A DNA stretch of 64,000 nt from an uncultured Bdellovibrionales bacterium (GTDB taxonomy: Bacteria; Patescibacteriota; Minisyncoccia; Moranbacterales; UBA1568). Positions 1-64,000 of the stretch are shown one piece after another. Location of the stretch: contig CAYNMD010000001.1 of NCBI GenBank assembly GCA_964398485.1, positions 5,072 through 69,071 of the forward strand, given 5' to 3'. The notes below the pieces were generated by a model, which did not search any database, was not told the DNA's origin, and saw nothing but the letters and a program-made list of their open reading frames with translations. The translations under genes and the position numbers were made by a program. Positions within the stretch are counted from its first letter, which is position 1, and each line of letters starts with the position of its first letter.

Positions 1-103
1 ATTTGACTATCTTGAATACTTTGGTGAGGTGAACAAACTCAAGGATTGAAAACGGCGGGGAGCGCAGAGCGCACCTCGCCGTAGATAATTTTTTAAGAGA
101 GAG

Positions 104-2314
104 TTACTTACCGAGTTTGTGCGGATTATGATTGGGACAGGTTTTATCGCTGCACCGTTCTGGAATCGTTTTGGTACCTTCCATCATAAGCGCACCGCAC
201 TGCTTTCCATCTTTATCATCGCGCTTATAAGTACAGAGGCTGCCCGTCGGCTTGGCTTTAATGGCGTGCTTACAGTCAGGGTAATTGGAGCAGCTGTAGA
301 AGATTCCAAAGCGGCCACGACGTTCCGCCATTTCACCTTTATTGCAGACGGGACACTTTACACCAGTCGTTACCTGCGGAGCATTTTCATCCTTTTTGAT
401 AAATTTGCATTTTGGATAATTGTTGCAGGCAACAAATGATCCGAATCGTCCGCTGCGCTCGACGAGTTCGCCCTTGCCACACTGAGGGCAGGTTTCACCA
501 GTTCCTTTTGGTCCCTCAACTACTGTTCCTTCGAGAGTGAGCGCTCCTGTGCAATCAGGAAATTTGGAACAGCTATAAAATTTACCACTGCGGCCAAGCT
601 TGATAATCATACTACTTCCGCACACTGGACACTTCATGGTGTCTGGTGCTGGACCGAGGTTGGACATTTTTTCGAGTTTTTCTTTACTCTTTACTTCTTT
701 CGTAAATGGCCCGTAGAAGTTTTTGAGTGTTTTTTCGTATTCTCGTTTGCCCTCGGCGATTTCATCGAGCTCATCTTCCATTTCAGCAGTAAATGTATCC
801 GAAACAAAACGCTCGAAATGAGCAGAAAGAAAATCATCTACTACCTCACCGGTTTCAGTAGGAATAAGGGTACGGCCATCTTTGACGACATAATCACGGG
901 CTTGGATAGTCTGGATAATCGCTGCGTAGGTTGATGGGCGACCGATCCCACGCTTCTCCAGTTCCTTGACGAGCCCTGCTTCGGTATAACGTTTGGGTGG
1001 CTCAGTCCATTTTTCTTCACTGGTCATATCGAGGAGCGTCAGCGCCTCACCAACGGTTACCTTGGGAAGTTCGGTATCTTCACCACGGGCAGTGATATCT
1101 TCGGTGAGCCAACCAGGGAAAACGACGATTGAACCAGTAACAGCGAAAGATGGCACTGTTGTATCTTCAGCTTCGGCAACAATTTTGGTACGGATGAGTT
1201 CGGCATCGGCCATTTGCGAACTTATGGCACGAGTGCGAATCAGGGCGTAGAGGCGCTTCTCTTCATCGGTCCGACCATAGATTTTGGTATCAATATGAGT
1301 TGGTCTGATAGCCTCATGAGCCTCCTGGGCATTTTTACTTTTGGTCTTGAACGTGCGAGGCACAGCATATTTCTCGCCATATTGTTTTGAAATGAGAGCA
1401 AGAATACTGCTGGCAGCATCTTTACTCAAATTGGTTGAGTCGGTACGCATGTAGGTGATGTAACCAGCCTCGTAGAGTTTCTGGGCGATTTTCATGGTAC
1501 GACTGGGCGCAAAGCCAAGACGTGAACTGGCTGCCTGCTGGAGGGTAGAAGTAGTAAAGGGTGGATAGGGACTGCGTTTTCCGGGAGTCTCTTTGACATC
1601 AGCTACTTTCCAATGAGTTTTTTTGGATCGTTCTATGAGTGCTGCTGCCTCTTGTTGAACGGTGGCCTCATCCTTTTTTGGGCGAGGTTCAGTAGTATGG
1701 GTAAGGGTCAACTGAGCTTTGTGATCATTTTGAAATTGTCCAGTGAAGAGGAAGAAAATTTCAGGAATGAAAGCGCGAATCTCTTTTTCTCGCTCTACCA
1801 AAATATGGAGAGCGGGTGACTGGACGCGGCCAGCCGAAAGTCCATAGCGGAGTTTTTTCCAGATGAGACCGGAGAGATCGTAGCCGACAAGACGATCAAG
1901 TACGCGCCTCGCTTCTTGAGCCTTACGGAGATTGATATCGAGCGGTCTCGGATGCTGGATGGCTTCTTTGATGGCCGCTGGAGTGATCTCATAAAAGAGT
2001 ACTCGCGAAGGCTTCTTTAGCTTGGCCGTCTCTGCCACGTGCCAAGCAATCGCTTCTCCCTCACGGTCGGGGTCAGTAGCCAGGAGAACCTCTTTACTTT
2101 TTTTGGCGAGTCGACTAATTTCTTCAACGATGTGTTCTTTGCCGGGTGAAATCACGTAGTTTGGTTTGAAGCCGTTTTTGATGTCGATAGCTGATTTATT
2201 GCTTTTGGGAAGGTCTCGAACATGACCAACCGAAGCCACAACTTTGTATTCGCCATCCAAGTATTTTTCAATGGTCTTGGCTTTGGAGGGGGATTCGACA
2301 ATGAGAAGTTTCAT
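104..2314 (-). CDS. topA: DNA topoisomerase I (type IA) with C-terminal C4 zinc-ribbon repeats
   Basis: 736 aa; Toprim N-terminus (LIVESPSKAKTI..., DPDREGEAIAW); several CxxC...CxxC zinc ribbons at C-terminus. Confidence 0.9.
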   Translation of the reverse strand: MKLLIVESPSKAKTIEKYLDGEYKVVASVGHVRDLPKSNKSAIDIKNGFKPNYVISPGKEHIVEEISRLAKKSKEVLLATDPDREGEAIAWHVAETAKLKKPSRVLFYEITPAAIKEAIQHPRPLDINLRKAQEARRVLDRLVGYDLSGLIWKKLRYGLSAGRVQSPALHILVEREKEIRAFIPEIFFLFTGQFQNDHKAQLTLTHTTEPRPKKDEATVQQEAAALIERSKKTHWKVADVKETPGKRSPYPPFTTSTLQQAASSRLGFAPSRTMKIAQKLYEAGYITYMRTDSTNLSKDAASSILALISKQYGEKYAVPRTFKTKSKNAQEAHEAIRPTHIDTKIYGRTDEEKRLYALIRTRAISSQMADAELIRTKIVAEAEDTTVPSFAVTGSIVVFPGWLTEDITARGEDTELPKVTVGEALTLLDMTSEEKWTEPPKRYTEAGLVKELEKRGIGRPSTYAAIIQTIQARDYVVKDGRTLIPTETGEVVDDFLSAHFERFVSDTFTAEMEDELDEIAEGKREYEKTLKNFYGPFTKEVKSKEKLEKMSNLGPAPDTMKCPVCGSSMIIKLGRSGKFYSCSKFPDCTGALTLEGTVVEGPKGTGETCPQCGKGELVERSGRFGSFVACNNYPKCKFIKKDENAPQVTTGVKCPVCNKGEMAERRGRFGIFYSCSNYPDCKHAIKAKPTGSLCTYKRDDKDGKQCGALMMEGTKTIPERCSDKTCPNHNPHKLGK

Positions 2315-2355
2315 AATAGAGTCGGCAAAAACAGAAAACGATCAAAACGAAATTA

Positions 2356-3522
2356 TTATTTGATGCGGATGTATTGCATGTTACCAATATTTTTGATGAG
2401 TCCGCGCATTTCGAGTTTTGTGAGTAAGGCAGAACCCCTGGTCGTTTCTAGTCTAGAGACTTCTAACACCTTGTCAATGTGGAGCGGGTCACGTGAGAGG
2501 CAGTTAATAATTTTTTGCTCTTCTTCATTGAGATGAGTGAGTGGAGTGCTTGCTGTCTCAGCTTGAGATGGGAACGCTTCCAACTGTAGCTCATTCAAAA
2601 TATCTTGTACACCAGTGACGAGTTTGGCCCCTTGCTTCAGGAGATTGTTGGAACCAGTGGCGAGTGGTGAAAAAATTGATCCAGGGACGGCGAATACTTC
2701 CCGATTGAAATCGAGAGCGAGTCTGGCGGTGATGAGGCTGCCACTCTCTTCTTTGGCTTCGATAACCACGGTACCCAAAGTCATTCCGGCGATGATTCGA
2801 TTGCGGGCAGGAAAGGTGCCAGTCGTTGGTGGTGTTCCAGGAGCGTATTCGGAGATGAGGGTACCATGCTGCAAAATCGAATGAGCGAGACGGAGATGAC
2901 TTTGCGGAGCAAGAGAGGCATCATCAATACCACCACCGAGGATAGCGACAGTGGGCATTTCGGCCAGGAGTGCTCCTTCGTGAGCGAGAGAATCAATACC
3001 AAAAGCGAGACCCGAGATAATGGTGATGCCAGCACGTGAGAGCTCACGACTGAGTTCTTCGGCCACTTGTTTCCCATACGGCGAGTAGTCGCGTGAACCA
3101 ACGATAGCGATGCAGGGCTTTTCATTCCATTGTTTCCAGTGACCACGCAGGTAGAGGAGAGCCGGTGGACTCGGTATTTCTTGAAGGAGAATGGGGTAAT
3201 CGGGATCAGTAAAGGGGAGGAGGGTAATATCAGCTGCTGCTAGCTTTTGTTTTTCTTCCTCACAATCGATAGTGTGTCGCTTGGTGTCGATACCGGTAGG
3301 GTTAAAGCGACTGGCAAATTTTATGTCCTCCCACTCAGTTTCGCTGGCTTCCCAGGCGACTTTGGCCGATCCAAAGTGAGCCACTGCCTCTCGAAGAGTT
3401 TTGCTACCGCAGCCAGGGAGAGAATTGAGGAGATGAAAGTAAAAGGCTTCATTCATATAGAGAGAGGTCCGAAATGACCCCCATTCTAAGTGAAACAGGG
3501 TTTTCGTGCAAATGAGACACAT
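2356..3522 (-). CDS. dprA: DNA processing protein DprA (Smf)
   Basis: Rossmann-like core (IVGSRDYSPYG, GLAFGIDSLAHEGAL), N-terminal SAM-like segment (LLNSLPGCGSKTL). The true start may be the internal Met (MNEAFYF..., about 3456). Confidence 0.8.
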   Translation of the reverse strand: MCLICTKTLFHLEWGSFRTSLYMNEAFYFHLLNSLPGCGSKTLREAVAHFGSAKVAWEASETEWEDIKFASRFNPTGIDTKRHTIDCEEEKQKLAAADITLLPFTDPDYPILLQEIPSPPALLYLRGHWKQWNEKPCIAIVGSRDYSPYGKQVAEELSRELSRAGITIISGLAFGIDSLAHEGALLAEMPTVAILGGGIDDASLAPQSHLRLAHSILQHGTLISEYAPGTPPTTGTFPARNRIIAGMTLGTVVIEAKEESGSLITARLALDFNREVFAVPGSIFSPLATGSNNLLKQGAKLVTGVQDILNELQLEAFPSQAETASTPLTHLNEEEQKIINCLSRDPLHIDKVLEVSRLETTRGSALLTKLEMRGLIKNIGNMQYIRIK

Positions 3523-3590
3523 TTGACTCTTTCTCGCCTTCTCGCTAGGCTACCCTCAAGTTTGGCTGGAGTCCCTAGCTGAACAATGTT

Positions 3591-3980
3591 TTGAAACTGG
3601 AGCAAGTGATGCAATTAGTGACACCTGTTGCCTCTTTGTTTCAATTGAAGCAAGAAGACGATCGTTTTTACGCAGACAATGATGATAACTATCGGCGATA
3701 CGAAAGAGTTCTTCGTTCCTATTGCCGCATGGCATGGTTTTATCACCGCTGTGACTACTGTCGTGAGTCGATAAATCCAGGCGACTTCTATCAAGCTTGG
3801 GTGCATGTTTCCCACCCACCGAAAAAAGTGCCTGGTAAGAGAAGAAAAAGGCGTCTGTGGGTTGAGAAAAAGCATGATCCTGAGTGTCCTGATGAGCTCC
3901 GCAGAATGGAGGAAGAGATGTATCAGCAATGGGAGCGCGAAGATCAAGCTAGACGGGATGCAGAGCGGAAATCAGCGTAG
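3591..3980 (+). CDS. hypothetical small basic Cys-containing protein (possible Zn-binding)
   Basis: 129 aa; CRMAWFYHRCDYC and ECPDE motifs, KRRKRR basic patch; preferred over the overlapping minus-strand ORF because it is more protein-like. Confidence 0.35.
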   Translation: MKLEQVMQLVTPVASLFQLKQEDDRFYADNDDNYRRYERVLRSYCRMAWFYHRCDYCRESINPGDFYQAWVHVSHPPKKVPGKRRKRRLWVEKKHDPECPDELRRMEEEMYQQWEREDQARRDAERKSA

Positions 3981-4033
3981 TGCGCTGACACGGGCTCGGG
4001 GCTCTTCGCAAAGAGACTCGGGCCCAAAACATT

Positions 4034-4522
4034 TTGTATACTAAATTTATGAAACAAACCAAACAATACTGGCTCATGAAAAGTGAGCCAGATGAGTATT
4101 CGATTGATGATCTCGCACGTGATAAACAATCGCCTTGGTTTGGGGTACGCAATTATCAGGCGAGAAATTTTATGCGAGATACGATGCGAGTGGGGGATGA
4201 AGTACTCTTTTATCACTCGAGTTGTCCAGAGCCGGGAGTAGTGGGTCTCGCTCAAGTAGCGAGTGCACCCTATCCTGATGAGACTCAGTTTGACCAGAAA
4301 AGCCCGTACTATGATCCCAAAGCCACCAAAGAGAGTCCACGTTGGACGTTGGTAGAGGTAAAATTTGTCAGAAAATTCAAACGGACTGTCTCACTATTGG
4401 TACTTCGTCAAGAAAAATCTCTGAAAAATCTCGTCATCCTTCGACCAGGCAATCGTCTTTCGATTACCCCAGTCACGTTAGCCGAATATACGATGATTAC
4501 TCGCCTCGGCGAGAAGAACTAA
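4034..4522 (+). CDS. EVE (PUA-like) domain protein
   Basis: YWLMKSEPDEYSIDDL..., WFGVRNYQARNFMR, typical EVE domain signature. Confidence 0.7.
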   Translation: MYTKFMKQTKQYWLMKSEPDEYSIDDLARDKQSPWFGVRNYQARNFMRDTMRVGDEVLFYHSSCPEPGVVGLAQVASAPYPDETQFDQKSPYYDPKATKESPRWTLVEVKFVRKFKRTVSLLVLRQEKSLKNLVILRPGNRLSITPVTLAEYTMITRLGEKN

Positions 4523-4530
4523 ATGAATTT

Positions 4531-4764
4531 TTATAGGTGAGCTTCAGTAGAAGTATCAAGCCATTCATCACTTGCCCGGTGAAATTCTTTGGTGGCGGCA
4601 TCAATTTTTGATTGTAATTCTACAGGGATAGGTTGGCCAGACATGACTATTCGATCAGCTTGGTCTTGGAGCTCAGTGAGAGCCTGCTCAGCTTGGAGAT
4701 ATTCCTCTCTCGCGACGGAGACAATGCTGTGTTCATACTTCATTCCGGTTGGTTGTTCAATCAT
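4531..4764 (-). CDS. hypothetical protein
   Basis: 77-aa ORF only; no recognisable domain. Confidence 0.25.
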   Translation of the reverse strand: MIEQPTGMKYEHSIVSVAREEYLQAEQALTELQDQADRIVMSGQPIPVELQSKIDAATKEFHRASDEWLDTSTEAHL

Positions 4765-4797
4765 AGGCTTTTGTCTCAGAAATAAGGTATATCGAAA

Positions 4798-5808
4798 TTA
4801 CTTGGGTGTAACGACATTTTTACATTGGCCCAGGGCGTAGCATTCGATATTATCGATTGTGGTGGAGAGAATGCGTTCGAGTGCTTCTTTGGAATAGAAG
4901 GCAATGTGTGGAGTGTAGACGACATTATCTCGACCGAGAAGGGCGTGGTCCTTGGCGAGCATCTGCAGTTCTGGTGCGCCATCTTGTTTGTTGAGGAGCT
5001 CCTTCTCTTCTCGGACAAGTAGTTCGCCTTCGAGGACATCGATGCCTACTCCAGCGAGTATGCCTTGGTCGAGTCCCATCATGAGAGCATCGGTTTCGAC
5101 GAGTTCACCGCGGGCCGTATTGATGAGAATGGTGCCGGGCTTCATGAGATTGATATTGTGTTGATTGATGAGGTGGTGAGTCTCTTTGGTGTAGGGAGTG
5201 TGCAGAGAAATAATATCTGATGATTCGAGGAGTTTGTGCAGCGGCACATACTGGAAGTCGAGCACTTCGGAGAGAAATTGATTCGGAAAAGCATCGTAGG
5301 CGAGTACCTTCATACCAAAGCCTTTGGCAATTTTGATCACATGGAGGCCAATTTTGCCAGCGCCGACGACTCCGAGTGTCTTGCCTTTGAGATCAAATCC
5401 GCGCAGTCCTTCGATAGCAAAGTCACCGGCGAGTCTTCTCACGTGAGACTTGTGCACATTTCGGGAGAGTGCCAGGATGAGGGCAAAGGTGTGTTCGGCT
5501 ACCGTATTTTCTCCATACGAAGGAACATTGGAAACGAGGATAGCACGTTCTTTGGCAGCTTCGAGATCGATATGATCAAAGCCGGTAGAACGGGTGACGA
5601 TGAGTTTGAGTTTGGGGAGGGCGTGGATGACTTCCGCGGTAACCTTACTGTAAATAAAGACAGAGAGGACTTCGCACTCGGCGAGTGAGGCGAGGTCTTT
5701 TTCTTCGATCGTACGATCAAAGAAAAAAAGCTGATGTCCTGCAAACCGTTCTTTGAGGGTTTCTTCTTCCCACTTTTGGATTTCAAAAAAGGCGAGCTGC
5801 ATAAGCAA
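4798..5808 (-). CDS. D-isomer specific 2-hydroxyacid dehydrogenase (D-lactate/phosphoglycerate dehydrogenase family)
   Basis: NAD-binding GVVGAGKIGLHV, catalytic domain motifs of the D-2-hydroxyacid dehydrogenase family. Confidence 0.85.
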   Translation of the reverse strand: MLMQLAFFEIQKWEEETLKERFAGHQLFFFDRTIEEKDLASLAECEVLSVFIYSKVTAEVIHALPKLKLIVTRSTGFDHIDLEAAKERAILVSNVPSYGENTVAEHTFALILALSRNVHKSHVRRLAGDFAIEGLRGFDLKGKTLGVVGAGKIGLHVIKIAKGFGMKVLAYDAFPNQFLSEVLDFQYVPLHKLLESSDIISLHTPYTKETHHLINQHNINLMKPGTILINTARGELVETDALMMGLDQGILAGVGIDVLEGELLVREEKELLNKQDGAPELQMLAKDHALLGRDNVVYTPHIAFYSKEALERILSTTIDNIECYALGQCKNVVTPK

Positions 5809-5861
5809 ACTTTGAATCAGTTATCTCCTCCTAGTATACCCCGGAGAAGAGAGTGATTCAA

Positions 5862-6650
5862 TTATTTGTTTTTTGTCCCTGTAGTTTTTTGATTGCGGAG
5901 GCCGTGACGAATAATCCATTCGGTAGCTGGCGAAAGTCCTTCTTTTTTCCATGCTGCGATAATAGCCTGAGCAAATGATGGATCTTCTTTCATGAGGTCA
6001 TTGAGGTTGTTGCCGACTGACTTTTGGACAAACCGGTCTTCATCATGACGAAGGTTGGAGAGGATGTTTTGATAGAGTTCTGGATAGTGGAGTGCTACGA
6101 GTAATTTTTTGGCCCAAGGGAGTTTGGGTCTCAGTCCTTCGCTGGCAAGTCTTCGTACGTGGACGCTGTCATCTTGGCTCCAACGGAGCATGAGTCGCAT
6201 AGTTTTTTGTGGTTCATTTGCTAGAAGTGGACGAATAGCAAATTCGCCCGTGTAGCGTTGGGTAAGTTCATAAATAAATTGACTAGAGATACTCCAATGA
6301 TCAGCGCCATGCTGTTCCACGTATCGGCCGAGAGGAGCAAGCCACCAACCATAGAGAAACATACCGTTTGATTCGGCAAGCTTTGGTCCCAAAAGAGAGG
6401 TGAAGAGCTGGAGATGTTCATCATACGTACCGGGGAGATGATGATGGAAAGCAGCAGCGTAGGCGTCGAGTCTTTCGCTATAACTTTTCCCGCGTAGAGT
6501 CCGTCTCAGCTCGGTGAGAAATTCCTCGGACGCAAAATCAGGCGTGAGAGCTGTTAGTTTTTCGGCGATGAGTTTGGCACAGGTGAGACCATAGTAGTCT
6601 TTGATTTTCTTGGCCATAGAGTTTCTTGTTTTTCTTACTCTACCATACAA
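5862..6650 (-). CDS. DNA alkylation repair enzyme (AlkD-like HEAT-repeat glycosylase family)
   Basis: Family-typical N-terminus (AKKIKDYYG...TPDFASEEF) and all-alpha composition; probable start at the MAKKIKD Met (about 6617). Confidence 0.65.
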   Translation of the reverse strand: MYGRVRKTRNSMAKKIKDYYGLTCAKLIAEKLTALTPDFASEEFLTELRRTLRGKSYSERLDAYAAAFHHHLPGTYDEHLQLFTSLLGPKLAESNGMFLYGWWLAPLGRYVEQHGADHWSISSQFIYELTQRYTGEFAIRPLLANEPQKTMRLMLRWSQDDSVHVRRLASEGLRPKLPWAKKLLVALHYPELYQNILSNLRHDEDRFVQKSVGNNLNDLMKEDPSFAQAIIAAWKKEGLSPATEWIIRHGLRNQKTTGTKNK

Positions 6651-6686
6651 AAAACCGCTTCTCCCAGGGGAAGCGGTTTTTGAATT

Positions 6687-7328
6687 TTATCGCACTACCA
6701 AAGTTGCTTCCTCGAGTGGGCGTCGTACCTTTGGTCTTTTGGTCCATTCATCAGCTGGGCTGCGGTACCCAAGAGCGAGCAGGGTCGTAGCAGTAAGGTG
6801 CTGGTCACCGAGACCCAGGATGGTATCAACGGCCTGAGGATCAAATCCCTCCATGGCAGCATTATCAATTCCAAGGAGAGAAGCAGTTCCCATCATAATG
6901 CCGAGAGGGATGTAGGTTTGGCAAGCAATCCAGCGATCGAGTGAGGTATCATCTTTTGAAGCGATGACCCCGTCAAGCATTTGACGAAAACCAGTGAGTG
7001 ATTCTACTGGTTGTCCTTGAATTTTGGCCGTCCGGTCAATACGTTCAGCGGCTATCGATTGTCTTACATCGGTGCGACGAGCGATGACAATGAGATGAGA
7101 GGCTTCGGTCACTCGCGGTTGACCATAGCTTGCTTCCTGAATAGCTTGGCGGAGCGCTTGATTTTCGACCACAATAAATTTCCAGGCTTCGAGACCAAAA
7201 CTTGATGGAGCGAGTCGTCCGCTTTCGAGGATAGTTTCGAGATCAGTGGGGCTGATCTTTTTGGTTGGATCAAATGACTGCACGGCAGCACGCCAGTGTA
7301 GGGCGTCTAGGATATCCTTTGGTTGCAT
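6687..7328 (-). CDS. NAD(P)H nitroreductase family protein
   Basis: Nitroreductase fold motifs (RRAVQSFD, SSFGLEAWKFIVV). Confidence 0.8.
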   Translation of the reverse strand: MQPKDILDALHWRAAVQSFDPTKKISPTDLETILESGRLAPSSFGLEAWKFIVVENQALRQAIQEASYGQPRVTEASHLIVIARRTDVRQSIAAERIDRTAKIQGQPVESLTGFRQMLDGVIASKDDTSLDRWIACQTYIPLGIMMGTASLLGIDNAAMEGFDPQAVDTILGLGDQHLTATTLLALGYRSPADEWTKRPKVRRPLEEATLVVR

Positions 7329-7399
7329 AGGGGAGTATACTTATGATATAAATGGGGTCTATGCTTCGACATGCATAGTACTATATTTAGTATAGTGTT

Positions 7400-7741
7400 A
7401 TGAAAACGAGTCGTCAAGGAAAAGATGAGGAGGTAGTGATGACTTCTGGAGGGAGGTGTCCTAAGCGTGCCCTAAAAATTTTTGGTGACTTCCAGACACT
7501 CTCTATTGTTGAGGTACTTGGTCAGGGCGAACTCCGATACTGCGCTCTTCAAAGAGCACTTGGTGATATGAACCCAGTGACACTTACCAAGAGGCTCAAA
7601 ATGCTCGAAGGCGAAGGGATTATTGGACGACGGACGGAGGCAATGGATAAACTCTCAGTTTCTTATTACTTGGAGGAGAAGGGGAAGCGGATGCTCCCGA
7701 TACTCCGAAATATGAGGGATTTTGCGATGCAGTATCTCTAA
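7400..7741 (+). CDS. HxlR-family winged-helix transcriptional regulator
   Basis: CP...AL.I.GD.W...I...L..G..RY..L.R.L......LT.RLK.LE motif; divergent to the nitroreductase gene. Confidence 0.8.
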   Translation: MKTSRQGKDEEVVMTSGGRCPKRALKIFGDFQTLSIVEVLGQGELRYCALQRALGDMNPVTLTKRLKMLEGEGIIGRRTEAMDKLSVSYYLEEKGKRMLPILRNMRDFAMQYL

Positions 7742-7822
7742 AAAGGGGTGTTTGGGCGCTAGAGAGGTTGCTCCACTTGATTCTTTTTTGAGGATATTGT
7801 AGCATTCAGGGTGCTTTTTAAC

Positions 7823-7896
7823 GGGCGATTAGCTCAGGTGGTTAGAGCGCGTCACTGATAATGACGAGGTCCCAAGTTCGAGTCTTGGATCGCCCA
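7823..7896 (+). tRNA. tRNA-Ile (anticodon GAT)
   Basis: Cloverleaf folded by hand: acceptor GGGCGAT/ATCGCCC, anticodon stem CGTCA/TGACG, loop CTGATAA, T-arm CCAAG-TTCGAGT-CTTGG; no encoded CCA. Confidence 0.85.
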
Positions 7897-7928
7897 CATC
7901 TGGAAGGCAGCGTCCAGAAAGTATATAC

Positions 7929-8002
7929 AGCGGGGTAGAGCAGTCTGGCAGCTCGTCTGGCTCATAACCAGAAGGTCGGTGGTTCAAATCCACCCCCCGC
8001 AA
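7929..8002 (+). tRNA. initiator tRNA-fMet (anticodon CAT)
   Basis: Near-identical architecture to bacterial initiator tRNA (GCGGGG..GAGCAG..CTCATAA..GGTTCAAATCC..CCCCCGCAA); 1:72 mismatch (A x A), A11:U24 in the D-stem. Confidence 0.8.
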
Positions 8003-8072
8003 CAAACTTCGCATTCAGCAGGTGACAGATACTGAGGCATCTTCTCTTGCTTGGCTAAGTTGGGTATAATTT

Positions 8073-8146
8073 GCCAGGGTAGCTCAGTTGGTTAGAGCAC
8101 GGGACTCATAAGCCCGGGGTCGAGAGTTCGAATCTCTCCCCTGGTA
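8073..8146 (+). tRNA. tRNA with CAT anticodon (elongator Met or Ile-lysidine type), atypical
   Basis: Acceptor GCCAGGG/CCCTGGT with G1.U72 wobble, D-arm GCTC-AGTTGGTTA-GAGC, loop CTCATAA, anticodon stem CGGGA/GCCCG with an A31.G39 mismatch, T-arm GAGAG-TTCGAAT-CTCTC. Confidence 0.6.
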
Positions 8147-8162
8147 CTGGGCGAAAATTGAA

Positions 8163-8226
8163 TATCACGGGGGCGTACCCACCCGAACGACTGAGAGCCG
8201 TTCAGTCGGGCGGGGCTCAGCTGGCT
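8163..8226 (+). repeat. partial duplicate of the tRNA-Asp 5' region (ATATNACGGGGGCGTA...GCTCAGCTGG) interrupted by a 37-nt hairpin-forming insert
   Basis: Direct comparison with the start of the intact tRNA-Asp at 8457-8482: about 25 nt identical if the insert CCCACCCGAACGACTGAGAGCCGTTCAGTCGGGCGGG is removed. Confidence 0.6.
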
Positions 8227-8472
8227 ATGTACACTGTTTATGTTTTACAAGATAATCGGGGAAGGTTATACAAGGGCATGACCAATAACCTGGTTCGACG
8301 ACTTGCAGAACATAAAGGGGGTACAACAAAAACTACGCGTTCTATGAAGGATCTGCGTGTTGTATACTCCGAAGAGCATCCCGACAGAGTGTCAGCAAGA
8401 AAGCGAGAGATGTATTTAAAGTCTGCTGCTGGGAGGAGGTTTTTGAAGAAAATTTTATATACGGGGGCGTAG
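8227..8472 (+). CDS. GIY-YIG nuclease superfamily protein (UPF0213/YhbQ-like)
   Basis: YTVYVLQDNRGRLYKGMTNNLVRRLAEHK GIY-YIG motif; ATG at 8227 preferred over the tool's TTG at 8158; stop codon TAG overlaps the first 10 nt of tRNA-Asp. Confidence 0.7.
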   Translation: MYTVYVLQDNRGRLYKGMTNNLVRRLAEHKGGTTKTTRSMKDLRVVYSEEHPDRVSARKREMYLKSAAGRRFLKKILYTGA

Positions 8473-8539
8473 CTCAGCTGGTTAGAGCGACTGCCTGTCA
8501 CGCAGTAGGTCGCCGGTTCGAGTCCGGTCGTCCCCGCCA
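8463..8539 (+). tRNA. tRNA-Asp (anticodon GTC), CCA encoded
   Basis: Acceptor GGGGGCG/CGTCCCC (one G.U), D-arm GCTC-AGCTGGTTA-GAGC, anticodon stem ACTGC/GCAGT, loop CTGTCAC, T-arm GCCGG-TTCGAGT-CCGGT, discriminator G + CCA. Confidence 0.85.
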
Positions 8540-8690
8540 TTCGGGATAAGCAGGTACATTAGTATCTGTTTTTCCTTTTGTAGAAGCCTCAAACACCGGT
8601 TCGAGGGTACTCTTTTTCACCATGAGACTCTCCTCACTTTTACCAATCAGTAAAAAGATTCTATACTATTAAAAACTAATAATTTCAACT

Positions 8691-9341
8691 ATGGAACATA
8701 AACAAAGAGGTGCATTATATGTTGGCTTAGGTCTAGTTCTCATCTTTGGGCTAACCCTAGCTGTTACTTTTTATCTTGATCGGACGACTCCTTCTGAGAC
8801 ATCTACTAATAGCCAGAATCTTCCTCAATCAAAAGAAGGGCCTCGAGAGAGCAATCCTTGGATGAGTTTTGATAGCAAAAAAGACACGGGTCTAGCTTTA
8901 GGCGTGCAATTCAATTATCCAGCGGCTTGGCTTCAGAATGGGAGTCGCGATAGCGGTACCGTTTCAGTTGTCCCATTTTTTGATAAAGACAAATACTCAA
9001 AGAAATGTGAGACCGTAAGTAATGGATCTGTAAACTGTCCTGAGACGGGGTTAGTGGCACAAATTATTGTAAGCAACTCCTCTTACGCTGCTCCAAAGAC
9101 TACTTACAAAGATCAGAAAAATGAAAAAATTACTATCGGTGGACAAGTGGGTGTTAAAATTTCAGGCGTAGTAAAATCAGAAAGTCTCAGCCATGTTGCT
9201 TCGGTAGGGAAAAAAGAAACTCGAGTAATTGTCATGGGATTAGACAACCAGCAATATGAGTTTGTTATGATTACTGAAAACTCTGCACAAGATGAAATTT
9301 TCAATGAAATTATCAAAACTACAACGTTTGGAAATAAGTAA
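8691..9341 (+). CDS. hypothetical secreted/membrane-anchored protein
   Basis: N-terminal TM/signal (LYVGLGLVLIFGLTLAVTFYL); Ser/Thr-rich; AT-rich relative to neighbours. Confidence 0.5.
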   Translation: MEHKQRGALYVGLGLVLIFGLTLAVTFYLDRTTPSETSTNSQNLPQSKEGPRESNPWMSFDSKKDTGLALGVQFNYPAAWLQNGSRDSGTVSVVPFFDKDKYSKKCETVSNGSVNCPETGLVAQIIVSNSSYAAPKTTYKDQKNEKITIGGQVGVKISGVVKSESLSHVASVGKKETRVIVMGLDNQQYEFVMITENSAQDEIFNEIIKTTTFGNK

Positions 9342-9347
9342 AAGAAT

Positions 9348-9380
9348 GGGGGGCGCCTAAAAATATCTCAGGCACCCCCC
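9348..9380. terminator. hairpin between convergent genes (GGGGGGCGCC-loop-GGCACCCCCC)
   Basis: 10-bp near-perfect inverted repeat; no strong U-tract on either strand. Confidence 0.35.
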
Positions 9381-9406
9381 TGTCGTCACATCTCTGCTGC
9401 CGTGGT

Positions 9407-11008
9407 TTACTGCGTGTTGGTTGAGGCGTAGTACGCGTTGCAACCGACAGCGTACTCGTTCAGCGTGAGACCTTCCATGAGTACGAGGCCTAGCTCAGCA
9501 ACCGTACTGGCGCTGCTGCCGTTGTAGGACACCTGAAAATGAAGGTGTGTACCGGTTGAACTCCCTCCGGTACTACCAACCGTTCCCAGTTGATCCCCCT
9601 GGTTCACTGCCCCAGAAGTTATGAGGCTTTGAGCTGTCATGTGGCCATAAAGAGTCTTGTAGCCATTGCCATGGTTGACCCTTACCCAATGACCGTAGCC
9701 AGATGCGTCGTAACCGTAGTCACCGGTATCGACCGTACCACTTGCCGCAGCATAGATCGGCACATTGCTCTCCGAGCCATTCTGTTGGGAATAGTCGTCG
9801 AAGTCGAGCGAATAGTATCCGCTACCCGTATGGTAGGTATCGGTACCCCCGCCACAGAACACGGTACCGCCAGCTTGAACTGTCAACAGCCAGTTCTTTC
9901 CACCAGGCAGAGGAAGTTTCATAGCCAGAAGACTGCGGACCGGCCAGACATTCCTTGACACTGATTTGTTTTCGGCTGCCTTGTGACCAGCAGCAACACC
10001 AGAGGACCATGCCTTGGTGGGCGTACCCACCACTGTGGTCGATGACCACCGCGTACTTGTTGTATTGGTGAATGGGTGCCCAGTAGTCAGAGCTGGATTC
10101 AAGTTCTCGATATCCAACAAACTTCTCAGGTCAACGATGTTGGGAAGACGCCAGTCGGTGTAACCGAAGTTGGCATTACTGCCCGTATTCATGTTGGCCA
10201 CATAGTCCAAGGCCTGTTGCCAAGTGCCGCCGGAAAGACTGGAATTCTCCGTCCACATGAGACCAGTGAATCGATCAGTCACCGTGCCATTGCCATGGTT
10301 GATGAACCGAGATACAGGCGGGGTAACGCCAACTTCTAGGTCACCGTCATCTCGGGTGGCATAGCTCGTTGACTGACCAGTCTTTTGAAGGGTTATCTTC
10401 CCTCCACTTCCTGTCCTTACTGGCCACACATACCGTGTGCCCGCCTTACTGCCCGTTGCGAGACCTCCTGTTTCAAATTGGGCAAGCCATGCACCGCCAC
10501 CTGGACTACTTGCCCAGCCCGAGAAGGTGGTGGTGGAGGTGTAGTAATAGATAGTAGATCCGGACTGAACATTCGTAAATGGATGTCCACTAGTGATTGC
10601 GGGACCTGTACTTTCATGATTCACGAGACTTAGCAACTCAACCACATTCGGGAGTCGCCAGTCGGTGTAACCGAAGTTGGCATAGGTTCCTGCATTCATG
10701 CCCGCCACATAGTCAAGCGCCTGCTGCCAAGTTTTCGTGCCTGCAGGAAGGTTGGCACTCTGTGACCACATGAGGCCAGTCATGTTGTCCGTGACCGTGC
10801 CGTTCCCATGGCTCGTGAAGCGAGGGCTTACCAAGGGGACGCCAGCCAGGGTGGCGCCGTCGTGTCCGGTACCGGCGCAAGCAATGGATGACCCATATGC
10901 GTCGTAACAGGAAGTCTGGCCGGTTCTTGGCAGTTCCACTGCCCAAGATGAGATCATCAAGCAGGCAAGAAACCAGCCGATGACAAGGGTGCCGATACGA
11001 TTTCTCAT
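9407..11008 (-). CDS. secreted protein with two DUF1566 (Lcl C-terminal-like) repeats and a C-terminal M23 peptidase domain
   Basis: Signal peptide; two copies of ...HGNGTVTD..TGLMW...GYTDWRLPN(V/I)VEL..L; C-terminus HxxxD...GSTGGSSTGTHLHFQV typical of M23/LytM; GC about 56%, higher than the genome. Confidence 0.75.
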   Translation of the reverse strand: MRNRIGTLVIGWFLACLMISSWAVELPRTGQTSCYDAYGSSIACAGTGHDGATLAGVPLVSPRFTSHGNGTVTDNMTGLMWSQSANLPAGTKTWQQALDYVAGMNAGTYANFGYTDWRLPNVVELLSLVNHESTGPAITSGHPFTNVQSGSTIYYYTSTTTFSGWASSPGGGAWLAQFETGGLATGSKAGTRYVWPVRTGSGGKITLQKTGQSTSYATRDDGDLEVGVTPPVSRFINHGNGTVTDRFTGLMWTENSSLSGGTWQQALDYVANMNTGSNANFGYTDWRLPNIVDLRSLLDIENLNPALTTGHPFTNTTSTRWSSTTVVGTPTKAWSSGVAAGHKAAENKSVSRNVWPVRSLLAMKLPLPGGKNWLLTVQAGGTVFCGGGTDTYHTGSGYYSLDFDDYSQQNGSESNVPIYAAASGTVDTGDYGYDASGYGHWVRVNHGNGYKTLYGHMTAQSLITSGAVNQGDQLGTVGSTGGSSTGTHLHFQVSYNGSSASTVAELGLVLMEGLTLNEYAVGCNAYYASTNTQ

Positions 11009-11170
11009 CGATTACTCCAAAAGTTAACAAAACCATAAAACACTAAACTGGTTAAGGTAGCTGCTCTATAGGAGGTCTCCCAAGTTGTTAATGAGCATAA
11101 TTATCCTGGTGTCTTTTGATCGTTTTGTCAATAATACAACAAATAGTATCCTTGTTATTGTACAGACAAT

Positions 11171-11186
11171 ATGTTCTAACTTCGTC
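11171..11186 (+). repeat. 16-nt direct repeat ATGTTCTAACTTCGTC (copy 1)
   Basis: Exact repeat with 11828-11843, flanking the 11204-11800 gene. Confidence 0.7.
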
Positions 11187-11203
11187 CCAGCATCCCCGCC
11201 ATT

Positions 11204-11800
11204 ATGTTTACACTTCAAAAAAGAATACTATTCGTTATCCTTTTCTTGTTTTCTACCGGGATTTTTTTATACATTCTTAACAAGGAAAGAGTTCCTCAAA
11301 ATCCAGAAAGTATCAGCGAGGAATTGCCAATAACACAATCAACAACAGATCTAGGAGACCTCTATAAAGACTGGGTGACTTATCAGAATAGGCAGTTAGG
11401 ATTTCAAACTCTTATCCCAGATAAGAGCCCTCTCACGGAAGAACTGGATGAAAACTTTATATATTTCCCCTTCGATGATAAAGAAATCCCTAGCTTAGGT
11501 AATTTTAGAAGTTCAGTCACAATTGGGATTGCTCAAGGAAATTTTATCAATCGAGGTACACGATATAACCCAAACGAAACAGCCACTAGTAAATATCTAG
11601 GTGAAATAAATGGTTTAAAGGCTTATGAAATTATCCATGAAACAGATACTGGCGAAATCGAAGGGATGTTGACTATGTTTATTGGACCTACTTTTGACTA
11701 CTACATAGACATGTCTGGTGGGGAATTTCCAAAAACATATACACCAGAGGAACAAACAGCCTATCGCATAGTAGTTAAAAACTTTAGACTTATCCCTTGA
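11204..11800 (+). CDS. hypothetical membrane-anchored protein (AT-rich gene)
   Basis: N-terminal TM (ILFVILFLFSTGIFLYIL); no recognisable domain; about 35% GC. Confidence 0.5.
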   Translation: MFTLQKRILFVILFLFSTGIFLYILNKERVPQNPESISEELPITQSTTDLGDLYKDWVTYQNRQLGFQTLIPDKSPLTEELDENFIYFPFDDKEIPSLGNFRSSVTIGIAQGNFINRGTRYNPNETATSKYLGEINGLKAYEIIHETDTGEIEGMLTMFIGPTFDYYIDMSGGEFPKTYTPEEQTAYRIVVKNFRLIP

Positions 11801-11827
11801 ATTCAAAAGATTGGGAGTTAATAAACC

Positions 11828-11843
11828 ATGTTCTAACTTCGTC
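11828..11843 (+). repeat. 16-nt direct repeat ATGTTCTAACTTCGTC (copy 2)
   Basis: Exact repeat of 11171-11186; followed by an extended -10-like TGTATAAT. Confidence 0.7.
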
Positions 11844-11902
11844 TCAACATGTCTAAAAAACTTGTATAATATACAAAGTCCAATAGTTAAAAACTCATAC
11901 GT

Positions 11903-12328
11903 ATGCCAACAATAAACCCCTACATTAACTTCAATGGTAATGCCGAAGAGGCGTTCAAGTTTTATCAATCTGTTTTTGGTGGAGAGTTTGCCGAGGTTAT
12001 CCGCTTTAAAGATATCGCGAGTGCCGAGTTTCCCGTACCTGAAAAAGAGGCGGATAAAATAATGCGTATCGCTCTTCCTATTGGTGGTAATGTTTTGATT
12101 GCTAACGATGTACCCGAAGCGATGGGACGGGTCAACGAAAACGAAAACCGCTCAAAAATTGCTGTTGTGACAGAGAGCCAAGAAGAGGCTGATAGAATCT
12201 TTAGTGGTCTTTCGGTAGGGGGAACAGTAGAAATGCCTATGACGGCAAGTCCTTGGGGAACCTCTTTTGCTATGTTCCGGGACAAGTATGGGATCGAATG
12301 GACTGTAGAATTCGCTGCCAAAAAATAA
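11903..12328 (+). CDS. VOC/glyoxalase-like protein (PhnB/YjdN-type)
   Basis: 141 aa; family-typical N-terminus (INPYINFNGNAEEAFKFYQSVFGGEF) and C-terminal EMPM...WG..FAM..D.YGIEW. Confidence 0.7.
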   Translation: MPTINPYINFNGNAEEAFKFYQSVFGGEFAEVIRFKDIASAEFPVPEKEADKIMRIALPIGGNVLIANDVPEAMGRVNENENRSKIAVVTESQEEADRIFSGLSVGGTVEMPMTASPWGTSFAMFRDKYGIEWTVEFAAKK

Positions 12329-12376
12329 TTGATGGAGCAAATGTTTCATTTGATCCCGCTTGTTTATTGCTGAAGT

Positions 12377-13114
12377 ATGCTCAAAATTATTTCTCTCAAT
12401 CTCGAACGATCGAAACACCTCCATCTCAACCTCCCATTTTTTCAACGAGAAAATCCTGATGTGCTCTGTCTCCAAGAAGTATTGGAAGCCGATATCGACC
12501 GTATCGCCCAAGAAACAGGCCTGGGGCATCATCTTTGGCTGCGGGATATATTGACCGATGCGCCGGCTAATAGCGATGGCAAAACTGGATACTCTGGCCC
12601 AGCTCTATTTGCTCGTAGTCCCTTTATTGCTTCCGGGAGCGAGTATTACTATATGCCCCAAAACGGTATTCAGCTTGAGCGAGAGTCCGAGTTTTATTCG
12701 GAGACTAACGCTCATGGTATCGTCTGGGCTACGGTGGAGAAAGGGGATGAGCAGTACACCTTGGTAACCACTCATTTTACTTGGTCAGAAGATGGTAGAG
12801 CTACTGAGAAACAAAAATCTGATTTTGAACATTTGAAAAAAATTTTGGATACGCTCCCGCCGCATATTTTGACGGGCGATCTCAATGCTCCTCGTGGTTT
12901 TGGTATATGGGAAAAATTTGTTGCTTATTATGGTAGAGACTATATCCCACAAGGAATCACCTCTACTATCGACCCCAATCTTCATCGAGTGAAAAATCTC
13001 CAGTTGGTGGTGGATGGCATATTTGCTCACCCGATGTATCATGTCGATGAAGTAGCCATGGTTGAAGGAGTGAGTGATCACAAAGCGCTCGTCGCTTCTA
13101 TCACACAGCATTGA
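12377..13114 (+). CDS. endonuclease/exonuclease/phosphatase (EEP) family protein
   Basis: LCLQEV..., GDLNAPRG, SDHKAL motifs. Confidence 0.75.
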   Translation: MLKIISLNLERSKHLHLNLPFFQRENPDVLCLQEVLEADIDRIAQETGLGHHLWLRDILTDAPANSDGKTGYSGPALFARSPFIASGSEYYYMPQNGIQLERESEFYSETNAHGIVWATVEKGDEQYTLVTTHFTWSEDGRATEKQKSDFEHLKKILDTLPPHILTGDLNAPRGFGIWEKFVAYYGRDYIPQGITSTIDPNLHRVKNLQLVVDGIFAHPMYHVDEVAMVEGVSDHKALVASITQH

Positions 13115-13149
13115 GCAGCGTAGATAATTTTTTTTGGCGGGAATGTCTG

Positions 13150-13190
13150 TATAAAAAAGAAAACGGGCACTGTTCGTTGAACAGTGCCCG
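13150..13190 (-). terminator. rho-independent terminator for the minus-strand GC-rich gene
   Basis: Perfect 12-bp stem CGGGCACTGTTC/GAACAGTGCCCG with a 4-nt loop, followed on the minus strand by a U-rich tract (plus-strand A-run 13152-13163). Confidence 0.6.
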
Positions 13191-13209
13191 GGCGGGTCAG
13201 GTGTGACCC

Positions 13210-14016
13210 TTACTTGTTGGAGCGGCGTCCGCTGCGGCGAGCGGTACCGCCGAGAGCGAACAGGGCCAGTGCGGCGAGCGACAGCGAGGCTGGCGTCGGC
13301 ACGGACGAGGTCACCGTGTTGGACCAGTGGGCCGTGTAGTCCTGGCATTTCGCACCGGCGATGCTCGTGTCACCGCAGAAGTTGTACGCCTGCATGATGG
13401 TGGCCGAGAAGCCGGTGGAGCCGTTGATGGTGTTGTCCGTGTACTTCACCACGCCGTTCACCCGGTACTCGTAGGCTGAGCCAGTGAAGCTGATCGAGAG
13501 ATCGGTCCAGGCGTCGTAGTCGATGGCCACGCCGAGGTCCACCCACGCCAAGCCTTCCCAGATGCGGAGGCGCGCGCCGCCGTCACCGTAGTTGGTGAAG
13601 CCGATGATGGGGTAGTCAGTGACGGCTGAACCATTGGTCATGACGCCCCACATGTCGGTGCGGACGTGCCCGTTCTGGGTATTGGCCCACTCCTCGGGGA
13701 TCCAGAGCGCTGCCGAGAGCACCGATCCAGCACCGCCCGAGATGGCATGTTGCTGCCCCTGGGTGTTGTAGAAGGTGCTCTGGTAGGCGGCCGGGCGGTT
13801 GCTCAGCCCATCGGCTTCGGAGATGCCGATGGCGAGGACATCGTTGCGGCCCTGGTAGGTGCCGATGTCACCGAAGCTGTGCGGGTCGTAGCGGTCCGTC
13901 ACCCAGCCCACGGGGGCGTTGTCGAAACTCGGCATCACCAGCGCCGCCTGTGCGGGGAGAATCCCCAGCAAGAGACCAGTCAAGCCGGCCAGGAAAGTCA
14001 GAAACCTCTTCGTCAT
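13210..14016 (-). CDS. secreted protein with PEP-CTERM-like C-terminal sorting signal; very GC-rich
   Basis: ATG at 14014-16 with RBS ACAGGAG (the tool's start is an upstream TTG); signal peptide ...GILPAQA; C-terminus VPTPASLSLAALALFALGG-TARRSGRRSNK (PxP motif + TM + Arg-rich tail); GC about 65% with near-saturated GC3. Confidence 0.55.
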   Translation of the reverse strand: MTKRFLTFLAGLTGLLLGILPAQAALVMPSFDNAPVGWVTDRYDPHSFGDIGTYQGRNDVLAIGISEADGLSNRPAAYQSTFYNTQGQQHAISGGAGSVLSAALWIPEEWANTQNGHVRTDMWGVMTNGSAVTDYPIIGFTNYGDGGARLRIWEGLAWVDLGVAIDYDAWTDLSISFTGSAYEYRVNGVVKYTDNTINGSTGFSATIMQAYNFCGDTSIAGAKCQDYTAHWSNTVTSSVPTPASLSLAALALFALGGTARRSGRRSNK

Positions 14017-14069
14017 GTCGCGAACTCCTGTTGTCAACGAAACACACCCACCACGGGTGCGTTCTGAGG

Positions 14070-14098
14070 AGGATAGAATATTTTTGTACTTTTGTCAA
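14070..14098 (-). promoter_or_regulatory. sigma70-like promoter (TTGACA-N17-TATCCT) for the PEP-CTERM-like gene
   Basis: Read on the minus strand: TTGACAAAAGTACAAAAATATTCTATCCT, about 50 nt upstream of the ATG. Confidence 0.4.
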
Positions 14099-14143
14099 CC
14101 AATTCTTGCGAAGAATCCTTTTTGGAAAACGAATGAGTGATCT

Positions 14144-14806
14144 CTAGATTGAAAGAAGAAGGAACATAACGATTGAGTGGAGAGTGCTCCCCAGAAGGAC
14201 AAAGACATGGAAGATCTCATGCATCCAAAAGTATCGCTTGGGAGGGAAGTGATCCTCCAGAACGAAGAAGAGAACACCAAGGGTGTAAGCAATCCCACCA
14301 CTTGCGAGGAGGATAAGCATGAGAGAAGTGAGATTCTCTCGCAGGGGTTGGAAAGCGATGAGGATCAGCCATCCCATGGCGAGATAGAGTGTCACAGAGA
14401 GGAAAGAGGGGCGTCGGAGATCAAAAAGTTTGATGCCAAAACTTACGAGCGCCAATCCCCAGATAACGCCAAAGAGTGACCAGCGCCAGCCACCATCTAG
14501 CCCAATAAAAAGAACCGGGGTATAGGTCGCTGCAATGAGAATGGAAATGAGGGCATGATCGAGTCTTTGTGCCCAGGCTTTGGTGCGAGGCCACCGTGGC
14601 GATAGGAGGTGGTAGCTGGTACTGCCGAGATAGAGGAGTATCATCCCACTGCCAAAAAGAGTGTACCCAGTGATATGCCAACCATCGAGTGAAGAGGATT
14701 GGATCAAGAGAAGAACGAGAATAGTGATAGCGCCAGCTGTTCCAACGAGATGGAGGAGTCCGCTGACAATGTCGTTGGAGCGGTCGCGAAGCGAGGTGAA
14801 TTCCAT
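14144..14806 (-). CDS. hemolysin III family channel protein (HlyIII/PAQR/YqfA)
   Basis: 7-TM protein, 220 aa, with HlyIII-family conserved His residues (YHL..., MHEIFH). Confidence 0.85.
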   Translation of the reverse strand: MEFTSLRDRSNDIVSGLLHLVGTAGAITILVLLLIQSSSLDGWHITGYTLFGSGMILLYLGSTSYHLLSPRWPRTKAWAQRLDHALISILIAATYTPVLFIGLDGGWRWSLFGVIWGLALVSFGIKLFDLRRPSFLSVTLYLAMGWLILIAFQPLRENLTSLMLILLASGGIAYTLGVLFFVLEDHFPPKRYFWMHEIFHVFVLLGSTLHSIVMFLLLSI

Positions 14807-14823
14807 ACTATGATGGAGAAAGG

Positions 14824-14897
14824 TGGACCGTATCGGATTCGAACCGATGACCCCCGCTTTGCAAAAGCGGTGCTCTAGCCAACTGAGCTAACGGCCC
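14824..14897 (-). tRNA. tRNA-Ala (anticodon TGC)
   Basis: Reverse complement GGGCCGTTAGCTCAGTTGGCTAGAGCACCGCTTTTGCAAAGCGGGGGTCATCGGTTCGAATCCGATACGGTCCA; G3.U70 Ala identity pair; anticodon loop TTTGCAA. Confidence 0.85.
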
Positions 14898-14975
14898 TAG
14901 GACATTCGTGAGTATAGGGGATAATGCTTTGTCTGTCGAGAGTGCTATACTAGAGATACTTTTTATCTATACTGT

Positions 14976-15380
14976 ATGGGACTTTTTTCTCTCTATACCA
15001 ACAAAAAAGCTGCCGGAGATGCAGCGGGTATTTCTGGTGGTGGTAATCCTGATGATCGTCCGAGGCCAGTCGTGCGCCCTCGAGATGATGAGGGGAGCGA
15101 AAAGAAAAGGATTTGGCGTGATTCCGAGGGACACATATCCACTTGGGAGATTCCCAAGGTTTTGAGCCGATTGAGAGGTCGACACGGTTTTAGTCAGCGT
15201 AAGGCAGCTATTGTTGATGCGGTAACTCATAATGCTCTTGATGAGCGAGGAGGGCAAAAGGGTATGAATGCTGGTGAACTCAATGAAACCATGGAAGCAC
15301 TGGAACAAGATGCTCATAAACTTGGTCTTACAAAAGATGACCTTGCCGCTGTTCGCACGGAGCTGGAAGAGAAACTCTAA
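14976..15380 (+). CDS. hypothetical protein
   Basis: 134-aa ORF, Gly/Arg-rich N-terminus, acidic helical C-terminus; no domain recognised. Confidence 0.35.
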   Translation: MGLFSLYTNKKAAGDAAGISGGGNPDDRPRPVVRPRDDEGSEKKRIWRDSEGHISTWEIPKVLSRLRGRHGFSQRKAAIVDAVTHNALDERGGQKGMNAGELNETMEALEQDAHKLGLTKDDLAAVRTELEEKL

Positions 15381-15391
15381 TATTTTCTGAC

Positions 15392-16084
15392 ATGGAACTC
15401 TTTATTGATCGAGCACAGCAGTTTATTGTCTTTATTTCCGACAAAGTACCGTTGGAACTTTTTGTGTTTGTAGGGGCTTTGCTCGAAGAAATCATTGCCC
15501 CTATTCCATCTATGTTGGTAATGACCACCGCCGGGCTGCTTTCTCATGCCGAGGGGCACACGGTGTTTTTTCTCTTCTGGCTGGTGTTTATAGGAAATCT
15601 CGGCAAAATTCTTGGTTCACTTGGTTGGTACGTTGTAGGAGACAAAATAGAGGATGTGGTGGTGGGCCGATTCGGGAGATTTTTTGGACTAACACATGAA
15701 GATATCGAGCGGGTTGGTAAGAAGTTTACCGGGAAGGTATGGCAAGATGGAGCGCTTATTTTCTTGTTACGAGCGATTCCTTTCTTCCCTAGTCTCGCGG
15801 TTTCACTTGCCTGTGGTGTGATCAAAATCGAGCTGAAAACTTTTGTGCTTGCCTCCTACTTGGGGAACGTGGTCAAAGATACTCTCTATATCATGATGGG
15901 ATATTTTGGTGCTCAGGCTTTCCGGACACTCCTCCTTGAAATGGAGAGAGTTCGGTTTGGCCTTGGTTTCCTGATTATCATAGGAGTAGTAGGAGTACTC
16001 GTTCTCGGGTATCGTCAGCGTCACCAGGGCATTCATCTCCTGGTTCGCTTCTGGGGGTGGATACGAAAACTGCTTGCTCGCTAG
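15392..16084 (+). CDS. DedA/SNARE-associated (VTT domain) membrane protein
   Basis: EEIIAPIPS..., G..LG...G, F.LRAIPF.P motif pattern. Confidence 0.8.
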   Translation: MELFIDRAQQFIVFISDKVPLELFVFVGALLEEIIAPIPSMLVMTTAGLLSHAEGHTVFFLFWLVFIGNLGKILGSLGWYVVGDKIEDVVVGRFGRFFGLTHEDIERVGKKFTGKVWQDGALIFLLRAIPFFPSLAVSLACGVIKIELKTFVLASYLGNVVKDTLYIMMGYFGAQAFRTLLLEMERVRFGLGFLIIIGVVGVLVLGYRQRHQGIHLLVRFWGWIRKLLAR

Positions 16085-16141
16085 TTCTCTTTTGTGTTAC
16101 AACCGATGAGTATTTGTTGAGGTGTACTTGAATTTTATCTT

Positions 16142-18175
16142 ATGTCTTCTTTTGTTCTAAAGTCTTCGTGGCCACCAGCTGGGGATCAACCTCAAGCGAT
16201 CGCCTCTCTCATGCAGGGGCTCAATACAGGGCAACGTTTTCAGACACTTCTCGGAGTGACTGGATCAGGTAAGACATTTACCATGGCTAACTGTATAGCC
16301 AAGAGCCAGAAACCAGCCTTGGTCATTGCTCACAATAAAACCTTGGCAGCACAGCTTGCTCAAGAGTTTGAAGAATTTTTTCCTGATGCTGCGGTCCATT
16401 ACTTTGTTTCATACTATGATTTCTATCAGCCGGAGGCCTATGTACCAATTACGGATACCTACATAGAAAAAGATGCGTCGATCAATGAGGAGATTGATCG
16501 GTTGCGTCATGCCTCGACTCAGTCACTCCTTACGCGGCGTGATGTGATCATTGTCGCTTCAGTTTCTTGTATCTACGGTCTGGGGAGTCCTGAGGAGTAT
16601 CTCCGGGAAAATATGAAGCTAGCTGTCGGTGATTCAGTCACACGGCAGGACTTGATGCAGCGCCTCGTCTCTATTTTCTTCGAACGAACCAATGCTGATC
16701 TGACACCGGGCACCTTCCGTTCTATTGGCAATCGTCTAGAAATTATGCCGATCTCAGAAAAGATCCTGTACTCGATCGAGATCGGTGCCAATCGAATTGA
16801 GGCGATTACCAAAATTGATCCGGTTTCCCAAACTATTCTTGGCGAGGAGCAGTTCGTGTTCTTTTTTCCAGCCAAGCATTTTATTACAGACAAAGACAAA
16901 CAGGAGCGAGCGCTCGAAAATATCAGACTCGAACTCTCGGAACAGCTGAAGAAATTTGAACGTGAAGGAAAACTGCTGGAGGCAGAGCGGATCAAGCGAC
17001 GGACGCAGTATGATACTGCGATGATTGATGAGATTGGCTACTGTTCGGGAATCGAAAACTATTCTCGGCATCTTTCGGGGAAGGAGGCGGGTGAGCCGCC
17101 CGAAACACTTCTCTCCTATTTCCCTCATCTCCCAGATGGTACCCCAGATTTTCTCACGATTATCGATGAGTCTCATGTAACTTTGCCACAGCTTCGAGCG
17201 ATGTATAACGGTGACCAGGCGAGAAAGAAGACCTTGGTGGAATACGGATTCCGCCTGCCGAGCGCTTTGGACAATCGACCTCTTCGATACGAAGAGTTCC
17301 TCGAGCGAGTAGGGCCAGTGATGTTTACCTCGGCCACACCAGGTGAATATGAGCGTGAGGTGAGTGGCAATATTGTTGAACAGGTGATTCGCCCGACCGG
17401 ACTCATCGATCCAGAGCTCACTATTAAAGGAGTCAAGGCGACAGATGAATACCCTGGTCAAATCCAAGATTTTATTCACGAGGCTACACAAGAGATTGAG
17501 CGGGGTGGTCGCGTCATTGCCACGACACTGACCAAAAAGATGGCCGAAGACTTATCGCAGTACCTCAAGGATAAGGGAGTCAAGGCTGAATATCTTCATA
17601 GTGATGTGAAGACAATTGATCGAATCAAAATCCTCACCCAGTTTCGAAAAGGAGAATTTGACTGTCTGGTAGGGGTTAACCTCTTACGAGAGGGTCTTGA
17701 TCTTCCAGAGGTATCTTTCATTGGTGTCTTGGATGCTGACAAAGAGGGATTCCTCCGTTCAGAAACTTCTCTCATACAGATCATTGGACGAGCAGCGCGC
17801 AATGTTTTGGGAAGAGTGATCCTCTACGCTGATGTACTCACGGGATCAATCGATGCAGCGCTCAAGGAAACCAATCGTCGCCGAGAAAAACAGCTTGCCT
17901 ATAATAAGGAGCATGGTATTACGCCAAAGACGGTGCAGAAAAATATTCATGATATTACCGAGAGACTGCAGAGTGAACACGACAAAGCCGTGGCCATTTC
18001 ACTAGCGCTTGATGCCAAGGGTTTTGCCAAGAATCCCAATAAAATTATCAAAGCGAAAGAGCGAGAAATGAAGGCGGCTGTAAAGATTCTTGATTTTGAA
18101 ACAGCAGCAATTTTGCGCGATGAAATTCAGGCGCTTGAGGCCAAACTGGGTAAACGAAGAGAGAAAAAGTCATAG
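16142..18175 (+). CDS. uvrB: excinuclease ABC subunit B
   Basis: GVTGSGKTFTMAN Walker A, DESH box, beta-hairpin region, C-terminal UVR domain (ILRDEIQALE). Confidence 0.95.
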   Translation: MSSFVLKSSWPPAGDQPQAIASLMQGLNTGQRFQTLLGVTGSGKTFTMANCIAKSQKPALVIAHNKTLAAQLAQEFEEFFPDAAVHYFVSYYDFYQPEAYVPITDTYIEKDASINEEIDRLRHASTQSLLTRRDVIIVASVSCIYGLGSPEEYLRENMKLAVGDSVTRQDLMQRLVSIFFERTNADLTPGTFRSIGNRLEIMPISEKILYSIEIGANRIEAITKIDPVSQTILGEEQFVFFFPAKHFITDKDKQERALENIRLELSEQLKKFEREGKLLEAERIKRRTQYDTAMIDEIGYCSGIENYSRHLSGKEAGEPPETLLSYFPHLPDGTPDFLTIIDESHVTLPQLRAMYNGDQARKKTLVEYGFRLPSALDNRPLRYEEFLERVGPVMFTSATPGEYEREVSGNIVEQVIRPTGLIDPELTIKGVKATDEYPGQIQDFIHEATQEIERGGRVIATTLTKKMAEDLSQYLKDKGVKAEYLHSDVKTIDRIKILTQFRKGEFDCLVGVNLLREGLDLPEVSFIGVLDADKEGFLRSETSLIQIIGRAARNVLGRVILYADVLTGSIDAALKETNRRREKQLAYNKEHGITPKTVQKNIHDITERLQSEHDKAVAISLALDAKGFAKNPNKIIKAKEREMKAAVKILDFETAAILRDEIQALEAKLGKRREKKS

Positions 18176-18296
18176 AGGGATTTGCTGTGGTCAATTTTCT
18201 TGCAAAGCAGACCGAGAGTTTCTATACTAGAAAGGTATTTTTTCCTTTGGTCAAGAGAAAAATAATAACCAATAATTAAAATATATTTCAATTTAT

Positions 18297-18695
18297 ATGG
18301 ATACTACGCCAAATCCTTCCTCGGTACCATCAGGAGAGTCGGCTCCTGCCACGACGCTCGATACCAGTACTCATAAAATATTTGGTGTCCCGCGCCGAGC
18401 TATTGCGTTTGGGTTCGGACTTCTTTTGATGCTTATTGTTCTGGCAGTTCTATACGCTCAGTTCACTCGTCAGCCAATGCCAATGCCACAGGAGCCTATG
18501 GCTGGATCAAAAAATATGATGCCAAAAGAACAGCAGGTGATGGCGCCTCAGGGTCAATCTGCAGCAGCAACAGGAACCGTTACTCCTGATCAGGTTGCTG
18601 ACGATCTTATCGATGAGGCTTTATCAGATCGCGATGATCTTTCGGGATATGATGCTGATGAGATGGCTGATGTAGAGGATGGAAGTAATAATTAA
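18297..18695 (+). CDS. hypothetical membrane-anchored protein with Met/Pro-rich and acidic C-terminal segments
   Basis: TM helix AFGFGLLLMLIVLAVLYA; low complexity. Confidence 0.4.
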   Translation: MDTTPNPSSVPSGESAPATTLDTSTHKIFGVPRRAIAFGFGLLLMLIVLAVLYAQFTRQPMPMPQEPMAGSKNMMPKEQQVMAPQGQSAAATGTVTPDQVADDLIDEALSDRDDLSGYDADEMADVEDGSNN

Positions 18696-18708
18696 TTCAT
18701 GTACGCAT

Positions 18709-19587
18709 ATGACACTTCGATTTATCTCGATAGCGCTCCTGGCAATTGTGTTGGTGCTTCCAGTGGGAGCGTTGGCTGAATCCGGAGCCAATACCAATGC
18801 TACCAAGCGGGCAGAGGCAATGAAACAGAAAATGGAAGAACGCCAGGCTAAAACTGAGGCTCGTATTGAGGAGAGAACGGCTAAGATGGAAGAACGCCAG
18901 GCTGCTTGGGCTGAAAAAAAAGAAGAGATGCAAGAGAAACGGCAGGCTGCTTTTTGTGAGCGTTTTACAACGCGGATGGATGCTCGAGCGGATCGTATGG
19001 AGGAGCGAGCTAGTACTGTGAGTAGTAGGCTGAGTAATCGCTCTGAGCGACGCACTGATCGAAGGGATAACCGTGATGACCTTCTTGATGGAAAACGAGA
19101 TAGTCAGGATGAAAAGCGGACAGCGCTCTATGCTAAGTTAGAAGGCCAGGCTGATTCTGATGAGGAGAAAGCAGCAGTAGCAGACTTTAAAGAAGCTGTT
19201 GATAAGGCAGTAGCTACACGGCGAGCAGCGGTTGACGCAGCTATTAGTTCTTTTCGCTCGGGCGTGGATGCCCTGGTAGATGCTCGGAAGAATAGCGCTT
19301 CTGAAGTTTACGGTGATTTCAAAGAAGCAGCCGATGCGGCTGCTAGTCAGGCGAAATCTGATTGTGAAGCAGGAAAAAGTGTTGAAGAAGTACGCTCTGT
19401 CTATGAATCTGCCATGAAGACGGCTCGGGAAAAGCTCAAGGAAGACAAGAATGGTACGGATAAGATTCGTGATGATGTAGAGAAACTTGCCGAGGTCAAA
19501 AAGAGTGCTATTGAGAAGGCAATGAGTGATTTCAAGGCAGCTGTCGAGGCAGCTAGAGCTGATTTGAAAAAGGTTATGTCAGCCTAG
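18709..19587 (+). CDS. hypothetical secreted coiled-coil protein (Glu/Arg/Ala/Lys-rich)
   Basis: Signal peptide MTLRFISIALLAIVLVLPVGALA from the internal ATG; repetitive charged helical sequence. Confidence 0.45.
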   Translation: MTLRFISIALLAIVLVLPVGALAESGANTNATKRAEAMKQKMEERQAKTEARIEERTAKMEERQAAWAEKKEEMQEKRQAAFCERFTTRMDARADRMEERASTVSSRLSNRSERRTDRRDNRDDLLDGKRDSQDEKRTALYAKLEGQADSDEEKAAVADFKEAVDKAVATRRAAVDAAISSFRSGVDALVDARKNSASEVYGDFKEAADAAASQAKSDCEAGKSVEEVRSVYESAMKTAREKLKEDKNGTDKIRDDVEKLAEVKKSAIEKAMSDFKAAVEAARADLKKVMSA

Positions 19588-19613
19588 GTGTGATACTGAC
19601 CATTTCTGAGTAG

Positions 19614-19645
19614 AAAACCCCCTCGTTCGAGGGGTTTTTCTTTTT
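19614..19645 (+). terminator. rho-independent terminator
   Basis: AAAACCCCCTCG-TTC-CGAGGGGTTTTTCTTTTTC directly after the stop at 19587. Confidence 0.6.
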
Positions 19646-19675
19646 CTTTCTTTTCCAGATGATATACTGAGTTTT

Positions 19676-20635
19676 ATGGAGCATAGATACAAATGGATTA
19701 TAGTGGGAGTGGTTGGATGTGTCCTGGTGGGCAGTTTGACTTTTTGGTTTTCTGTATCGAAAAAGACAGTGGACACCCCAGATGTTTTTGGTGAAGGGGA
19801 CGCGGAGGAATTTGCCGAGATCCCACAAGGAGATTTCGGAGCAGCATTGGAAGCTATGCCGACGATTCTGAATTTTTCGGATCTGGCTCAGGGAGAGCTT
19901 CAGGCAGATGCTGAGGCCGAGCTTGCTCTGTTTGATGAGCGGATGATGCAGCCTCTTAAAGAGCTAATACTGTTTGCTGAGGCGGTTCAGGTTGGCCTGG
20001 AACAAAACAAATATCAATGGTGCTCAATATATCATTCACTGGAGGGTCGTTATGCATTACCAGCTGAATCGTCAGAGATGGTCTTGGCAGCCTATCGGGA
20101 GCAGATGGAGAGTGAACGATCAATACGAGCAGAGGAGCGACTCGCCAAGCGATATGCGGACTGGAATATGTGGCTGCTACGTTTGGCTGAAGCAAGTGTC
20201 GATAAGAAAAAGATTAAGAAATCAGTTGAAGAGCTGCAAGAAGATTTCAATGATATAACAGATGCCTATGATGCAGTGCTCCTCAGTGAACGAGAAAGAA
20301 TGTTTGAAGGAATTGATAAACAAATACTCAGTTATCCTGAGAGGCTGAGTTGGCCACGAATGCTTTATAGTAAACTCGACCTCTCTTTGCCAGAGAAGTC
20401 AGCGGTGTGTACTGAAAATTGGCCAATTGATGCTGGAGAAGTCCAACAGCTCAAAAGCCGAGTTATTTCCTGGCGAGCGCTCTTGAAGCGGGCTTTGGTA
20501 GATGCAGAAGAGATGCGTTTATCGATTGAACAATTTTCTAAAGGAGGGAATAGTGCTTTTCAGAAAGAGCTTGTTACTTTGAACGGAGAATTAGAGAAGA
20601 TAGTATCTCAGTTTCAATTACGGATGAAGGAGTAA
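19676..20635 (+). CDS. hypothetical membrane-anchored protein
   Basis: N-terminal TM (WIIVGVVGCVLVGSLTFWF), acidic helical remainder. Confidence 0.45.
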   Translation: MEHRYKWIIVGVVGCVLVGSLTFWFSVSKKTVDTPDVFGEGDAEEFAEIPQGDFGAALEAMPTILNFSDLAQGELQADAEAELALFDERMMQPLKELILFAEAVQVGLEQNKYQWCSIYHSLEGRYALPAESSEMVLAAYREQMESERSIRAEERLAKRYADWNMWLLRLAEASVDKKKIKKSVEELQEDFNDITDAYDAVLLSERERMFEGIDKQILSYPERLSWPRMLYSKLDLSLPEKSAVCTENWPIDAGEVQQLKSRVISWRALLKRALVDAEEMRLSIEQFSKGGNSAFQKELVTLNGELEKIVSQFQLRMKE

Positions 20636-20639
20636 ATTC

Positions 20640-20954
20640 ATGGCATCATCTTCACAGACAAAGCAAAGTTCTTTTCGTGAACGAGTATACGATATTGTCG
20701 CCCAGATCAGAAAAGGGAGCGTGCTTACGTATGGCGAAGTTGCAAAGCGGGCGGGAAGACCTGGAGCGGCCAGGGCAGTGGGTACGGCGATGAAAGAAAA
20801 TCCTTATCCAAAACGTGTACCGTGTCATCGGGTTGTCCGAGCTGATGGTAGTATTGGTGAATACGCCTTTGGTGGTCCCAAGGTTAAACTGAGGAAACTT
20901 CAATCCGAAGGGGTGCCTTTTTTGAATGCTGACCGAGTACAGATAGGTGTCTAA
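20640..20954 (+). CDS. MGMT-family protein (methylated-DNA-protein-cysteine methyltransferase, DNA-binding/active-site domain only)
   Basis: 104 aa; YGEVA...G...ARAVG.A...NP....VPCHRVV..DGS.GEY.FGG; active-site PCHRV retained; no N-terminal domain. Confidence 0.75.
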
Positions 20955-21004
20955 GCTTGAAAGCTGATGGTATTTGTGGTACTATCAGAACTTGTATATT
21001 TTTT

Positions 21005-23593
21005 ATGACAGAGAAGAAAAAAGGTACTAGAAAAAGCATTGAACCAATAGATGAAATTATCGTCAAAGGGGCTCGGACGCATAATCTCAAAAATATTACC
21101 GTTTCGATGCCACGTAATAAGATGGTGGTGTTTACGGGACTTTCCGGATCAGGGAAGTCATCGCTTGCTTTTGACACCATTTTTGCTGAGGGACAAAGGC
21201 GGTATGTCGAAAGTCTTTCGGCCTACGCTCGGCAATTTCTCAACACCATGCAGAAGCCAGATGTGGATGAAATTGTGGGGCTTTCGCCAGCTATTTCTAT
21301 TGATCAGAAATCAGCGAGTCGGAATCCTCGTTCTACCGTAGCTACCGTAACGGAAATATATGACTATCTGCGAGTCCTCTATGCTCGGCTCGGGCGGCCA
21401 CATTGTCTCGAATGTGGACGGGAAATTAGCAAACTCTCGAGCGAGGAGATGCTTGAGGTGGTCAAAGAAAAAGTCCATGCACTGCTTAAGGATCCCAAGA
21501 AACAAGATCTGCCGGTAATGGTCCTGGCGCCGGTGGTGCGAGGGCGTAAAGGGGAGTACTATCAAATGCTGTACCATGCGCTTGGTCGTGGGTTTACCTC
21601 TATCTATCTTGATGGAGCAAGGAAGAGTCTCCGTGAACAGGTGGTCCTCAAGAAAAATTTCAAACACAATATTGATCTCGTGGTCGACGAATTTTTGGCT
21701 CGTGATTTTAAGCAGTATCAGGCTGATACCGAAGTACGTCTCTCGGAATCAGTTCAGCGAGCACTTGAAGAGGCAGAGAATATCGTCAAAATTCGAATTG
21801 GGGAAGAAGAGTTTCTTCTCTCAGCCAAGTTTACTTGTCCGTATGATGGGTTCTCCTATCCCGAAGTAGAACCGAGACTGTTTTCTTTCAATTCTCCGTA
21901 TGGAGCCTGTCAGGCTTGTAATGGTCTTGGGACCAAGCATTTTTTTGGCGATGAGCCCTGTGAAGTATGTAATGGGACTAGACTAAGGGAAGAGGCCCAA
22001 CACATTCTTGTAGGTGGCAAGAACGTTATTGATCTTACTCGACTGACGACAGAGGCAGCCTATGACTTTTTTATTGAGCTCGATCTTACTGAACGGGAAA
22101 AACAGATTGCGGCGGTGGTCCTCCGTGAGATCGAGAGTAGACTGCAGTTCCTCCTCAATGTTGGTCTCAATTATCTCACTCTTGATCGACGTGCTAATAC
22201 GCTGTCTGGTGGTGAGGCCCAGCGCATTCGTCTCGCGAGTCAGCTTGGGTCACAACTGGTAGGAGCACTCTATGTGCTGGATGAACCAACTATTGGTCTT
22301 CATCAAAGAGATAATCAGCGACTTATCAAGACTCTCGAGGCTCTCAGGGATCTTGGTAATACGATTATTGTTGTTGAACATGATGAGGATACTATTTTTG
22401 CTTCCGACTATATCGTAGATATTGGTCCTGGGGCAGGAGTGCATGGAGGTGAGGTGGTAGTGGCGGGAGATTTGGAGACACTCCTCACTGCGAAAAAAAA
22501 TACTTCTGGTTCGCTGACACTGGCGTATCTCCGTGGTGAAGAAAAAATTCCTGTACCAGAACGGCGTACGAAGGATAAGGGGACAATTCGGATCCGGGGT
22601 GGCCGAGTTTTCAATATCAAGAATCTGAGTGTTGATGTCCCCCTGGGCCGATTTATAACCGTAACGGGAGTATCAGGATCAGGAAAATCTTCTTTCTTAT
22701 ACGAAATTCTCCATAAGAATTTACAGGCACGTTTTGATCGACGGTATAAATCCAATCGAGTGGAAAATTGCGACAGCATCACTGGGACGGAATACCTCTC
22801 ACGAGTAGTGATGATTGATCAGAGTCCGATTGGTCGCACCCCACGGTCCAATCCTGCTACTTATACCGGTGCCTTTGGCCACATTCGTGACCTGTTTGCG
22901 GCCACCGAAGAGGCAAGGGTCCGCGGCTGGAAACCAGGACGATTTTCCTTTAACCGCCCAGGGGGACGCTGTGAAACGTGTGAGGGCAATGGTTTTATAG
23001 CGGTCGAGATGCACTTTCTTCCAACGGTATATGTGCCATGTGATGTGTGTGATGGGAAGCGTTTTACCAAAGAGACACTGGAGGTGACTTACAAGGACAA
23101 GAATATTCACCAGGTGCTTGCTATGACGATCGAGGAAGCGTATCAATTTTTCTATGATATTCCAGCGATTGCCGATCGACTCAAGACACTCAATGAAGTT
23201 GGTCTCGGGTACCTTGAACTTGGTCAATCAGCGACGACACTTTCGGGTGGTGAAGCACAACGAGTAAAGATTGCGAGCGAACTCTATCGCCAGTCAACAG
23301 AACGAACGATCTATCTTTTGGATGAACCTACTATTGGTCTTCACTACGCTGATGTTCGAAAGCTCATTGAGATTCTCGATCGGTTGGTAGTTAAGGGCAA
23401 TACAGTGATGGTGATTGAGCACAATATGGATCTTATTAAGAGTGCTGATTATATTATTGATATTGGTCCAGAAGGAGGAGTGGGGGGTGGAAAGCTTGTC
23501 GCGAGTGGCACGCCTGAGGAAGTTGCTAAAGCACCTGGTTCACATACAGGGGAATATCTCAAAAAAGTGTTACGAGCGAGCCAGTCGAAATAG
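21005..23593 (+). CDS. uvrA: excinuclease ABC subunit A
   Basis: Two ABC modules ([18 protein letters not shown]; LSGGEAQR x2), zinc-finger Cys clusters, UvrB-binding-like segment ([14 protein letters not shown]); the tool ORF starts at an upstream TTG (20957), ATG at 21005 preferred. Confidence 0.9.
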
Positions 23594-23658
23594 CTGTTGC
23601 CTTCCTTTATAGGGAGACAGCCATGATACTATAGGAAAGGAAATCCTTTCTAGAGGGT

Positions 23659-24393
23659 TTGGTTACCAGAAGCGATATGTATATAAAAGTGGAAAATTTC
23701 TGGTCTCTTCTACTTCGGCCGGGACGTGCAGTCTCTGTTCCTGACGGAACTCTTGAAGCACTAAAATGGCTAGCTTTGGCCTCCATGTTTTATGATCATG
23801 GTGTGCGCTTGCTTGGGGCAGGAGGAACAGTTGGTAATGCAACTTCTTTTGGAAGACTTGCTTTCCCGCTGTTTGCGTTTATTATTGCCTATAATTTGTC
23901 ACGAGCTGGATCTGGGCGAGCGGTGTATGAGAGAACGATAAAACGACTGATCTCTTTTGGGCTATTATCTTTGCCAGTCACGTACTATTTTTTTGGGGCA
24001 GAATTTTTGAACATTCTTTTTACCTTCGCCTTGGCCATAGGGATTGTTTGGTTGTTGGAGGGATGGCGCTCTTGGTGGAGAGTATTACTCGCAGCAGGAA
24101 TTCTTGGATTCAGTCCTTGGGTGGAATATGGTTTCCCTGGCGTACTCCTTATTCTTAGTTTTTTTGCTTGGCAACGTTTCGGATTACGTATCCCCGTGAT
24201 CTTTTTTTTGGTTGGGGCGTTTTCACTACTGAATATGGCTAATGGAAGCTTCTGGGCTCTTGCCGTGTTACCAATTATTTGGTTGGCTTCGGTGATAAGT
24301 CTAGATATTAAACGATCAAAGTGGCTTTTTTATGTTGTTTACCCTTTGCATCTGTGGATACTGATGGGAATTCATTGGTTTTTTGCACGGTAG
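23659..24393 (+). CDS. polytopic membrane protein, TraX-family-like
   Basis: LKWLALASMFYDHGV near the N-terminus resembles the TraX LK.IA..M..DH motif; about 7 TM. Confidence 0.4.
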   Translation: MVTRSDMYIKVENFWSLLLRPGRAVSVPDGTLEALKWLALASMFYDHGVRLLGAGGTVGNATSFGRLAFPLFAFIIAYNLSRAGSGRAVYERTIKRLISFGLLSLPVTYYFFGAEFLNILFTFALAIGIVWLLEGWRSWWRVLLAAGILGFSPWVEYGFPGVLLILSFFAWQRFGLRIPVIFFLVGAFSLLNMANGSFWALAVLPIIWLASVISLDIKRSKWLFYVVYPLHLWILMGIHWFFAR

Positions 24394-24421
24394 ACTCAAT
24401 ATAAATGTTTGACTTGAAGAT

Positions 24422-24925
24422 ATGAAAACTATTCTGGTTCGTGATCGTATGCAGCAAGGCTACAGCTATACTTGTACCGAACCAGTAGGGAAAAATTTTC
24501 GGGATGATTTCAAGCCAGATCTCACACCACAGGAGATGCTCGCTCTCGGGGTATTTGGCGGGAAATATATGACTGACTGTCAGAAAGAATTTCCCAAAGA
24601 ATGGTTTTCCAAAGCCAAACTCTCACCAGAAAAATCTGATCCAAAAATCAATTATTTTGGGGTCGCTGCCTCACAGCCACTCTCGGTGTGGCAGACCAAA
24701 GGCTGGATTTACCAGGATGATCCACGTGGCTGGTTTCAGTGGTACTGCCGTTACTATATGGGGAGGCGTTTACCAGAGGAGGATGATCGGCAAATCAAGC
24801 GCTGGCAGGCTATCAGGCGGCATGTAGCACAAATAGTTCACCATTGTCGCCGTGGTGACCTACACTGTCGTCCACGCCAACGTCAGGCATTACTTCACTG
24901 GGCGTATGACAGTCGAAATCTTTAA
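24422..24925 (+). CDS. hypothetical protein (Trp/Tyr-rich, Cys/His-rich C-terminus)
   Basis: 167-aa ORF with good coding character; no domain assigned with confidence. Confidence 0.4.
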   Translation: MKTILVRDRMQQGYSYTCTEPVGKNFRDDFKPDLTPQEMLALGVFGGKYMTDCQKEFPKEWFSKAKLSPEKSDPKINYFGVAASQPLSVWQTKGWIYQDDPRGWFQWYCRYYMGRRLPEEDDRQIKRWQAIRRHVAQIVHHCRRGDLHCRPRQRQALLHWAYDSRNL

Positions 24926-24936
24926 AAGACTCTAGA

Positions 24937-25224
24937 CTAGTTATTATGAAAGCCTGGTCTGCGACGATCAGCATCGTCCTCTTCCCTTTCTTCAGCTAGA
25001 AGAGCATCTCGTTCTCGCTCCGAATTGAGGATAGCTTGAATGATGCTTTCACGGTCGTATTCCCCATTTTGTAATACGTATCTTCCTGGCTTGAGAGGCA
25101 CCCTTACCCTTTCAGTGTATGCAGCCAAAAGCTCGTTGTCCGGAAGTTGTCTATAAGTATCTTCCGGAGTGGCATCAAAATTGAGTGAGAGCTGTTCGTG
25201 TCTGGGGAGTTGTTCTAGATTCAT
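24937..25224 (-). CDS. hypothetical acidic protein
   Basis: 95-aa ORF convergent with the previous gene; weak RBS. Confidence 0.25.
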   Translation of the reverse strand: MNLEQLPRHEQLSLNFDATPEDTYRQLPDNELLAAYTERVRVPLKPGRYVLQNGEYDRESIIQAILNSERERDALLAEEREEDDADRRRPGFHNN

Positions 25225-25313
25225 AAAGGTAATAAAAATCAGTACTTACACTCTGAGTATATCATTTGAAAAACGGATAAAAAAGAAGCCCTGAGTACTA
25301 ATTATTCTGGTGG

Positions 25314-25766
25314 TTACTCTAGTAAATCTTCGGTTACCCTAACCTGGCAAGCTTTACGGAGGCTCTTGTCGGTGATGGCGTCACAGCCGGAGAGATTCCC
25401 TTCTTTGATAGCCGTATCTTTTTGCTCAATATCTTTTGATAGATTGGGATCGGTGAGTGTGGGAGCGGAGGTAGCGGGATCAGGTGAGAGTCCGCAGACA
25501 TTTTGACAGTATACATACTGATCAGGTGATGCCTCAAAAGCGGCGCACTCATTAGTACAGTCTATGGGGAGAATTTCGACAAAAGACGGAGAGGTCAAGG
25601 TTGGTGTGGTGGTCTCTTCTGAGGGATCTTCTTTGGTACTTTCCAGCTTATTCTCTTGGTTCTTTTGTTCAAAAACAGTCCTGCCTTCTTGTTGCAGGGT
25701 AAGGAAGATAATTCCCCCCAAAGTTAAACAGCTAATGAGAGTTAGCCAAAGAGCTGAGCGATGCAT
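25314..25766 (-). CDS. hypothetical membrane-anchored Cys-containing protein
   Basis: N-terminal TM (LWLTLISCLTLGGIIFL); immediately downstream of the SpoIID-like gene on the same strand. Confidence 0.4.
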   Translation of the reverse strand: MHRSALWLTLISCLTLGGIIFLTLQQEGRTVFEQKNQENKLESTKEDPSEETTTPTLTSPSFVEILPIDCTNECAAFEASPDQYVYCQNVCGLSPDPATSAPTLTDPNLSKDIEQKDTAIKEGNLSGCDAITDKSLRKACQVRVTEDLLE

Positions 25767-25771
25767 AGGTA

Positions 25772-27568
25772 TTAGTAGGCGCGGATGAGGTCGACGCCGG
25801 GGTAATAGTGCTGGAGCATGCTGTCCCAGGTAGCATTATCATATTTGGCCATACGAACCGCTCCATTGGCTGAAAGCCCTACCATATGGTTGCCTCGTGA
25901 GGCGAGAGAACAAGTTGATTCGCTCTCATGTTTGCCACGTGTATCACTAGCACTGGAGAGCCAAGGATAGAGCGTAGAAGTTTTTCCCGTTTCTGTTTTA
26001 CAGCTTCTTCCCCAGTGGCCATCTTCGAAGCGGCGGGTAGTACCATCTGTCCATGAGCTGTAAGGAGTCAGCGCTACCTCACGTTCATACATGACGAGCG
26101 TTCCTTTGGTAGCTTCTGCTCCTTTTCTGATATCTGGATGATTTACTTCCCAATCGTAACCAAGGTAGACTTGATTACCAGCTGTGGCGTCAACTTTGAA
26201 GCCTTGATCGGCGTATTTGGTGCTCCATTTGAGTTTCCAGTAGCCATAGGTACGGAAAATGGTAGTCATGAGTTTGTCGTATTCATCGGGACCGCTCCCA
26301 GTAATCTCACCCATGCCCCAGACATAGTGCTCGAGGGGGAGAGTATTGATCACCCAGATGCGGTCACCATCAGACTCGGGTGAATCATAGAAACGGAGTT
26401 TGATATTGCCACGATAGCGGTCAAACGAAGAATTGGGTCGGTTGACATTAAAAATAGTATTCACACTTTCGGCTTCAAAACGAACTTCTTTGGATGTTTC
26501 AGCCAGGGTAGTATCAGTGTCAGGCTCATAGACCCTGAAACGTTTATCACCAATATATTTGACGCGGATGCTTTTATTGGCAGCAATCTGAGCAAGCATC
26601 TCGCCATTACGATGAACGACCTTCCAATCGCCATCAGCTTTGATCTTGAAGGCTGACTCACGAAGATCACCAGGAACAAAATTGAAAATACCCACAGAAA
26701 TATTGGGACCGAGTTCACTCGTGTCAAGATCGGCATCGCCCGTGTCAGTTACCTTACCTTCCTCGAGGGCTTTTTTATATCGTTCATAGCCGAGTCTGTG
26801 AGTATCGCTCCCATAGTCTTTGTAGGCTTCATATTCTGGACGATTAAAACGAAGGAGGTGCCCATAACCAGCAAATGGTTTGTGGGAGAAGTAGGTGTTT
26901 TTGTCATCACCATAACTGGTGTACTCTCTTGCGATAGGCGCGAGCGAAGCATAGCGAGTGGGATTTTTAGCCCACTTTTTATATTTTTTTGCGAGCGACT
27001 TGAGGTATTTCTTCTCAGCTTTACGGTTCTCAAAATATTTAGCACGCCATGAAACACTCACGTAGCGTTCATATTTCTTGTAGAGCTGATACTGTTCGTA
27101 TTTTTGGAATAAGAGATACTGCTTATAGAGAGGGTAGTCAGCGCTATAGTCCTCGGTAGGGGGTACTTCTTCCACTGGTGGTTCATCTGCTTCTACAGCT
27201 TCAGGCGAGGGAGTATTTTCAAGAGTAGTGGTGTCGGGAGTGGCGGGCAAGGCCGTGTCAGGGACGACTGGTTGTTCGGATGGGGGAGTCACTGGCGTTT
27301 CTACTGGGATAGGGAGTGGCTGATCCGACGGGAGAGGGAGAGGTGTTTCTGTGGTGACTGGTTCGGTTGGTGGCCCAGTCGGTGTTTCCAAAGTTCCGCT
27401 AGGAGAAACAGTCTCGGAAGGGTTAGTAATTTCAGTGGTGGTGACAGGGGGAATAGTTTCGGGGGATGATTCCTCTGCTTGAGCCACCAAAAAAACAGCG
27501 AAAAAAGCGACGCTTAGTCCAAAGGCTATTGACGAATGTGAAAAAAAGGAAAAAACAGATCGTGACAC
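25772..27568 (-). CDS. SpoIID/LytB domain protein with signal peptide and Thr/Pro-rich linker
   Basis: C-terminus EHYVWGMGE...FRTYGY...KVDATAGNQVYLGYD matches the SpoIID amidase-enhancer domain; N-terminal signal peptide; PT-rich low-complexity linker. Confidence 0.75.
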   Translation of the reverse strand: MSRSVFSFFSHSSIAFGLSVAFFAVFLVAQAEESSPETIPPVTTTEITNPSETVSPSGTLETPTGPPTEPVTTETPLPLPSDQPLPIPVETPVTPPSEQPVVPDTALPATPDTTTLENTPSPEAVEADEPPVEEVPPTEDYSADYPLYKQYLLFQKYEQYQLYKKYERYVSVSWRAKYFENRKAEKKYLKSLAKKYKKWAKNPTRYASLAPIAREYTSYGDDKNTYFSHKPFAGYGHLLRFNRPEYEAYKDYGSDTHRLGYERYKKALEEGKVTDTGDADLDTSELGPNISVGIFNFVPGDLRESAFKIKADGDWKVVHRNGEMLAQIAANKSIRVKYIGDKRFRVYEPDTDTTLAETSKEVRFEAESVNTIFNVNRPNSSFDRYRGNIKLRFYDSPESDGDRIWVINTLPLEHYVWGMGEITGSGPDEYDKLMTTIFRTYGYWKLKWSTKYADQGFKVDATAGNQVYLGYDWEVNHPDIRKGAEATKGTLVMYEREVALTPYSSWTDGTTRRFEDGHWGRSCKTETGKTSTLYPWLSSASDTRGKHESESTCSLASRGNHMVGLSANGAVRMAKYDNATWDSMLQHYYPGVDLIRAY

Positions 27569-27644
27569 AGTGTTTGTTTCTTATCCTAGTATAGCATAAA
27601 ATAGCTGCTTGCCGAGATGATTCTCTGGTATACTGAGAGGGCTT

Positions 27645-28262
27645 ATGCCTTCTCCACTAAAAACTTTTTCTTGGTTAACTATTGGGTACCTTGTGCTTTG
27701 TTTGGTGCTCTCGGTCAATCCAGTTGATCGCACAACGTGGTTTGTTGAAAATCTTACGGTTTGGATTATTATTGGTGCCATGTGGGTACTTTGGCGTTTG
27801 GATATTCGTTTCTCCTCGCTGGCGTATGGACTCATGTTTGTCTTGGTATATCTCCATACCATTGGAGGACACTATACTTTTGCTCAGGTGCCGTTTGATT
27901 GGGTGACAAATTGGTTTGGATTTGAACGCAATCACTTTGATCGAGTAGCTCATTTTACGGTTGGCTTCTATGCTTTTGCTATTGCCGAATGGCTTTTCAT
28001 AAAACGTCTCGTAGCGAATCACTTCCTTCTTTTTACATATCCTGTATGTGTGATTGCTACTGTAGCGATGAGTTATGAGCTGATTGAGTGGGTATACGCC
28101 GCGCTCGCCAATCCTGAGGCGGGCATTGCTTATCTGGGGAGTCAGGGAGATATTTGGGACGCTCAGAAGGATATGTTGGCTGATACTTTGGGGGCAATTG
28201 TAGCAACAGCACTGTTTTTTGTCGTTCGCCGACCGAGAGTCTCTCGAGTGGAACAAGAGTAA
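27645..28262 (+). CDS. membrane protein (DUF2238/YjdF-like)
   Basis: 6-TM, 205 aa; weak recollection of the family; low certainty. Confidence 0.4.
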   Translation: MPSPLKTFSWLTIGYLVLCLVLSVNPVDRTTWFVENLTVWIIIGAMWVLWRLDIRFSSLAYGLMFVLVYLHTIGGHYTFAQVPFDWVTNWFGFERNHFDRVAHFTVGFYAFAIAEWLFIKRLVANHFLLFTYPVCVIATVAMSYELIEWVYAALANPEAGIAYLGSQGDIWDAQKDMLADTLGAIVATALFFVVRRPRVSRVEQE

Positions 28263-28267
28263 ACTCT

Positions 28268-28555
28268 ATGAAGTTTCAGTTTACTGCTAAGATGTTTCGA
28301 TATACCGTGGAGCCAGCTAGTTGGTACTTTGTGGAAACAGACAAGGAACTTGCTGCTACTCTGAAGCAGTCAGCTAAACGTACTAAGGGTTTTGGATTTA
28401 TCCCAGTTGAGGTAACGGTAGGGAAAACGATTTGGCGGACTACCTTCTTTCCTACGAAAAAGAAAACCTACCTTTTGGCGATCAAGGCGATTGTTCGGCG
28501 TAAGGAGGATATCCGTGAGGGGGATTATGTTTCGGCAGATGTCAAATTAATCTAG
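28268..28555 (+). CDS. DUF1905 domain protein
   Basis: 95 aa; W.FV..P......GFG.IPV.V.VG...W.TS.FP pattern typical of DUF1905. Confidence 0.55.
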   Translation: MKFQFTAKMFRYTVEPASWYFVETDKELAATLKQSAKRTKGFGFIPVEVTVGKTIWRTTFFPTKKKTYLLAIKAIVRRKEDIREGDYVSADVKLI

Positions 28556-28567
28556 TAATGCGGTATC

Positions 28568-29323
28568 ATGTTTTTTAAAAAGGAAAAAAAATTAAAGAAT
28601 CATTCTGAGGAAATCACTGATTTTCCTATGCGGCTCAATCGATTTATGGCGTTGCGAGGTTTGGCTACGCGGAGGGGGGCAGACGAGCTTATTGCCGCTG
28701 GCTTGGTTCGAGTTGATGGTCGAGTGGCTCGGGTGGGAGAGAGGATTGAGAGTCCTCAGGCGATAGTCGAACTTACTGAAGGGGCTGGTATGTTACAGAA
28801 AGACTATATTTACATTGCTTACTACAAGCCGAGAGGTATCATTACTCATTCTCCAAAGCGGAGCGAAAGGTCTATCCAGGATATTAGCAAGATTAAAGGG
28901 GTGTTTCCGGTAGGTCGACTTGATAAGGATTCTGAGGGACTTATTATATTGACCAATGATGGTCGAGTTACTGAACGACTTTTAAGTCCACGATTTGAAC
29001 ATGAGAAAGAGTACCTTGTTTCCATCAATGAACATTGGCCACGTACTATCCAGCAGGAATTGGAACGTGGTATTGAAGAAAATGGTGAAAAACTTCACGC
29101 AAAGAAATTTTTACCAATCAATAAAAATCAAGCCACCATTGTTCTTACCGAAGGAAAGAAGCATGAGATTCGTCGTATGCTTGCCTATTTTGATTTATCA
29201 GTAAATGAACTAAGGCGAGTTCGTATTATGAATGTCCATGTGGGTTCACTCAGACCGGGTGAGGGCCGGGAACTCAGCGGGAGAGCTCGCGCTGGATTTC
29301 TCAAGGATCTTGGATTGAATTAG
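28568..29323 (+). CDS. rRNA pseudouridine synthase (RsuA/RluB family; S4 + PseudoU_synth_2)
   Basis: S4 RNA-binding domain (RLNRFMALRGLATRR) and catalytic VGRLDKDSEGLIILTNDG; probable start at internal Met about 28628. Confidence 0.85.
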   Translation: MFFKKEKKLKNHSEEITDFPMRLNRFMALRGLATRRGADELIAAGLVRVDGRVARVGERIESPQAIVELTEGAGMLQKDYIYIAYYKPRGIITHSPKRSERSIQDISKIKGVFPVGRLDKDSEGLIILTNDGRVTERLLSPRFEHEKEYLVSINEHWPRTIQQELERGIEENGEKLHAKKFLPINKNQATIVLTEGKKHEIRRMLAYFDLSVNELRRVRIMNVHVGSLRPGEGRELSGRARAGFLKDLGLN

Positions 29324-29330
29324 TAGATCT

Positions 29331-30008
29331 ATGGCAAGTTTTCGAGCTCATGTTTCATTGGGGATGGCTACGGGCGTACTTGGAGTGATGGCACTTGGCT
29401 CGGTTCTCGTGACACATGATATGTTTTTGGCGCTCAGTCTTTTTTTGGCTGCGGCACTTGGTTCAGTATTGCCTGACATTGATAGTGACTCAGGAATTCC
29501 TTTTCATGTTGCTTTTGGTTCTTTTTCTTTGGTGGGTGCTGCACTCACCGGTTCTCGAGTATATCAAGACGATCCGACGAATGTGACCAATGTTCTTAGT
29601 TGGTCTCTTGGTGCCTTCTTCTTTATCTATGTCTTTATTGGTTGGTGTTTCAAACGTTTTACGCGACATCGTGGCATGGCTCATTCACTCCCGGCTGCAC
29701 TTTTGGCGGGACTCCTCTTGTTTTTTGTAGTGGTCAGATTTGCCTATAGTGATGAAGAAGCCTTCTTACTTGCTCTCGCTCTTGTTGCTGGGTATATTGG
29801 CCATCTGGTACTTGATGAACTCTATGCGGCTACAAATTTTCATGGGCGACCCTTTATTCCAAATAAAGCTCTGGGGAGCGCGCTAAAACTTACTTCAGAT
29901 AACACTATAATTAATCTGACCGTCTATGGTGCTCTTCTTTTTTTGCTAGCTGGGAACGTTGGTCGTTTCTCCCTTCTTTTCGAGAAATTTTGGGAGACAG
30001 TCCAGTAG
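29331..30008 (+). CDS. membrane-bound metal-dependent hydrolase-like protein (YdjM/DUF457 family)
   Basis: Polytopic membrane protein with LPDIDS motif. Confidence 0.5.
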   Translation: MASFRAHVSLGMATGVLGVMALGSVLVTHDMFLALSLFLAAALGSVLPDIDSDSGIPFHVAFGSFSLVGAALTGSRVYQDDPTNVTNVLSWSLGAFFFIYVFIGWCFKRFTRHRGMAHSLPAALLAGLLLFFVVVRFAYSDEEAFLLALALVAGYIGHLVLDELYAATNFHGRPFIPNKALGSALKLTSDNTIINLTVYGALLFLLAGNVGRFSLLFEKFWETVQ

Positions 30009-30036
30009 GAGTTTGCTAGTATATGGGGGATGATGC

Positions 30037-30636
30037 TTGAAAAATAATTCTATGCGAACATACGGAAAAATTATTCCCGATCTTATCATCGATGGTGTCC
30101 CGGCTCCCTACGGTGTTGTGAATGAGCGTGAAATTCGGGCGACAGCAGGAATTATGCTAGTTCTTGGTCTTTCTGCCTTTTACAGTGTTGTTTATGATAA
30201 AAATGTTGAGTTTGCTTTTTGGGTTGTTCTGGCTTTTTGGATAGACTTTGTTTTGAAAGTGGTAATTGACCCAGAGTGGTCATATATCGGTCGAATCGGT
30301 GCTTGGATCGTACGTCGTCAGAAACCAGAATATGTCGGAGCGATTCAGAAACGCTTTGCTTGGTCAATTGGCCTGATACTTTCGAGTATCGTCCTTGTCC
30401 TTATTGCTCGGATCAACTTTTTTTCCGGAGCGACCTGCAGTGCGACGGTATTGTCGCCTTGCTTTGTCCCGATGATTCTTTGCGGTATCTGCCTGTTTTT
30501 TATGTGGTTGGAATCAGCTGGTGGTATTTGTGTTGGGTGTCAGATATATTCTTGGCTGCTTAAAAAGGGATGGATACAGGAACCTATTTACAGACCAGCC
30601 TGTCCTGGAGGAGTCTGCTCGCTTGAAAAGCATTAA
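30037..30636 (+). CDS. membrane protein with C-terminal Cys cluster (possibly DUF4395-like)
   Basis: 4 TM; CGICLF...CVGC. Confidence 0.35.
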   Translation: MKNNSMRTYGKIIPDLIIDGVPAPYGVVNEREIRATAGIMLVLGLSAFYSVVYDKNVEFAFWVVLAFWIDFVLKVVIDPEWSYIGRIGAWIVRRQKPEYVGAIQKRFAWSIGLILSSIVLVLIARINFFSGATCSATVLSPCFVPMILCGICLFFMWLESAGGICVGCQIYSWLLKKGWIQEPIYRPACPGGVCSLEKH

Positions 30637-30655
30637 TTTTTTAGAGAATAAACAT

Positions 30656-31072
30656 ATGGATATTAACTATTGGGCTGTGTTTGTGTGCGCGATACTTTCA
30701 ATGGCGATCGGTTTTCTTTGGTATGGACCGCTCTTCGAAAAGAAGTGGATGGAAGTCAATGAGCTTTCTCCTAATGACCTCGCCAAACGAGAATCAATGC
30801 AAAAAAGTGCCGGACCGCTGTATGTTGTCCAGTTTATGCTTTCTCTCCTGCAGATTTATATTTTGGCACATTTTATTAAAGGGTGGGCAGAAGTTTCTGG
30901 AGTGGAAAGTGCTCTTTGGATTTGGCTTGGCTTTGTGATGCCGACCGTGGCTGGACTTTCGATGTGGAACGCAAAACCCGCCAAGGTTCGTTGGATGTTA
31001 TTTGGTCTCTCGACTGGCTATCAACTGGTGAGCTTTGTTGTTTTTGGTCTCGTTTTAAGTATCTGGAAGTAG
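30656..31072 (+). CDS. DUF1761 family membrane protein
   Basis: MDINYWAVFVCAILSMAIGFLWYGPLFEKKW... typical DUF1761 N-terminus; internal ATG of the tool ORF 30521..31072. Confidence 0.5.
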   Translation: MDINYWAVFVCAILSMAIGFLWYGPLFEKKWMEVNELSPNDLAKRESMQKSAGPLYVVQFMLSLLQIYILAHFIKGWAEVSGVESALWIWLGFVMPTVAGLSMWNAKPAKVRWMLFGLSTGYQLVSFVVFGLVLSIWK

Positions 31073-31084
31073 TATAGGAAGAAT

Positions 31085-31468
31085 ATGCGTTCACGTTCTC
31101 TCCGCCAGCTCAGGAAGCTTCTCGATGGGTGGTCAGTGCCACATTTTCTTTTTGGAGTAGTAGTAGCTACGGCGGCTATTGCTTTTGAGTGGTCTCTGGT
31201 AGTAGCTTTTGTCACGATGCTCGTCGTAGCAGTTGCTTGGGAGTATTTTGAGAGACGTATCAATATTAAGGAAGCATTCGGAAATCCGTGGATGGATATT
31301 GTTCTTCCTATCATGGCTTTTGGCCTCACACTTCTTTTGGTTGATCAGAAGCCACTTCACCAAGAGGAGCATATTGGCCTTTTTGTTTGTGCAACCGGCC
31401 TTTTTTTGTTTGTGAATGGAGCTGCTTGGAAGGCTCGTTTTGAACGTGATCGAGATTTTTTGAGCTAA
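31085..31468 (+). CDS. hypothetical membrane protein
   Basis: 3-4 TM helices; no domain. Confidence 0.35.
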   Translation: MRSRSLRQLRKLLDGWSVPHFLFGVVVATAAIAFEWSLVVAFVTMLVVAVAWEYFERRINIKEAFGNPWMDIVLPIMAFGLTLLLVDQKPLHQEEHIGLFVCATGLFLFVNGAAWKARFERDRDFLS

Positions 31469-31510
31469 GGCCGCGACCAGATCGCTTATTGAGGGTAGGG
31501 GATGATATTC

Positions 31511-31539
31511 TTGACATAAATTAGGTATTTGTGTACACT
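31511..31539 (+). promoter_or_regulatory. sigma70-like promoter TTGACA-N17-TACACT
   Basis: Sequence motif upstream of the GC-rich ORF. Confidence 0.35.
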
Positions 31540-31632
31540 TCGCAATTGTCTACGGTCAGGCATGACCAAAGAACGTGCAGAAGGGGTCCACCGGATCTCG
31601 CACGCGCCCCAACCCAATGAAGGAGGCACCCA

Positions 31633-31982
31633 TGCAACAACCTCAAGCCCAGATGACCGCCGGTGGCAAGCCCTCGCGCCGCAGCGGCCGTGGCAGCAAG
31701 CGCTTCACGATTGTCCGCAATGGCCAGAAGATCGAGGGCCTGAACGAGAGCCAGCTGCGCGGCCTGATCGACTGGGAGCACTGCGACGGCGAGCACAAGG
31801 GCGAGAAGGTCGCAAGCCTGTTCATCGGTCAGGCCGGTGACGACCAGATCGCCATCGCTCAGGGCGACGACAAGCGTGGCATCACGCTCTACAAGCCGGC
31901 CGAGGTGTTGGTCGCCATGAGCCGCCTGGACGCCCTGTGCCACAAGGTGTTCGACAAGCAGCGCGCCGCCGGCAAGATCTGA
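31633..31982 (+). CDS. hypothetical protein encoded by an extremely GC3-rich ORF (likely horizontally acquired)
   Basis: ATG at 31633 preceded by AAGGAGG; 116 aa; almost every codon ends in G/C, unlike all neighbouring genes. Confidence 0.5.
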
Positions 31983-32379
31983 TCGCTGGCGCGCCGCCGG
32001 CTACAACTGAAACTGCTCACCGCGGAACCCACGGTTGAGCCCAACCCACCCGAGCATCCAGAAAGGAGATGACTCGGGTGAATTATTTTTTAGAAAAATT
32101 TACAACAAAAAAACTGACCAAAAGCCAGTGATGATTTCTCTTATGCTGCTTGAAAAACCGAAAGCCCTCAATGCGGGAGGATGGGTCTGGATCCCCGTAA
32201 ATGAGCTTGTCGGAAAAATTCATTTTCCCGGTAAACCAGGTGGGTTCCAATTTTCGCCCTCCGTTCTGAAGGCTCTGGGGTCATTATAGCACGTTTTTAT
32301 TTCTGTCAATAGCCTGATCAAAAAATTTTGATAAATGAGGGGGCGCTCGATGCTATACTACAGTTACTCATGCTGCAAC

Positions 32380-33312
32380 ATGGCATTTTTCAAGAACAAA
32401 CATCACTCAGATCTTTCTATTGGCGTTCTTACCCTTGCTCTTTTGGCAGGTATTTCCTTGCCTGAGCTTCTCGCGCCTCTTCAGATATGGAGCACCATCT
32501 TGCTACAGATTATTTTTTTTCTCACGAGCCTTCGTATTGAGCTGCGTGGGTTGTGGCAAGAGTTTCGAGACGTACGCGCGATAGTAGTGGTGACATGCTT
32601 CATGTTGGTGATCCTTCCGCTCTTGGCCTATGTCAGTATGCGTCCTTTGGGGGAGGACTTGGCTCTGGCTCTCTTTCTGTTAGCGGCGATGCCAGTCGGT
32701 ATGACAACCCCACTTTTAGCGCAGCTTCTGGGGCTGAATGTGTCATTAGCGTTGGTGTTTACACTCTCAACCTCCCTACTGCTTCCTGTGACGCTCCCGC
32801 TCCTCTTTGGGGTAGCGCTTCCCCAATCAGTGGCAATTGATCTCTCACACCTTTTTGTAACCCTTGTTCAGGTAATTCTCTTCCCGTTTCTTTTGGCACA
32901 AATAGTACGACGATTTCTACCAAGTGCAATCGAGCGTGCTTCTGCAACTATCAAAAAACTTGGTCTATTCTCTATGTGTCTTCTGATGGCGGGGATTGCA
33001 GCACGATATCATGAAGAGCTTGTTGGTCGTTTTTCTCTCGAATATCTTTTTGGACTCTTGGTGTTGACTGGATTTTTTATTATTGTTCATGTACTGAGTT
33101 ACTGGCTCCTCTGGTGGCGTAATGTTTCGGATCGAATGACCGTGGTACTGTCAGTGGTGTATATGAATTTTACTCTGGCTATCTACATCGCCCAGCAGTT
33201 TTTCCCCGATCCGGAGATTCTCCTCTATACTATTCTTTCAATTATTCCTTGGAATATTGGTATGCTCCTGTTTCGCCAAATGCTTGGCAAACAAAAAAAT
33301 AGCTTTGTGTAA
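32380..33312 (+). CDS. sodium-dependent transporter, bile acid:sodium symporter (BASS/SBF)-like family
   Basis: About 9-10 TM, 310 aa, family-like segments (AAMPVGMTTPLLAQLLGLN); start at internal Met of the tool ORF. Confidence 0.45.
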   Translation: MAFFKNKHHSDLSIGVLTLALLAGISLPELLAPLQIWSTILLQIIFFLTSLRIELRGLWQEFRDVRAIVVVTCFMLVILPLLAYVSMRPLGEDLALALFLLAAMPVGMTTPLLAQLLGLNVSLALVFTLSTSLLLPVTLPLLFGVALPQSVAIDLSHLFVTLVQVILFPFLLAQIVRRFLPSAIERASATIKKLGLFSMCLLMAGIAARYHEELVGRFSLEYLFGLLVLTGFFIIVHVLSYWLLWWRNVSDRMTVVLSVVYMNFTLAIYIAQQFFPDPEILLYTILSIIPWNIGMLLFRQMLGKQKNSFV

Positions 33313-33317
33313 TCACT

Positions 33318-34364
33318 ATGACAAAAAAACGAGCACTCACAATTTGTTTCTTGATGATAATACTCAGTGGAAGAGTAGTACTGATTACTCGTCTCCAGCT
33401 GTCCCATTCAACCGATATCATCTTGGAAGAGTCGAGCGATAGAGAGGGTGATCAAGAGAGGCTTACAGCGGATCAAAAAATTGAGTCAGTACCACATTCG
33501 GTTTCACTCCCAGCATTGATGGAGAAGAATTTTACAGGTAGTGATCTCAAGCTTGTGTCGGTGCTTGATCGCGGCAGTGCTTATACTCGGTATCGCATGA
33601 GCTATACCAGTGGAGCTTTTACTATCTCGGGAATCGCCAATATTCCCCATGGAGAAGGGCCATTTCCAGTACTCCTCCTCAATCACGGCTATATTGATCC
33701 AAAAATTTATACCAACGGTCGGGGTCTAAAGCGAGAACAAGATTATCTCGCTCGGCGAGGGTACGCTGTTTTTCATTCTGATTATCGCAATCACGCAGAA
33801 TCGGATGATGATCCGGAGAATGAATTAAATTTTCGTTTGGGGTATACCGAAGATGTTATTAATTTGGTGTATGCTCTACAGTCGGCAAAATTACCTTTTC
33901 TTGATGCCGAGCGAGTGGGCATGTTGGGCCACTCTATGGGTGGTGGGGTGACGATCAACACACTGGTTGTGCAGCCAGATTTGGTTGATGCAGCAGTTTT
34001 GTTTGCTCCAGTTTCGGCAAACTATGAACGGAACTATGAACGTTGGACAAAACGTGAGAGTGAAACGGGCAAGAAAATTATTGAGCGCTATGGTACCCCG
34101 GAGACGAATCCAGATTTTTGGCACGGGGTCTCGGCAAAGAATTATTTTGATCGCATACAGTCTCCCATTCAAAACCATCATGGTACCAAGGATGATTCGG
34201 TTGAGATCAAATGGTCTGATGAGCTAGCTGTTTGGTTGAAAGAGGCAGGTAAGAGTTTGGATTATCATGTTTACCCAGGTGAGCCACACGAGTTTACCCT
34301 AGCATGGCCGACCGTGATGCAGCGGACAGTTGAATTTTTTGATCAACATCTGAAATCATCTTGA
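33318..34364 (+). CDS. alpha/beta hydrolase (S9 prolyl oligopeptidase/dienelactone hydrolase-like)
   Basis: GHSMGG nucleophile elbow; Asp and His in the C-terminal half; N-terminal signal/anchor. Confidence 0.7.
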   Translation: MTKKRALTICFLMIILSGRVVLITRLQLSHSTDIILEESSDREGDQERLTADQKIESVPHSVSLPALMEKNFTGSDLKLVSVLDRGSAYTRYRMSYTSGAFTISGIANIPHGEGPFPVLLLNHGYIDPKIYTNGRGLKREQDYLARRGYAVFHSDYRNHAESDDDPENELNFRLGYTEDVINLVYALQSAKLPFLDAERVGMLGHSMGGGVTINTLVVQPDLVDAAVLFAPVSANYERNYERWTKRESETGKKIIERYGTPETNPDFWHGVSAKNYFDRIQSPIQNHHGTKDDSVEIKWSDELAVWLKEAGKSLDYHVYPGEPHEFTLAWPTVMQRTVEFFDQHLKSS

Positions 34365-34368
34365 AATT

Positions 34369-35571
34369 ATGCAAAGAATTTGGTGGATAATTGGAATTGT
34401 ATTGACCCTTGTCCTTTTTTGGATTGGTGCTCAATGGTTGGCGCTTTTTGAAGGGGGTTGGGCGCCTGGTGAAGTTCGTCAAATCTCGCCCCAGTCTCCA
34501 AATCCCGTTCCACTTTTAGAAAAACAAACGGCAGTAGAGCGGCGTTTGGTCATTGAGGCAGTAGCTACTGGATTGGATACCCCATGGAGTCTCGTTTTTA
34601 CGGATAGTGACCGTATATTGGTTGCAGAACGTCCCGGGCGGATTCGAGTGGTGAGCAAAGGAGAACTTAGAGAGAAGCCGCTCTATACTTTTGCTGAGGT
34701 TTCTGAAACTGGCGAAGAGGGGCTTATGTCCATGGTGCTTGATCCAAACTACAGAGAGAATCGATGGCTCTATGTAGCACTGGCGTATCCAGGAAGCACT
34801 GGGCTTTTGGTTCGAGTAATGCGCTTTACTGATAAGGGGGATTCTTTCATTGAGCCGAAGATTATTCTCGATCAGATTCCAGCCGCCAAGTACCATGCTG
34901 GATCGGCTATGATCTTTGGACCAGACGGGAAACTCTATATTACCACTGGTGATGCGACAGAAAAAAAATTAGCTCAAGATCTTGGATCGCTAGCAGGTAA
35001 AGTGCTTCGGATAAATGCTGATGGGAGTATCCCGAGTGATAATCCGTTCTCGGGGAGTCTTGTTTGGTCATACGGTCATCGGAATTCACAGGGGATCGCT
35101 TGGCATCCGTTGATGGAGAAATTTTATGCAAGTGAACACGGCCCGTCAGTATTTGACGGCCCAGCTGGTGGGGATGAGATCAACTTGATAGAAAGGGGTA
35201 AGAATTATGGTTGGCCGCTCGTTTCACATGAGAATTCATATGAAGGAACAGAAGCTCCCCTTATTAGCTTTACACCCGCGGAAGCCCCGGCATCCATGAT
35301 GGTTTATTCAGGAAGGGGGAATCAAAAATGGCAGGGAAATCTTTTCTTCGGAGCGCTTCGTGGAGAGGGGATAGTACGTATAGAGCTCGACCAATCTGAT
35401 CCGAAAAAAATTATTCGTGTCGAGAAATTATCAGAGGTGCGGTTCGGGCGGATTCGTGCAATAGTAGAAGCACCTGATGGTTCGATCTATTTCACTACCT
35501 CCAATCGTGATGGGCGCGGTAAGCCAGTACATGATGATGATAGAATAATGCGGATACGATTTGTGGAGTAA
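34369..35571 (+). CDS. PQQ-dependent glucose/sorbosone dehydrogenase family (soluble aldose sugar dehydrogenase-like beta-propeller)
   Basis: GLDTPWSLVFTDSDRILVAERPGRIRVV and repeated propeller blades; signal peptide. Confidence 0.8.
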   Translation: MQRIWWIIGIVLTLVLFWIGAQWLALFEGGWAPGEVRQISPQSPNPVPLLEKQTAVERRLVIEAVATGLDTPWSLVFTDSDRILVAERPGRIRVVSKGELREKPLYTFAEVSETGEEGLMSMVLDPNYRENRWLYVALAYPGSTGLLVRVMRFTDKGDSFIEPKIILDQIPAAKYHAGSAMIFGPDGKLYITTGDATEKKLAQDLGSLAGKVLRINADGSIPSDNPFSGSLVWSYGHRNSQGIAWHPLMEKFYASEHGPSVFDGPAGGDEINLIERGKNYGWPLVSHENSYEGTEAPLISFTPAEAPASMMVYSGRGNQKWQGNLFFGALRGEGIVRIELDQSDPKKIIRVEKLSEVRFGRIRAIVEAPDGSIYFTTSNRDGRGKPVHDDDRIMRIRFVE

Positions 35572-35590
35572 TTTTTTGAAGAACACAACA

Positions 35591-35956
35591 ATGAATGTCA
35601 AAGAACTTTTTAAGGTTGCCTCACTACCAGTAATACTTGCTTCACTTTGTTGTCTCTCACCCCTCATCCTGGTCATGTTGGGACTTTCTACGGTCGGGTT
35701 TGCTGCCTCACTTGCAGACTCGTTTTATGGTGAATACAAATGGTATTTTCGATTGGTAGGACTCCTGGCTCTTGCGGGGGCGTATTTTGTCTATTTACGC
35801 AAACAAGGGGTGTGTACTCTCGATCAGGCCCGACGTGAACGCAACAAAATCATTAATCAATTTCTCCTCCTCGTTATCACGGGCATTGTTGGGTATCTTT
35901 TCTTTCTTTATGTGGTGGTTCATTATGTGGGGGTGTGGTTCAAAATTTGGGAGTAA
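35591..35956 (+). CDS. hypothetical membrane protein
   Basis: Hydrophobic segments, CC pair; no domain. Confidence 0.35.
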   Translation: MNVKELFKVASLPVILASLCCLSPLILVMLGLSTVGFAASLADSFYGEYKWYFRLVGLLALAGAYFVYLRKQGVCTLDQARRERNKIINQFLLLVITGIVGYLFFLYVVVHYVGVWFKIWE

Positions 35957-36025
35957 ATAACTAATTCTCTTGACAGATGAGTTAAAAATTGATAGTCTTC
36001 GTATTCAATCATTATCCTATCATTC

Positions 36026-37216
36026 ATGAATTTTCATACGCTTGGTATTCCACCGAGCCTTCTCAATATCCTTGATCAGTTCAAGCTTACTGAACCAACC
36101 CCGATTCAGGCTCAGGCTATTCCGGTTGCTCTTCAGGGCAAGGACGTGATGGGTATCGCCCAGACGGGGACAGGAAAGACACTGGCTTTTGGTGTCCCCC
36201 TTCTTGCTCAAGTTTTGGCTGATCGAACCAAACAAGGCCTGGTGCTGCTCCCGACCCGTGAGCTTGCGCTACAGGTTCATGAATCGCTCATGCGTTTTGG
36301 AAAACCACTTGGTTTCCGTGCCGCCGTTCTTATTGGTGGAGATAATATGGAGAAACAGAAGCGCCAACTGCGGGCCAATCCCCATATTCTCATTGCAACC
36401 CCAGGTCGTCTCAATGACCATCTGATGCAAAAGACGGTTTCACTCGATCGAGTAAAAATTCTTGTTCTCGATGAAGCTGACCATATGCTCGATATGGGGT
36501 TTGCACCGCAGATTGCTCAGATAGTGAAACATGTACCACGAGAGCGACAGACCATGCTTTTTTCGGCTACGATGCCCCAAGAGGTTATCGCACTGGCCAC
36601 TTCATATATGAAGCTTCCGCTTCGAGTAGAGGTGTCGCCGCCCGGGAAAACGGCTGATAAGATTGCTCAGGAAATTTTCTTTGTGCCTCACATGGAGAAG
36701 TTGGAACTCTTGGTAAAGCTCTTGAATGAAAATGTGGGGAGTACACTCGTCTTTACTCGGACCAAGTATATTGCTAAGCGGATAGCACTTTCTCTTCGTA
36801 ACAAAGGATTTACCTCGGCTGAGATTCACTCTAATCGCTCGCTCTCGCAGCGGCGCGAAGCTCTTGATGGTTTTAAGACTGGACGTTATCGCGTTTTGGT
36901 GGCAACCGATATCGCTGCGCGAGGAATTGATGTTTCCGGTATTGCTCTAGTTATTAATTATGACCTTCCAGAAAAGCCAGAAGACTATGTTCATCGTATC
37001 GGTCGTACCGCGAGAGCTGGTCGTGAAGGGAAGGCTATTTCACTCGCTACTCCTGATCAGCGCGGTCATGTGAAATCAATTGAGCGTCTGATTAGCATGT
37101 CACTCCCTGTTAGTGGAGGACATGATTTGGTGGCTGGTATGAGTGATGCAGCTGCTATTCGTCGTCCACGATCCAGTCGTCCTCGTGGCTCTCGTCATTT
37201 TGGTCGCCGGCGATAG
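36026..37216 (+). CDS. DEAD-box ATP-dependent RNA helicase
   Basis: Q-motif, AQTGTGKT, PTRELA, DEAD, SAT, HRIGRTARAG motifs. Confidence 0.9.
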   Translation: MNFHTLGIPPSLLNILDQFKLTEPTPIQAQAIPVALQGKDVMGIAQTGTGKTLAFGVPLLAQVLADRTKQGLVLLPTRELALQVHESLMRFGKPLGFRAAVLIGGDNMEKQKRQLRANPHILIATPGRLNDHLMQKTVSLDRVKILVLDEADHMLDMGFAPQIAQIVKHVPRERQTMLFSATMPQEVIALATSYMKLPLRVEVSPPGKTADKIAQEIFFVPHMEKLELLVKLLNENVGSTLVFTRTKYIAKRIALSLRNKGFTSAEIHSNRSLSQRREALDGFKTGRYRVLVATDIAARGIDVSGIALVINYDLPEKPEDYVHRIGRTARAGREGKAISLATPDQRGHVKSIERLISMSLPVSGGHDLVAGMSDAAAIRRPRSSRPRGSRHFGRRR

Positions 37217-37239
37217 AGTGATCGCTTGGTGTAAGGTGT

Positions 37240-38022
37240 ATGTGGAAATATTTCTTTGGAACTCTTTTTTTGGTGGGGTTTTTGGGAGCCTGGTTTTGGT
37301 TTGATCAAAAAAGTGACCATGTTCAACCGACGACTTTTGAAAACACCTATTCTCGTACTACGCCGGAAGAGACTTCGAAAAATGTAGAACCGATACCAGT
37401 GTCCCCCGTAGAGCCTCCGAAGCCAATCATCCAAGACATTGCGTATCCCGTTCCCTTTACCTCACAGGCTCCGACTGGGGAATGGAATTTGAGTGCGTTC
37501 CAAGACGGCTGCGAAGAAGCGTCGACCCTTATGGTGTGGATGGCCCGAGAGAAGAAAACGCTGACATCGGTAGAAGTAAAGGCCGAGCTCTTGGATATGG
37601 CTTCATTTCAGACGAAGATCATTGGCCATGGTGTGGATACAGATGTGAGTGATACCAATGCGTATCTCTTGAAGGAGTATTTTGGAATTACAGACGGAGA
37701 GGTGGTGTATGACTTCATGCTCGATGAGCTCAAAGAAGCAGTGATGAAGGGCATAGTAATCGTTCCTACTAATGGTCGGGCTTTACATAATCCCAATTTT
37801 ACGGCGCCCGGACCACTCCAGCACATGCTCGTCATCACGGGTTATGATGTGACAACCAAAGAATTTATTACCAATGATCCGGGAACAAGAAAAGGGGACG
37901 GATACCGATATCCAGAGCAAGTTTTGTTTGATGCTATTCGTGAATATCCAACTGGAAAGCACCTCCCTATCACCACCGAACGTAAAGCAATGATACTGAT
38001 TCCGTTCACAACGAAGGATTGA
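37240..38022 (+). CDS. secreted/anchored papain-like cysteine peptidase domain protein (Peptidase_C39_2-like)
   Basis: N-terminal TM; VPFTSQ...WNLSAFQDGCEEASTLMVW (Cys) and later HMLVITGYD (His) fit the C39-like fold. Confidence 0.45.
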   Translation: MWKYFFGTLFLVGFLGAWFWFDQKSDHVQPTTFENTYSRTTPEETSKNVEPIPVSPVEPPKPIIQDIAYPVPFTSQAPTGEWNLSAFQDGCEEASTLMVWMAREKKTLTSVEVKAELLDMASFQTKIIGHGVDTDVSDTNAYLLKEYFGITDGEVVYDFMLDELKEAVMKGIVIVPTNGRALHNPNFTAPGPLQHMLVITGYDVTTKEFITNDPGTRKGDGYRYPEQVLFDAIREYPTGKHLPITTERKAMILIPFTTKD

Positions 38023-38084
38023 TTTTTTGAGTATTTATGGTAGGGTAAGCCTATCGTTTTCCTGCTTACCATTGGAGGTTTCAC

Positions 38085-38447
38085 ATGGCTACTGAACGGA
38101 AGACTTTGTTTTTTGCTGAACCGATTACGACGGAAGCAGCTGAACGAATTGGTTCCTATCTTGCAGAGCGTCAGATCGCCTGCAACTGGCGTGAAGGTGT
38201 TGAAGATACCGAGGGAAAACCTCATCAAGGCTGGGACGGGCTTGATCTCAGGACAATGCGACTCATCCGGTCGATGCAGCGACAGGACACCCGAGTCCTT
38301 GTCGGTTACTGGGAACATGAGGATTCGGGTGGGGCCAGGCTGAAGTCAGCGAATTTCATCGTGATTACGGCACCTGGTCTCAAACTGCGTCGCTCAGCCA
38401 AATACAAGCAGGCTGCTGGGCAGATTCCGAAGCGAACCACTACCTGA
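38085..38447 (+). CDS. hypothetical protein
   Basis: 120-aa ORF; no domain. Confidence 0.35.
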   Translation: MATERKTLFFAEPITTEAAERIGSYLAERQIACNWREGVEDTEGKPHQGWDGLDLRTMRLIRSMQRQDTRVLVGYWEHEDSGGARLKSANFIVITAPGLKLRRSAKYKQAAGQIPKRTTT

Positions 38448-38518
38448 ATCTATGCCGGCCCTTAGGAAACCCTCGGGCCGGCACGATCATTTTTTGAGGA
38501 GTATATAATAGAAAGACT

Positions 38519-39262
38519 ATGGCAATAGTTCGATCGAGAAATATTTTTGACCCAGCGAGCGAGACAGCGTTTAAGTTGTCACGCTCCAAACTGGAACTCT
38601 TCCTCGAGTGTCCGCGGTGTTTTTATATTGATCGCAGGCTGGGCATTGGTCGGCCGACAGGGCCACCGTTTAATCTCAATAAAGCTGTGGATACACTCCT
38701 CAAGAAGGAATTTGATATTCATCGATCAGCGGGGACGCAGCATCCTCTCTTAGAAAAGTATGACGTTGATGTGCGGCCAGTGTCTCATGAAGAGCTCGAT
38801 ATTTGGCGGGAGAATTTTCAGGGTGTGCAATATCACCACCAGCCAACACATTTAATCATTACCGGTGCAATCGATGACCTCTGGATCAATTCTCGTGAGG
38901 AATATATCGTCGTAGATTACAAAGCAACCAGTAAGGATGAAGTAATTGATAAGCTCAATGATACTTGGCACCATCAGTATCGTCGTCAGATGGAAATCTA
39001 TCAGTGGCTCCTCCGAGCAAATGGCTATCGTGTTTCGCCAACTGGGTATTTTGTCTACTGTAATGCAGGCACAGATAAAACGGCTTTTGATGGGAAACTT
39101 GAATTCGATGTTCGTCTTATTGCTTATGAAGGGAATGATGATTGGGTGGAAGGGGTTATTTATCGAGCCAAAGAGTGTCTGATGGGAAGTGCTTTGCCTC
39201 AAGCCTCGCCTAATTGTGACTACTGTACTTTTGCTGAAGCGAGGGCAAGAGTTGAAAGGTGA
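38519..39262 (+). CDS. PD-(D/E)XK nuclease, Cas4/RecB-like with Cys cluster (standalone)
   Basis: IDDLW...EEYIVVDYK (D...E.K core), QxxxY-type C-terminus, Cys residues CPRC near the N-terminus and C...CDYC at the C-terminus as in Cas4 Fe-S nucleases. Confidence 0.6.
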   Translation: MAIVRSRNIFDPASETAFKLSRSKLELFLECPRCFYIDRRLGIGRPTGPPFNLNKAVDTLLKKEFDIHRSAGTQHPLLEKYDVDVRPVSHEELDIWRENFQGVQYHHQPTHLIITGAIDDLWINSREEYIVVDYKATSKDEVIDKLNDTWHHQYRRQMEIYQWLLRANGYRVSPTGYFVYCNAGTDKTAFDGKLEFDVRLIAYEGNDDWVEGVIYRAKECLMGSALPQASPNCDYCTFAEARARVER

Positions 39263-39330
39263 TAAAAAAAGCGCCGCGAGCCTGTTGGCTCTTGGTGCTT
39301 GAGGTGGTCTGAATGATGGTTTCCAACAGA

Positions 39331-39711
39331 TCAGATAAGTGCTGGTTGTTTCTGCTTCAGGCTTTTTCGTCTAGGACGTTGGGTAGGTGGAGTAGTTGCT
39401 TTTAGCAGCTGAGCGAGTGCGGGGGTTATCGGCCAACCGGAGCTGTTGTTAACTGAATCTATCTGGAGGTGTTCTCTGGCTGCTTCCAGCAGAAGGCCAG
39501 GCTTCACACTTGGATGTTGCCGGAGTCTACCACATTCTGCTTTCACTGTACGGAAGTTCGTACTCAAGCTTCCATCGTAATTTGCGATCAGTATTGAAAT
39601 TGCTCCGCCTAAAGCAAAACCTTTTCGGCGTTCCAGGATAGTTTTCTGCTGGAACAAAATGAGGGCTTGCAGTGCGATCACACGAACAGCATTAGCGCTG
39701 AGATGGGCCAT
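39331..39711 (-). CDS. hypothetical protein
   Basis: 126 aa; perfect SD AGGAGGT 6 nt upstream of the ATG; no family recognised. Confidence 0.5.
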   Translation of the reverse strand: MAHLSANAVRVIALQALILFQQKTILERRKGFALGGAISILIANYDGSLSTNFRTVKAECGRLRQHPSVKPGLLLEAAREHLQIDSVNNSSGWPITPALAQLLKATTPPTQRPRRKSLKQKQPALI

Positions 39712-39797
39712 TGCCTACCTCCTGTAGTTTGGAAATTTACTGATTGATATTATATACACTTTACATTTATTAGTCAAGATGTTAGAATGGAGCGCGT

Positions 39798-41069
39798 ATG
39801 ACTCATCCTTGGATCAAAAAAGTAAGTATTGCGAATTTTCTCAAAGAAAACCCGTTGCCGGAAATGCCGGGGGTGTATTTTTTCTTGGATCAAAAGGACA
39901 CAATCCTCTATATAGGGAAGGCGACAGTACTCGCTGATCGAGTGAAGAGTTATTTTGGTGATGACCTCGATGCTGCGCGCGGACCAAAGCTTGTCCTCAT
40001 GCGAGAGCGAGCGACACAGATTGCTTGGTGGCCACTCGACTCAGTTCTCGAAGCGCTTCTTCTTGAGGGTCAACTTATCAAAAAGTACCAGCCAGTTTTT
40101 AATACCGATGCCAAAGACGATAAAAGTTATAACTATCTCGTGATTACTGATGAGGCCTTTCCGAGGATCTTGGTGGCGCGTGAGCGAGATATTATCGCTG
40201 GAAAGATTTCTTACAAAATAAAAGAACAGTTTGGACCGTATCCACGAGGAGGAGCACTTCAGACAGCTCTCAAAATTGTGCGGCACATTTTTCCCTATCG
40301 GGATAAATGTATTCCCTACACCGAAATCAGTGAAGGAGAACGCTCTCGGATAAAGCCTTGTTTTCATGCACAGATCGGCCTTTGTCCGGGGGTATGTATC
40401 GGAACTATGACCAAAACTGATTATCGGAAACAGGTGCGACGTATTAGTCTGTTTTTTTCAGGCAAGAAAGCAGACCTGGTGAAACGACTGGAGAAGGAAA
40501 TGCATATGGCGGCTAAGGCACTTCAGTTTGAAAAGGCGAGTGAAATCAAAAAACTTTTGTTTGATCTTGGTCATATTCGTGATGTAGCGTTGATGAAAGC
40601 TGATCGAGATGAAAGTTCAGCAGCTCGAATCGAAGCTTATGATGCCGCTCATTTTCAGGGGGGAGCAAGTGTGGGAGTGATGACGGTAGTGCAGCATGCT
40701 ATTGTCAAAAAAAGTGAGTATCGACTCTTTAAGCTCCGCGGCGAACACAATGGGAATGATCTCTCGGCTCTGGAAGAAATTTTGACGAGACGTTTTGCTC
40801 ATAAGGAATGGACACTTCCTGAGCTGGTGGTAGTGGATGGAGCACTCCTTCAGTCGGAAGTAGCAGCCAAGGTTTTAAAACGGAATAAGTTAACTATCCC
40901 GATTGTGGGGGTGGTCAAAGATGAGAGGCATCGACCCAAGAAGGTGATTGGTCCACGCTCACTGGTGAAGCGATTTGAACAGGATATTCTCTTGGCGAAT
41001 GCTGAGGCTCATCGCTTTGCTATTGGCTTTCATCGTAAGAAAAAGCGTGAAGCATTTCTTTTGGGGTAA
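39798..41069 (+). CDS. uvrC: excinuclease ABC subunit C, short form (GIY-YIG + UVR + RNase H-like endonuclease domains; no C-terminal HhH)
   Basis: GVYFFLDQKDTILYIGKA GIY-YIG, UVR motif (LEKEMHMAAKALQFEKASEIKKLL), C-terminal EAYDAAHFQG...VVDGA endonuclease domain; 423 aa versus about 600 for canonical UvrC. Confidence 0.85.
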   Translation: MTHPWIKKVSIANFLKENPLPEMPGVYFFLDQKDTILYIGKATVLADRVKSYFGDDLDAARGPKLVLMRERATQIAWWPLDSVLEALLLEGQLIKKYQPVFNTDAKDDKSYNYLVITDEAFPRILVARERDIIAGKISYKIKEQFGPYPRGGALQTALKIVRHIFPYRDKCIPYTEISEGERSRIKPCFHAQIGLCPGVCIGTMTKTDYRKQVRRISLFFSGKKADLVKRLEKEMHMAAKALQFEKASEIKKLLFDLGHIRDVALMKADRDESSAARIEAYDAAHFQGGASVGVMTVVQHAIVKKSEYRLFKLRGEHNGNDLSALEEILTRRFAHKEWTLPELVVVDGALLQSEVAAKVLKRNKLTIPIVGVVKDERHRPKKVIGPRSLVKRFEQDILLANAEAHRFAIGFHRKKKREAFLLG

Positions 41070-41132
41070 AGTACGGACTGCCTTGAGTAGGTCTTTACCT
41101 CACGTGGGAAACCTGGTACACTGGAAAACAAC

Positions 41133-43976
41133 TTGTCTTTTTTCTTAGCGCTTCCAGTCCTGCTTATGCCTACGAGTCACGGCAAAAAGAATGTCATTGA
41201 AATTCGGGGAGCTCGGGTCAATAATCTCAAAAATATCGATATCGATATCCCGCGTGATGCCTTTGTCGTCGTGACGGGACTGTCGGGATCAGGGAAATCA
41301 TCACTCGCTTTTGATACGTTGTATGCGGAGGCAAACCGACGTTACGTCGAGAGTCTCTCTTCGTATGCTCGGAATTTTATGGAGGGATACGACAAACCCG
41401 ATGTCGATTCCATCAAGAATCTCTCCCCAGCCATTTCGATCGATCAAAAAAGTGTATCGAGGAGCCCACGATCAACAGTGGGTACTATGACTGAGGTGTA
41501 TGATTACCTCCGGATTCTCTTTGCTAAAGTCGGAACCCCGTGTTGCCCAAGTTGTCACCAGATTTTGTCACGCACCTCGCCGTTAGTTATCTTGGAGCGC
41601 CTGCTTCTTTTGCCAGCAGAGTCCAATGTAGCGGTGCTGGCCGAAAACAAGCAGTGTGAAGGAAAGACACTTGGTGATATGCTCGATCTTATTTCTGATT
41701 GGGGATACGTACGAGTGTTGTGGAAGGATGAGATGTTTCTTATTAGTGAATTGAGATTGCGAGCAAATCTCAGTGAACGAGGTCCTATTGCTATTGTGGT
41801 TGATCGCTTTAATCTTGATCCAGCTCGGCCTGATAAGGAGCGCATACTGGATTCTCTTCACTCAGCTTTTCATAGCGGCGAAGGGATTTTGAAAATCCGA
41901 GTAGACGGGGAATATTGGCATACCTTTTATGAAAAGTTTCGTTGCGAAAAATGTCAGATAGAATTGCCAGAATTTACCCCGGCTCATTTTTCTTTTAATA
42001 ATCCAGAAGGCGCCTGTGGGCATTGTGGTGGCCTCGGGGTGACACTTAAGTTTGATCCGAAGCTAGTGATCCCCAACGAAAATCTTTCATTGGCCGAAGG
42101 TGCTATACGTCCCTGGAGTAAAATGAATGGCGGTCGTGGAGGCAATCATGGCCCCTATCTTATTTTGGAAGCAGTAGCTAAGCGTGAGAAGATTCCGCTC
42201 AATGTTCCAATCAAAAAACTATCAGCCAAGCAGAAACAGTTTCTACTCTATGGTGAAACAAATACCACAAAGGATGGGGTATTTACTGGAGTTATTGGGA
42301 TGCTGGAAGAAAAGTATCAAGATACCAAATCTGATCACTTACGAGGAGAAATTGAGACTTATATGTACACGGAGACTTGTCCTGATTGTCGAGGGAAACG
42401 TCTCAAACCGGCATCGTTATCAGTCTTGGTAGCTGATCAATCGATAGACCAGATTGTTGATCAAAGTGTGGAACTCCTTCTTGAGTGTTTTGATAAGCTC
42501 AAAACAAAATTGTTGACTGATGGTCACCCTCAGAATTTGGTGGATACTTTATTTCAGGAAATGGATACAAGGCTCTCGGCGGTTGATAAAGTTGGTCTGG
42601 GGTACCTGACTCTTTCTCGAGGAGCGGATACTCTTTCGGGTGGCGAGGCTCAACGAATTCGACTTTCGGTACAAATCAAGTCAGGACTTTCCGGTATCAT
42701 CTATGTTTTGGATGAGCCATCAGTAGGTCTTCATAGTCGAGATACAGATCGTCTCATTAGGGCTCTCGATGAACTTCGAGGTGCTGATAACTCGCTGGTG
42801 GTTGTTGAGCATGATGTAGCTATTATGCGTAAGGCTGACTGGATTATTGATCTAGGTCCCGGTGCTGGTAAGGAGGGTGGCGAAATAATTTTTTCTGGCC
42901 CCCCAGAGAAGCTTTTCAAATCAAAAATTCTTACCGGCGAGTACCTTTGTGGGAAGCGTTCGGTTGTTGAGCCTGCCAAACCTCGTAGTGGTAATGGAAA
43001 CAATCTTGTTATAGTAGGGGCTACTGAACATAATTTGCAGGGGGTAACAGTAGAAATTCCTCTAGCAAAATTTATTGCTGTAGCTGGTGTCTCTGGTTCT
43101 GGGAAATCAACCTTGGTCCATGATATTCTGGCTCGCGCTCTGGCAAAGCGCTTTTATCAAGCTAAAACTCCCCCGGGTGCCCATCAAGAGATTTGTGGTC
43201 TAGAACATATAGATAAGGTGATTACGGTGAATCAGGATCCGATTGGTCGTACCCCCAGATCGAATGCTGCTACGTACACAGGAGTATTCGGCCATATTCG
43301 TGAGGTGTTTGCTGATACGCCAGAGGCCAAAAAAGAACGTTATACTGCGAGTTCCTTTAGTTTTAATATGCGAGGTGGACGATGTGAGATCTGTCAGGGA
43401 GGAGGATTGAAGAAGATTGAGATGTATCTTTTGCCTGATGTCTATATTCCTTGTGAGGCATGCAGCGGAACGCGCTATAACCAAAAAACTCTCTCACTAC
43501 AGTATCGAGGAAAAAATATTGCAGAAGTTTTGAGCATGACCGTAACCGAGGCAAGGGGATTCTTTCTCGACCAACCAATGATTGAGGAAAAACTCAGAGT
43601 GCTTGAGGAGGTTGGATTAGGTTATTTGGTGCTGGGACAGAGTGCCCCAAATCTTTCTGGTGGCGAGGCTCAACGTATCAAGCTCGCTACTGAACTTGCT
43701 CGAAAATCAACTGGCAATACACTGTATATCCTTGATGAGCCTACGATCGGTCTTCACTTTGAAGATGTGCGGAGATTGCTTGAGGTCTTGAATGCATTGG
43801 TTGATCGAGGCAATACAGTCTTGGTTGTGGAGCATAATATAGATGTTATTCGAGCGGCTGACTGGGTGATTGAGATGGGTCCAGATGGCGGGTCGCGTGG
43901 TGGACAAGTCTTGTTCTCTGGTACGCCAGATAAATTGAAGAAAATAAAAAATAGCCCTACCGCCAAGTATCTCTAA
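41133..43976 (+). CDS. UvrA paralog (second full-length excinuclease ABC subunit A-like protein)
   Basis: Two ABC modules, zinc-finger cysteines, long insertion domain; divergent from the uvrA at 21005. Confidence 0.85.
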
Positions 43977-43984
43977 AAAATAGT

Positions 43985-44902
43985 ATGCTCTCAAAATTTG
44001 TCTTAGCAACGATTGTTTACTACGACACGCTCGAGTATCCGATGACAGCATTTGAGATGTGGAAGCATTTGCTTATCCCTGATGGGGTTACCAATATTCC
44101 CAAGGCGTCCCTCCGAGCTATTGAACAAACACTAGAGTCGCTCCAGTCCCGCGGTTCGGTGGAACAACATCATGGTTTTTGGGTATTGCCTCGCCGTGGG
44201 AAGCTCGTTTTGGATCGGATTCAGCGAGAAAAACGAGCAGTAGAAAAAATAAAACGAGCAGTAAAACTTATCCGGCGGTGTAGCTGGATTCCTTTTATCA
44301 GGATGATTGCCCTCACAGGGAGTCTCTCTATGAAACAAGGTGATCGATTAAGCGATTGGGATCTTTTGGTGGTCATGAAGAGTGGGGCTATTTGGACTGG
44401 TCGTTTCTTGCTTACATTTTGGTTAACGATACTGGGTCAACGGCGGCATGGACAGCACATTACTGATAGGGCTTGTCTGAATTGCTATCTAGCTGATTCA
44501 GCGCTGGAAGTTCCTCTAAAAGACGTTTTTTCTTCTCATGAGTATCGATTTATGTATCCTGTTACGGGCGAAGACACCTTTCGATCTTTTGAATTAGCTA
44601 ATCGTTGGATGGCACGTTACCGTCCCCATTTTCTGCCAACGACAGTTCCATCGCTTTTTCTCACTTCACCACAAAGATGGGTAGGGATATCTCAGTCTGT
44701 CCTGGAGCAGTTGTTTACCCATCGATGGCTCGAAAAATATCTTGGGCAGTATCAAAGGCAGCGCATCGAACAAAATCCAAAAACCCAGATTTCTGGTGGG
44801 TTTATCTTGGCTAACGATGAAGCACTTGTTTTTCTTCCCGAACCAAAAGGCCCAAAAGTGTTTGACCGTTTTAAAGAGAGTCTTTCTCAGAATTCTTTGT
44901 AG
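43985..44902 (+). CDS. nucleotidyltransferase-fold protein (Pol beta-like GS...DxD motif)
   Basis: ALTGSLSMKQGDRLSDWDLLVV. Confidence 0.5.
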   Translation: MLSKFVLATIVYYDTLEYPMTAFEMWKHLLIPDGVTNIPKASLRAIEQTLESLQSRGSVEQHHGFWVLPRRGKLVLDRIQREKRAVEKIKRAVKLIRRCSWIPFIRMIALTGSLSMKQGDRLSDWDLLVVMKSGAIWTGRFLLTFWLTILGQRRHGQHITDRACLNCYLADSALEVPLKDVFSSHEYRFMYPVTGEDTFRSFELANRWMARYRPHFLPTTVPSLFLTSPQRWVGISQSVLEQLFTHRWLEKYLGQYQRQRIEQNPKTQISGGFILANDEALVFLPEPKGPKVFDRFKESLSQNSL

Positions 44903-45002
44903 AATCAGCACGGATTATTTCTAGTAATGAAGACCTGTTTTTTAGCGACTGAAAAGTTGGTGTATACTGAGAGTAAACCAATATCAATATTCAAACGGCG
45001 TT

Positions 45003-46226
45003 ATGCCAAAGTTTTTGTATACAGCCAAACATGTTACCACGGGTGAAACCAGAGGCGGTGAAGTGATAGCTAAGGATGAGAAAGAGCTTGCTCAAGGGTT
45101 ACGATCTGAAGGGTATCTGGTGACATCAGTGGAGCAGACAGAAAAAGAAGCCGGCACTGTCCAGGTTCGTTTCATGGACCGGTTTCTTTCGGTGCCACTC
45201 AAAGAGAAAATGATTTTTGCAAGAAATCTGGCGGTTATGGTTTCGTCTGGTCTTACGGTCTCGAAATCTATTTATAATTTGAGCATCCAAACCCCGAATG
45301 CTCGTTTTAAGAAAATTCTTCAGAGTATTCACGAAGATGTTCAATCTGGGAAGCAGCTTTCTGAAGGGTTAGCTAAGTATCCTGGAGTGTTCAATGAACT
45401 GTTTGTAAACATGGTTTCTGTTGGTGAAATTTCCGGAAATCTGGAAGAAGTACTCGATATCTTGGCGCTTCAGCTTGAAAAAGAGCATGATCTTCTCTCC
45501 AAGGTGCGAGGGGCAATGACATATCCGGCAGTTATAGTAGTGGCTATGATTGGTATTGGAATTCTGATGCTTACCTATATCCTCCCAAAGATTACTCAAG
45601 TATTCGTTGATATGGATGTGGAGCTTCCCAAGACAACGCTCTTTATTATTGCAATGAGTAATTTTGTACGAGATCACTGGCTGATTACTATCGGTATCGT
45701 AGTTGGATCTGTCCTCTCAATTCGTTTTTTTGGAAAGACTGATACGGGGCGTCATTTTTTTCACTGGCTTTTCTTGAAATTGCCAGTGGTGGGTAATATC
45801 ATCATCAAGGTAAATTCAGCCCGTTTTGCCCGTATCTATAGTTCTCTTCTCAAGAGTGGTGTCTCAGTTGTGAATGCTTTGGCTATTGTGGCCAGGACGC
45901 TGGGGAATATTTATTACAAGGAGGCACTTACCGCTGGGATTGACGAAGTACAAAAGGGGACTGAACTCTCAAAGATAATTGAGAAGTACCCAAAAATTTT
46001 TCCAGTGATGGTAGCGCAAATCATTCAAGTAGGTGAGGAGACAGGGAAAACAGAAGACGTGCTCCAACGATTGGCAGAATTTTATGAAGAAGAGGTTTCT
46101 CAGATTACCAAGAATATGTCATCTATCGTGGAACCGATACTAATGCTCTTGATCGGTGGATCAGTTGGTTTTTTTGCTGTAGCGATGCTTCAGCCAATGT
46201 ATAGTGTTTTGGAAAATATCAAATAA
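45003..46226 (+). CDS. pilC: type IV pilus assembly platform protein PilC (GspF family)
   Basis: Two GspF repeats, 3 TM; family-typical motifs. Confidence 0.9.
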   Translation: MPKFLYTAKHVTTGETRGGEVIAKDEKELAQGLRSEGYLVTSVEQTEKEAGTVQVRFMDRFLSVPLKEKMIFARNLAVMVSSGLTVSKSIYNLSIQTPNARFKKILQSIHEDVQSGKQLSEGLAKYPGVFNELFVNMVSVGEISGNLEEVLDILALQLEKEHDLLSKVRGAMTYPAVIVVAMIGIGILMLTYILPKITQVFVDMDVELPKTTLFIIAMSNFVRDHWLITIGIVVGSVLSIRFFGKTDTGRHFFHWLFLKLPVVGNIIIKVNSARFARIYSSLLKSGVSVVNALAIVARTLGNIYYKEALTAGIDEVQKGTELSKIIEKYPKIFPVMVAQIIQVGEETGKTEDVLQRLAEFYEEEVSQITKNMSSIVEPILMLLIGGSVGFFAVAMLQPMYSVLENIK

Positions 46227-47640
46227 TTCTTTTTGCTTTGTGAAGCAATCAGATATCTTTCTTAAGAAGAATAAAAGAGAAGCGTCTCGAGGTTTTACCC
46301 TCATCGAGGCCCTGATGTTTCTTTTTCTTTTTTCTGTTATCACCCTTTCTTTTTATCAGACATGGATTTTGGCAACCGGACATATTGTAAATGTCAAGAG
46401 TCGATTGGGGGCAATTGCTGTAGCAAATCAGCAGATGGAGATAATTCGGAGTATTATTTTTGACGACATTGGTACCACTACGGGTATTCCGGTAGGGACG
46501 TTAGCTGAAAATCAAACTCTTTCTGTGAATAATGCTGTTTTTAACGTGCACACACTTGTACAATTTGTAGATAATCCGACAGATGGCACTCTTGGGGCGG
46601 GTACAGACATTGCTCCAAATGATTACAAACAAGTCACGATTACGGTATCTTGGGGAGGTGGCACTGATGCGGAGAAGATATCTACCACATCAATTTTTTC
46701 TCTTGATGGTGTTGAATCGGTAGCAGCAGGTACAGGAATTCTCTCCGTTAATGTACTCGATGGTACTGGTGCCGGGGTGTCGGGGGCATCTGTTCATATT
46801 GTAAACAGTAGTGTCGCGCCCGCTGTTAATATTACTGCTTCTACTGATACCAATGGTAATCTGACATTTCCTGGAGCTCCAGCTTCAGTTCAGGGATATC
46901 AGATTAGTGTAAGTAAGTCTGGTTATTATCCTAATACTACCTATCCACCGTATCCAACCTCTACCTTTAACCCAGTAAATATTCATACCACGGTAGTAGC
47001 TGGTAGTCTCACTGCTACTACTTTAGTGAGCGATGCTGATTCGGATATTAGTTTTCGAACACAGGATCCTTTTGGTACTGATGTTGCTGATGTTGATTTC
47101 GAGATTACCGGTGGATTAGTTATTGGTAACGAAATTTCCGATGCCTCACCAGTTTATGACTATACACAGTCACTCACCACTAATGGAAGTGGAGAAGAAA
47201 ATATCACCAATAGAAGTGCTGGAGTGTATACAGTAGTGCTTGATGCTAGTGAAACTACTTATAGGTTTCTTCGACTTTCTCCGGAGGAAGTCGATTTTGG
47301 GACTATTAACCTATCGGCAGGTACCAATAAATCAGTGACAATGGTCTTGGCTGACAAATCTTTCAGCTCTGCTTTGATCACAGCTGTAAATTCAGCTGAT
47401 AATCAACCTATTGCTGGGGCTAGTATCCGACTTACCAATGTTGGAATTGGTTATGATACAACCGTTACCACGGATACATATGGACAGGCTTTCTTTCATA
47501 CTGCGAACACCCCTTTAGTAGCAGGGACATATGATGTAGAAATTACTGCAGCAAGTTATGTCACTAAGACAGGAACGATAGATATTGCTGGGGACAAACT
47601 TGAGGAAAAACAGTTTGCGCTTGTGTTTATTCCAGGCTAG
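46204..47640 (+). CDS. large type IV pilin/pseudopilin with prepilin-type N-terminus and two CarboxypepD_reg-like beta-sandwich domains
   Basis: Class III signal ...RG/FTLIEALMFLFLF; probable real start at GTG about 46240; repeats SGASVHIVNSS...TDTNGNLTF / AGASIRLTNVG...TDTYGQAFF. Confidence 0.65.
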   Translation: MFWKISNNSFCFVKQSDIFLKKNKREASRGFTLIEALMFLFLFSVITLSFYQTWILATGHIVNVKSRLGAIAVANQQMEIIRSIIFDDIGTTTGIPVGTLAENQTLSVNNAVFNVHTLVQFVDNPTDGTLGAGTDIAPNDYKQVTITVSWGGGTDAEKISTTSIFSLDGVESVAAGTGILSVNVLDGTGAGVSGASVHIVNSSVAPAVNITASTDTNGNLTFPGAPASVQGYQISVSKSGYYPNTTYPPYPTSTFNPVNIHTTVVAGSLTATTLVSDADSDISFRTQDPFGTDVADVDFEITGGLVIGNEISDASPVYDYTQSLTTNGSGEENITNRSAGVYTVVLDASETTYRFLRLSPEEVDFGTINLSAGTNKSVTMVLADKSFSSALITAVNSADNQPIAGASIRLTNVGIGYDTTVTTDTYGQAFFHTANTPLVAGTYDVEITAASYVTKTGTIDIAGDKLEEKQFALVFIPG

Positions 47641-47653
47641 TCAAAAAATACCT

Positions 47654-48265
47654 ATGAGAATTGTTCGAGGGATGTCTTTTATAGAAATGATTGTAGCTAT
47701 TCTTATCATGCTACTCGGGATGAGCGGATTTACGTATCTTTTTGTGGATAGTTGGAGATCGAATAAGTTTATCATTGAGATGGGTAATGCTTCACTTCTT
47801 GCATCACGATCCGTAAACAATTTGGTTGCAGATTTACGAAAAGTTCGTCAGGCAGATAATGGTGACTATCCCATTGAGTCCGGCGATGATTTTGACATCA
47901 AAGTATATATTGATATTGATAATGATGGTGTTACTGAGAGAGTACATTATTACCTGCAGAGCGGATCTCTCTATCGGGGAGTAAGAGAGCCAGTCGGCAA
48001 TCTTCCGGTTAACTATCCCAATGGTGACGGTACCACTACTTTGCTGGCTAACTCCATCATCAATTCAAATACACAGCCTGTTTTTTCTTATTATAATGAT
48101 GAATATCCTTCTGACACAACGAATAACCCATTAGCGACCCCAGTAAATGTAGCTGAAGTAAAGATGGTGAAAGTACATCTTATGGTCAATATTGATCCAC
48201 TCAATGTTCCTGAGCATATCAATGTTGAATCATTTGCTGAGCTCAGGAATCTTAATGGTTACTAA
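47654..48265 (+). CDS. minor pilin/pseudopilin (prepilin-type N-terminal domain)
   Basis: MRIVRG/MSFIEMIVAILIMLL. Confidence 0.6.
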   Translation: MRIVRGMSFIEMIVAILIMLLGMSGFTYLFVDSWRSNKFIIEMGNASLLASRSVNNLVADLRKVRQADNGDYPIESGDDFDIKVYIDIDNDGVTERVHYYLQSGSLYRGVREPVGNLPVNYPNGDGTTTLLANSIINSNTQPVFSYYNDEYPSDTTNNPLATPVNVAEVKMVKVHLMVNIDPLNVPEHINVESFAELRNLNGY

Positions 48266-48274
48266 TGTATTTGT

Positions 48275-49696
48275 ATGAGAGTGGTACGTGGATCAGCTTT
48301 AGCCTATGGCCTTGTGATCATGACAGTAGTCATGATACTTCTGACGTCTATTGTGACTTTTGTAAGTTCGTATCTTCAATATAGCTTGAAACAGCGTGAT
48401 CGAGAACAGGCGTTACATATTGCCGAGGCCGGTATACACTTTTATCGCTGGTATCTTGCTCATCAACTCGACGGGCGGACAGCGAGTCAGATTCAGACTT
48501 TTTGGGATGCCGGGACGGCTTTGGGCCAATCAACGCCCTACGTCAGTTCCTTTGGCGGGGGTGAGTACTCAATCACAGTCACTCCTCCAAGCTCTGGACA
48601 AACAATTGTATACATAACCTCAACTGGTCAGACAAATCGCTATCCAGACCAGTCTCGAACCATTCGGGTGAGGTTGCGAAGGCCTTCTTGGAGTGAGTAT
48701 GCTGCACTTACTGATGAAGCAGTACGCTTTGGTACTGGGACAGAAGTTTTTGGGAAGCTTCATTCTAATAATGGGATTCGTTTTGATGGCCTTGCTCACA
48801 ATGTGGTCTCAAGTGCAGTTGATGAGTATAATGACCCCGATCATACTGGCGCCAATGAATTTGGTGTCCATACTCACGTTAATACTCCGCCATCATCAGG
48901 GATTAATAATGCTTTTCGTGCAGCCGAGGCTCCGCCGAGTACTGTTGCTACCAGGACAGATGTTTTTGAGGCAGGGCGCGTATTTCCTGTGGTCCCACTT
49001 GATTTCAGTGGCCTTCTCGGTGATTTGAGTTTGATGAAGAGTGAAGCTCAATCGGGAACGAATGGAAGCAGATATTTTGATAACACGAGACAGGGGAGGC
49101 ATATTATTCTGAAATCAAATGATACTTTTGATATTCGAACAGTGCAGAGTTTTAATGCGTCTACCAATGAAATCATCAATTATAATGGTGGTTGGTCAAA
49201 TTATCCGATTCCAAATGGGGGGGTTATTTTTGTAGAAAACAATGTGTGGCTTGAAGGAACGGTTAATGGTCGTAGAGTCACGGTAGTGGCAGCCAACCTT
49301 ATTTCTGCCTCACAAAAAACTGTATATTTAGGAAAAGATCTTCGATATACCAACTATGATTGCACTGATATGATTGGAGTTATTGGACAGAATGATGTTG
49401 AAGTTTATCGACAGAGTAATGACATCTTGCGCCTAGATGCTGCTCTTTTAGCGCAATCTGGTAGGGTGGGCAGGGCAAATTATACCGGAGCATATGCTAT
49501 TCGGGATACGATTACTGTCTATGGGTCGATTGTGAGTAATCAGCGGTATGGATTTGCTTGGGCAGATACGATGGGGAACCATGTTTCAGGATATCAGACT
49601 CGTAATTTATATTACGATAACAATCTTTTGTATTGTCCGCCGCCATATTTTCCTACAGGGACACAGTATGAACTTGATCTCTGGGAAGAGCTCTAG
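48275..49696 (+). CDS. PilX-like minor pilin/pilus-associated protein
   Basis: N-terminal hydrophobic helix plus ALHIAEAG motif of the PilX N-terminal domain; 473 aa. Confidence 0.5.
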   Translation: MRVVRGSALAYGLVIMTVVMILLTSIVTFVSSYLQYSLKQRDREQALHIAEAGIHFYRWYLAHQLDGRTASQIQTFWDAGTALGQSTPYVSSFGGGEYSITVTPPSSGQTIVYITSTGQTNRYPDQSRTIRVRLRRPSWSEYAALTDEAVRFGTGTEVFGKLHSNNGIRFDGLAHNVVSSAVDEYNDPDHTGANEFGVHTHVNTPPSSGINNAFRAAEAPPSTVATRTDVFEAGRVFPVVPLDFSGLLGDLSLMKSEAQSGTNGSRYFDNTRQGRHIILKSNDTFDIRTVQSFNASTNEIINYNGGWSNYPIPNGGVIFVENNVWLEGTVNGRRVTVVAANLISASQKTVYLGKDLRYTNYDCTDMIGVIGQNDVEVYRQSNDILRLDAALLAQSGRVGRANYTGAYAIRDTITVYGSIVSNQRYGFAWADTMGNHVSGYQTRNLYYDNNLLYCPPPYFPTGTQYELDLWEEL

Positions 49697-49776
49697 TGTT
49701 GTTTGATAAATGTTTGTAGCCAGGTGTGTTATTATAGTAAAGAAGAAAAAATAGAAAGCAAAAACAAACGCTCGGT

Positions 49777-50871
49777 ATGAGCTTGCTTTATAAGAAAATT
49801 TTTAATCTTTTCCCGCAGTCTTTTGGACTGGATCTCTCGGACCTTTCTTTAAAGGCTCTTTGGCTTGAACGTGAGGGAAAAGAAGAAATTGTGACAAGCT
49901 TTGGATCAGTACCCCTTTCTTTGGGGAGTGTTGTTGACGGTGAGATTATCAAAGAGGAAGTGGTGGTACAGGCTATACATGACATCATGGCAAAGACGGA
50001 GCCGTCGCCGATCCGTACGAAAAAGGTTATTTGTTCGCTTCCAGAAACAAAGGCTTTCTTACGTATCATTGGTTTACCTGAGATGGCTCCAGACGAGGTA
50101 AAAGAAGCCATTAAATGGGAGATCGAGGCAAATATCCCACTTACTCTTGATCAGGTTTATTACGATTATCAAATTCTTGAAAAGAAACTGATACCAGAAA
50201 AAGGGAAAATGAGTATTCTGGTGGTGGCGGTAGCTCGTAACATGGTGGATCAGTTTCAGGGGGTGCTTGAAAAAGCTGGTTTGGAAGTGGCTGGTTTTGA
50301 GACAGAATCAATTGCACAAGCTCGGAGTCTTCTTTCGGAGAAGGATGAGGATAAGACAAGGCTCATCATCGATATTGGCGATCGAAGAACAAGTTTTTTG
50401 GTAGCGATAGGTAATACTCCCTGTTTTACATCTAGTGTCCCGCTGTCTTCTCAAATGATTACAGATGCTATTTCCAAGGAAATGAAGATATCTTTTGATG
50501 AAGCAGAGGCAATGAAGATAAAATACGGTCTAGGATCCCTTGCTCTCAAAAGTCCTCTGTTTAAGGCTGCTCAACCGGTTTTGGAAAATATCGCTGTTGA
50601 AGTTGAGCGATCAATAAACTTCTATCTTTCGAATCTACGATATTCAAAGTCAATTGATAGTATTGTCCTCTGTGGTGGTGGGTCAAACATGAAAGGTCTA
50701 TTGCCGTATCTTACAAAACGTCTCAACCAGTCAATTGAATTTGGTAATCCTTGGGTTAATGTCCACCTGGGACGGATGCTCCCGCCGATTGATAGAGGAC
50801 ACTCAGTTCAGTATTCAACAGTGATCGGCCTCGCTCTGCGTGGTCTTGATGAGTATGCGGATTTTGCTTAA
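49777..50871 (+). CDS. pilM: type IV pilus assembly protein PilM (actin-like ATPase fold)
   Basis: GLDLSDLSLKAL..., IDIGDRRTSF, actin-fold motifs. Confidence 0.8.
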   Translation: MSLLYKKIFNLFPQSFGLDLSDLSLKALWLEREGKEEIVTSFGSVPLSLGSVVDGEIIKEEVVVQAIHDIMAKTEPSPIRTKKVICSLPETKAFLRIIGLPEMAPDEVKEAIKWEIEANIPLTLDQVYYDYQILEKKLIPEKGKMSILVVAVARNMVDQFQGVLEKAGLEVAGFETESIAQARSLLSEKDEDKTRLIIDIGDRRTSFLVAIGNTPCFTSSVPLSSQMITDAISKEMKISFDEAEAMKIKYGLGSLALKSPLFKAAQPVLENIAVEVERSINFYLSNLRYSKSIDSIVLCGGGSNMKGLLPYLTKRLNQSIEFGNPWVNVHLGRMLPPIDRGHSVQYSTVIGLALRGLDEYADFA

Positions 50872-51415
50872 TCTTCTTCCTAAAGAAAAACAACAAGAGC
50901 TTTCGCGGAAATTTTATTCTCGGTTTTTTCTTTGGCAAACTTGTCTCATATTAGTCCTGGTTATTTTTTATGCGACTGTTCTTGGGGGTATTTATTTCTT
51001 ACTCAATTATCAAGTGAAGGGAGCTCAATTGGCTCTGGATAGTTTCAATCAATACAATCAGGAGTCAAGGAAACTCACTGAATACCAAGAGGCTTTTCGA
51101 CAAGCCAATAACCTGAGTGCGGACATAAACCGATATTTGGATCAACATCATCAATGGGGAAAATTATTCTCCCTGCTAGAGAAACTAACCCCAGTAGGGG
51201 TATCTCTGACTGGTTTGAGTACTAAGGACTATACGGTTTCTGTCGCTGGGCGAGCTGATACTCGTGATCAGTTTTTGGCTTTTGAAGCAGCTCTTAAAGC
51301 GGCTGAGTGTACCAGTGATGTCAAAGTCCCGCTCTCTAATCTCTTTGCTCAGACCGAACTAGATTTTCAGATTGACTTTAATATCAAGAAGGAGTGTCTT
51401 TTGAATCGTAATTAG
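50855..51415 (+). CDS. PilN-like inner-membrane pilus assembly protein
   Basis: Short cytoplasmic N-terminus, one TM, periplasmic domain; position after pilM. Confidence 0.55.
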   Translation: MRILLNLLPKEKQQELSRKFYSRFFLWQTCLILVLVIFYATVLGGIYFLLNYQVKGAQLALDSFNQYNQESRKLTEYQEAFRQANNLSADINRYLDQHHQWGKLFSLLEKLTPVGVSLTGLSTKDYTVSVAGRADTRDQFLAFEAALKAAECTSDVKVPLSNLFAQTELDFQIDFNIKKECLLNRN

Positions 51416-51420
51416 GATGT

Positions 51421-52197
51421 ATGGCGAACAACACTCAATGGAACAAGGTAAAACCATGGCTCATTCAAGGAGGGCTTTTGCTTGGAATGGGTATGCTTTT
51501 TTGGTTTGGGATAAAGCCACTTCATACGATGATTTCTGCGCGGATGGATACGATACAGCAGCTTGATGTGATGCGGGAATTTCGATCTAGTGAAATCAAA
51601 AAACTTCCTGATCTCGAGAAACAGAATGAACTCATTCAATCATACAAGAAGGATCTCATGATTGTGCTTGCTAAAGATGATTTAGTTGGATTTATCCAGA
51701 AATTGGAGGAACTAGCAGTAAGTGAAGGAGTAAAAATAGAAATTGTCTCGAGAGATAACACTCTTTTGGAGAGTAAAATAACAAAGTCGGAAAATACCAA
51801 GGAAAAAAAAGTAAGTAGTGAGACGGGTTCTTCTAGTGAGGCAGCTCCACCGGTGTCAGCTGATAAACGTAAGGCCAAGAATTCGACGGAAATATTGGAC
51901 AAGCTTCCGCTGAAGCATTATATTCGATTGACGTTGATTGTTGATGCTCCCTATGAGTCGTTGGTACGGTATCTAGCAAAAGTTGAAACGATGCCATATG
52001 CTCTAGAAATACTTGGCCTTGTTATTAAAGAATCTGAAAAGAAATCTGACGAATCAGGACCATCATTTAGTGGGGATTTTGTTCAGAGTGATATTTCTCA
52101 AGTGGACAATGGGGGAGGGGAAGCGTTGGCACCTATCCCACTATCGCCACTGATTCTTTCTGGGGAGTTTGATTTAGTGGTCTATACCAAGGAGTAG
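51421..52197 (+). CDS. PilO-like pilus assembly protein
   Basis: One TM then coiled-coil then C-terminal domain; position after pilN. Confidence 0.5.
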   Translation: MANNTQWNKVKPWLIQGGLLLGMGMLFWFGIKPLHTMISARMDTIQQLDVMREFRSSEIKKLPDLEKQNELIQSYKKDLMIVLAKDDLVGFIQKLEELAVSEGVKIEIVSRDNTLLESKITKSENTKEKKVSSETGSSSEAAPPVSADKRKAKNSTEILDKLPLKHYIRLTLIVDAPYESLVRYLAKVETMPYALEILGLVIKESEKKSDESGPSFSGDFVQSDISQVDNGGGEALAPIPLSPLILSGEFDLVVYTKE

Positions 52198-52209
52198 CTT
52201 CATTGCAGT

Positions 52210-52533
52210 ATGAAAATGAAAATAAAAAAAATAAATTGGGTGAATATAGTGAAGTACGGTTTCTCCGTGTGGCTGCGTCATTATAAGCTACTCTTTTTTA
52301 TCTCATTTCTTGTGGTAGCAGGATTGGGTGGATACGAGTGGAGGAGAAGCCTTTTTACTTACAGTTGGACTCCGGAGCAGCGAAAGGCATATCTTGATGC
52401 CACTATTAAAGAAACGGTTTTTCAGGAACAGCAGTTTCTTGGGTCTCTCAAGAAAATTGATGTTCTTCGCAGTGAACACGCAAAGAGGGTTAGTCCTAGT
52501 GAAGAACTCTTCATTTCAGGAAAAGAGGACTAG
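52210..52533 (+). CDS. hypothetical membrane-anchored protein (possible PilP-like)
   Basis: One TM; position only. Confidence 0.3.
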   Translation: MKMKIKKINWVNIVKYGFSVWLRHYKLLFFISFLVVAGLGGYEWRRSLFTYSWTPEQRKAYLDATIKETVFQEQQFLGSLKKIDVLRSEHAKRVSPSEELFISGKED

Positions 52534-52583
52534 TCAGGCAATAATTATTGACAAAATACTACAAGTCTGGTATTTTGACATTT

Positions 52584-53624
52584 ATGCCTGCACTACTTTC
52601 AATGTATCTCAAGAATCTCGGAGATTCTCTCCCTCGTTATCGTCAGGAGCAGATTTGGCAAGCGCTGTTTTCTCCAAGGTATCATTCCTGGGAGGAAGTT
52701 TCATCGTTACCAAAAATGCTACGCGATGAATTAATGCGAGAGGTGTCATGGATTAGTTTGAAAGAAAAATATGTTTTGTCGAGTAAGCAACAAGATACTT
52801 ATAAGGCCCTCCTTGAGACGAATGATCATAAAATGGTGGAGACAGTGCTTATGAAGAATGCTCGGGGGCATTTTAGTATTTGTGTATCGTCTCAGGTTGG
52901 ATGTGCTATGGCTTGCACCTTTTGCGCTACTGGAAAAATGGGTTTTACGAGGAATTTAACTGCCCATGAAATTGTAGATCAATACCGTTTCTGGATGTAT
53001 TTTTTGAGGGAGCATCCCGCGTTAGATCAGCAGATCACCAATGTTGTTTACATGGGCATGGGTGAGCCCCTGGCTAATTACGATAACGTAAAAAGTTCTT
53101 TACAGACTCTTTTGAAATATACAGAGATGGGACCCACTCGCCTTACTGTTTCGACAGTTGGCCTAATTCCAATGCTCAGAAAAATTTTGTCTGATACTGA
53201 TTGGCCGCCAGTAAAAATCGCAGTGTCGCTCCACAGTGCTGATGGTGAGACTCGGCGGAATATTATGCCATCTTCCTATCAAGGATTTCTGGAGGATCTG
53301 GCTCAGTGGACAAAAGAGTATTTTGCTCAATTTGATTCTCGTCGACGGCACCTAACTTTTGAGTATGTGATGTTAGCTGGAATAAATGATACCTCATCTC
53401 ATGCAGAGAAATTAATTAAGTTTGCTCGGCGGGTGGGTAAGGTAAAAGTAAATCTTATTCCTTACAACGATACGAAAAGCAAGTATGAAACGAGCGAAAG
53501 TGAAGCGCTTATATATTTTGAAGAAAAATTGCGTCAGGCTGGCGTTGATGTTACTCGTCGTCGAACTATGGGAGCCGATATTGCTGCTGCCTGCGGTCAG
53601 TTGATAGTTGAAAATAAATCATGA
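52584..53624 (+). CDS. rlmN: 23S rRNA (adenine2503-C2)-methyltransferase RlmN (radical SAM, RlmN/Cfr family)
   Basis: CVSSQVGCAMACTFCATG, GMGEPL, downstream Cys; -35/-10-like TTGACA...TATTTT just upstream. Confidence 0.85.
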   Translation: MPALLSMYLKNLGDSLPRYRQEQIWQALFSPRYHSWEEVSSLPKMLRDELMREVSWISLKEKYVLSSKQQDTYKALLETNDHKMVETVLMKNARGHFSICVSSQVGCAMACTFCATGKMGFTRNLTAHEIVDQYRFWMYFLREHPALDQQITNVVYMGMGEPLANYDNVKSSLQTLLKYTEMGPTRLTVSTVGLIPMLRKILSDTDWPPVKIAVSLHSADGETRRNIMPSSYQGFLEDLAQWTKEYFAQFDSRRRHLTFEYVMLAGINDTSSHAEKLIKFARRVGKVKVNLIPYNDTKSKYETSESEALIYFEEKLRQAGVDVTRRRTMGADIAAACGQLIVENKS

Positions 53625-54616
53625 TGAAAGAAAAGCTTCTTTGGATATCTTTCTGTAGTGTAGCAATTGTCAGTTTGATTATTTGGCTTTTTTTCGATCT
53701 AACCAATAGATCAACTATCTCTCTTGATTATTTCCATCAAAACGAATCTAGAAAGACAGAAGTAGCCCATCAAGAGTTGCCTGAAGTGAAGGTGCTATTT
53801 GGTGGAGATGTCATGCTGGATCGTTATATTCGGACGGTCATGAATCGCAGAGGAGAAGATTATCCCCTGGTTCCTCTCCAGACAGTGCTTGCTGAAAACG
53901 ATAGAGTTGTAGCGAATCTCGAGGGGCCAATTACTGAACATACGTCAGTAAGTGAGGGAAGCGCTATAGGAGAGAAAAAAAATTATGTATTCACTTTTGC
54001 ACCAGGAAGTGCTAGTTTTTTGAAACGTAATCATATCAATATTGTAAATATTGGTAACAATCATATATTAAATTTTGGCAAGGGGGGAGTGCAATCGACG
54101 AAAAATTTTTTGGATACAGCAGGGGTAAGATATTTCGGTGATCCACTATCCGAAAAAAGAACGCTCATAGAAACTATACATAATACAAAGATTGGTTTTG
54201 TAAACTATAATGAGTTTATTGCTGAAGGAAAAGAGAAGGTAATGCAGGATATTCAGAAAGTAAGAGGAGTGGTTGATATTCTCGTAGTCTACGCTCATTG
54301 GGGAAAAGAATATGTTGGAGTGCCTTCGTCAGTGAGAGACTTGGCCCATGAATTTATTGAGGGTGGCGCTGATGTGATCATCGGGTCGCATCCACACATT
54401 ATCCAGGAGAAAGAAGTATATCAGGGGAAGGTGATATATTATTCTCTAGGAAATTTTATTTTTGACCAGTATCAAGATTGGTCGACCCGACAGGGACTCC
54501 TTGTGAAGATGAAAATACATCCAACAACTCACGAACTTCGGTTTGAAGAAATTCCAATTATACTCAATCGTAGTGGTCAAACTGAAGTAAAATCAAAGAC
54601 TATTGTGGAAGAATAG
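53621..54616 (+). CDS. CapA-family metallophosphatase (poly-gamma-glutamate synthesis CapA/YwtB-like)
   Basis: FGGDVMLDR, NLEGPIT, GNNH, HWGKEY, GSHPH motifs. Confidence 0.7.
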   Translation: MMKEKLLWISFCSVAIVSLIIWLFFDLTNRSTISLDYFHQNESRKTEVAHQELPEVKVLFGGDVMLDRYIRTVMNRRGEDYPLVPLQTVLAENDRVVANLEGPITEHTSVSEGSAIGEKKNYVFTFAPGSASFLKRNHINIVNIGNNHILNFGKGGVQSTKNFLDTAGVRYFGDPLSEKRTLIETIHNTKIGFVNYNEFIAEGKEKVMQDIQKVRGVVDILVVYAHWGKEYVGVPSSVRDLAHEFIEGGADVIIGSHPHIIQEKEVYQGKVIYYSLGNFIFDQYQDWSTRQGLLVKMKIHPTTHELRFEEIPIILNRSGQTEVKSKTIVEE

Positions 54617-54659
54617 TGGTTGATTTTTCTTTTCTTTCTTAGTACACTAGCAGGACTTT

Positions 54660-55850
54660 ATGTCTAATACTTACTTTATTCAAACATTTGGCTGTCAGCA
54701 GAACACAGCTGATTCCGAACGATTGGCGAGCTATTATGAGGCTCGCGGTTTTATGCCGGCTGAAAATCTTGAGACTGCTTCAACTCTTATTATCAATACT
54801 TGTATCGTCCGAGATCGAGCCGAAGAAAAAGTCTACGGATTAGTACAGAATCTTCGCGAAAAATCAAAACGACATAAAGATGATCTGCATATTGTTGTGA
54901 CAGGATGCTTGGTGGGAGCAGCTACCCGAGAGCCGTCGGGAAAACTCATTAAACGGATGCAGGCAAGGCTTCCGGATGCAGAGTTTCTTCCTCTGGAAGA
55001 AGTTGGTTTTGAGCATGCCCCAAAACGTCAGCAAGGAAAATTAGCTTCTATAGTTATTTCTAATGGGTGCAATAATTATTGTGCCTTTTGCATTGTGCCA
55101 TTTTCTCGTGGCAAAGAGCGTTCACGACCATTCCAGGATATTCTTGCTGAAGTGAGGCAGGCAGTATCAGCTGGGAAGACGGAGATTATGCTTCTGGGGC
55201 AGAATGTGAACTCTTATGGGGCAGATATTCTCTTTGAGGCTATGAAGAACAAGGGGAAATATGAACTTCCGAGTGGTGATCTGGTAGAGCCAGTGATGGT
55301 AAAGCATCTTGGTCGCCATCGTATCCCTACCATTTTCCCAAAGCTTCTCGAAGCGGTAGCTATCATTCCTGGAGTCGAAAAAGTTTCATTTCTGTCTTCA
55401 AATCCTTGGGATTTTTCTGATGCCCTTATCGAAACCATTGCTAAACATAAAAATATTGATCGCTTGCTCCATCTGCCGATACAGGCGGGGAGCAATAAAA
55501 TAATCAAGGCTATGAATCGTTGGTACACACGTGAGGAATACCTTGACCTTATTGAGCGTATTCGATCCAAGGTCCCTGAAGTAAAATTTACGACTGACAT
55601 TATCGTCGGCTTCCCCGGGGAAACAAGAGAGGATTTTGAGGAGACGCTTGATATCGCAAAGAGGGTAAAGTTTGATCGGGCGTACATTGCCTGGTACTCA
55701 CCGCGTCATGGCACGGCGGCGCTCAAAATGAAAGAAGAAATAGATATTCATGAAAAAAAGCGCCGCTATACTGAGTTAGATCATCTTGTTTTGCGTCTTG
55801 CTGGCCGAGAGCATTTGATTGGGAAAACATCGCTCACACCGAAAGAGTAA
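54660..55850 (+). CDS. MiaB/RimO-family radical SAM methylthiotransferase
   Basis: MTTase N-domain (FGCQQN...INTCIVR), radical SAM CNNYCAFC; short/absent TRAM domain. Confidence 0.8.
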   Translation: MSNTYFIQTFGCQQNTADSERLASYYEARGFMPAENLETASTLIINTCIVRDRAEEKVYGLVQNLREKSKRHKDDLHIVVTGCLVGAATREPSGKLIKRMQARLPDAEFLPLEEVGFEHAPKRQQGKLASIVISNGCNNYCAFCIVPFSRGKERSRPFQDILAEVRQAVSAGKTEIMLLGQNVNSYGADILFEAMKNKGKYELPSGDLVEPVMVKHLGRHRIPTIFPKLLEAVAIIPGVEKVSFLSSNPWDFSDALIETIAKHKNIDRLLHLPIQAGSNKIIKAMNRWYTREEYLDLIERIRSKVPEVKFTTDIIVGFPGETREDFEETLDIAKRVKFDRAYIAWYSPRHGTAALKMKEEIDIHEKKRRYTELDHLVLRLAGREHLIGKTSLTPKE

Positions 55851-55964
55851 GGAAAAATGCCTTAAGAGAGGCAAAATTATACCCTCTGCGGGAGATATTT
55901 TTTGTGGTATAGTCGAGATAAGTAATCGCCATAGGTGCGGTTATGATTCCTCAAGGAGGATGTC

Positions 55965-56207
55965 ATGGATCGCTTTATTTCCGAGTTCATCCTGATGGGT
56001 CTGGTACTTTTCGCTCTCAAGCAACTTGAACCAGTCGCCCTGCGTCTCTTTGGTGTCTTCTGCAGCTGGGTGGCTAGCTGGCCATGGGTGCAGCACCTCG
56101 AGACACGATGGAAGGCGCGCCAGTTGCGGAAACGAGCAGAGGAAGCTTGGGGTACTCGACAGGCGGCTGATGCCTGGGAAAGACGCTTCGGGAAAGACGC
56201 CTCCTAG
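55965..56207 (+). CDS. hypothetical small membrane protein
   Basis: AAGGAGG 5 nt upstream of the ATG; one TM; preferred over the overlapping minus-strand ORF. Confidence 0.3.
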   Translation: MDRFISEFILMGLVLFALKQLEPVALRLFGVFCSWVASWPWVQHLETRWKARQLRKRAEEAWGTRQAADAWERRFGKDAS

Positions 56208-56317
56208 TCGTCCTCGGAGGACTCTCTCTATACCGTCTTTGGTTTCGATAAACCCGAGGCGGTGTTCTTTTTTGAAAAAGGAAAAAGTGCTAGGATGGGG
56301 GCAATTATTGAAATGGT

Positions 56318-57112
56318 ATGCAAAACACGTATACACTTATCTCTTGGAATGTAAATGGACTCAGGGCAGCTGGGCGAAAAGGATTTATTGATTGGATGCA
56401 GGCAGGAAAATATCCGGTGGTGGGAGTTCAGGAGACTAAGGTGTCTCATCCTGATCAGCTCGACGAAACATTGAGGCATCCCGATGGTTATACGAGTTAC
56501 TTTCATTCAGCTACCGAAAAAAAAGGGTATAGCGGCGTTGGGATCTATACCAAGATTAAGCCTATAAGTGTTAAGACGTTTTTTGGAAATAATTTACTGT
56601 CGCGAGAGGGTCGGGTGATTGAGATGGAATTTCGTGAATTCATTCTCCTGAATATTTATTTTCCTAATGGTGGATCTGGTGATTTGCGTCTCCAATACAA
56701 GCTTGAGTTCTATGAGGAGTTCTTGCACTACATTGAACATTTGAAAGGGCAGGGGAAGCCAGTGATATTTTGTGGTGATGTAAATACGGCACATCAAGAA
56801 ATTGATCTGGCCAGGCCAAAGGAGAATGAAAACACCTCTGGTTTCATGCCCAAAGAACGTGTTTGGATTGATCAGTTCATCAAGGCAGGTTTTATTGATA
56901 GTTTTCGATATCTAAACCCGTCTCTAACACAGTACAGCTGGTGGGATATGAAAACAAAAGCTCGTGAACGAAATGTTGGTTGGCGGATTGATTATTTTTT
57001 TGTCGATGATCGACTCAAAAACAATATTAAGGATGCCTTTATACTCGATACGGTTCCAGGATCAGACCATGCCCCAACAGGACTCTCTTTGGTTTTTTCG
57101 GATGCTCTGTAA
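56318..57112 (+). CDS. xth: exodeoxyribonuclease III (AP endonuclease, Xth family)
   Basis: SWNVNGLRA, QETK, GDVN, SDHAP motifs. Confidence 0.85.
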   Translation: MQNTYTLISWNVNGLRAAGRKGFIDWMQAGKYPVVGVQETKVSHPDQLDETLRHPDGYTSYFHSATEKKGYSGVGIYTKIKPISVKTFFGNNLLSREGRVIEMEFREFILLNIYFPNGGSGDLRLQYKLEFYEEFLHYIEHLKGQGKPVIFCGDVNTAHQEIDLARPKENENTSGFMPKERVWIDQFIKAGFIDSFRYLNPSLTQYSWWDMKTKARERNVGWRIDYFFVDDRLKNNIKDAFILDTVPGSDHAPTGLSLVFSDAL

Positions 57113-57135
57113 CGATCTTCATCTTTGCATTTTAT

Positions 57136-58350
57136 ATGATAAGTACCCCACGAGAGCCTCTGGCAGAGCGGCGGCGTCCTAAGGCGCTCGAGCAGTTTCT
57201 TGGGCAGGAAAAACTTCTGGGCAAAGGGGCCTATTTACGCCAGATGATAGAACGCGATACGGTTCCCTCGCTTATTTTCTGGGGTCCTCCCGGCTCTGGC
57301 AAAACAACTCTAGCGAGGCTAATAGCTTCTGAGACATCAGCTCATTTTGTTTCGTTGTCGGCGGTTACCAGTGGGAAAAAAGATTTACAACAAGTTCTCG
57401 AACAGGCTGACGTGGCAAGGCGTCTTGGAGAACGGACGATTCTTTTTGTAGATGAAATTCATCGTTGGAATAAGGCTCAGCAGGATGCTTTACTCCCTCA
57501 GGTTGAGAACGGTGTCGTTACTCTGATCGGAGCTACGACCGAAAATCCAAGCTTTGAGGTAAATGCTGCTTTACTTTCACGGGCTCGGGTGGTGGTCTTT
57601 ACCAGACATACTGAAGCGACGACAGTAAAACTTCTTCATGACGCTCTCAGAGAGGATATATATCTCAGTAAAAAGGGCATTGTTTGTACTGAAGAGGGAA
57701 TTGGTTTTATCGCCGCTTTATCAGGTGGGGATGCTCGTGCGGCTTATTCTCTCCTTGAGGCAGTAAGCGAAACAGGTAAGGAAATTACACCAGAGCTAGT
57801 GGGCGAAATCGCTGAAAGGTCACATCTTCTTTACGATAAAGGAGGGGAGGAGCACTACAATTTGATTTCGGCACTTCATAAAGCTATGCGAGGGAGTGAT
57901 GCTGATGCGAGTCTCTACTACCTGGCTCGTATGCTCGAGGCTGGTGAGGATCCGCTTTATATAGCTCGGCGCATTGTACGGTTTGCTTCCGAAGATATTG
58001 GCGTGGCCAATTCTTTGGCTCTCCCGCAGGCAGTGGCAGCCTTGCAAGCCTGCCAAATGCTTGGAATGCCGGAGTGTGAGGTACATTTAGCGCAAGCAGT
58101 AGTCTATATGGCTCTTTCCAAGAAATCAAATGCTCTTTATACCGCTTACGGTAAGGCTAAACAGGATGTCAGGGATTATCCTAATGAGCCAGTACCTCTT
58201 CATCTTCGTAATGCTCCCACCAAGCTTATGAAGACTCTCGAGTATGGTAAAGGATACAAGTATACGCCTGACTACAAAAACAAAAAAGAGGCCGAACAAG
58301 AGTATTTTCCTCAGAAGCTAAAAGGGAGAAAGTATTTGTCTCAGGTTTGA
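57136..58350 (+). CDS. rarA: replication-associated recombination protein A (RarA/MgsA AAA+ ATPase)
   Basis: [32 protein letters not shown]-terminal MgsA helical domain. Confidence 0.9.
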
Positions 58351-58365
58351 TTTTTTCGAAAAAAC

Positions 58366-58484
58366 TTTTTTCTCCCTGAAAGAGGATATGTTTGCGGGCG
58401 TGAAAACAACAGGTCTTTTTATGAGTAATGTAACAAGAGAATTTTCTCTTCCTGAAGCAGGATAGCTTTGCGGTCGAGAGAAAT
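58366..58484 (+). repeat. two tandem copies of an approx. 45-nt motif (TTTTCTCYCCTGAARSAGGATAKSTTTGCGGKCGWGARAA)
   Basis: Hand alignment gives about 75% identity between 58366-58411 and 58442-58484; each contains a short CCTG...CAGG hairpin. Confidence 0.5.
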
Positions 58485-58822
58485 TCACTTGTTAAAGTTT
58501 AATTTTGGTTAAAAAAGAATCAAGGCGCTGCGAGTGATATCGCAAGCGCCGAGATAGGAAGGGGTGATCTTGGTCGCGTTGGACCTTAATCGCCATCAGG
58601 ATTCCAAAGACAGTGCCAGACCAGCCTTTCTACAGGCTTTTGTGGTGGTTGTGGAGCGTTTGGTTTATCAGCTTTCACAACTGATGCTTGTCCCTGGAGG
58701 GGTAATGTAGCGACGTGACTCGCGCTACTCACCAGGTGCCGGTATCCCGGATTTTCCATGGCGAGGCGTTCTCGTAAGTTTGCTCCGTTGAGCATCACAT
58801 TCTCCCAATTGTTGCACAAATG

Positions 58823-58864
58823 AAGAAGCCGGTTCCTTAAGGGGGGAGACCGGCTTCTTTTTGC
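58823..58864 (+). terminator. rho-independent terminator with no upstream ORF >= 60 aa
   Basis: AGAAGCCGGT-loop-ACCGGCTTCTTTTTGCTTT. Confidence 0.6.
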
Positions 58865-59057
58865 TTTCGAAAGTGGAATTCTAGCGTCTACATTCAAGGG
58901 CAAAAACAAAACGGTCTCCTTCGCTCCAGAGGAGGAAGGTGCACATAAGACCCATAAAGATGCGACCGTTTTGTTGCATATGGGAAAAGTATAAAAACTC
59001 TCAAAGAGGATGTCAAATAGGTTTTTGGTCATATGAGTATTGTTTTGGAGTAATTAT

Positions 59058-59086
59058 TTGACATACCAAAAAAAGTGTGTTACCAT
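59058..59086 (+). promoter_or_regulatory. sigma70-like promoter TTGACA-N17-TACCAT
   Basis: Motif about 110 nt upstream of the 59195 ORF. Confidence 0.3.
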
Positions 59087-59194
59087 CCTCAAGCGGTTCT
59101 CGGCCAAGCTAGAGGCGAGAGCTTGAGGTGATGGAGCTGATGGAAATCAGTTTTGTCTATACAACGAACCCGTCAATTTAGGAGATGTGCAAAC

Positions 59195-59458
59195 ATGACG
59201 GATCAACGATTGGGCGGATTCTGCCCGCGAGTACTTGGGGCTTTTCTGCTCAAGGCGGAGGCTTTTCTTCGGAGTTCGGAGAGTGTCTATAGCGGCCTCC
59301 TCAAGATCGCCGAAGAGGTGGCGGCATACAACTTGGCCTATGCGACTGTCCTCATCAAGATGGCCCGGGGTTCCCCCCTCTGCCAAAGCTGGTTCTTCTA
59401 TGCTTTCGAGAAGATGGTCTACACGGCGATGGCTTCTCCGAGTCGGTTGAAATCATGA
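59195..59458 (+). CDS. hypothetical small protein (first of two translationally coupled ORFs)
   Basis: TAGGAGA 8 nt upstream of the ATG; 87 aa; stop overlaps the next start (ATGA). Confidence 0.35.
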   Translation: MTDQRLGGFCPRVLGAFLLKAEAFLRSSESVYSGLLKIAEEVAAYNLAYATVLIKMARGSPLCQSWFFYAFEKMVYTAMASPSRLKS

Positions 59459-59640
59459 AGTCGAAGCTCACAGAGGATGAGGCTTGGCGACTCGCTCGAT
59501 TGATCGCTGGTCTGAAGCGTGCCGGAAGAGGTGCCAAGGCCACAAGGCTTTCCGCGATGCTTCAACCGCTAGCCTGTAGGCGTTTCAAGCCTTCCAATAG
59601 CCATGGCGTCAAGACCCGTCTGAGGACCCGCCCTCGCTAA
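59455..59640 (+). CDS. hypothetical small basic protein (second coupled ORF)
   Basis: ATGA overlap with the upstream ORF; 61 aa, Arg/Lys-rich. Confidence 0.3.
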   Translation: MKSKLTEDEAWRLARLIAGLKRAGRGAKATRLSAMLQPLACRRFKPSNSHGVKTRLRTRPR

Positions 59641-59745
59641 CCTGTACGTTCTCGGCAAGGCCCGAGATCAAGAGACCCTGCTGCGCATTGTCGTGGTAGG
59701 GTCTCAAAATTTTTTATGCTACACTAAGGTCTGAACTTTTTATTT

Positions 59746-60219
59746 ATGCCATATCCAGCCCTGAGAAAAATAGCTCCAGATTTTTGCCTCTTAGATCAGG
59801 AGGGGAAAGAACATACTTTGAAGCAATATCGCGACCGATGGGTTATTCTCTATTTTTACCCAAAAGATGATACGCCAGGCTGTACGGTCGAAGCTTGTAG
59901 TTTTCGGGATAACTTCGCAGCACTCAGGCGATCCGGCGTTGTTGTGTTGGGTGTTTCGGTGGACCCGGTGAAAAAACATGCCAAGTTTGTCGAGAAATAT
60001 GATCTCCCGTTTACGCTACTCGCTGATGAAGAGAAAACAGTGGTCAATCTCTACGGTGTGTGGGGGAAGAAAAAATTTATGGGCCGTGAGTATATGGGGA
60101 CCAATCGAGTATCATTTCTTATTGATCCCAAGGGGAAGCTCGTCAAAATTTATGATTCAGTGAAGCCAGCCGAACACGTAGAAGAAGTTCTCTCTGATAT
60201 GAAATCACTCAATAAATAG
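59746..60219 (+). CDS. bcp: peroxiredoxin Bcp (thiol peroxidase)
   Basis: FYPKDDTPGCTVEACSFRD peroxidatic Cys motif. Confidence 0.85.
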   Translation: MPYPALRKIAPDFCLLDQEGKEHTLKQYRDRWVILYFYPKDDTPGCTVEACSFRDNFAALRRSGVVVLGVSVDPVKKHAKFVEKYDLPFTLLADEEKTVVNLYGVWGKKKFMGREYMGTNRVSFLIDPKGKLVKIYDSVKPAEHVEEVLSDMKSLNK

Positions 60220-60223
60220 AGCT

Positions 60224-61597
60224 ATGAGATTTTTTGTTACTGATACCAAACCTGTTGATGTTGTGGTACAACTCGTCTCCGGTTCAGCCGAGTACTTTAT
60301 CCGGGAAGGCAAACAACTTACGCTCGTGCTTGGTTTTGGGGAAAAAGACAAGCTTACTTTGAGAGTCCTGCGCTTGTTGGTTCGTAAGGCGGTACAGAGT
60401 ATCAAGCAGAAACAGTGTCGAGAGGTAGGATTTGTTCTCCCTGAGTGGCAGATCGGTCCATTTTCAATGAATGAAGAAGAGTTGGGGGAGATGTTGGTAG
60501 TCAACGTACTTTTGGCAAACTACGCATTTCATTCTTATAAAACTCCTCCAAAAGAAGGATTCCCTTCTCTCGAGAAGGTGTATTTTTTCGGTGCTCAGAA
60601 CAAGAAAGTTTTTATTGACGTAATCAAAAAAGCCCAGATTATTGGTGAGGAGGTTAATAGGGCCCGATCGATCGCCAATGAGCCAGCAGGCAACATGACA
60701 CCCGAACACTTGGTGCACCATGCCAAGCGTTGTCTTGAAAAACTCCCTATCAGAGTAACGGTATTTGATGAGAAACGACTGATCAAGGAAAATATGGCGG
60801 GAATACTTGCTGTGGGTAAGGGATCAGAGGCCAAGCCTCGTTTTATTGTTGCCGAATATCGCCAGGGTAAAAAAACAGAGGCGCCTATCGTACTTATCGG
60901 TAAGGGGGTAACGTTTGATTCTGGTGGTATCAATCTCAAGCCTTCCGATGCTATTTTGGGGATGAACATGGATATGTCTGGGGCTGCCACTGCTCTCCAT
61001 GTTCTCTCTGCAGTTGCTCGACTCAAAATAAAGAAGAATATTATCGTTCTTATTCCAGCAGTAGAGAATATGATCTCTGGGCGCAGTTATCGTCCTGGAG
61101 ATATTATTCGCACGGCGTCTGGCAAGACTATCGAAGTGCAGAATACTGATGCTGAGGGACGAATTATTCTTGCTGATGCTCTTCATTATGCAAAGCGTTA
61201 TAAGCCGGGCTTAGTTATTGATGTAGCTACACTGACTGGTGCAGCTATGGTTGCATTGGGGGAGCGAGCTGCAGCACTTTTTACTGAGGATGAAAAACTT
61301 GAGAGTACCTTGCGTCATATTGGTATGTGGGTGGGCGACCCAGTTTGGCCGATGCCACTTTGGGATGAATACCTCGAAGATATTCGGGGGATTTATGCTG
61401 ATATTGGTAATGTAGGAACCACTCGATATGGTGGGGCGGTTACGGCAGCCATTTTTTTGAAACAGTTTGTTGATTATCCCTGGGTTCATCTCGATATCGC
61501 ACCGAGAATGACAGCGACCGCCAGTGAACAACTTGCAAAGGGATCTCTTGGTGCAGGCGTCCAACTTATAGTACGATTCTTGTCGGCTAAACAATAA
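60224..61597 (+). CDS. pepA: leucyl aminopeptidase (M17 family)
   Basis: VGKGVTFDSGGINLKP, NTDAEGRIILADAL motifs. Confidence 0.85.
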   Translation: MRFFVTDTKPVDVVVQLVSGSAEYFIREGKQLTLVLGFGEKDKLTLRVLRLLVRKAVQSIKQKQCREVGFVLPEWQIGPFSMNEEELGEMLVVNVLLANYAFHSYKTPPKEGFPSLEKVYFFGAQNKKVFIDVIKKAQIIGEEVNRARSIANEPAGNMTPEHLVHHAKRCLEKLPIRVTVFDEKRLIKENMAGILAVGKGSEAKPRFIVAEYRQGKKTEAPIVLIGKGVTFDSGGINLKPSDAILGMNMDMSGAATALHVLSAVARLKIKKNIIVLIPAVENMISGRSYRPGDIIRTASGKTIEVQNTDAEGRIILADALHYAKRYKPGLVIDVATLTGAAMVALGERAAALFTEDEKLESTLRHIGMWVGDPVWPMPLWDEYLEDIRGIYADIGNVGTTRYGGAVTAAIFLKQFVDYPWVHLDIAPRMTATASEQLAKGSLGAGVQLIVRFLSAKQ

Positions 61598-61610
61598 ACC
61601 TGTAGGAGAT

Positions 61611-61790
61611 ATGTCTTCTCGATACTTGGATACTAAGGCTATTGAACGAGAGCTCGAATCTGCTTTGGAGGAATTTCAGATTGCTATACAGGAAATTGAG
61701 CAAAGAACGGGTGATTTAGAGCGAGACTTTATTCAAGCTCTTGAGGCAGAAAAAATTAAAACGGTAAAAAAGAAACTTGGAACGGTATGA
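61611..61790 (+). CDS. hypothetical small coiled-coil protein (59 aa), translationally coupled to the next gene
   Basis: TAGGAGAT then ATG; TGA overlaps the ATG of 61787; below the 60-aa ORF-track threshold. Confidence 0.4.
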   Translation: MSSRYLDTKAIERELESALEEFQIAIQEIEQRTGDLERDFIQALEAEKIKTVKKKLGTV

Positions 61791-63118
61791 GTCGCCTTGA
61801 AGATTTTTCTGAAGTAGCTTGTGATGAGGAAATAGAAAAGAATTTTTCATTGGAGCAAAGTCGATCCCTGAGTGTTTTGCAGAAGATTCTAGAAGAAATT
61901 GAGATTCTCCAGCAGGAAGGTAAGTCTCCTATAAAAAAAAGATTGGAAACAATAATAAGGGGGTTAGTATCTGACGAAGAAGTACAGAGAATTAAAGAAA
62001 AGATAGGCTATTTTGATCGATTGGCAGCAATAGAAAAACAAAGGGAAGGAGCTCAAATAAAACTCCGAGAGCGGATGCGTCGAGTGCTCCTTTCAGTGGT
62101 GACAGCTGCTACGCTTCAGGGTGTTCCGAGCAAGGCTGAGGTTACCCCGGCCACTGCCAAAGTGGTCGTGGCTAGTCAAAATTCTACAGAGGCGAGTGAG
62201 TCAGTCAGTCTTTCTGAAAAATTGCGTTCCCCAGAACTTACTCATCAAGATATTTTTGATACCCAGTCACCTCTTAATGTCACATCAAAAAAACTGAATA
62301 AAGAGTCTCTTTCTCCCGGAGAGTTGGTAATAGTGCATGAACTAGCTAAAAAAGTACGAATGAGTAAGGAGGAATGGGCGGTAGTTTTAGGTAAAAATAC
62401 GACTGGTCGTCTGACCTTTGAGTTATTTCGAGGTACCGAAGATGGTATATTTTTTTCTCTCGAGTCTATGAGGAAAATGGGTGTGACACGTTTTGATGTT
62501 GCGCACACACATCCTCTTTCAGCTGAAGATCTAGAGAGCCATGATCATGAGCTAGGTACCCACAAGCGTTTCCTTTATCCTCCGAGTGCAACTGATATCA
62601 GAACCTGTCTGGTGAATCAAAACCCCTTTAAAGTACACCGAGTAATTGATGCTAGTGGAATGTGGGAATATCAGTGTGATAGACAGAGTCCTCTTGTGGT
62701 TGAAACTGTAACCTCTTTGCAACGTTTAGGAGAAACCTTCGATCAGTTGAGTCAAGAACATAAGCTGACAACTAAAGAGAAACAACAGTTATTGAGAATA
62801 GTAGAAACTTTGTATACTAACTCATTTGCGGTAGTTGCTTTGGCCCAATACTTTACTGCTCTTGAGGAACGTTATCCTGGAATAGATGCGGCAGGGACAC
62901 GAGCTCTCAATGAGCATGCTGAACGAGTCAAAAAACTGTCTGTTGTCTTGATGTCCAATGACTTATACGTCGAGTGGATTAGGAGAAATATGAATAAGTG
63001 GACAGACAGTGAGTTAGCTACACGTCTGCAGTTCTTTGTGCAAGAGGTTGAAAAAAATGGAATATTTATGTCGTATACTCCTTTTAAAGAACTGCCAAAA
63101 CGAGAGGGGGAGAAATAA
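61787..63118 (+). CDS. hypothetical 443-aa protein with HTHP...PSATD (JAMM-like?) motif
   Basis: Long ORF with good coding character; N-terminal coiled-coil region, Ser/Thr linker, C-terminal globular part. Confidence 0.55.
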   Translation: MSRLEDFSEVACDEEIEKNFSLEQSRSLSVLQKILEEIEILQQEGKSPIKKRLETIIRGLVSDEEVQRIKEKIGYFDRLAAIEKQREGAQIKLRERMRRVLLSVVTAATLQGVPSKAEVTPATAKVVVASQNSTEASESVSLSEKLRSPELTHQDIFDTQSPLNVTSKKLNKESLSPGELVIVHELAKKVRMSKEEWAVVLGKNTTGRLTFELFRGTEDGIFFSLESMRKMGVTRFDVAHTHPLSAEDLESHDHELGTHKRFLYPPSATDIRTCLVNQNPFKVHRVIDASGMWEYQCDRQSPLVVETVTSLQRLGETFDQLSQEHKLTTKEKQQLLRIVETLYTNSFAVVALAQYFTALEERYPGIDAAGTRALNEHAERVKKLSVVLMSNDLYVEWIRRNMNKWTDSELATRLQFFVQEVEKNGIFMSYTPFKELPKREGEK

Positions 63119-63462
63119 GACGTAGATTAACTACTCTGCCTGGTTCTTGTCAGGATGGGTAGTTATGGTAGAATTAGTATGTCATCCTTCCACGTAAGTA
63201 TCCATCATCTTTGGTTTGACGCCCCTAGATTTTGGTCCATATCTTGTGGAAGGACCGACACTCGCGAGCAGGCCACGCAACGACGCGGCCGCTTTTTTAT
63301 TTACCGAAAGAACAAGTTTGTATTTTTTCTCTGGAGCACTCTTTTTATGGAAGGTGTTTTTTATTTTTTCTAGGAAGTTGTCTTGGAATTGGATGATAGA
63401 CGATCTCCATTCTTTCGGGAAAGAAACCCTTTGTTCAAGCCAATGTTGCGTTCTGTACGAGA

Positions 63463-63512
63463 GTGGTATAAAATGGTGATTAAGGACAGAAAAGTGGTGA
63501 AAAGTGGTGATT
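63463..63512 (+). promoter_or_regulatory. mraZ promoter/operator region with three direct (A/G)TGGTGA repeats
   Basis: GTGGTATAAAATGGTGA ... AGTGGTGAAAAGTGGTGA; the last two repeats are 10 bp apart; TATAAAAT -10-like element overlaps the first. Confidence 0.4.
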
Positions 63513-63567
63513 TTCACGTAAAAACTTTATCTGCCCGGCTTTCACTTCTCATTTCTCGAGGACGCTT

Positions 63568-64000
63568 ATGTTCATCGGTGAGTACCAACATTCCATCGAT
63601 CCCAAGAAGCGTCTCGCTCTTCCATCGAAGTTTCGAGGAGAGCTTGGGAGTCGAGTCATTGTTACTCGAGGCCTCGACGGTGCCCTTATTATTTATCCGA
63701 TGAAAGTGTGGGAAGAACTAGCTGCAAAACTTGGCAGTCTTCCTATCGGAGAAAATGGGAAACGTAGTTTTACGAGACTGATGCTTGCAGGGGCGAGTGA
63801 TGTCGAACTTGACGGACAAGGAAGAGTGCTTCTTCCTGAATACCTCAAGGAATCTGCGGGTCTCAAAAAAGAGGTGACGGTAGTTGGTCTCTATAACCGA
63901 TTGGAAATTTGGGACAGTGCTCAGTGGAAGCGATACAAACACCAAGCTGAAAAAAATACCGAAAAAATTGCCAACGAACTTGGGGCACTCGGTATTTATT
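63568..64000 (+). CDS. mraZ: division/cell wall cluster transcriptional regulator MraZ (partial, runs off the window end)
   Basis: MFIGEYQHSIDPKKRLALPSKFR...VVTRGLDGALIIYP...LDGQGRVLLPEYL; not in the ORF track because there is no stop in the window. Confidence 0.85.
   Translation, partial: MFIGEYQHSIDPKKRLALPSKFRGELGSRVIVTRGLDGALIIYPMKVWEELAAKLGSLPIGENGKRSFTRLMLAGASDVELDGQGRVLLPEYLKESAGLKKEVTVVGLYNRLEIWDSAQWKRYKHQAEKNTEKIANELGALGIY

Follow-up and report, generated by a model that had tools for sequence, protein, structure and literature searches.

The tRNA-Asp 3' end as a probable integration hotspot with stacked, decayed modules in a Candidatus Moranbacteria lineage

In the Candidatus Moranbacteria lineage studied here, the 3' end of the tRNA-Asp(GUC) gene is probably a site-specific integration hotspot carrying stacked, decayed modules, a serine recombinase being the likeliest enzyme. 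The DNA analysed (the window) is a 64-kb stretch from an ultra-small bacterium of this group (CPR/Patescibacteria). The hotspot, the att relics, the replacement of cargo, the filled and empty sites, the mobility of modules and their foreign composition are directly supported by the data. The stack in the window reads, in order, tRNA-Asp, a remnant of about 100 bp, Module A, Module B, and the VOC and EEP genes, and the locus is a real yet fairly ordinary genomic island.

The tRNA genes were located with ARAGORN and Rfam, and the four tRNAs and the minus-strand tRNA-Ala announced by an earlier, sequence-only reading of this DNA were found where it had placed them: tRNA-Ile(GAU) at 7823-7897, two tRNA-Met(CAU) at 7929-8003 and 8073-8147 and tRNA-Asp(GUC) at 8463-8539, all on the plus strand, and tRNA-Ala(UGC) at 14822-14897 on the minus strand. 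The gene content described by that reading was likewise recovered with Pfam. The array at 7823-8147, upstream of the hotspot, is also present in the related loci L005 and L008 and in the distant L016. It is followed by a plus-strand GIY-YIG nuclease gene (ATG at 8228, stop at 8472; Pfam GIY-YIG, 6e-12), which was missing from the earlier gene list. The 3' end of this gene (8472) overlaps the start of tRNA-Asp, and ahead of the gene the first 22 nt of that tRNA recur as a split pseudo-copy (8168-8178, a 37-nt hairpin, then 8215-8227).

Related loci all diverge right after the tRNA-Asp terminus ...TCCCCGC (end at 8539), which is the attachment point; the Logan contigs L002 and L003 end one k-mer short of it. 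The short plus-strand spacer that follows (8540-8636) contains a terminator-like hairpin (8548-8571) and a tRNA-Asp T-arm fragment, CCGGTTCGAG, at 8596-8605 (two matches against 0.07 expected), and is probably what is left of an older insertion. Additional tRNA-Asp 3' fragments were found in the window and in L005, L008 and L016.

Module A (8637-11203, both strands), defined by its nucleotide match to L010 and by Pfam, is a mobile two-gene unit. It comprises a promoter-like site (8639-8667), a plus-strand gene for a 216-aa N-terminally anchored protein (8691-9341), a bidirectional terminator (9348-9380) and a minus-strand gene for a protein with two Lcl_C(DUF1566) domains and an M23 peptidase (9407-11008; Pfam), and is closed by a terminal att arm. 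The whole span is 78% identical in nucleotides to L010, where it lies in a different context, behind tRNA-Ser, and retains its internal GC contrast (0.37 for the 216-aa gene, 0.53 for the M23 gene). In L010, the arm ending the module includes an exact copy, in the same orientation, of the final 16 nt of a tRNA-Ser gene located 3.55 kb upstream. The 216-aa gene, rich in AT, and the M23 gene, richer in GC, thus travel as one module. Module B (plus strand; 11204-11850 with its relic, 11204-11827 without it) carries a single gene for a 198-aa N-terminally anchored protein (11204-11800, GC 0.36), whose slot is taken in L003 and L008 by an unrelated 192-aa gene (GC 0.58).

Repeat comparison revealed a plus-strand relic at the end of each module. 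Att relic 1 (ATGTTCTAACTTCGTCCCAGCATCCCCGCCA, 11171-11201) consists of a conserved element arm and a tRNA-Asp-like acceptor end. Taken with the next two bases, its last 11 nt (TCCCCGCCATT, 11193-11203) match the tRNA-Asp end at 8531-8541. This 31-nt stretch is 100% identical to the end of a recombinase-bearing element in L008, compared with just 88-92% for the backbone, and its arm is also present in L003 and L012. Att relic 2 (ATGTTCTAACTTCGTCTCAACAT, 11828-11850) is degenerate and lacks the tRNA-end core; homology to L003 and L006 starts or stops at this point. The sequence-only reading had noticed 16-bp direct repeats on both sides of the AT-rich gene of Module B. These repeats are indeed exact (11171-11186 and 11828-11843) and extend to 23 nt at 91% identity, but they are not the target duplication of a single gene, being parts of att relics that are common to unrelated cassettes in several genomes. 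They belong to att-site relics of 23-31 nt, each made of the element arm GTTCTnACTTCG and, behind it, a copy of the 3' end of the local tRNA; these relics mark the limits of stacked modules devoid of a recombinase.

Close relatives harbour unrelated cargo in the same slots. In L003 (96.6% nucleotide identity), homology ends at 11828 and returns only at a 34-nt att relic (11168-11201) and the tRNA-Asp end; an AriA/OLD-like ATPase and the unrelated 192-aa gene lie between these points. In L005 (91%), the site is occupied by a histidine phosphatase and two other genes. In L008, the space from tRNA-Asp ...CCCCGC to the arm ATGTTCTAACTTCGTCCCAGCATCCCCGC is filled exactly by an intact element of about 6 kb. 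This element encodes a 499-aa Resolvase+Recombinase+Zn-ribbon protein, the 3' end of whose gene overlaps tRNA-Asp, together with a HUH Rep, an HTH protein and a DUF2726 protein. This large serine recombinase is the sole recombinase in the element, which is the only complete one found and ends in the very arm marking Module A of the window. The sequence on the 3' side of the L008 arm (AAAATCAAGAACCCGG...) is that which directly follows tRNA-Asp in L005, providing the matching empty site. The earlier proposal of an accessory region formed by horizontal acquisitions beside tRNA genes is upheld.

The claim that no integrase or recombinase is present holds for the window, since its island genes gave no Pfam recombinase match and tblastn with the L008 serine recombinase found no match in the 64 kb; it does not hold for the site, at which L008 has one. 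Because of this absence, there is no sign that the modules of the window move today. None of the fetched loci showed a tyrosine integrase. The best NCBIfam matches of the L008 recombinase were CcrA/CcrB, below their cut-offs. Its comparison with viral contigs gave no match, so that sampling of this family of elements is poor.

The strong swings in composition were reproduced, GC ranging from 0.33 to 0.66 in 300-nt windows. The nine 1-kb windows most deviant in tetranucleotide distance over the 64 kb all fall within 9251-14500 (z up to 9.5). Against a backbone GC3 of 0.425 ± 0.064, values of 0.30 were obtained for both the 216-aa and the 198-aa genes, 0.57 for the M23 peptidase gene, 0.56 for HlyIII and 0.85-0.86 for the PEP-CTERM-like gene (z = 6.6), whereas VOC (0.41) and EEP (0.42) are backbone-like. 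The serial acquisitions that had been deduced from these swings do correspond to real insertions, but not each swing stands for an acquisition of its own, as the two contrasting genes of Module A form one module.

The VOC/PhnB-like (11903-12328) and EEP (12377-13114) genes, both on the plus strand and identified by Pfam, are present in some relatives, missing from L008 and L013, and disrupted in L006/L009 in the case of EEP. They would be older, ameliorated or native genes. Further along, the HlyIII/TrhA-family membrane protein gene (14144-14806, minus strand; NCBIfam TrhA, 2e-55) and tRNA-Ala are syntenic in L003-L006, L008, L009, L013 and L014, with dN/dS values of 0.05-0.11. Bracketing of the region by tRNA genes was thus not borne out as a mechanism: all activity is anchored at the tRNA-Asp 3' end, and tRNA-Ala and HlyIII are core genes kept in synteny in every close relative, a flank outside the island rather than its boundary.

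Between EEP and HlyIII, a GC-rich, self-contained cassette of about 1 kb (13125-14128, minus strand) includes a promoter-like site (14098-14070), a conserved 5' hairpin, a PEP-CTERM-like ORF (14016-13210) and an intrinsic terminator (13190-13164), all read on the minus strand. The actual product, of 268 aa, has a signal peptide, a ConA-like jelly roll (model and fold) and a VPTP...RR C-terminal anchor. Homologues at 55-67% identity carry PF07589/VPEP; those with source names come from Proteobacteria, Nitrospirae and related groups, two being named as an alphaproteobacterial MAG and Fundidesulfovibrio. The unit is an expression cassette encoding a ConA-like protein that is anchored at the surface and probably descends from proteobacterial PEP-CTERM proteins. 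It was found in four relatives, in one of them as a pseudogene; the L008 copy shows a TGG->TGA change. In the distant L016 it lies about 450 bp from tRNA-Asp, with the 5' hairpin and terminator kept. Its dN/dS of 0.31-0.52, against 0.02-0.11 in neighbouring genes, suggests that the gene is weakly constrained. The same genes with the same composition in relatives had been put forward as an argument against an island, and this is what was found for the GC-rich gene (GC3 0.85-0.87 in three lineages besides that of the window). It is still an insertion, because the L006 and L009 loci (apparently one lineage) lack the cassette and show a clean empty site. No att relic was convincingly found at its borders.

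Taken together, these results are best explained as follows. Mobile elements would insert right after tRNA-Asp ...TCCCCGC, and the far end of each would leave a relic in which the arm is fused to a copy of the tRNA 3' end. Newer arrivals would push older elements outward, giving rise to a tandem stack, that of the window being made of decayed modules without a recombinase. The likeliest enzyme would be a large serine recombinase encoded by the intact elements of this family. It may act in cis on element arrival and possibly in trans on relics; its link with the att relics comes from one locus, L008. Its role as catalyst, the arrival of the window's modules by its action and the order of events are inferred. 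Homologous recombination between conserved flanks would then shuffle whole stack alleles among strains.

That such recombination acts by itself, transformed DNA swapping alleles between the tRNA array and the HlyIII/UvrB flank while the att-like repeats survive as old relics that no longer play any part, is rather unlikely. It would fit the L006 mosaic (97% identity over VOC and EEP against 89% over HlyIII to UvrA), homology breakpoints falling on conserved short sequences, the DprA and type IV pilus genes encoded in the window and the lack of a recombinase there. However, it does not account for new cargo first landing exactly at the tRNA terminus, for the 16 nt of tRNA-Ser duplicated in L010, for the intact recombinase element with its matching empty site or for the 31-nt arm being better conserved than the backbone. 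Most likely, flank recombination complements site-specific insertion and does not replace it as an explanation. Tyrosine integrases classically leave long direct repeats derived from the tRNA as their footprint, whereas serine recombinases usually leave just a 2-bp core, so that exact identities of 11-16 nt with tRNA 3' ends are unusual for the latter class and typical of tyrosine-integrase attL/attR. Furthermore, two kinds of relic occur, one being the GTTCTAACTTCG... arm and the other near-exact fragments of the tRNA-Asp 3' end, which suggests more than one element family. The repeats could then stem from elements with a tyrosine integrase, the enzymes that usually integrate at tRNA genes, since lost, the L008 element being a passenger at the same site. 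This possibility is quite improbable in view of the lack of such an integrase in the fetched loci and of the lone complete element, which ends in the arm of Module A and has only its serine recombinase.

An ancient region native to this genome, its heterogeneity arising from the amino-acid content of its proteins or from a local mutational bias and not from transfer, would agree with the backbone-like or syntenic VOC, EEP and HlyIII and with the constant composition of the GC-rich gene across relatives. It is nevertheless very hard to credit, since protein composition cannot give a GC3 of 0.86 against 0.43, presence/absence polymorphisms are clean, unrelated cargo fills the same slots and the homologues with source names are those from Proteobacteria, Nitrospirae and related groups; the empty sites contradict it. 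As for an assembly chimera joining reads of high-GC and low-GC organisms, a concern raised earlier, its probability is practically nil despite abrupt GC steps, a metagenome source and contigs of relatives that often stop near the locus. The ENA contig k141_25478 (146 kb) has the same order, with one mismatch in 20.6 kb, outside the island, and Logan SRR6837583 is identical to the window, these two assemblies coming from different assemblers. Module A is one unit in L010, three diverged relatives, each found in another sample, keep the GC-rich gene between the neighbours that it has here, and contigs break exactly at the tRNA end, as strain variation at a hotspot would produce. Each junction recurring in independent assemblies or diverged relatives, a chimera was rejected.

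The preferred reading, a tRNA-Asp hotspot with stacked modules, recalls several known systems. Genomic islands at tRNA genes are known in Enterobacteria, and work on ICESt1 and CIMEs in Streptococcus thermophilus reportedly described tandem accretion and cis-mobilizable elements next to ICEs. Shared features are insertion at a tRNA 3' end, direct repeats derived from that end, atypical composition, presence or absence among relatives, and tandem att-flanked modules without their own recombinase. Here, by contrast, the only recombinase seen at the site (in a relative) is a large serine enzyme instead of a tyrosine one, each module is tiny, with one or two genes, the host belongs to the CPR/Patescibacteria, and the relics are hybrids of a non-tRNA arm and a tRNA end instead of plain tRNA duplications.

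The SCCmec cassette chromosomes and composite or pseudo-SCC islands of staphylococci use ccrAB large serine recombinases and target rlmH/orfX. They resemble the present locus in this enzyme class, in targeting the 3' end of a conserved gene for integration, in units bounded by short direct repeats and in tandem arrays including units without a recombinase. The target here is a tRNA gene, however, and the L008 element has one recombinase instead of a ccrAB pair, as well as a rolling-circle Rep. Orthology of this recombinase with Ccr was rejected, its scores being far below the Ccr equivalog cut-offs. As in integron arrays, small cassettes are ordered from promoter-proximal to distal, each ending in a conserved recombination-site relic, and unrelated cargo is swapped in the same slot; in contrast to integrons, the IntI tyrosine recombinase, attI and Pc are all absent, folding of the arms gives no attC-like hairpins, and the cassettes have their own promoter-like and terminator sequences.

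Finally, Patescibacteria genomic islands have been predicted in bulk from composition with IslandViewer, with transfer mostly among Patescibacteria and some donors among other groundwater bacteria (PMC12455944); the text of that study makes no mention of tRNA, integrase or recombinase. The present island shares with those the phylum-level host group and detection by composition, and differs in that its site, relics and an intact element are resolved.

The gene content that the sequence-only reading had proposed for this region was borne out by Pfam. It comprises two anchored proteins (216 and 198 aa), between which lies a 533-aa protein carrying an M23 peptidase domain as well as two Lcl_C (DUF1566) domains, followed by genes for a VOC/PhnB-like and an EEP-family protein, a GC-rich gene and hemolysin III (HlyIII). 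By ARAGORN and Rfam, tRNA-Ile (7823-7897), two tRNA-Met(CAU) genes (7929-8003 and 8073-8147) and tRNA-Asp (8463-8539) were located on the plus strand, and tRNA-Ala (14822-14897) on the minus strand; Rfam detected no other RNA in the window. Promoter and terminator counts in the region did not exceed the shuffled expectation, and individual sites are only suggestive.

In addition, Pfam revealed a GIY-YIG nuclease gene (8228-8472) that had not been mentioned earlier. This gene lies between tRNA-Met and tRNA-Asp, and its stop codon falls within the first bases of the latter. The initial 22 nt of tRNA-Asp are repeated immediately before its ATG in two pieces, ACGGGGGCGTA and GCTCAGCTGGcTA, with a 37-nt hairpin between them; this copy and the gene together span window 8168-8472. 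From its sequence, it looks as if a small nuclease cassette was inserted into the 5' part of tRNA-Asp, bringing a replacement 5' end. The tRNA array is itself variable: the close relative L005 holds a second GIY-YIG gene, 41% identical, whose end overlaps a tRNA-Met (L005 8936-9244, 9444-9710), and in the distant locus L016 the slot before tRNA-Asp is occupied by an unrelated 115-aa ORF without Pfam match (L016 9361-9708).

The composition swings noted earlier are genuine and exceptional within the window, GC ranging from 0.33 to 0.66 in 300-nt windows. Backbone GC3 was 0.425 ± 0.064, and the corresponding values were 0.85-0.86 for the GC-rich gene (z = 6.6), 0.57 for the M23 gene and 0.30 for both anchored proteins. 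Foreign composition is evident, and the top nine 1-kb windows of the 64 kb by tetranucleotide deviation all lie in 9251-14500; the heterogeneity proposed for the whole segment does not, however, include the VOC and EEP genes, which were not distinguishable from the backbone. A second GC spike was seen at 31500-32000 (about 0.63 GC, tetranucleotide z = 3.4-3.6), where ORFs overlap on opposite strands (31575-31982, plus; 31521-31943, minus). Neither Pfam nor Rfam gave a match there, and the spike may mark a further small cassette of foreign origin.

An assembly chimera was excluded as the source of these jumps, since the same structure is present in the ENA and Logan assemblies and its junctions are reproduced by diverged relatives. 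A 146-kb ENA contig carries the same arrangement with 1 mismatch in 20.6 kb (window position 4849, outside the island), and the arrangement of a Logan assembly contig is identical to that of the window. As the weightier evidence, individual junctions were seen again in relatives from other samples, with nucleotide identities of 96.6% (L003/L004), 91% (L005), 88-92% (L008) and 89-97% (L006/L009), and L010, a locus of different context, also reproduces junctions. For genome curation, the composition jump at this place is therefore to be taken as genuine.

The closest named UvrB homologues belong to Candidatus Moranbacteria/Moraniibacteriota (91, 80 and 74% identity), so that the host is a CPR/Patescibacteria bacterium of about 46% GC. 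The contig L006 (CAZRXW010000039.1), 89-97% identical to the window, sits in a MAG labelled 'uncultured Bdellovibrionales', and a UvrB protein, P0315, which is 83% identical, is labelled 'Undibacterium sp.'; both probably stem from CPR contigs mis-binned in public MAGs, which suggests that some Moranbacteria contigs are filed under other taxa. Two UvrA paralogues (20957-23593 and 41133-43976) accompany UvrB and UvrC within 64 kb of this reduced genome. Elsewhere in the window, a lower-GC block (40-42%) at 45000-55000 holds a type IV pilus/pseudopilin cluster with PilC-like, PilM/N/O-like and large pseudopilin genes, functions assigned by eye from the translations; together with DprA (2356-3522), the cluster fits a natural-competence apparatus.

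Comparison with the relatives revealed a site-specific hotspot at the 3' end of tRNA-Asp: all loci compared diverge directly after its ...TCCCCGC. Homology of L003 to the window runs from the tRNA-Ala side to position 11828 and resumes only at 11168-11201 and at the tRNA-Asp 3' end. Between these last two, a 47-aa ORF and a 582-aa AriA/OLD-like ATPase (PADLOC AriA match, 7e-15) replace the 216-aa and M23 pair, and between the two repeats the place of the 198-aa gene (36% GC) is taken in L003 by a 192-aa gene (58% GC) that is unrelated to it. The 192-aa gene occupies the same slot in L008, with 84% aa identity. Cargo also differs in L005, where a histidine phosphatase and two unknown genes lie between EEP and tRNA-Asp, in L008, which is devoid of VOC and EEP, and in L013, a more distant locus with a HAD hydrolase adjoining HlyIII. 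By contrast with this variable cargo, synteny is kept in all close relatives for tRNA-Ala, HlyIII, a 134-aa gene, a VTT/DedA gene and UvrB, on which purifying selection is strong (dN/dS 0.02-0.11). Thus the island proposed to be bounded by tRNA genes is anchored on tRNA-Asp, and tRNA-Ala is merely the next core gene, and the variable region proper extends from 8540 to about 11850, at most to 14128.

The independent Logan contigs L002 and L003 both end 31-32 nt short of the tRNA-Asp 3' end (window 8508-8539); this is one assembly k-mer ahead of the branch point and fits co-existing variants downstream of tRNA-Asp in those samples. Contig ends of this sort would help to recognise strain-variable hotspots in de Bruijn assemblies. 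When genome collections were scanned with EEP, only one close relative, L006, was recovered, and the more distant genomes stop short of the hotspot, their contigs (L013, L015) likewise ending at the tRNA-Asp locus.

The 16-bp direct repeats reported earlier are real and exact, at 11171 and 11828; they are, however, part of longer attachment-site (att) relics, the first copy sharing 11 nt with the end of tRNA-Asp. This direct repeat of the tRNA 3' end, TCCCCGCCATT, lies at 8531-8541 and 11193-11203, its 11-nt identity counting two bases (TT) after the first repeat copy and bases downstream of tRNA-Asp; over 20 nt the identity is 80%. Relic 1 (11171-11201) reads ATGTTCTAACTTCGTCCCAGCATCCCCGCCA, while in relic 2 (11828-11850) the conserved arm is kept and the tRNA-like core is gone. 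The two relics delimit stacked modules: module A (8637-11203), with the 216-aa gene and the Lcl_C-M23 peptidase, and module B (11204-11827), with the 198-aa gene. Further tRNA-Asp 3' fragments were found at window 8596-8605, in L005 and in L008, and in L016 the tRNA-Asp end and terminator are duplicated 170 nt downstream. A metagenome scan for the arm yielded one extra locus only (L012).

The 31 nt of relic 1 recur, 100% identical, as the far end of an intact element of about 6 kb that starts directly after tRNA-Asp in L008. It carries the gene of a large serine recombinase of 499 aa, which at its 3' end overlaps tRNA-Asp. The protein has the domains Resolvase (PF00239, 2e-23), Recombinase (PF07508, 3e-18) and, weakly, Zn ribbon (PF13408), with CcrA/CcrB/XisF as best NCBIfam matches, all below cut-offs. 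The element further encodes a HUH rolling-circle Rep (REP_ORF2-G2P), an HTH protein and a DUF2726 protein; no relatives were found when viral contigs were scanned with the recombinase. As the sequence following the arm in L008, AAAATCAAGAACCCGGCCC..GTGGTCGGG, directly follows tRNA-Asp in L005, the latter represents the empty site for this element. An attL/attR pair with matching empty attB thus holds for the L008 element against L005; for module A of the window, the same assignment would be by analogy, through the shared 31-nt arm.

Module A has moved between two tRNA loci. Window 8637-11203, in which a promoter-like site precedes the 216-aa gene, a bidirectional terminator separates it from the M23 gene and the arm comes last, aligns at 78% nucleotide identity to L010, where the neighbours are different (AAA_14/DUF4143, YkuD, tRNA-Ser, tRNA-Arg). 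There the arm reads AAGTTCTCACTTCG+TCTCACCTCCTCCGCC, and its last 16 nt are identical to the last 16 nt of a tRNA-Ser(UGA) gene located 3.55 kb upstream in the same orientation. A relic is therefore composed of a conserved element part and the 3' end of whichever tRNA was used; copies of tRNA 3' ends are the classical footprint of site-specific integration into tRNA genes. The L010 copy has the same internal GC contrast (0.37 versus 0.53), so the swing within module A was imported as such and does not reflect two acquisitions in this genome, which corrects the earlier view of the swings as serial acquisitions: a strong GC contrast inside an island need not mean separate events. As to cargo, the M23 catalytic domain is present (PF01551, 3e-20), with the two Lcl_C domains at 6e-54, and NCBIfam peptidoglycan hydrolase models match the protein, though below the equivalog cut-offs. 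The 216-aa and 198-aa proteins showed no detectable relationship to each other, nor did Pfam, NCBIfam or PADLOC match either of them; a structure predicted for the former from its single sequence was unusable (pLDDT 39), so that we assign it no function.

The GC-rich gene is a separate cassette. In L006 and L009, which appear to be one lineage as they align to the window with the same coordinates and the same identity, the HlyIII stop codon lies within about 25 bp of the EEP stop and window ~13125-14128 is missing. The insert has its own promoter-like site (TTGACA-17-TATCCT), conserved 5' hairpin, ORF and strong intrinsic terminator (13164-13190). A possible inverted att-like core, TTCCCGCCA, beside this terminator was considered and not relied on, as it could be due to chance. 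L003, L005 and L008 also carry the gene in this slot; its GC3 in the first two is 0.85-0.87. Some of the cargo is weakly constrained and decaying: the GC-rich gene outpaces the adjacent genes in divergence (aa identity of 94% and 82%, where EEP has 98% and 95%), with dN/dS of 0.31-0.52 and a TGG->TGA nonsense change in L008. In the L006/L009 lineage, EEP was called as 153-aa and 64-aa fragments (L006 621-1376; L009 6853-7591) with a high apparent dN, which suggests that this accessory gene is decaying where the GC-rich cassette is absent.

The distant locus L016 (UvrB 73% identical) carries a homologue of the GC-rich gene that is 66% identical, with GC3 of 0.77, at a distance of about 450 bp to the 3' end of tRNA-Asp. 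Orientation and 5' hairpin are as in the window, and compensatory changes are seen in its terminator. Since the gene diverges much faster than UvrB among close relatives, yet is still 66% identical in L016, these sequences suggest that the cassette spread between Moranbacteria lineages rather than by strict vertical descent. The locus also shows persistence across species of a gene with GC3 = 0.86 in a 46%-GC genome. The stem-loop CACCCnTGnTGGGTGTGTTT just upstream of the start codon (window 14030-14060, minus strand; L016 ~7930-7960; no Rfam match) could be a cis-regulatory element travelling with the cassette.

The product as called starts at ATG and has 268 aa, while a 275-aa version starting at TTG had no exact match on look-up. 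The protein belongs to a large family in which homologues at 55-67% identity carry PF07589 and the canonical VPEP...RR C-terminus; for a few, the source names given are Fundidesulfovibrio and an alphaproteobacterial MAG. In the closest clade, VPTPASL...RR stands in place of VPEP, and PF07589 does not recognise it. The window protein has VPTPASL...RRSGRR, a TM helix and a basic tail, and PF07589, the model for the C-terminal signal of PEP-CTERM/exosortase substrates, was not detected in it at E <= 0.01. An AlphaFold model built from 42 homologues (pLDDT 87) predicted a ConA-like beta jelly roll with a signal helix ahead of it and a further helix at the C terminus, for which the best Foldseek PDB matches were GH16 glucanases and galectins (TM-scores 0.45-0.58). 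A GH16-type enzyme was dropped as no ExDxxE motif was seen by eye, and the model points to a probable glycan-binding surface protein.

Taken together, we infer that elements of the L008 family integrate via their large serine recombinase. Successive integrations would push older elements outward, and deletions would strip the recombinase and Rep genes, leaving remnants of one or two genes. Alleles of the stack would then spread by homologous recombination between the conserved flanks, to which the competence/pilus genes of the window would contribute, and the relics might still serve as substrates in trans. The main uncertainty of this scheme is which enzyme catalyses, and the serine recombinase is assigned this role by inference. 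Identities of 11-16 nt with tRNA genes are more typical of tyrosine integrases; no tyrosine integrase was seen at the locus or in the relatives examined.

A wider reading, to which we give a rather low probability, would see the conserved 12-17-nt arm GTTCTnACTTCG[TCTCA] plus a tRNA 3' end as the portable recombination site of an uncharacterised cassette system of Moranbacteria and related CPR. A large serine recombinase from a small Rep-bearing element would capture, stack and exchange expression cassettes of one or two genes at various tRNAs, tRNA-Asp in the window and tRNA-Ser in L010, with surface proteins, cell-wall hydrolases and defence ATPases as cargo. Such a system, suggested by few loci, would resemble an integron in its working, the differences being the serine recombinase and the tRNA ends as docking sites. 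An integron proper was rejected: the arms have no significant fold (z = -0.9, -0.9 and +1.8), hence are not attC hairpins, and neither IntI, attI nor any tyrosine recombinase was found.

The genomes of CPR/Patescibacteria are tiny, and these organisms presumably depend on host bacteria; the routes by which they acquire genes for surface proteins, cell-wall hydrolases and defence are poorly understood. To our knowledge, published surveys list their islands by composition only. The present locus is a concrete, sequence-resolved example, with a named insertion site, recognisable att relics, several alternative cargos and an intact candidate vehicle (serine recombinase and Rep), and can be used for searching other CPR genomes and for testing recombinase specificity. 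In one study, Patescibacteria genomic islands were reported in bulk by composition-based prediction, and tRNA, integrase and recombinase are nowhere mentioned (PMC12455944); a full-text search for 'serine recombinase', tRNA and Patescibacteria found nothing relevant.

Among known systems, the locus is a tRNA-linked genomic island, with location at a tRNA 3' end, a direct repeat of the tRNA end, atypical composition and patchy distribution. It differs from the usual islands of this kind in that no integrase lies next to the tRNA in the window genome; as the sequence-only reading had stated, no integrase or recombinase was found there or elsewhere in the 64 kb. The large serine recombinase that an SCC-like element would encode is present only in the relative L008. 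The locus is not an integron. In its tandem accretion of modules without recombinase, it resembles the CIMEs found next to ICEs and the pseudo-SCC elements found next to SCCmec.

Follow-up and report, generated by a model that had tools for sequence, protein, structure and literature searches.

The window analysed here, a 64-kb stretch of DNA, carries a small GIY-YIG nuclease gene between tRNA-Met and tRNA-Asp that runs into the latter (Table 1). The tRNA-Asp was identified by ARAGORN and Rfam (70.1 bits). Reading of the sequence places the ATG of the open reading frame (ORF) at 8227 and its TAG at 8470-8472, on nt 8-10 of the tRNA, such that tRNA-Asp nt 1-10 encode the last two codons of the ORF together with its stop. 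Upstream of the ORF a repeat search found the 5' end of the tRNA a second time: ACGGGGGCGTA at 8167-8177 recurs at 8461-8471, and GCTCAGCTGG at 8215-8224 recurs at 8473-8482. The repeated stretch comprises 2 nt of flank and tRNA nt 1-19, the two tRNA 5' copies being identical, and is interrupted upstream by the 37-nt CCCACCCGAACGACTGAGAGCCGTTCAGTCGGGCGGG at 8178-8214. A random-sequence estimate puts the chance of a colinear 11-mer and 10-mer match within about 160 nt at roughly 1e-8, and recurrence of the layout in 73/81 independent homologous loci, described below, is far stronger support than these chance odds.

Table 1. Features of the tRNA-Asp locus, in window coordinates.
Feature	Position	Strand	Basis
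tRNA-Met(CAT), upstream neighbour	8073..8147	+	tRNA scans, empty-allele comparison
Native spacer, tRNA-Met to original tRNA-Asp start	8148..8168	+	homologous to L127 empty-allele spacer
Displaced pseudo-5' tRNA-Asp nt 1-9 (GGGGGCGTA), at the original tRNA position	8169..8177	+	
Hairpin (HP), 37-nt GC-rich bulged palindrome (CCCACCCG...CGGGCGGG), between tRNA nt 9 and 10	8178..8214	.	
Displaced pseudo-5' tRNA-Asp nt 10-19 (GCTCAGCTGG)	8215..8224	+	
GIY-YIG nuclease ORF, 81 aa, UPF0213/YhbQ/Slx1-like branch	8227..8472	+	
Intact tRNA-Asp(GTC), 5' end shares 10 nt with ORF	8463..8539	+	
Terminator-like hairpin and T run, 3' of tRNA-Asp	8548..8571	+	

An earlier sequence-only reading of this DNA had described the nesting of a GIY-YIG ORF with tRNA-Asp, which ARAGORN, Rfam, Pfam and the repeat search bear out; the position it gave for the TAG, within tRNA nt 8-10, agrees with ours, and the 37-nt imperfect hairpin it saw interrupting the upstream copy does fold as a bulged hairpin. 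It had put the repeat at about 25 nt, made up of 6 nt of flank and 19 nt of gene. The gene part holds, but only 2 nt of the flank match exactly.

We found no second GIY-YIG gene or hairpin in the 64-kb window, where the 37-mer is present in a single copy and tRNA-Ala at 14822-14897 is unoccupied. Rfam was searched with E values up to 10 across 7700-8700 and at gathering level over the full 64 kb; the searches returned five tRNAs only, and neither the hairpin nor the leader matched a family. The tRNA is contiguous in Rfam and gave no intron match; the ORF is thus not intron-embedded, as for a free-standing homing endonuclease gene. A weak repeat, CCGGTTCGAG at 8596-8605, lies 3' of tRNA-Asp and could be a pseudo-3' remnant, but a 10-mer match is within chance.

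A promoter scan revealed no sigma-70-like site immediately before the ORF, and a terminator-like hairpin is found only after tRNA-Asp; co-transcription of the ORF with the tRNA operon is therefore likely. From the sequence, tRNA-Ile, two tRNA-Met, the ORF and tRNA-Asp, in this order, likely form one transcription unit ending at that terminator.

The GIY-YIG protein

The ORF product matches the Pfam GIY-YIG family PF01541 at 47.2 bits (cut-off 22.6; E 2.7e-12), with an alignment that spans profile positions 1-73 of 78. Residues Y5, Y15, R25, H29 and E61, which we take to be catalytic by analogy with I-TevI and UvrC, are invariant among 31 sequences. An AF2 model (pLDDT 90.7) has the element order E-E-H-E-H-H, and agrees with the three-stranded sheet and flanking helices of the GIY-YIG fold. 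Foldseek matched the model to 1ZG2, Slx1 (6SEH; TMq 0.66, rmsd 2.4), 1YWL and the UvrC N-terminal domain, the best fold matches being UPF0213 (1ZG2) and Slx1 (6SEH), and a profile search against the PDB found 1YWL (E 4.6e-9) and 1ZG2 (E 3.4e-7) and no other match. By sequence we assign the product to the UPF0213/COG2827 (YhbQ-YazA-like) subfamily as a single-domain protein of 81 aa; an NCBIfam search assigned no family. The ORF is under strong purifying selection (dN/dS 0.06-0.11). An Slx1 orthologue was considered and rejected, as the protein stops after the GIY-YIG core and has no C-terminal RING/PHD-type zinc finger.

The 81-aa protein is a catalytic core only, with no separate DNA-binding or recognition domain of the kind found in I-TevI, I-BmoI and the Seg proteins. 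The missing domain lowers the case for a classical GIY-YIG homing enzyme, not the case for a protein that works like one. Homologues exist in phages and plasmids (about 37-43% identity); at the two phage loci inspected the homologue lies between protein genes, with no adjoining tRNA.

Empty sites and recurrence across Patescibacteria

Flanking protein genes show no synteny in relatives, and we therefore sought empty sites via the tRNA sequence itself. Among 98 non-redundant contigs that share this tRNA-Asp, no GIY-YIG-like ORF lies upstream in 80, and the other 18 have one. In a close relative, L127, tRNA-Met, a homologous spacer and tRNA-Asp are contiguous, and blastn joins window positions 7795-8177 to 8461-8530; compared with this empty allele the window has 283 extra nt and an 11-nt repeat. 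Clean empty sites were found in L127, L145, L147 and L158. Close relatives are thus polymorphic for presence of the ORF at the same site, as for a free-standing homing endonuclease gene.

The arrangement is not peculiar to tRNA-Asp. Our homologue set comprised 81 loci from many Patescibacteria lineages, and at 76 of them a tRNA on the same strand lies at the end of the ORF. Nine tRNA types are occupied: Ala, Thr, Asp, Phe, Val, Ile, Arg, Lys and Met. The ORF stop coincides with tRNA nt 8-10 in 48 of the 81 loci and lies deeper inside the tRNA in 14. A pseudo-5' copy of the adjoining tRNA, at least 15 nt long, is found upstream in 73/81 loci; it begins at tRNA nt 1 in 56 of these, and its end varies from tRNA nt 15 to 46. 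ORFs 82% identical occur at different tRNA types, their similarity limited to the ORF, with both flanking tRNA pieces derived from the target. Several copies and tandem arrays also occur (L076). The D-arm motif does not discriminate targeted from non-targeted tRNAs, TAGCTC being present in 58/75 of the former and 113/233 of the others. We found no published description of the arrangement in the literature searched, which covers few subscription journals, and this looks like a widespread selfish element, apparently undescribed.

The window 37-mer folds as a bulged hairpin, of -10.9 kcal/mol with DNA parameters, and does so as RNA too; the RNA fold of 8148-8232 does not stand out from those of shuffled sequences (z -1.5). 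We therefore judged the hairpin by its conservation across the family rather than by its energy. A palindrome family, CCCGCCCG...CGGGCGGG, splits nearly all pseudo-5' tRNA copies: at least one hairpin is present in 66 of the 73 loci with such a copy. Its members are found almost only in pseudo-tRNA pieces beside these GIY-YIG ORFs, 73/97 lying upstream of the ORF at a distance of at most 100 nt. Canonical hairpins were likewise confined to pseudo-tRNA pieces in 666 kb of independent sequence. The D-stem borders after tRNA position 9, 13 or 21 (sites 9-10, 13-14 and 21-22) host 61/68 hairpins, and no single rule fits the minor sites 35-36, 32-33 and 52-53. Hairpins occur in both orientations, which correlate with the site (19 A versus 2 B at 9-10; 0 A versus 6 B at 13-14), and are inserted without target duplication. 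The hairpin ends 10-29 nt before the ATG in 58/78 cases, and at the 21-22 site its 3' arm followed by GAGC reads as a GGAG-like motif that the hairpin could sequester. The pseudo-tRNA and hairpin region is more conserved than ORF third positions in 8/9 close pairs. A comparison of sense and antisense stability and G-U counts revealed no asymmetry (28 versus 27) that would indicate selection on the hairpin at the RNA level.

Some loci record the replacement or decay of parts of the arrangement. At three (L041, L029, L054) the pseudo-5' acceptor is unlike the live tRNA, and a matching native pseudo-3' remnant lies downstream of a foreign live tRNA; we read these sequences as co-conversion or replacement of the tRNA along with the ORF. 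L068 has undergone serial invasions, the ORF is truncated in L112, and footprints without an ORF were found at L005, L006, L140, L092, L134 and L164.

The sequence-only reading had suggested a mobile or homing GIY-YIG cassette that regenerated the 5' end of tRNA-Asp. The empty-site alleles that it proposed to look for are the majority, the upstream fragment is conserved as a repeat, and both support the suggestion. Its other proposal, a leader co-transcribed with the tRNA operon, stands insofar as co-transcription is likely too, but is no exclusive alternative to a mobile origin. The many tRNA types, the conserved hairpin with preferred insertion points and whole-tRNA replacement lay beyond its view.

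Origin of the arrangement

We consider it probable that 8169-8539 represents a copy of a selfish element, free-standing and of homing type, that occupies the 5' ends of tRNA genes in Patescibacteria. The ORF and a fresh tRNA 5' part (at some loci a whole foreign tRNA) sit inside a former plain tRNA-Asp gene, and the native 5' end, nt 1-19, is left at its original place, split by a conserved palindrome at the 9-10 border of the D-stem. The nuclease would break a tRNA gene that is still empty, at the conserved D-arm or close to it, and repair from an occupied allele would copy the cassette in; with the tRNA sequence on either side as portable homology, its spread among genomes that have no flanks in common would be explained. 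The hairpin in the left copy would destroy both the target site and the long direct repeat, and so would shield the element from self-cleavage and deletion, with the two short tRNA pieces still able to anneal; this role of the hairpin, like the chemistry of insertion, is what we infer. Because the live tRNA keeps an intact D-arm, the immunity of the occupied allele is left unexplained. Nor does simple homology-driven homing explain similarity of the ORF alone between tRNA types, with target-derived flanks, which needs either rare illegitimate insertion with target duplication or gene conversion from ORF to ORF. Also against this reading are the variable end of the pseudo-5' copy, the minor hairpin sites that follow no single rule, and a protein reduced to its catalytic domain, unlike the characterised homing enzymes I-TevI and SegB.

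The ORF would be transcribed with the tRNA operon. As its stop codon lies inside the tRNA, processing of tRNA-Asp by RNase P would cut the stop off the ORF mRNA; full-length nuclease might then come only from the unprocessed precursor, keeping expression low. The basis of this RNase P and non-stop idea is the gene layout.

The same ORF-only likeness, with flanks derived from the target, speaks for a transposon-like origin, which we nevertheless think unlikely. An Slx1-type structure-selective nuclease would cut tRNA-gene DNA folded into stem-loops, for example in the strand displaced during transcription, at helix borders; the ORF would be pasted in, duplicating a long stretch of the target site (tRNA nt 1..X), and the same enzyme would insert the hairpin, as a small partner element, at borders of the D-stem. 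This would suit a right junction at tRNA +1, hairpin sites at the ends of D-stem strands (9-10, 13-14, 21-22), hairpin orientation that tracks the site, hairpin insertion without target duplication, a protein without a DNA-binding domain, and a high-scoring fold match to Slx1 bound to branched DNA (6SEH). However, X is not fixed, some hairpin sites lie away from helix borders, and we know of no prokaryotic GIY-YIG transposase. Gene conversion between paralogous ORFs in one genome also gives ORF-only similarity, and the whole foreign tRNAs that accompany the ORF in L041, L029 and L054 fit repair-mediated copying better. It is possible, if doubtful, that the minimal GIY-YIG protein acts with the conserved bistable palindrome as a structure-guided mobile system of a new kind, one that reads folded tRNA-gene DNA or the palindrome and not sequence. 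By cutting at the helix borders tRNA +1, 9-10, 13-14 and 21-22, such a system would insert the ORF and duplicate a long part of the target, would insert the hairpin to break the site, and would lead to essential tRNA genes being replaced horizontally and serially across Patescibacteria.

Strong purifying selection on the ORF, likely co-transcription, and pseudo-tRNA and hairpin conservation above the third-position level would also be compatible with a domesticated host gene, as would the regular distance from hairpin to ATG and the possibly sequestered GGAG-like motif at the 21-22 site. Nuclease and tRNA-like hairpin leader would then be a regulated part of the tRNA operon, with the nuclease, for example, a tRNA or DNA quality-control factor, and the pseudo-tRNA and hairpin an RNA leader controlling stability or translation. 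We regard this as very improbable given the patchy presence of the ORF (18/98 contigs with the same tRNA), its occurrence at many tRNA types, in several copies and in tandem arrays (L076), the truncated copies and the footprints, the replacement by foreign tRNAs, the two hairpin orientations without sense/antisense pairing asymmetry (28 versus 27), and the lack of an Rfam family match. Still further from likely, to the point of being scarcely credible, is a remnant in which the GIY-YIG gene is cargo left over from a lost tRNA intron or from a larger island or prophage that an integrase had placed in tRNA-Asp. Integration classically takes place at tRNA genes, part of the tRNA being duplicated in the process. 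In Patescibacteria, tRNA-Asp commonly contains a group I intron (PMC13011429). Yet the entire difference from the empty allele is 283 nt and the 11-nt repeat, there is no integrase, the tRNA 5' part and not the 3' part is duplicated, and the same compact layout recurs at more than 70 loci. An insert of about 0.3 kb with one ORF and a 5' duplication contradicts an integrase-mediated island or prophage, and a group I intron in the tRNA is ruled out by an uninterrupted tRNA without an Rfam intron match (E up to 10 in 7700-8700).

A selfish homing-type element, if that is what the locus holds, would give a biological role, selfish and associated with tRNA genes, to some of the tiny GIY-YIG proteins that make up the large UPF0213/COG2827 family, which has solved structures and no known function. 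It would represent a compact mobile-element strategy in which a universally conserved RNA gene is both target and portable homology, and in which essential tRNA genes are therefore overwritten by foreign alleles (L041, L029, L054); the element looks able even to swap tRNA genes between lineages. It would also account for the origin of pseudo-tRNA fragments and GC-rich palindromes in the tRNA clusters of streamlined Patescibacteria genomes, where ORFs extended upstream through the pseudo-tRNA and hairpin are a recurrent annotation artefact. The stop codon inside the tRNA suggests coupling of tRNA processing to nuclease expression, and a nuclease of 9 kDa whose DNA partner is small and defined could be of enzymological interest if its specificity is structural.

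Comparison with known systems

The protein resembles UPF0213/COG2827 members such as E. faecalis EF2693 (1YWL) and B. halodurans BH0048 (1ZG2), single GIY-YIG domains of 80-100 aa. [quoted passage not shown] REP/RAYT and IS200/IS605-type elements likewise combine a single nuclease gene with short, imperfect, GC-rich palindromes, and their hairpins lie beside a short motif without target duplication. Their likeness to our hairpin is offered as a lead only: those enzymes are HUH (Y1) transposases with hairpins genome-wide, whereas here the nuclease is GIY-YIG and hairpins keep to pseudo-tRNA pieces. Unlike the window protein, which is the GIY-YIG core only, Slx1 possesses a further zinc-finger domain and works with a partner, Slx4 (PMC7017083).

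In CPR bacteria, rRNA genes contain GIY-YIG-encoding non-intron insertion sequences, which tend to lie at the top or base of stem-loops (PMC11270868). They share with our locus the organism group, the nuclease superfamily, a structural-RNA gene as host and the lack of intron features, but are sparse, lie inside rRNA genes and are not obviously spreading by homing, and their description does not mention tRNA (PMC11270868). SegB of phage T4 is likewise a free-standing GIY-YIG nuclease, encoded outside introns among tRNA genes; a conserved tRNA motif forms part of its recognition site, and it passes, along with the tRNA genes next to it, to relatives without it (PMC2330249). In contrast to the 81-aa window protein of the UPF0213/Slx1-like branch, SegB is multi-domain and recognises the T-psi-C motif; it is phage-borne, not on a cellular chromosome, and its gene is not fused to a tRNA and has neither a pseudo-tRNA copy nor a hairpin element.

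The arrangement is also reminiscent of the mobile endonuclease ORFs (mORFs) of fungal mitochondria, which move together with a replacement gene end and have produced gene hybrids in Allomyces atp6 and in Glomus atp6, atp9, cox2 and nad3 (PMC3630166). There too the native gene end is displaced and survives as a remnant that is no longer used, the part that replaces it can be foreign, and presence differs between close relatives (PMC3630166). Most mORFs encode LAGLIDADG enzymes and they replace the 3' (C-terminal) end of protein genes, whereas here the 5' end of a tRNA gene is replaced, the tRNA supplies the stop codon of the ORF, and a conserved palindrome lies in the remnant. The duplicated target end and displaced, unused native end of the mORF type are thus found in mirror image, at 73/81 loci.

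The GIY-YIG gene and its adjoining tRNA

The window's ORF product matches Pfam GIY-YIG at 47.2 bits (cut-off 22.6), and its TAG stop is nt 8-10 of tRNA-Asp. The start of this tRNA is duplicated upstream of the ATG: a repeat search found ACGGGGGCGTA at 8167-8177 again at 8461-8471, and GCTCAGCTGG at 8215-8224 again at 8473-8482, jointly amounting to tRNA-Asp nt 1-19 and two flank bases. Within this displaced pseudo-5' copy a 37-nt bulged palindrome (8178-8214), present once in the window, separates nt 9 from nt 10. The sequence-only reading had described the locus correctly overall, except that it claimed six matching flank bases where there are two. Further on, CCGGTTCGAG at 8596-8605, 57 nt downstream of tRNA-Asp, is identical to the tRNA-Asp T-arm (8513-8522) and may be a decayed pseudo-3' remnant; a 10-mer match is within chance.

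Features of the window locus and free-standing phage homologues
Feature	Position	Strand	Context
tRNA-Ile	7823-7897	+	tRNA cluster
tRNA-Met	7929-8003	+	tRNA cluster
tRNA-Met (second)	8073-8147	+	tRNA cluster
GIY-YIG ORF	ATG 8227 to TAG 8470-8472	+	between second tRNA-Met and tRNA-Asp; 81 aa
tRNA-Asp	8463-8539	+	tRNA cluster
L204, Rhizobium phage RHph_Y65	107572-107832		free-standing homologue
L205, Ralstonia phage RP13	94471-94665		free-standing homologue, unannotated

A word-indexed search returned 154 protein relatives, nearly all from Patescibacteria (Moranii-, Paceibacteria, Minisyncoccia, Nomura-, Doudna-, Uhr-, Kazan and other lineages), and profile matches at E up to 1e-10 comprised 2111 clusters (50% clustering). 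We scanned 80 genome loci (57-80% identity) with ARAGORN, giving 81 non-redundant loci with that of the window. A same-strand tRNA lies within -45 to +130 nt of the ORF stop in 76 of the 81, and many tRNA types are used: Ala (20), Thr (17), Asp (16), Phe (7), Val (6), Ile (5), Arg (2), Lys (1), Met (1) and one suppressor-like. The stop codon is U8-A9-G10 of the tRNA in 48 loci, lies deeper within the tRNA in 14 where the ORF continues past nt 8-10, and is the ORF's own TAA or TAG, 2-30 nt ahead of the tRNA, in 11. The conserved Phe codon mostly stands 14, 17, 20, 23 or 26 nt from tRNA +1, and the frame that reads TAG at nt 8-10 is retained in 56/76. A pseudo-5' copy spanning 15 nt or more of the adjoining tRNA occurs in the 170 nt upstream of the ATG at 73/81 loci; these copies start at tRNA nt 1 in 56 of the 73, are usually 95-100% identical to the live tRNA, and end variably between nt 15 and 46. 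The layout of ORF, pseudo-5' copy and tRNA is a family-wide design.

Several further arrangements were seen. The suppressor-like tRNA (locus L061, 2730-2807) was called by ARAGORN as a "tRNA-Stop" with anticodon tta, specifying a UAA-suppressor-like tRNA; this may be a miscall or a genuinely unusual tRNA. Locus L076 (745-2400) carries four GIY-YIG ORFs in tandem, in two pairs of 57% and 39% identity to the query; after each ORF of the 57% pair (1778-2056, 2114-2392) stand a hairpin and the 3' part of tRNA-Met, not a whole tRNA. ORFs of more distant GIY-YIG subfamilies (33-50% identity or profile-only) likewise terminate at tRNA genes or shortly ahead of them, upstream of tRNA-Asp (L088/L115/L122/L135, L109, L196, L203) and elsewhere (L006 1353-1622; L081 1895-2143; L037 1914-2171), so the tRNA link is wider than this subfamily. 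A recurrent annotation artefact affects such ORFs: public gene calls often begin them too far upstream, so that the pseudo-tRNA and hairpin are translated (for example ...GAYPPERLRAVQSGGAQL...). It was found in the public entries P0002 (102 aa) and P0004 (111 aa) and in many representatives 100-120 aa long; the equivalent ORF in the window is 8158-8472.

Insertion, replacement and decay

Protein-gene synteny around the locus is not conserved in relatives, and we therefore scanned metagenome contigs with the exact 49-nt 5' half of the window tRNA-Asp. Among 98 non-redundant contigs with enough upstream sequence, 18 had a GIY-YIG-like ORF, whatever its subfamily, in the 450 nt ahead of the tRNA, and the other 80 had none. 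The sequence-only reading had proposed looking for genomes that lack the gene at the tRNA-Met/tRNA-Asp junction, and contig L127 is one: there, a spacer homologous to 8148-8168 of the window joins tRNA-Met to tRNA-Asp. Its blastn alignment covers window 7795-8177 and then 8461-8530; the window thus carries 283 extra bases and an 11-nt repeat. The alignment places the original tRNA start at the pseudo copy, so that the native 5' end was kept in place and the insert is the ORF with a new 5' end. Other clean empty sites are L145, L147/L179 and L158/L160.

Some loci preserve the replacement of a whole tRNA gene. In L041 the pseudo-5' acceptor is GCCAGCG and that of the live tRNA-Thr is GCCGGAG; the native 3' part (...CGCTGGC) matching the pseudo-5' copy lies directly downstream of the live tRNA, dotted with three or four more hairpins of the same kind. 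In the related L029 a third allele, GCCACCC, has become the live one, with remnants of both earlier alleles on either side, and L054 repeats the pattern. These and similar remnants indicate that cassettes can import a whole tRNA gene, overwriting the resident, repeatedly. In L068 and L053 the order is ORF, pseudo-5' copy with hairpin, live tRNA; L031 has the reciprocal outcome, with intact tRNA, ORF and a decayed hairpin-bearing copy.

Decay states also occur. The ORF is truncated in L112, and three relatives have ORF-less footprints ahead of tRNA-Met (L005 2125-2215, L006 1746-1843, L140 1288-1390), consisting of a pseudo-5' copy (CCAGGGTA), a hairpin, GCTCAG and about 30 nt before the intact tRNA-Met; no such footprint precedes the window tRNA-Met at 8073 (compare 8004-8072). 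ORF-less pseudo-5'-Asp pieces lie ahead of tRNA-Asp in L092, L134 and L164, with other hairpins in the latter two.

Nearest-neighbour ORFs adjoin the same tRNA type in 34/81 cases, against 15.5% expected by chance. ORFs 82% identical were found at different tRNAs (Thr and Phe), the similarity being limited to the stretch from about 17 nt before the ATG through the base before tRNA +1. A lone ORF may enter a new tRNA with target duplication, or gene conversion may homogenise ORFs at different loci within one genome.

A palindrome at D-stem borders

The pseudo-5' copies are broken by one to three hairpins of one palindrome family in 66/73 cases. The outer arms are CCCGCCCG/CGGGCGGG, the length is 26-53 nt, and the median is 13 bp; the inner stems are varied yet complementary (ACTGA/TCAGT, TACCG/CGGTA, ACCGA/TCGGT). 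Of 97 hairpins in the 5-kb loci, 73 lie within 100 nt ahead of the ORF, the remainder mostly in other pseudo-tRNA pieces, and the hairpin ends 10-29 nt ahead of the ATG in 58/78. In an independent 666 kb of contigs, canonical hairpins were likewise confined to pseudo-tRNA fragments. Insertion falls after tRNA position 9, 13 or 21 (standard numbering), the ends of D-stem strands, in 61/68, and no target duplication was found at these insertions. Both orientations occur and correlate with site: 19 A and 2 B at 9|10, 0 A and 6 B at 13|14, 17 A and 10 B at 21|22. Sense and antisense folding are equal (28 versus 27 of 72), which gives no indication of RNA selection on one strand; the hairpin behaves as a DNA palindrome. 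Pseudo-5' copy and hairpin are conserved above ORF third positions in 8/9 close pairs (92% versus 51% between the window and L004), which argues that they are a working part of the element, not junk.

In 8178-8214 and all hairpins compared, the arms are block-swapped rather than perfectly palindromic, with a left arm CCCG-CCCG-AACG-ACTG and a right arm CGTT-CAGT-CGGG-CGGG. Two inner stems can thus form, each excluding the other; in L006, L029, L053 and L057, CCTG as the left-arm variant and CAGG as the right-arm variant occur together in swapped register. Shorter GC-rich palindromes (TCCGCCAGCCGGCGGA, GGCCGACG..GTCGGCC, TCCCGATCG..CATCGGGA) also gather in pseudo-tRNA pieces (L029 2349-2420; L111, L134 and L164 upstream of tRNA-Asp; L104 1100-1330; L200), suggesting that several hairpin families share this habit. 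Pseudo copies of tRNA-Thr(TGT) in L040 (2470-2495) and L041 (2868-2897) have a hairpin between anticodon nt 35 and 36, the position at which group I introns are reported to sit preferentially in tRNAs of Patescibacteria (PMC13011429).

Nuclease, mechanism and known systems

Purifying selection on the ORF is strong (dN/dS 0.06-0.11 where dS is measurable). Y5, Y15, R25, H29 and E61 are invariant and the nuclease is, by sequence, catalytically intact. A PDB profile search matched solely the UPF0213 structures 1YWL and 1ZG2; the same two structures are matched by the AF2 model (pLDDT 90.7), as are the nuclease domain of Slx1 (6SEH; TMq 0.66, rmsd 2.4 A, 34% identity) and the N-terminal domain of UvrC. 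The 81-aa protein has no additional DNA-binding domain. Rhizobium jumbo phages and Ralstonia phage RP13 have homologues of about 40% identity. At both phage loci inspected the gene has protein genes as its neighbours, the typical setting of a free-standing homing gene, and no adjoining tRNA.

The interpretation as a mobile cassette, already offered by the sequence-only reading, is supported by insertion versus empty alleles, tRNA replacement and decay products, and we regard the finding as real. Selection on the ORF, tRNA replacement and decay products are read as marks of a selfish life cycle. We suggest that the nuclease cleaves unoccupied tRNA genes in or near the D-arm, and that repair copies the cassette, the tRNA sequences flanking it serving as portable homology. 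The hairpin would then break the leftover target and the direct repeat, leaving two short tRNA pieces still able to anneal. Co-transcription of ORF and tRNA is likely: a promoter scan gave no promoter-like site immediately ahead of the ORF, and just one terminator-like hairpin was found, at 8548-8571 after tRNA-Asp. From the gene layout and textbook RNase P and tmRNA biology, RNase P cutting at 8463 would remove the stop codon and yield a non-stop mRNA, and full-length nuclease would be made only from unprocessed precursor.

A full-text literature search found no published description of the ORF, pseudo-tRNA and hairpin arrangement, and a recent survey of Patescibacteria tRNA introns nowhere mentions GIY-YIG (PMC13011429). 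Non-intron insertions encoding GIY-YIG proteins are known from CPR rRNA genes (PMC11270868). The chance that nuclease and hairpin act together by a structure-guided mechanism so far undescribed is not negligible. We class the element, as a variant, with free-standing homing-type endonuclease elements. In its working it can be likened to T4 SegB, a GIY-YIG homing enzyme that is encoded within a tRNA cluster and has a conserved tRNA motif in its recognition site (PMC2330249), and to fungal mitochondrial mORFs, which bring a replacement gene end and displace the native one (PMC3630166). Unlike these, it resides in cellular chromosomes and relies on a minimal UPF0213/Slx1-like nuclease; the part it replaces is the 5' end of tRNA genes, its stop codon is borrowed from tRNA U8-A9-G10, and the displaced copy bears a conserved palindrome at fixed positions.

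Follow-up and report, generated by a model that had tools for sequence, protein, structure and literature searches.

A GC-rich, probably long-resident gene cassette of Moraniibacteriota for a putative membrane-anchored surface protein with a PEP-CTERM-derived tail

We analysed one minus-strand gene, the target, within a stretch of 64,000 nucleotides (the window). Taken together, the results make it probable that the target belongs to an accessory cassette of Moraniibacteriota (promoter, 5'-terminal stem-loop, coding sequence and strong terminator), which was acquired horizontally and has been resident for a long time, and that its product is a Sec-exported glycan-binding protein of the cell surface, anchored in the membrane by its C-terminus. 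The elements of the cassette and the segments of its product are listed in Table 1.

Table 1. Positions of the cassette elements and protein segments in the window
Feature	Position	Strand	Description
Coding sequence	13210..14016	(-)	268 aa, GC 64.4%, GC3 86%; ATG at 14016, TAA at 13210-13212
Signal peptide	13945..14016	(-)	residues 1-24, predicted cut after AQA; read from the sequence
Core domain	13321..13944	(-)	residues ~25-232; beta-jelly-roll, concanavalin-A-like lectin/glucanase type
C-terminal tag	13213..13305	(-)	residues 238-268; an Arg-rich tail that follows the VPTPASLSL motif and a hydrophobic helix; PEP-CTERM-derived variant
Sigma-70-type promoter	14070..14098	(-)	-35 TTGACA (14098-14093), 17-nt spacer, -10 TATCCT (14075-14070); 10/12 matches
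5'UTR stem-loop	14042..14062	(-)	ACGCACCC-GUGGU-GGGUGUGU; conserved upstream of the gene at 10 loci
Ribosome-binding site	14025..14029	(-)	AGGAG, 8 nt ahead of the ATG; read from the sequence
Intrinsic terminator	13154..13190	(-)	CGGGCACTGTTC-AAC-GAACAGTGCCCG then TTTTCTTTTT; 12-bp perfect stem, 3-nt loop, T-run

The GC content of the target is 0.644 against 0.457 for the whole window, and the values at its three codon positions are 0.55/0.52/0.86. The mean GC3 of the window's 41 remaining ORFs with 200 aa or more is 0.412 (sd 0.061, max 0.571), and the target lies 7.3 sd above it. The stretch of elevated GC, from about 13160 to 14050, comprises the coding sequence and the terminator stem; the intergenic stretch upstream of the target (14017-14143) has a GC content of 0.43. 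C-ending codons make up 56% in the target versus 13% in the GroEL of the host. The preliminary description had noted a very GC-rich gene with near-saturated GC3 and a foreign composition, and these observations hold: the codon usage of the target is foreign and resembles that of high-GC diderms. ORF calling stretches the target to a TTG at 14037; given the spacing from the ribosome-binding site and the alignment with homologs, the ATG is the better start. An antisense ORF (13666-14067(+), 133 aa) was rejected because its 'conservation' only mirrors the sense gene; GC-rich DNA is expected to contain long ORFs of this kind.

The host was assigned by means of the UvrB encoded 2 kb from the target. 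The best named matches of this protein, from 91% down to 74%, are nearly all from Moraniibacteriota/Moranbacteria, the single outlier being Undibacterium sp. (83%). Judged by this marker, the host is Candidatus Moraniibacteriota, a lineage of the candidate phyla radiation (CPR).

As had been described earlier, the target has its own promoter, ribosome-binding site and terminator with a perfect 12-bp stem. A comparable TTGACA-like promoter lies at an equal distance in the homologous cassettes of loci L089, L090, L092 and L009, the GGAG of the ribosome-binding site is kept across homologous cassettes, and sequences homologous to the terminator were found at other sites, in L089, L090, L087, L092, L009 and L006. 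The distance from the -10 box to the 5'UTR stem-loop is about 7 nt, which probably places the stem-loop at the very start of the transcript. Its pattern occurs upstream of the gene at 10 loci with differing genomic sites and was absent from every other position of the 98 loci fetched; the exact pattern has no match in the window, because the window's own copy is one position off. A covariation test of the hairpin was not significant (48 of 48 cells pair, with one compensatory pair, and 148 of 500 shuffles were equal). The hairpin might serve as an mRNA stabiliser. A search of 13100-14200 against Rfam at E<=1 gave nothing except a chance miRNA match.

A sharp change of GC at both ends of a gene could be produced by an assembly chimera or by a contaminating segment, and the latter had been named in the preliminary description. 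However, the sequence across both GC junctions is identical in three separate assemblies (ERZ27283041, SRR6837583 and ERZ27282891), and three independent assemblies with identical junctions show that the locus is not a chimera. In addition, a relative with a 98.5%-identical UvrB carries the orthologous cassette at the same site (SRR26721177), and the GC boundaries coincide with the ends of the coding sequence and terminator, the composition of the promoter and UTR being host-like. We thus regard an artefact of this kind as extremely improbable.

A word-index search with the target protein gave 411 homologs at E<=1e-3, and an exhaustive search showed that it belongs to a family without a name, which comprises 978 clusters at 50% identity and whose members are either stand-alone proteins of about 265 aa or multidomain proteins of 1000-2400 aa. 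As to signs of a mobile element, no relative was found in viral contigs or on plasmids; a metagenome scan for close relatives yielded 5 loci only. In every CPR-labelled locus the GC of the gene is 6-18 points above that of its flanks, versus -9 to +4 in diderm-labelled loci. Two 'Bdellovibrionales' loci were judged to be mislabelled Moranbacteria; with these set aside, the closest diderm-labelled sequences are about 58-62% identical to the target, so that the homolog search earlier proposed for identifying a donor lineage has brought no donor in sight. The protein tree is poorly resolved: of 100 NJ bootstraps, none recovered CPR monophyly and 1 recovered the cassette clade, and one Burkholderiaceae sequence sits within that clade. 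For this reason, protein phylogeny was rejected as a means of dating or counting transfers, and the common descent of the Moranbacteria copies is deduced from their shared non-coding elements.

Comparison of these copies bears on the age of the cassette. In L089 the cassette occupies the same site, between HlyIII and an Exo_endo_phos-family gene (EEP), and its promoter, UTR and terminator are about 95% identical to those of the window. The flanking genes of the two loci have diverged with dS of 0.34-0.51 and dN/dS of 0.015-0.08; the target and the L089 copy differ with dS of 0.22, dN of 0.115 and a raised dN/dS of 0.52, and their GC3 values are 0.862 (window) and 0.866 (L089). In L090, L092 and L087 the cassette lies at other sites, with GC3 of 0.77-0.86 and flank GC of 0.46-0.49; the relatedness of L090 to the window is 88.6% in TopA and that of L087 is 72.8% in UvrB. 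The 5'UTR hairpin and the terminator are common to the cassettes of these four loci. Another relative, with a 91%-identical UvrB, lacks the gene, and its synteny with the window ends at 14163. A 15-nt direct repeat (87%, 13065-13079 and 14128-14142), the only one that flanks the target, was considered as a sign of a mobile element and is most likely due to chance. There is a tRNA-Ala 800 bp from the target, but it is within a conserved block.

The preliminary description had taken the gene for a recent acquisition from a high-GC donor. A recent, un-ameliorated import would account for a GC3 of 0.86 in a host with 0.41, for codon usage typical of high-GC diderms, for the absence of the gene from the relative with the 91%-identical UvrB and for the differing locations among relatives. 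It is nevertheless too simple an account, as the cassette has diverged within Moranbacteria to about 60% protein identity at several genomic sites, with GC3 of 0.74-0.87 throughout, and the syntenic ortholog in L089 has an undiminished GC3 across the synonymous divergence of its neighbours. Moreover, Moranbacteria copies down to about 59% identity have in common a 5'UTR hairpin and a terminator of AT-normal composition, neither of which turned up beside any locus of diderm-type context, and no donor has come into view. A recent import is thus quite unlikely, and we favour a long-resident cassette, with transfer presumably in the direction from a diderm to CPR.

The target has retained its foreign codon usage for much longer than would be expected of a recent import. 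A simple two-state amelioration model, which is crude, requires an ancestral GC3 of 0.98-1.06, and the polarised synonymous changes, tiny in number, are 5 S>W vs 3 W>S; on this crude estimate, the GC3 has undergone no neutral decay. Translational selection was rejected as the source of the high GC3, since the GroEL of the host favours U-ending codons.

The N-terminus of the product, MTKRFLTFLAGLTGLLLGILPAQA followed by A, reads as a Sec signal peptide, AlphaFold2 places a helix at residues 2-17, and the AQA/A motif is kept in close relatives in the protein alignment, all of which agrees with the earlier view of an exported protein. The core of about 210 aa, a GH16/lectin-like jelly-roll, is covered by no Pfam or NCBIfam model. 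Its fold class is the concanavalin-A-like jelly-roll; the fold match has a sequence identity of about 10%, hence glycan binding is suggested at the level of the class only. A Pfam match to Glyco_hydro_32N (E 0.0036) was rejected: its 17.3 bits fall short of the cutoff of 22.1, and that model cannot be reconciled with the fold.

The core shares its beta-jelly-roll with GH16, and the product might be a secreted or surface GH16/PL7-like enzyme that degrades polysaccharides, not a binding protein. However, the alignment contains neither the GH16 catalytic ExDxxE nor an invariant Glu, Glu not being among the invariant or nearly invariant columns. The identity of the target to such enzymes is about 10%, its profile has no sequence relative in the PDB at E<=1, and the same fold holds many lectins and carbohydrate-binding modules. 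We consider an enzyme of this type improbable, and a glycan-binding domain remains our preferred reading.

The preliminary description had assigned the C-terminus, VPTPASLSLAALALFALGG-TARRSGRRSNK, to the PEP-CTERM type. The layout stands: after the signal peptide at the other end of the protein come a C-terminal motif, a transmembrane helix (AlphaFold2, residues 243-261) and a basic cluster, and the tag aligns in register with the VPEP, VPDGG and VPLP tags of homologs, sharing their position and three-part organization. The model assignment does not stand. The TIGR02595 model that had been proposed was applied to the protein together with PF07589, and no match was obtained at E<=10 with the full target or its 39-aa tail, nor with two other VPTP tails; the tail thus fails by the refuting condition that the preliminary description had set itself. 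The VPEP tails of two homologs used as controls passed the cutoff of 16 bits with 27.4 and 22.2, and one of these is from a Moraniibacteriota MAG. In the window, the near-invariant Pro-Glu-Pro of PEP-CTERM is replaced by Pro-Thr-Pro; of the 124 homologs among the matches listed, 25 likewise have Pro-Thr-Pro and 76 have VPEP, many carrying a PF07589 annotation. As the target tail fails both models and the VPEP tails of homologs pass, it is best described as a PEP-CTERM-derived variant and not as a PEP-CTERM domain that passes the models. Sorting tags are swapped within the family (VPEP, VPTP, VPDGG with TIGR03778 at 29.7 bits, and VPLP), and the long proteins of Bacteroidota-labelled loci have other C-termini. 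Most homologs have a PEP-CTERM that passes the models; the tag of the window's clade is VPTPAS, and the canonical VPEP is kept by many CPR-labelled copies.

These tags raise the question whether the product is a working exosortase substrate, the tail being cleaved by an exosortase/archaeosortase-family enzyme that is encoded outside the visible region, recognises VPTPAS or VPEP, and attaches or releases the jelly-roll. Among 19 non-redundant clade members, the ASLPL part of the tag is conserved at 0.9-1.0 vs 0.3-0.5 for the preceding linker. Such conservation of VPTPAS(L/F)(P/S)L exceeds the need of a mere anchor and, with the VPEP copies in CPR, gives a hint of a recognising enzyme. Other copies labelled Moranbacteria or CPR keep a tag that passes TIGR02595, two neighbouring ORFs of the CPR-labelled locus L058 end in identical PEP-CTERM tails, and the family exchanges several exosortase-type tags, as true substrates do.

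The statement that the window contains no exosortase proved correct, and the search was extended. No PF09721/exosortase is on record for the called genes of the window, extended by 10 kb on the upstream and about 2 kb on the downstream side, and none was found in the Pfam tables of 12 neighbourhoods or when 30 multi-TM ORFs, taken from CPR and diderm loci, were scanned directly with Pfam; in total, no such domain is on record in about 86 kb around the gene or in the roughly 20 neighbourhoods inspected. To our knowledge, CPR cells are regarded in the published literature as having no outer membrane, and the host belongs to them. The PEP-CTERM/exosortase system, in contrast, is described as confined to outer-membrane lineages, with genomes that often contain 20 or more tagged proteins (Haft preprint, 10.1101/2023.06.07.544157). 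One such tail was found in the window together with L085 and L086, a small fraction of the genome, and no paper tying exosortase or PEP-CTERM to CPR/Patescibacteria was found in the literature searched. Considering also the failure of the tail in the PEP-CTERM models, we think it rather unlikely that the product is an exosortase substrate.

A more far-reaching proposal combines functional PEP-CTERM-type sorting in CPR, with the derived VPTPAS, and, as a separate matter, active upkeep of GC3 at about 0.8-0.87. The sorting enzyme may be a cryptic relative of exosortase or an unrelated one, and the upkeep may be due to selection for mRNA stability, in concert with the hairpin of the 5'UTR and the strong terminator, or to GC-biased gene conversion in a surface-antigen locus prone to recombination. 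We give this proposal a small chance; if GC3 were actively maintained, it would not be a fading trace of transfer.

In the anchored-protein reading that we prefer, the product would leave the cytoplasm via Sec by its cleavable signal peptide, and the hydrophobic C-terminal helix and Arg-rich stop-transfer tail would hold it at the cell surface, uncleaved as we assume. The jelly-roll would be exposed on the outer side of the cytoplasmic membrane, in a CPR cell without an outer membrane, where it may bind a glycan, a host or matrix polysaccharide, without hydrolysing it. The fast evolution of the domain might result from this surface exposure. The tail would have descended from a diderm PEP-CTERM sorting signal, VPEP having changed to the conserved VPTPAS in this Moranbacteria lineage.

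A protein family with a PEP-CTERM tag or a conserved derivative is present in many CPR genomes, although the system is described as one of outer-membrane bacteria and as strictly tied to exosortase. This raises the question whether minimal, probably host-attached CPR cells anchor such proteins by the tail alone or use an unrecognised processing enzyme. The target also provides a clean natural example of foreign base composition retained in a coding sequence, with a GC3 of 0.86 in a 0.41 genome, while the synonymous divergence of its neighbours has reached 0.3-0.5 per site, and it argues against the use of GC anomaly as a routine clock for recent transfer. The lectin-like surface domain evolves fast and may reasonably be considered a candidate for the contact of CPR cells with their hosts or with the surrounding matrix.

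Sortase/LPXTG is the usual route of C-terminal sorting in monoderms, and the target has the same architecture of motif, transmembrane helix and basic tail. Its tail SSVPTPASLSL differs in having no LPXTG-type pentapeptide, Thr-Gly being absent from the positions where it is required. No sortase was found in the window; in one Moraniibacteriota MAG (L091), a sortase gene is located close to the homolog. From GH16 glucanases, PL7 lyases and legume-type lectins the target is set apart by the low identity, by the lack of the catalytic Glu pair and by the lack of a sequence-level match to any solved structure. The best NCBIfam match of the whole target was NF033554 (E 7.6e-5), the model of PepA, a flocculation-associated PEP-CTERM protein of Zoogloea/Aquincola which, like the target, is exported, has about 260 aa and ends in a PEP-CTERM-type tail. 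The match reaches 22.6 bits against a cutoff of 80 and covers the C-terminal part only, so the target is not a member; nearly all of this score comes from the tail, as the last 39 residues alone gave 20.4 bits, and the core is unrelated to PepA by sequence. Compared with the PEP-CTERM/exosortase system (TIGR02595, PF07589; Haft et al.), the target has P-T-P instead of P-E-P, fails both models, resides in a CPR bacterium regarded as having no outer membrane, and occurs only once in about 86 kb, with no exosortase visible there. It nevertheless shares with that system the N-terminal signal peptide and the three-part tag of Pro-x-Pro, hydrophobic helix and Arg-rich end, in register with the tags of its homologs, and it belongs to a family that exchanges PEP-CTERM, VPDSG-CTERM and VPLPA-like tags.

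The preliminary description gave an accurate anatomy for the GC-rich minus-strand gene, with its own promoter, ribosome-binding site and 12-bp terminator, and the feature is real. Its suggestion that the segment might be a contaminant proved wrong. Three separate assemblies each have a contig that encodes this exact protein (ENA ERZ27283041, 146 kb; Logan SRR6837583, 13.9 kb; ENA ERZ27282891, 2 kb); the 2-kb contig matches the window base for base through both GC boundaries, the gene order of the 13.9-kb contig is that of the window, and the orthologous locus L089 comes from SRR26721177, a fourth data set. A 15-nt direct repeat (87% identical; 13065-13079 and 14128-14142) flanks the cassette of promoter, 5' stem-loop, coding sequence and terminator near both GC boundaries, and is probably due to chance.

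Features of the cassette in the window and copies of the stem-loop at comparison loci carrying a homolog
Feature	Locus	Position	Strand	Basis
Coding sequence, 268 aa	Window	ATG 14016 to TAA 13210-13212	minus	ORF reading
Promoter TTGACA-17-TATCCT, 10/12 matches	Window	14098-14070	minus	consensus scan
Terminator, 12-bp perfect hairpin and T-run	Window	13190-13154	minus	scan
Ribosome-binding site AGGAG	Window	8 nt 5' of ATG	minus	sequence reading
Stem-loop	Window	14042-14062	minus	
Stem-loop	L089	5203-5223		
Stem-loop	L090	9948-9968		
Stem-loop	L092	9952-9972		
Stem-loop	L087	9946-9966		
Stem-loop	L006	9951-9971		
Stem-loop	L009	882-902		

The best named relatives of the UvrB encoded 2 kb from the gene (91% to 74% identity) are almost all from Candidatus Moraniibacteriota/Moranbacteria, the sole outlier being Undibacterium sp. 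(83%). A Moraniibacteriota host is also in keeping with the gene content: type IV pilus genes, UvrABC and TopA, the first part of the dcw (division and cell-wall) cluster, and numerous small ORFs without annotation. The window holds two UvrA-like paralogs on the plus strand (21005-23593, 862 aa; 41166-43976, 936 aa) together with UvrB and UvrC, a plus-strand tRNA cluster (Ile, Met, Met, Asp; 7823-8539) close to a small GIY-YIG ORF, and a minus-strand tRNA-Ala (14822-14897) just past the HlyIII-family gene that adjoins the cassette. Two homolog-bearing loci, L004 and L006/L099 (CAZBFG010000032.1 and CAZPXK010000003.1), come from MAGs titled 'uncultured Bdellovibrionales bacterium'. Both carry the Moranbacteria-specific UTR hairpin, a pseudouridine synthase of Moranbacteria type and Moraniibacteriota-like synteny; the best named matches of the L099 pseudouridine synthase are Moranbacteria, and the L099 context (a CAP gene next to the homolog, and copper genes) resembles that of a Moraniibacteriota MAG. 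The label is probably wrong, and the loci belong with Moranbacteria.

The gene has a GC content of 0.644 (0.55, 0.52 and 0.86 at the three codon positions) in a window of 0.457, and its GC3 is 7.3 sd higher than that of the 41 other window ORFs of at least 200 aa (mean 0.412, sd 0.061, maximum 0.571). The rise is confined to the coding sequence and terminator stem; GC is 0.43 in the intergenic region upstream (14017-14143). By copy, GC3 is 0.862 (window), 0.866 (L089), 0.861 (L090), 0.814 (L092), 0.770 (L087) and 0.74-0.77 (L004, L006 and L009), with flanks of 0.46-0.49 GC. In every CPR-labelled locus the gene lies 6-18 GC points above its flanks; diderm-labelled loci show a difference of -9 to +4, and their GC3 follows that of the host to values as low as 0.35. 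Second in GC among the window ORFs (0.54, GC3 0.57) is a minus-strand gene at 9407-11008, possibly a further surface gene of foreign origin or atypical composition; its 533-aa product is secreted and has Lcl_C and Peptidase_M23 domains. GC peaks locally a second time (0.538) at 31001-32000, where small ORFs (127 and 140 aa) lack any recorded Pfam match.

The non-coding parts of the cassette are shared as well. A stem-loop, ACACAYCC-N3-6-GGRTGTGT with an 8-bp stem, lies about 7 nt 3' of the -10 box and a conserved TTTCnTTGACAAC box comes after it. In 10 loci there is one copy of the stem-loop each, always just upstream of the homolog; it is absent elsewhere from the 98 loci compared. All stem cells pair, the window copy having one G-U variant; there is one compensatory pair, the covariation is not significant, and no Rfam family matches. 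The terminators of the Moranbacteria copies are homologous despite their different sites.

The suggestion that the gene is a recent acquisition is too simple. In favour are the foreign GC3 and a genome with a 91%-identical UvrB, in which the HlyIII-to-UvrB block is kept without the gene and synteny with the window stops at 14163. However, L089, whose UvrB is 98.5% identical, has the ortholog at the same site, between the HlyIII and EEP (Exo_endo_phos-family) genes, with about 95% identity in promoter, UTR and terminator and with GC3 kept, across a flanking dS of 0.34-0.51 (five genes; dN 0.007-0.037, dN/dS 0.015-0.08). For the gene itself dS is 0.22, dN 0.115 and dN/dS 0.52, with changes clustered in patches; the elevated ratio is compatible with exposure at the surface and possible binding to host or matrix. 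In more distant relatives the gene lies elsewhere: it adjoins a 2-hydroxyacid dehydrogenase gene (L090, TopA 88.6% identical, and L092), occupies a third site (L087, UvrB 72.8%), or sits beside a CAP-domain gene and copper-homeostasis genes (L099 and L091). The copper neighbours in several Moranbacteria (L091 1-9915, L099 2783-7387, L090 9343-9804) comprise Cu-ATPases, a cupredoxin, a CsoR-like repressor and DsbD-like proteins, two of these neighbourhoods also having the adjacent CAP-domain gene; the window gene has no such neighbourhood. The protein tree rejects a single CPR clade (0/100) and recovers a Moranbacteria cassette clade in 1/100 NJ bootstraps, i.e. the protein alone does not resolve it.

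Under a two-state neutral model at host equilibrium, the divergence between the window and L089 needs an ancestral GC3 of 0.98-1.06, and polarised synonymous changes are near balance (5 from strong to weak bases and 3 in reverse, small numbers); GC3 thus looks sustained rather than fading. Translational selection is ruled out as its source, since the codon usage is opposite to that of the host GroEL (C3 0.56 against 0.13). Candidate causes are mRNA-stability selection, GC-biased gene conversion at a recombining locus, and frequent cassette exchange among Moranbacteria.

A word-index search found 411 homologs, and an exhaustive profile search of 1.84 billion representatives found 978 clusters at 50% identity, some members standing alone at about 265 aa and others being multidomain proteins of 1000-2400 aa. 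The core is covered by no Pfam or NCBIfam model and has no sequence relative among solved structures; the AlphaFold2 model (pLDDT 85.3) is a beta-sandwich (about 25-232) with a helix at each terminus. Since the family alignment has many invariant residues, aromatic or polar (FYNTQG, R-x-D-x-W, GFTN, Q-x-Y-N), and no invariant Glu, we infer, at class level, a glycan-binding module rather than a GH16-type hydrolase. The homolog P0019 has a frameshifted copy at L098 (165-954); the shift, near residue 150, reflects either a pseudogene or a sequencing error.

The claim that the protein is of PEP-CTERM type holds by descent and fails by model. Its tail aligns at the position of the VPEP (PEP-CTERM), VPDGG (VPDSG-CTERM; TIGR03778, 29.7 bits) or VPLP/VPVP (VPLPA-like) tags of homologs, but neither TIGR02595 nor PF07589 matches it or two other VPTP tails. 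VPEP tails, one of them from a Moraniibacteriota MAG, pass the PEP-CTERM models. VPEP occurs in 76 of the 124 listed sequences and VPTP in 25; Bacteroidota-labelled loci encode long proteins with the same domain and different C-termini. In 19 non-redundant VPTP sequences, A-S-L-P-L after the motif is conserved at 0.9-1.0 and the five-residue linker ahead of it at 0.3-0.8 (mean 0.58). Taken together, alignment, conservation and failed models indicate that the tag is a conserved PEP-CTERM derivative, neither a decayed remnant nor a model-passing PEP-CTERM. At L058, a CPR-labelled MAG, two adjacent ORFs (9884-10693 and 10638-11570) end in an identical PEP-CTERM tail, VPEPSSFALLAVGTLGIAGYARRKKLS, which suggests recent tag duplication or gene conversion.

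As first noted, no exosortase lies near the gene: none is on record for called genes in the window, in the 10 kb upstream of it or in about 2 kb past its end, nor around seven homologs or a UvrB relative, and a direct scan of 30 multi-TM ORFs found none. A single PEP-like tail occurs in the part of the genome covered. A preprint by Haft (10.1101/2023.06.07.544157) describes the PEP-CTERM system as restricted to lineages that have an outer membrane. The literature searched holds no link of exosortase or PEP-CTERM to CPR, a group considered to have no outer membrane.

The promoter would give a monocistronic mRNA with a 5' stem-loop and a strong 3' hairpin, features that, by analogy with other bacteria, may stabilise it. 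The product would be exported by Sec, with predicted cleavage after AQA, and its jelly-roll domain, with a single Cys pair (213, 223), would remain on the outer side of the cytoplasmic membrane, held there by the C-terminal helix and Arg-rich tail, with VPTPAS as a possible site of enzymatic cleavage. As a surface protein gained by horizontal transfer it is ordinary; unusual are the CPR host, the conserved derived tag without a visible sorting enzyme, and the foreign GC3 long maintained. Zoogloea and Aquincola are described as needing PEP-CTERM proteins to form flocs (PMC9850573; Gao 2018, as cited in PMC11393006), and the title of PMC11393006 reports Patescibacteria as Zoogloea episymbionts, which makes matrix or host binding by the protein plausible.
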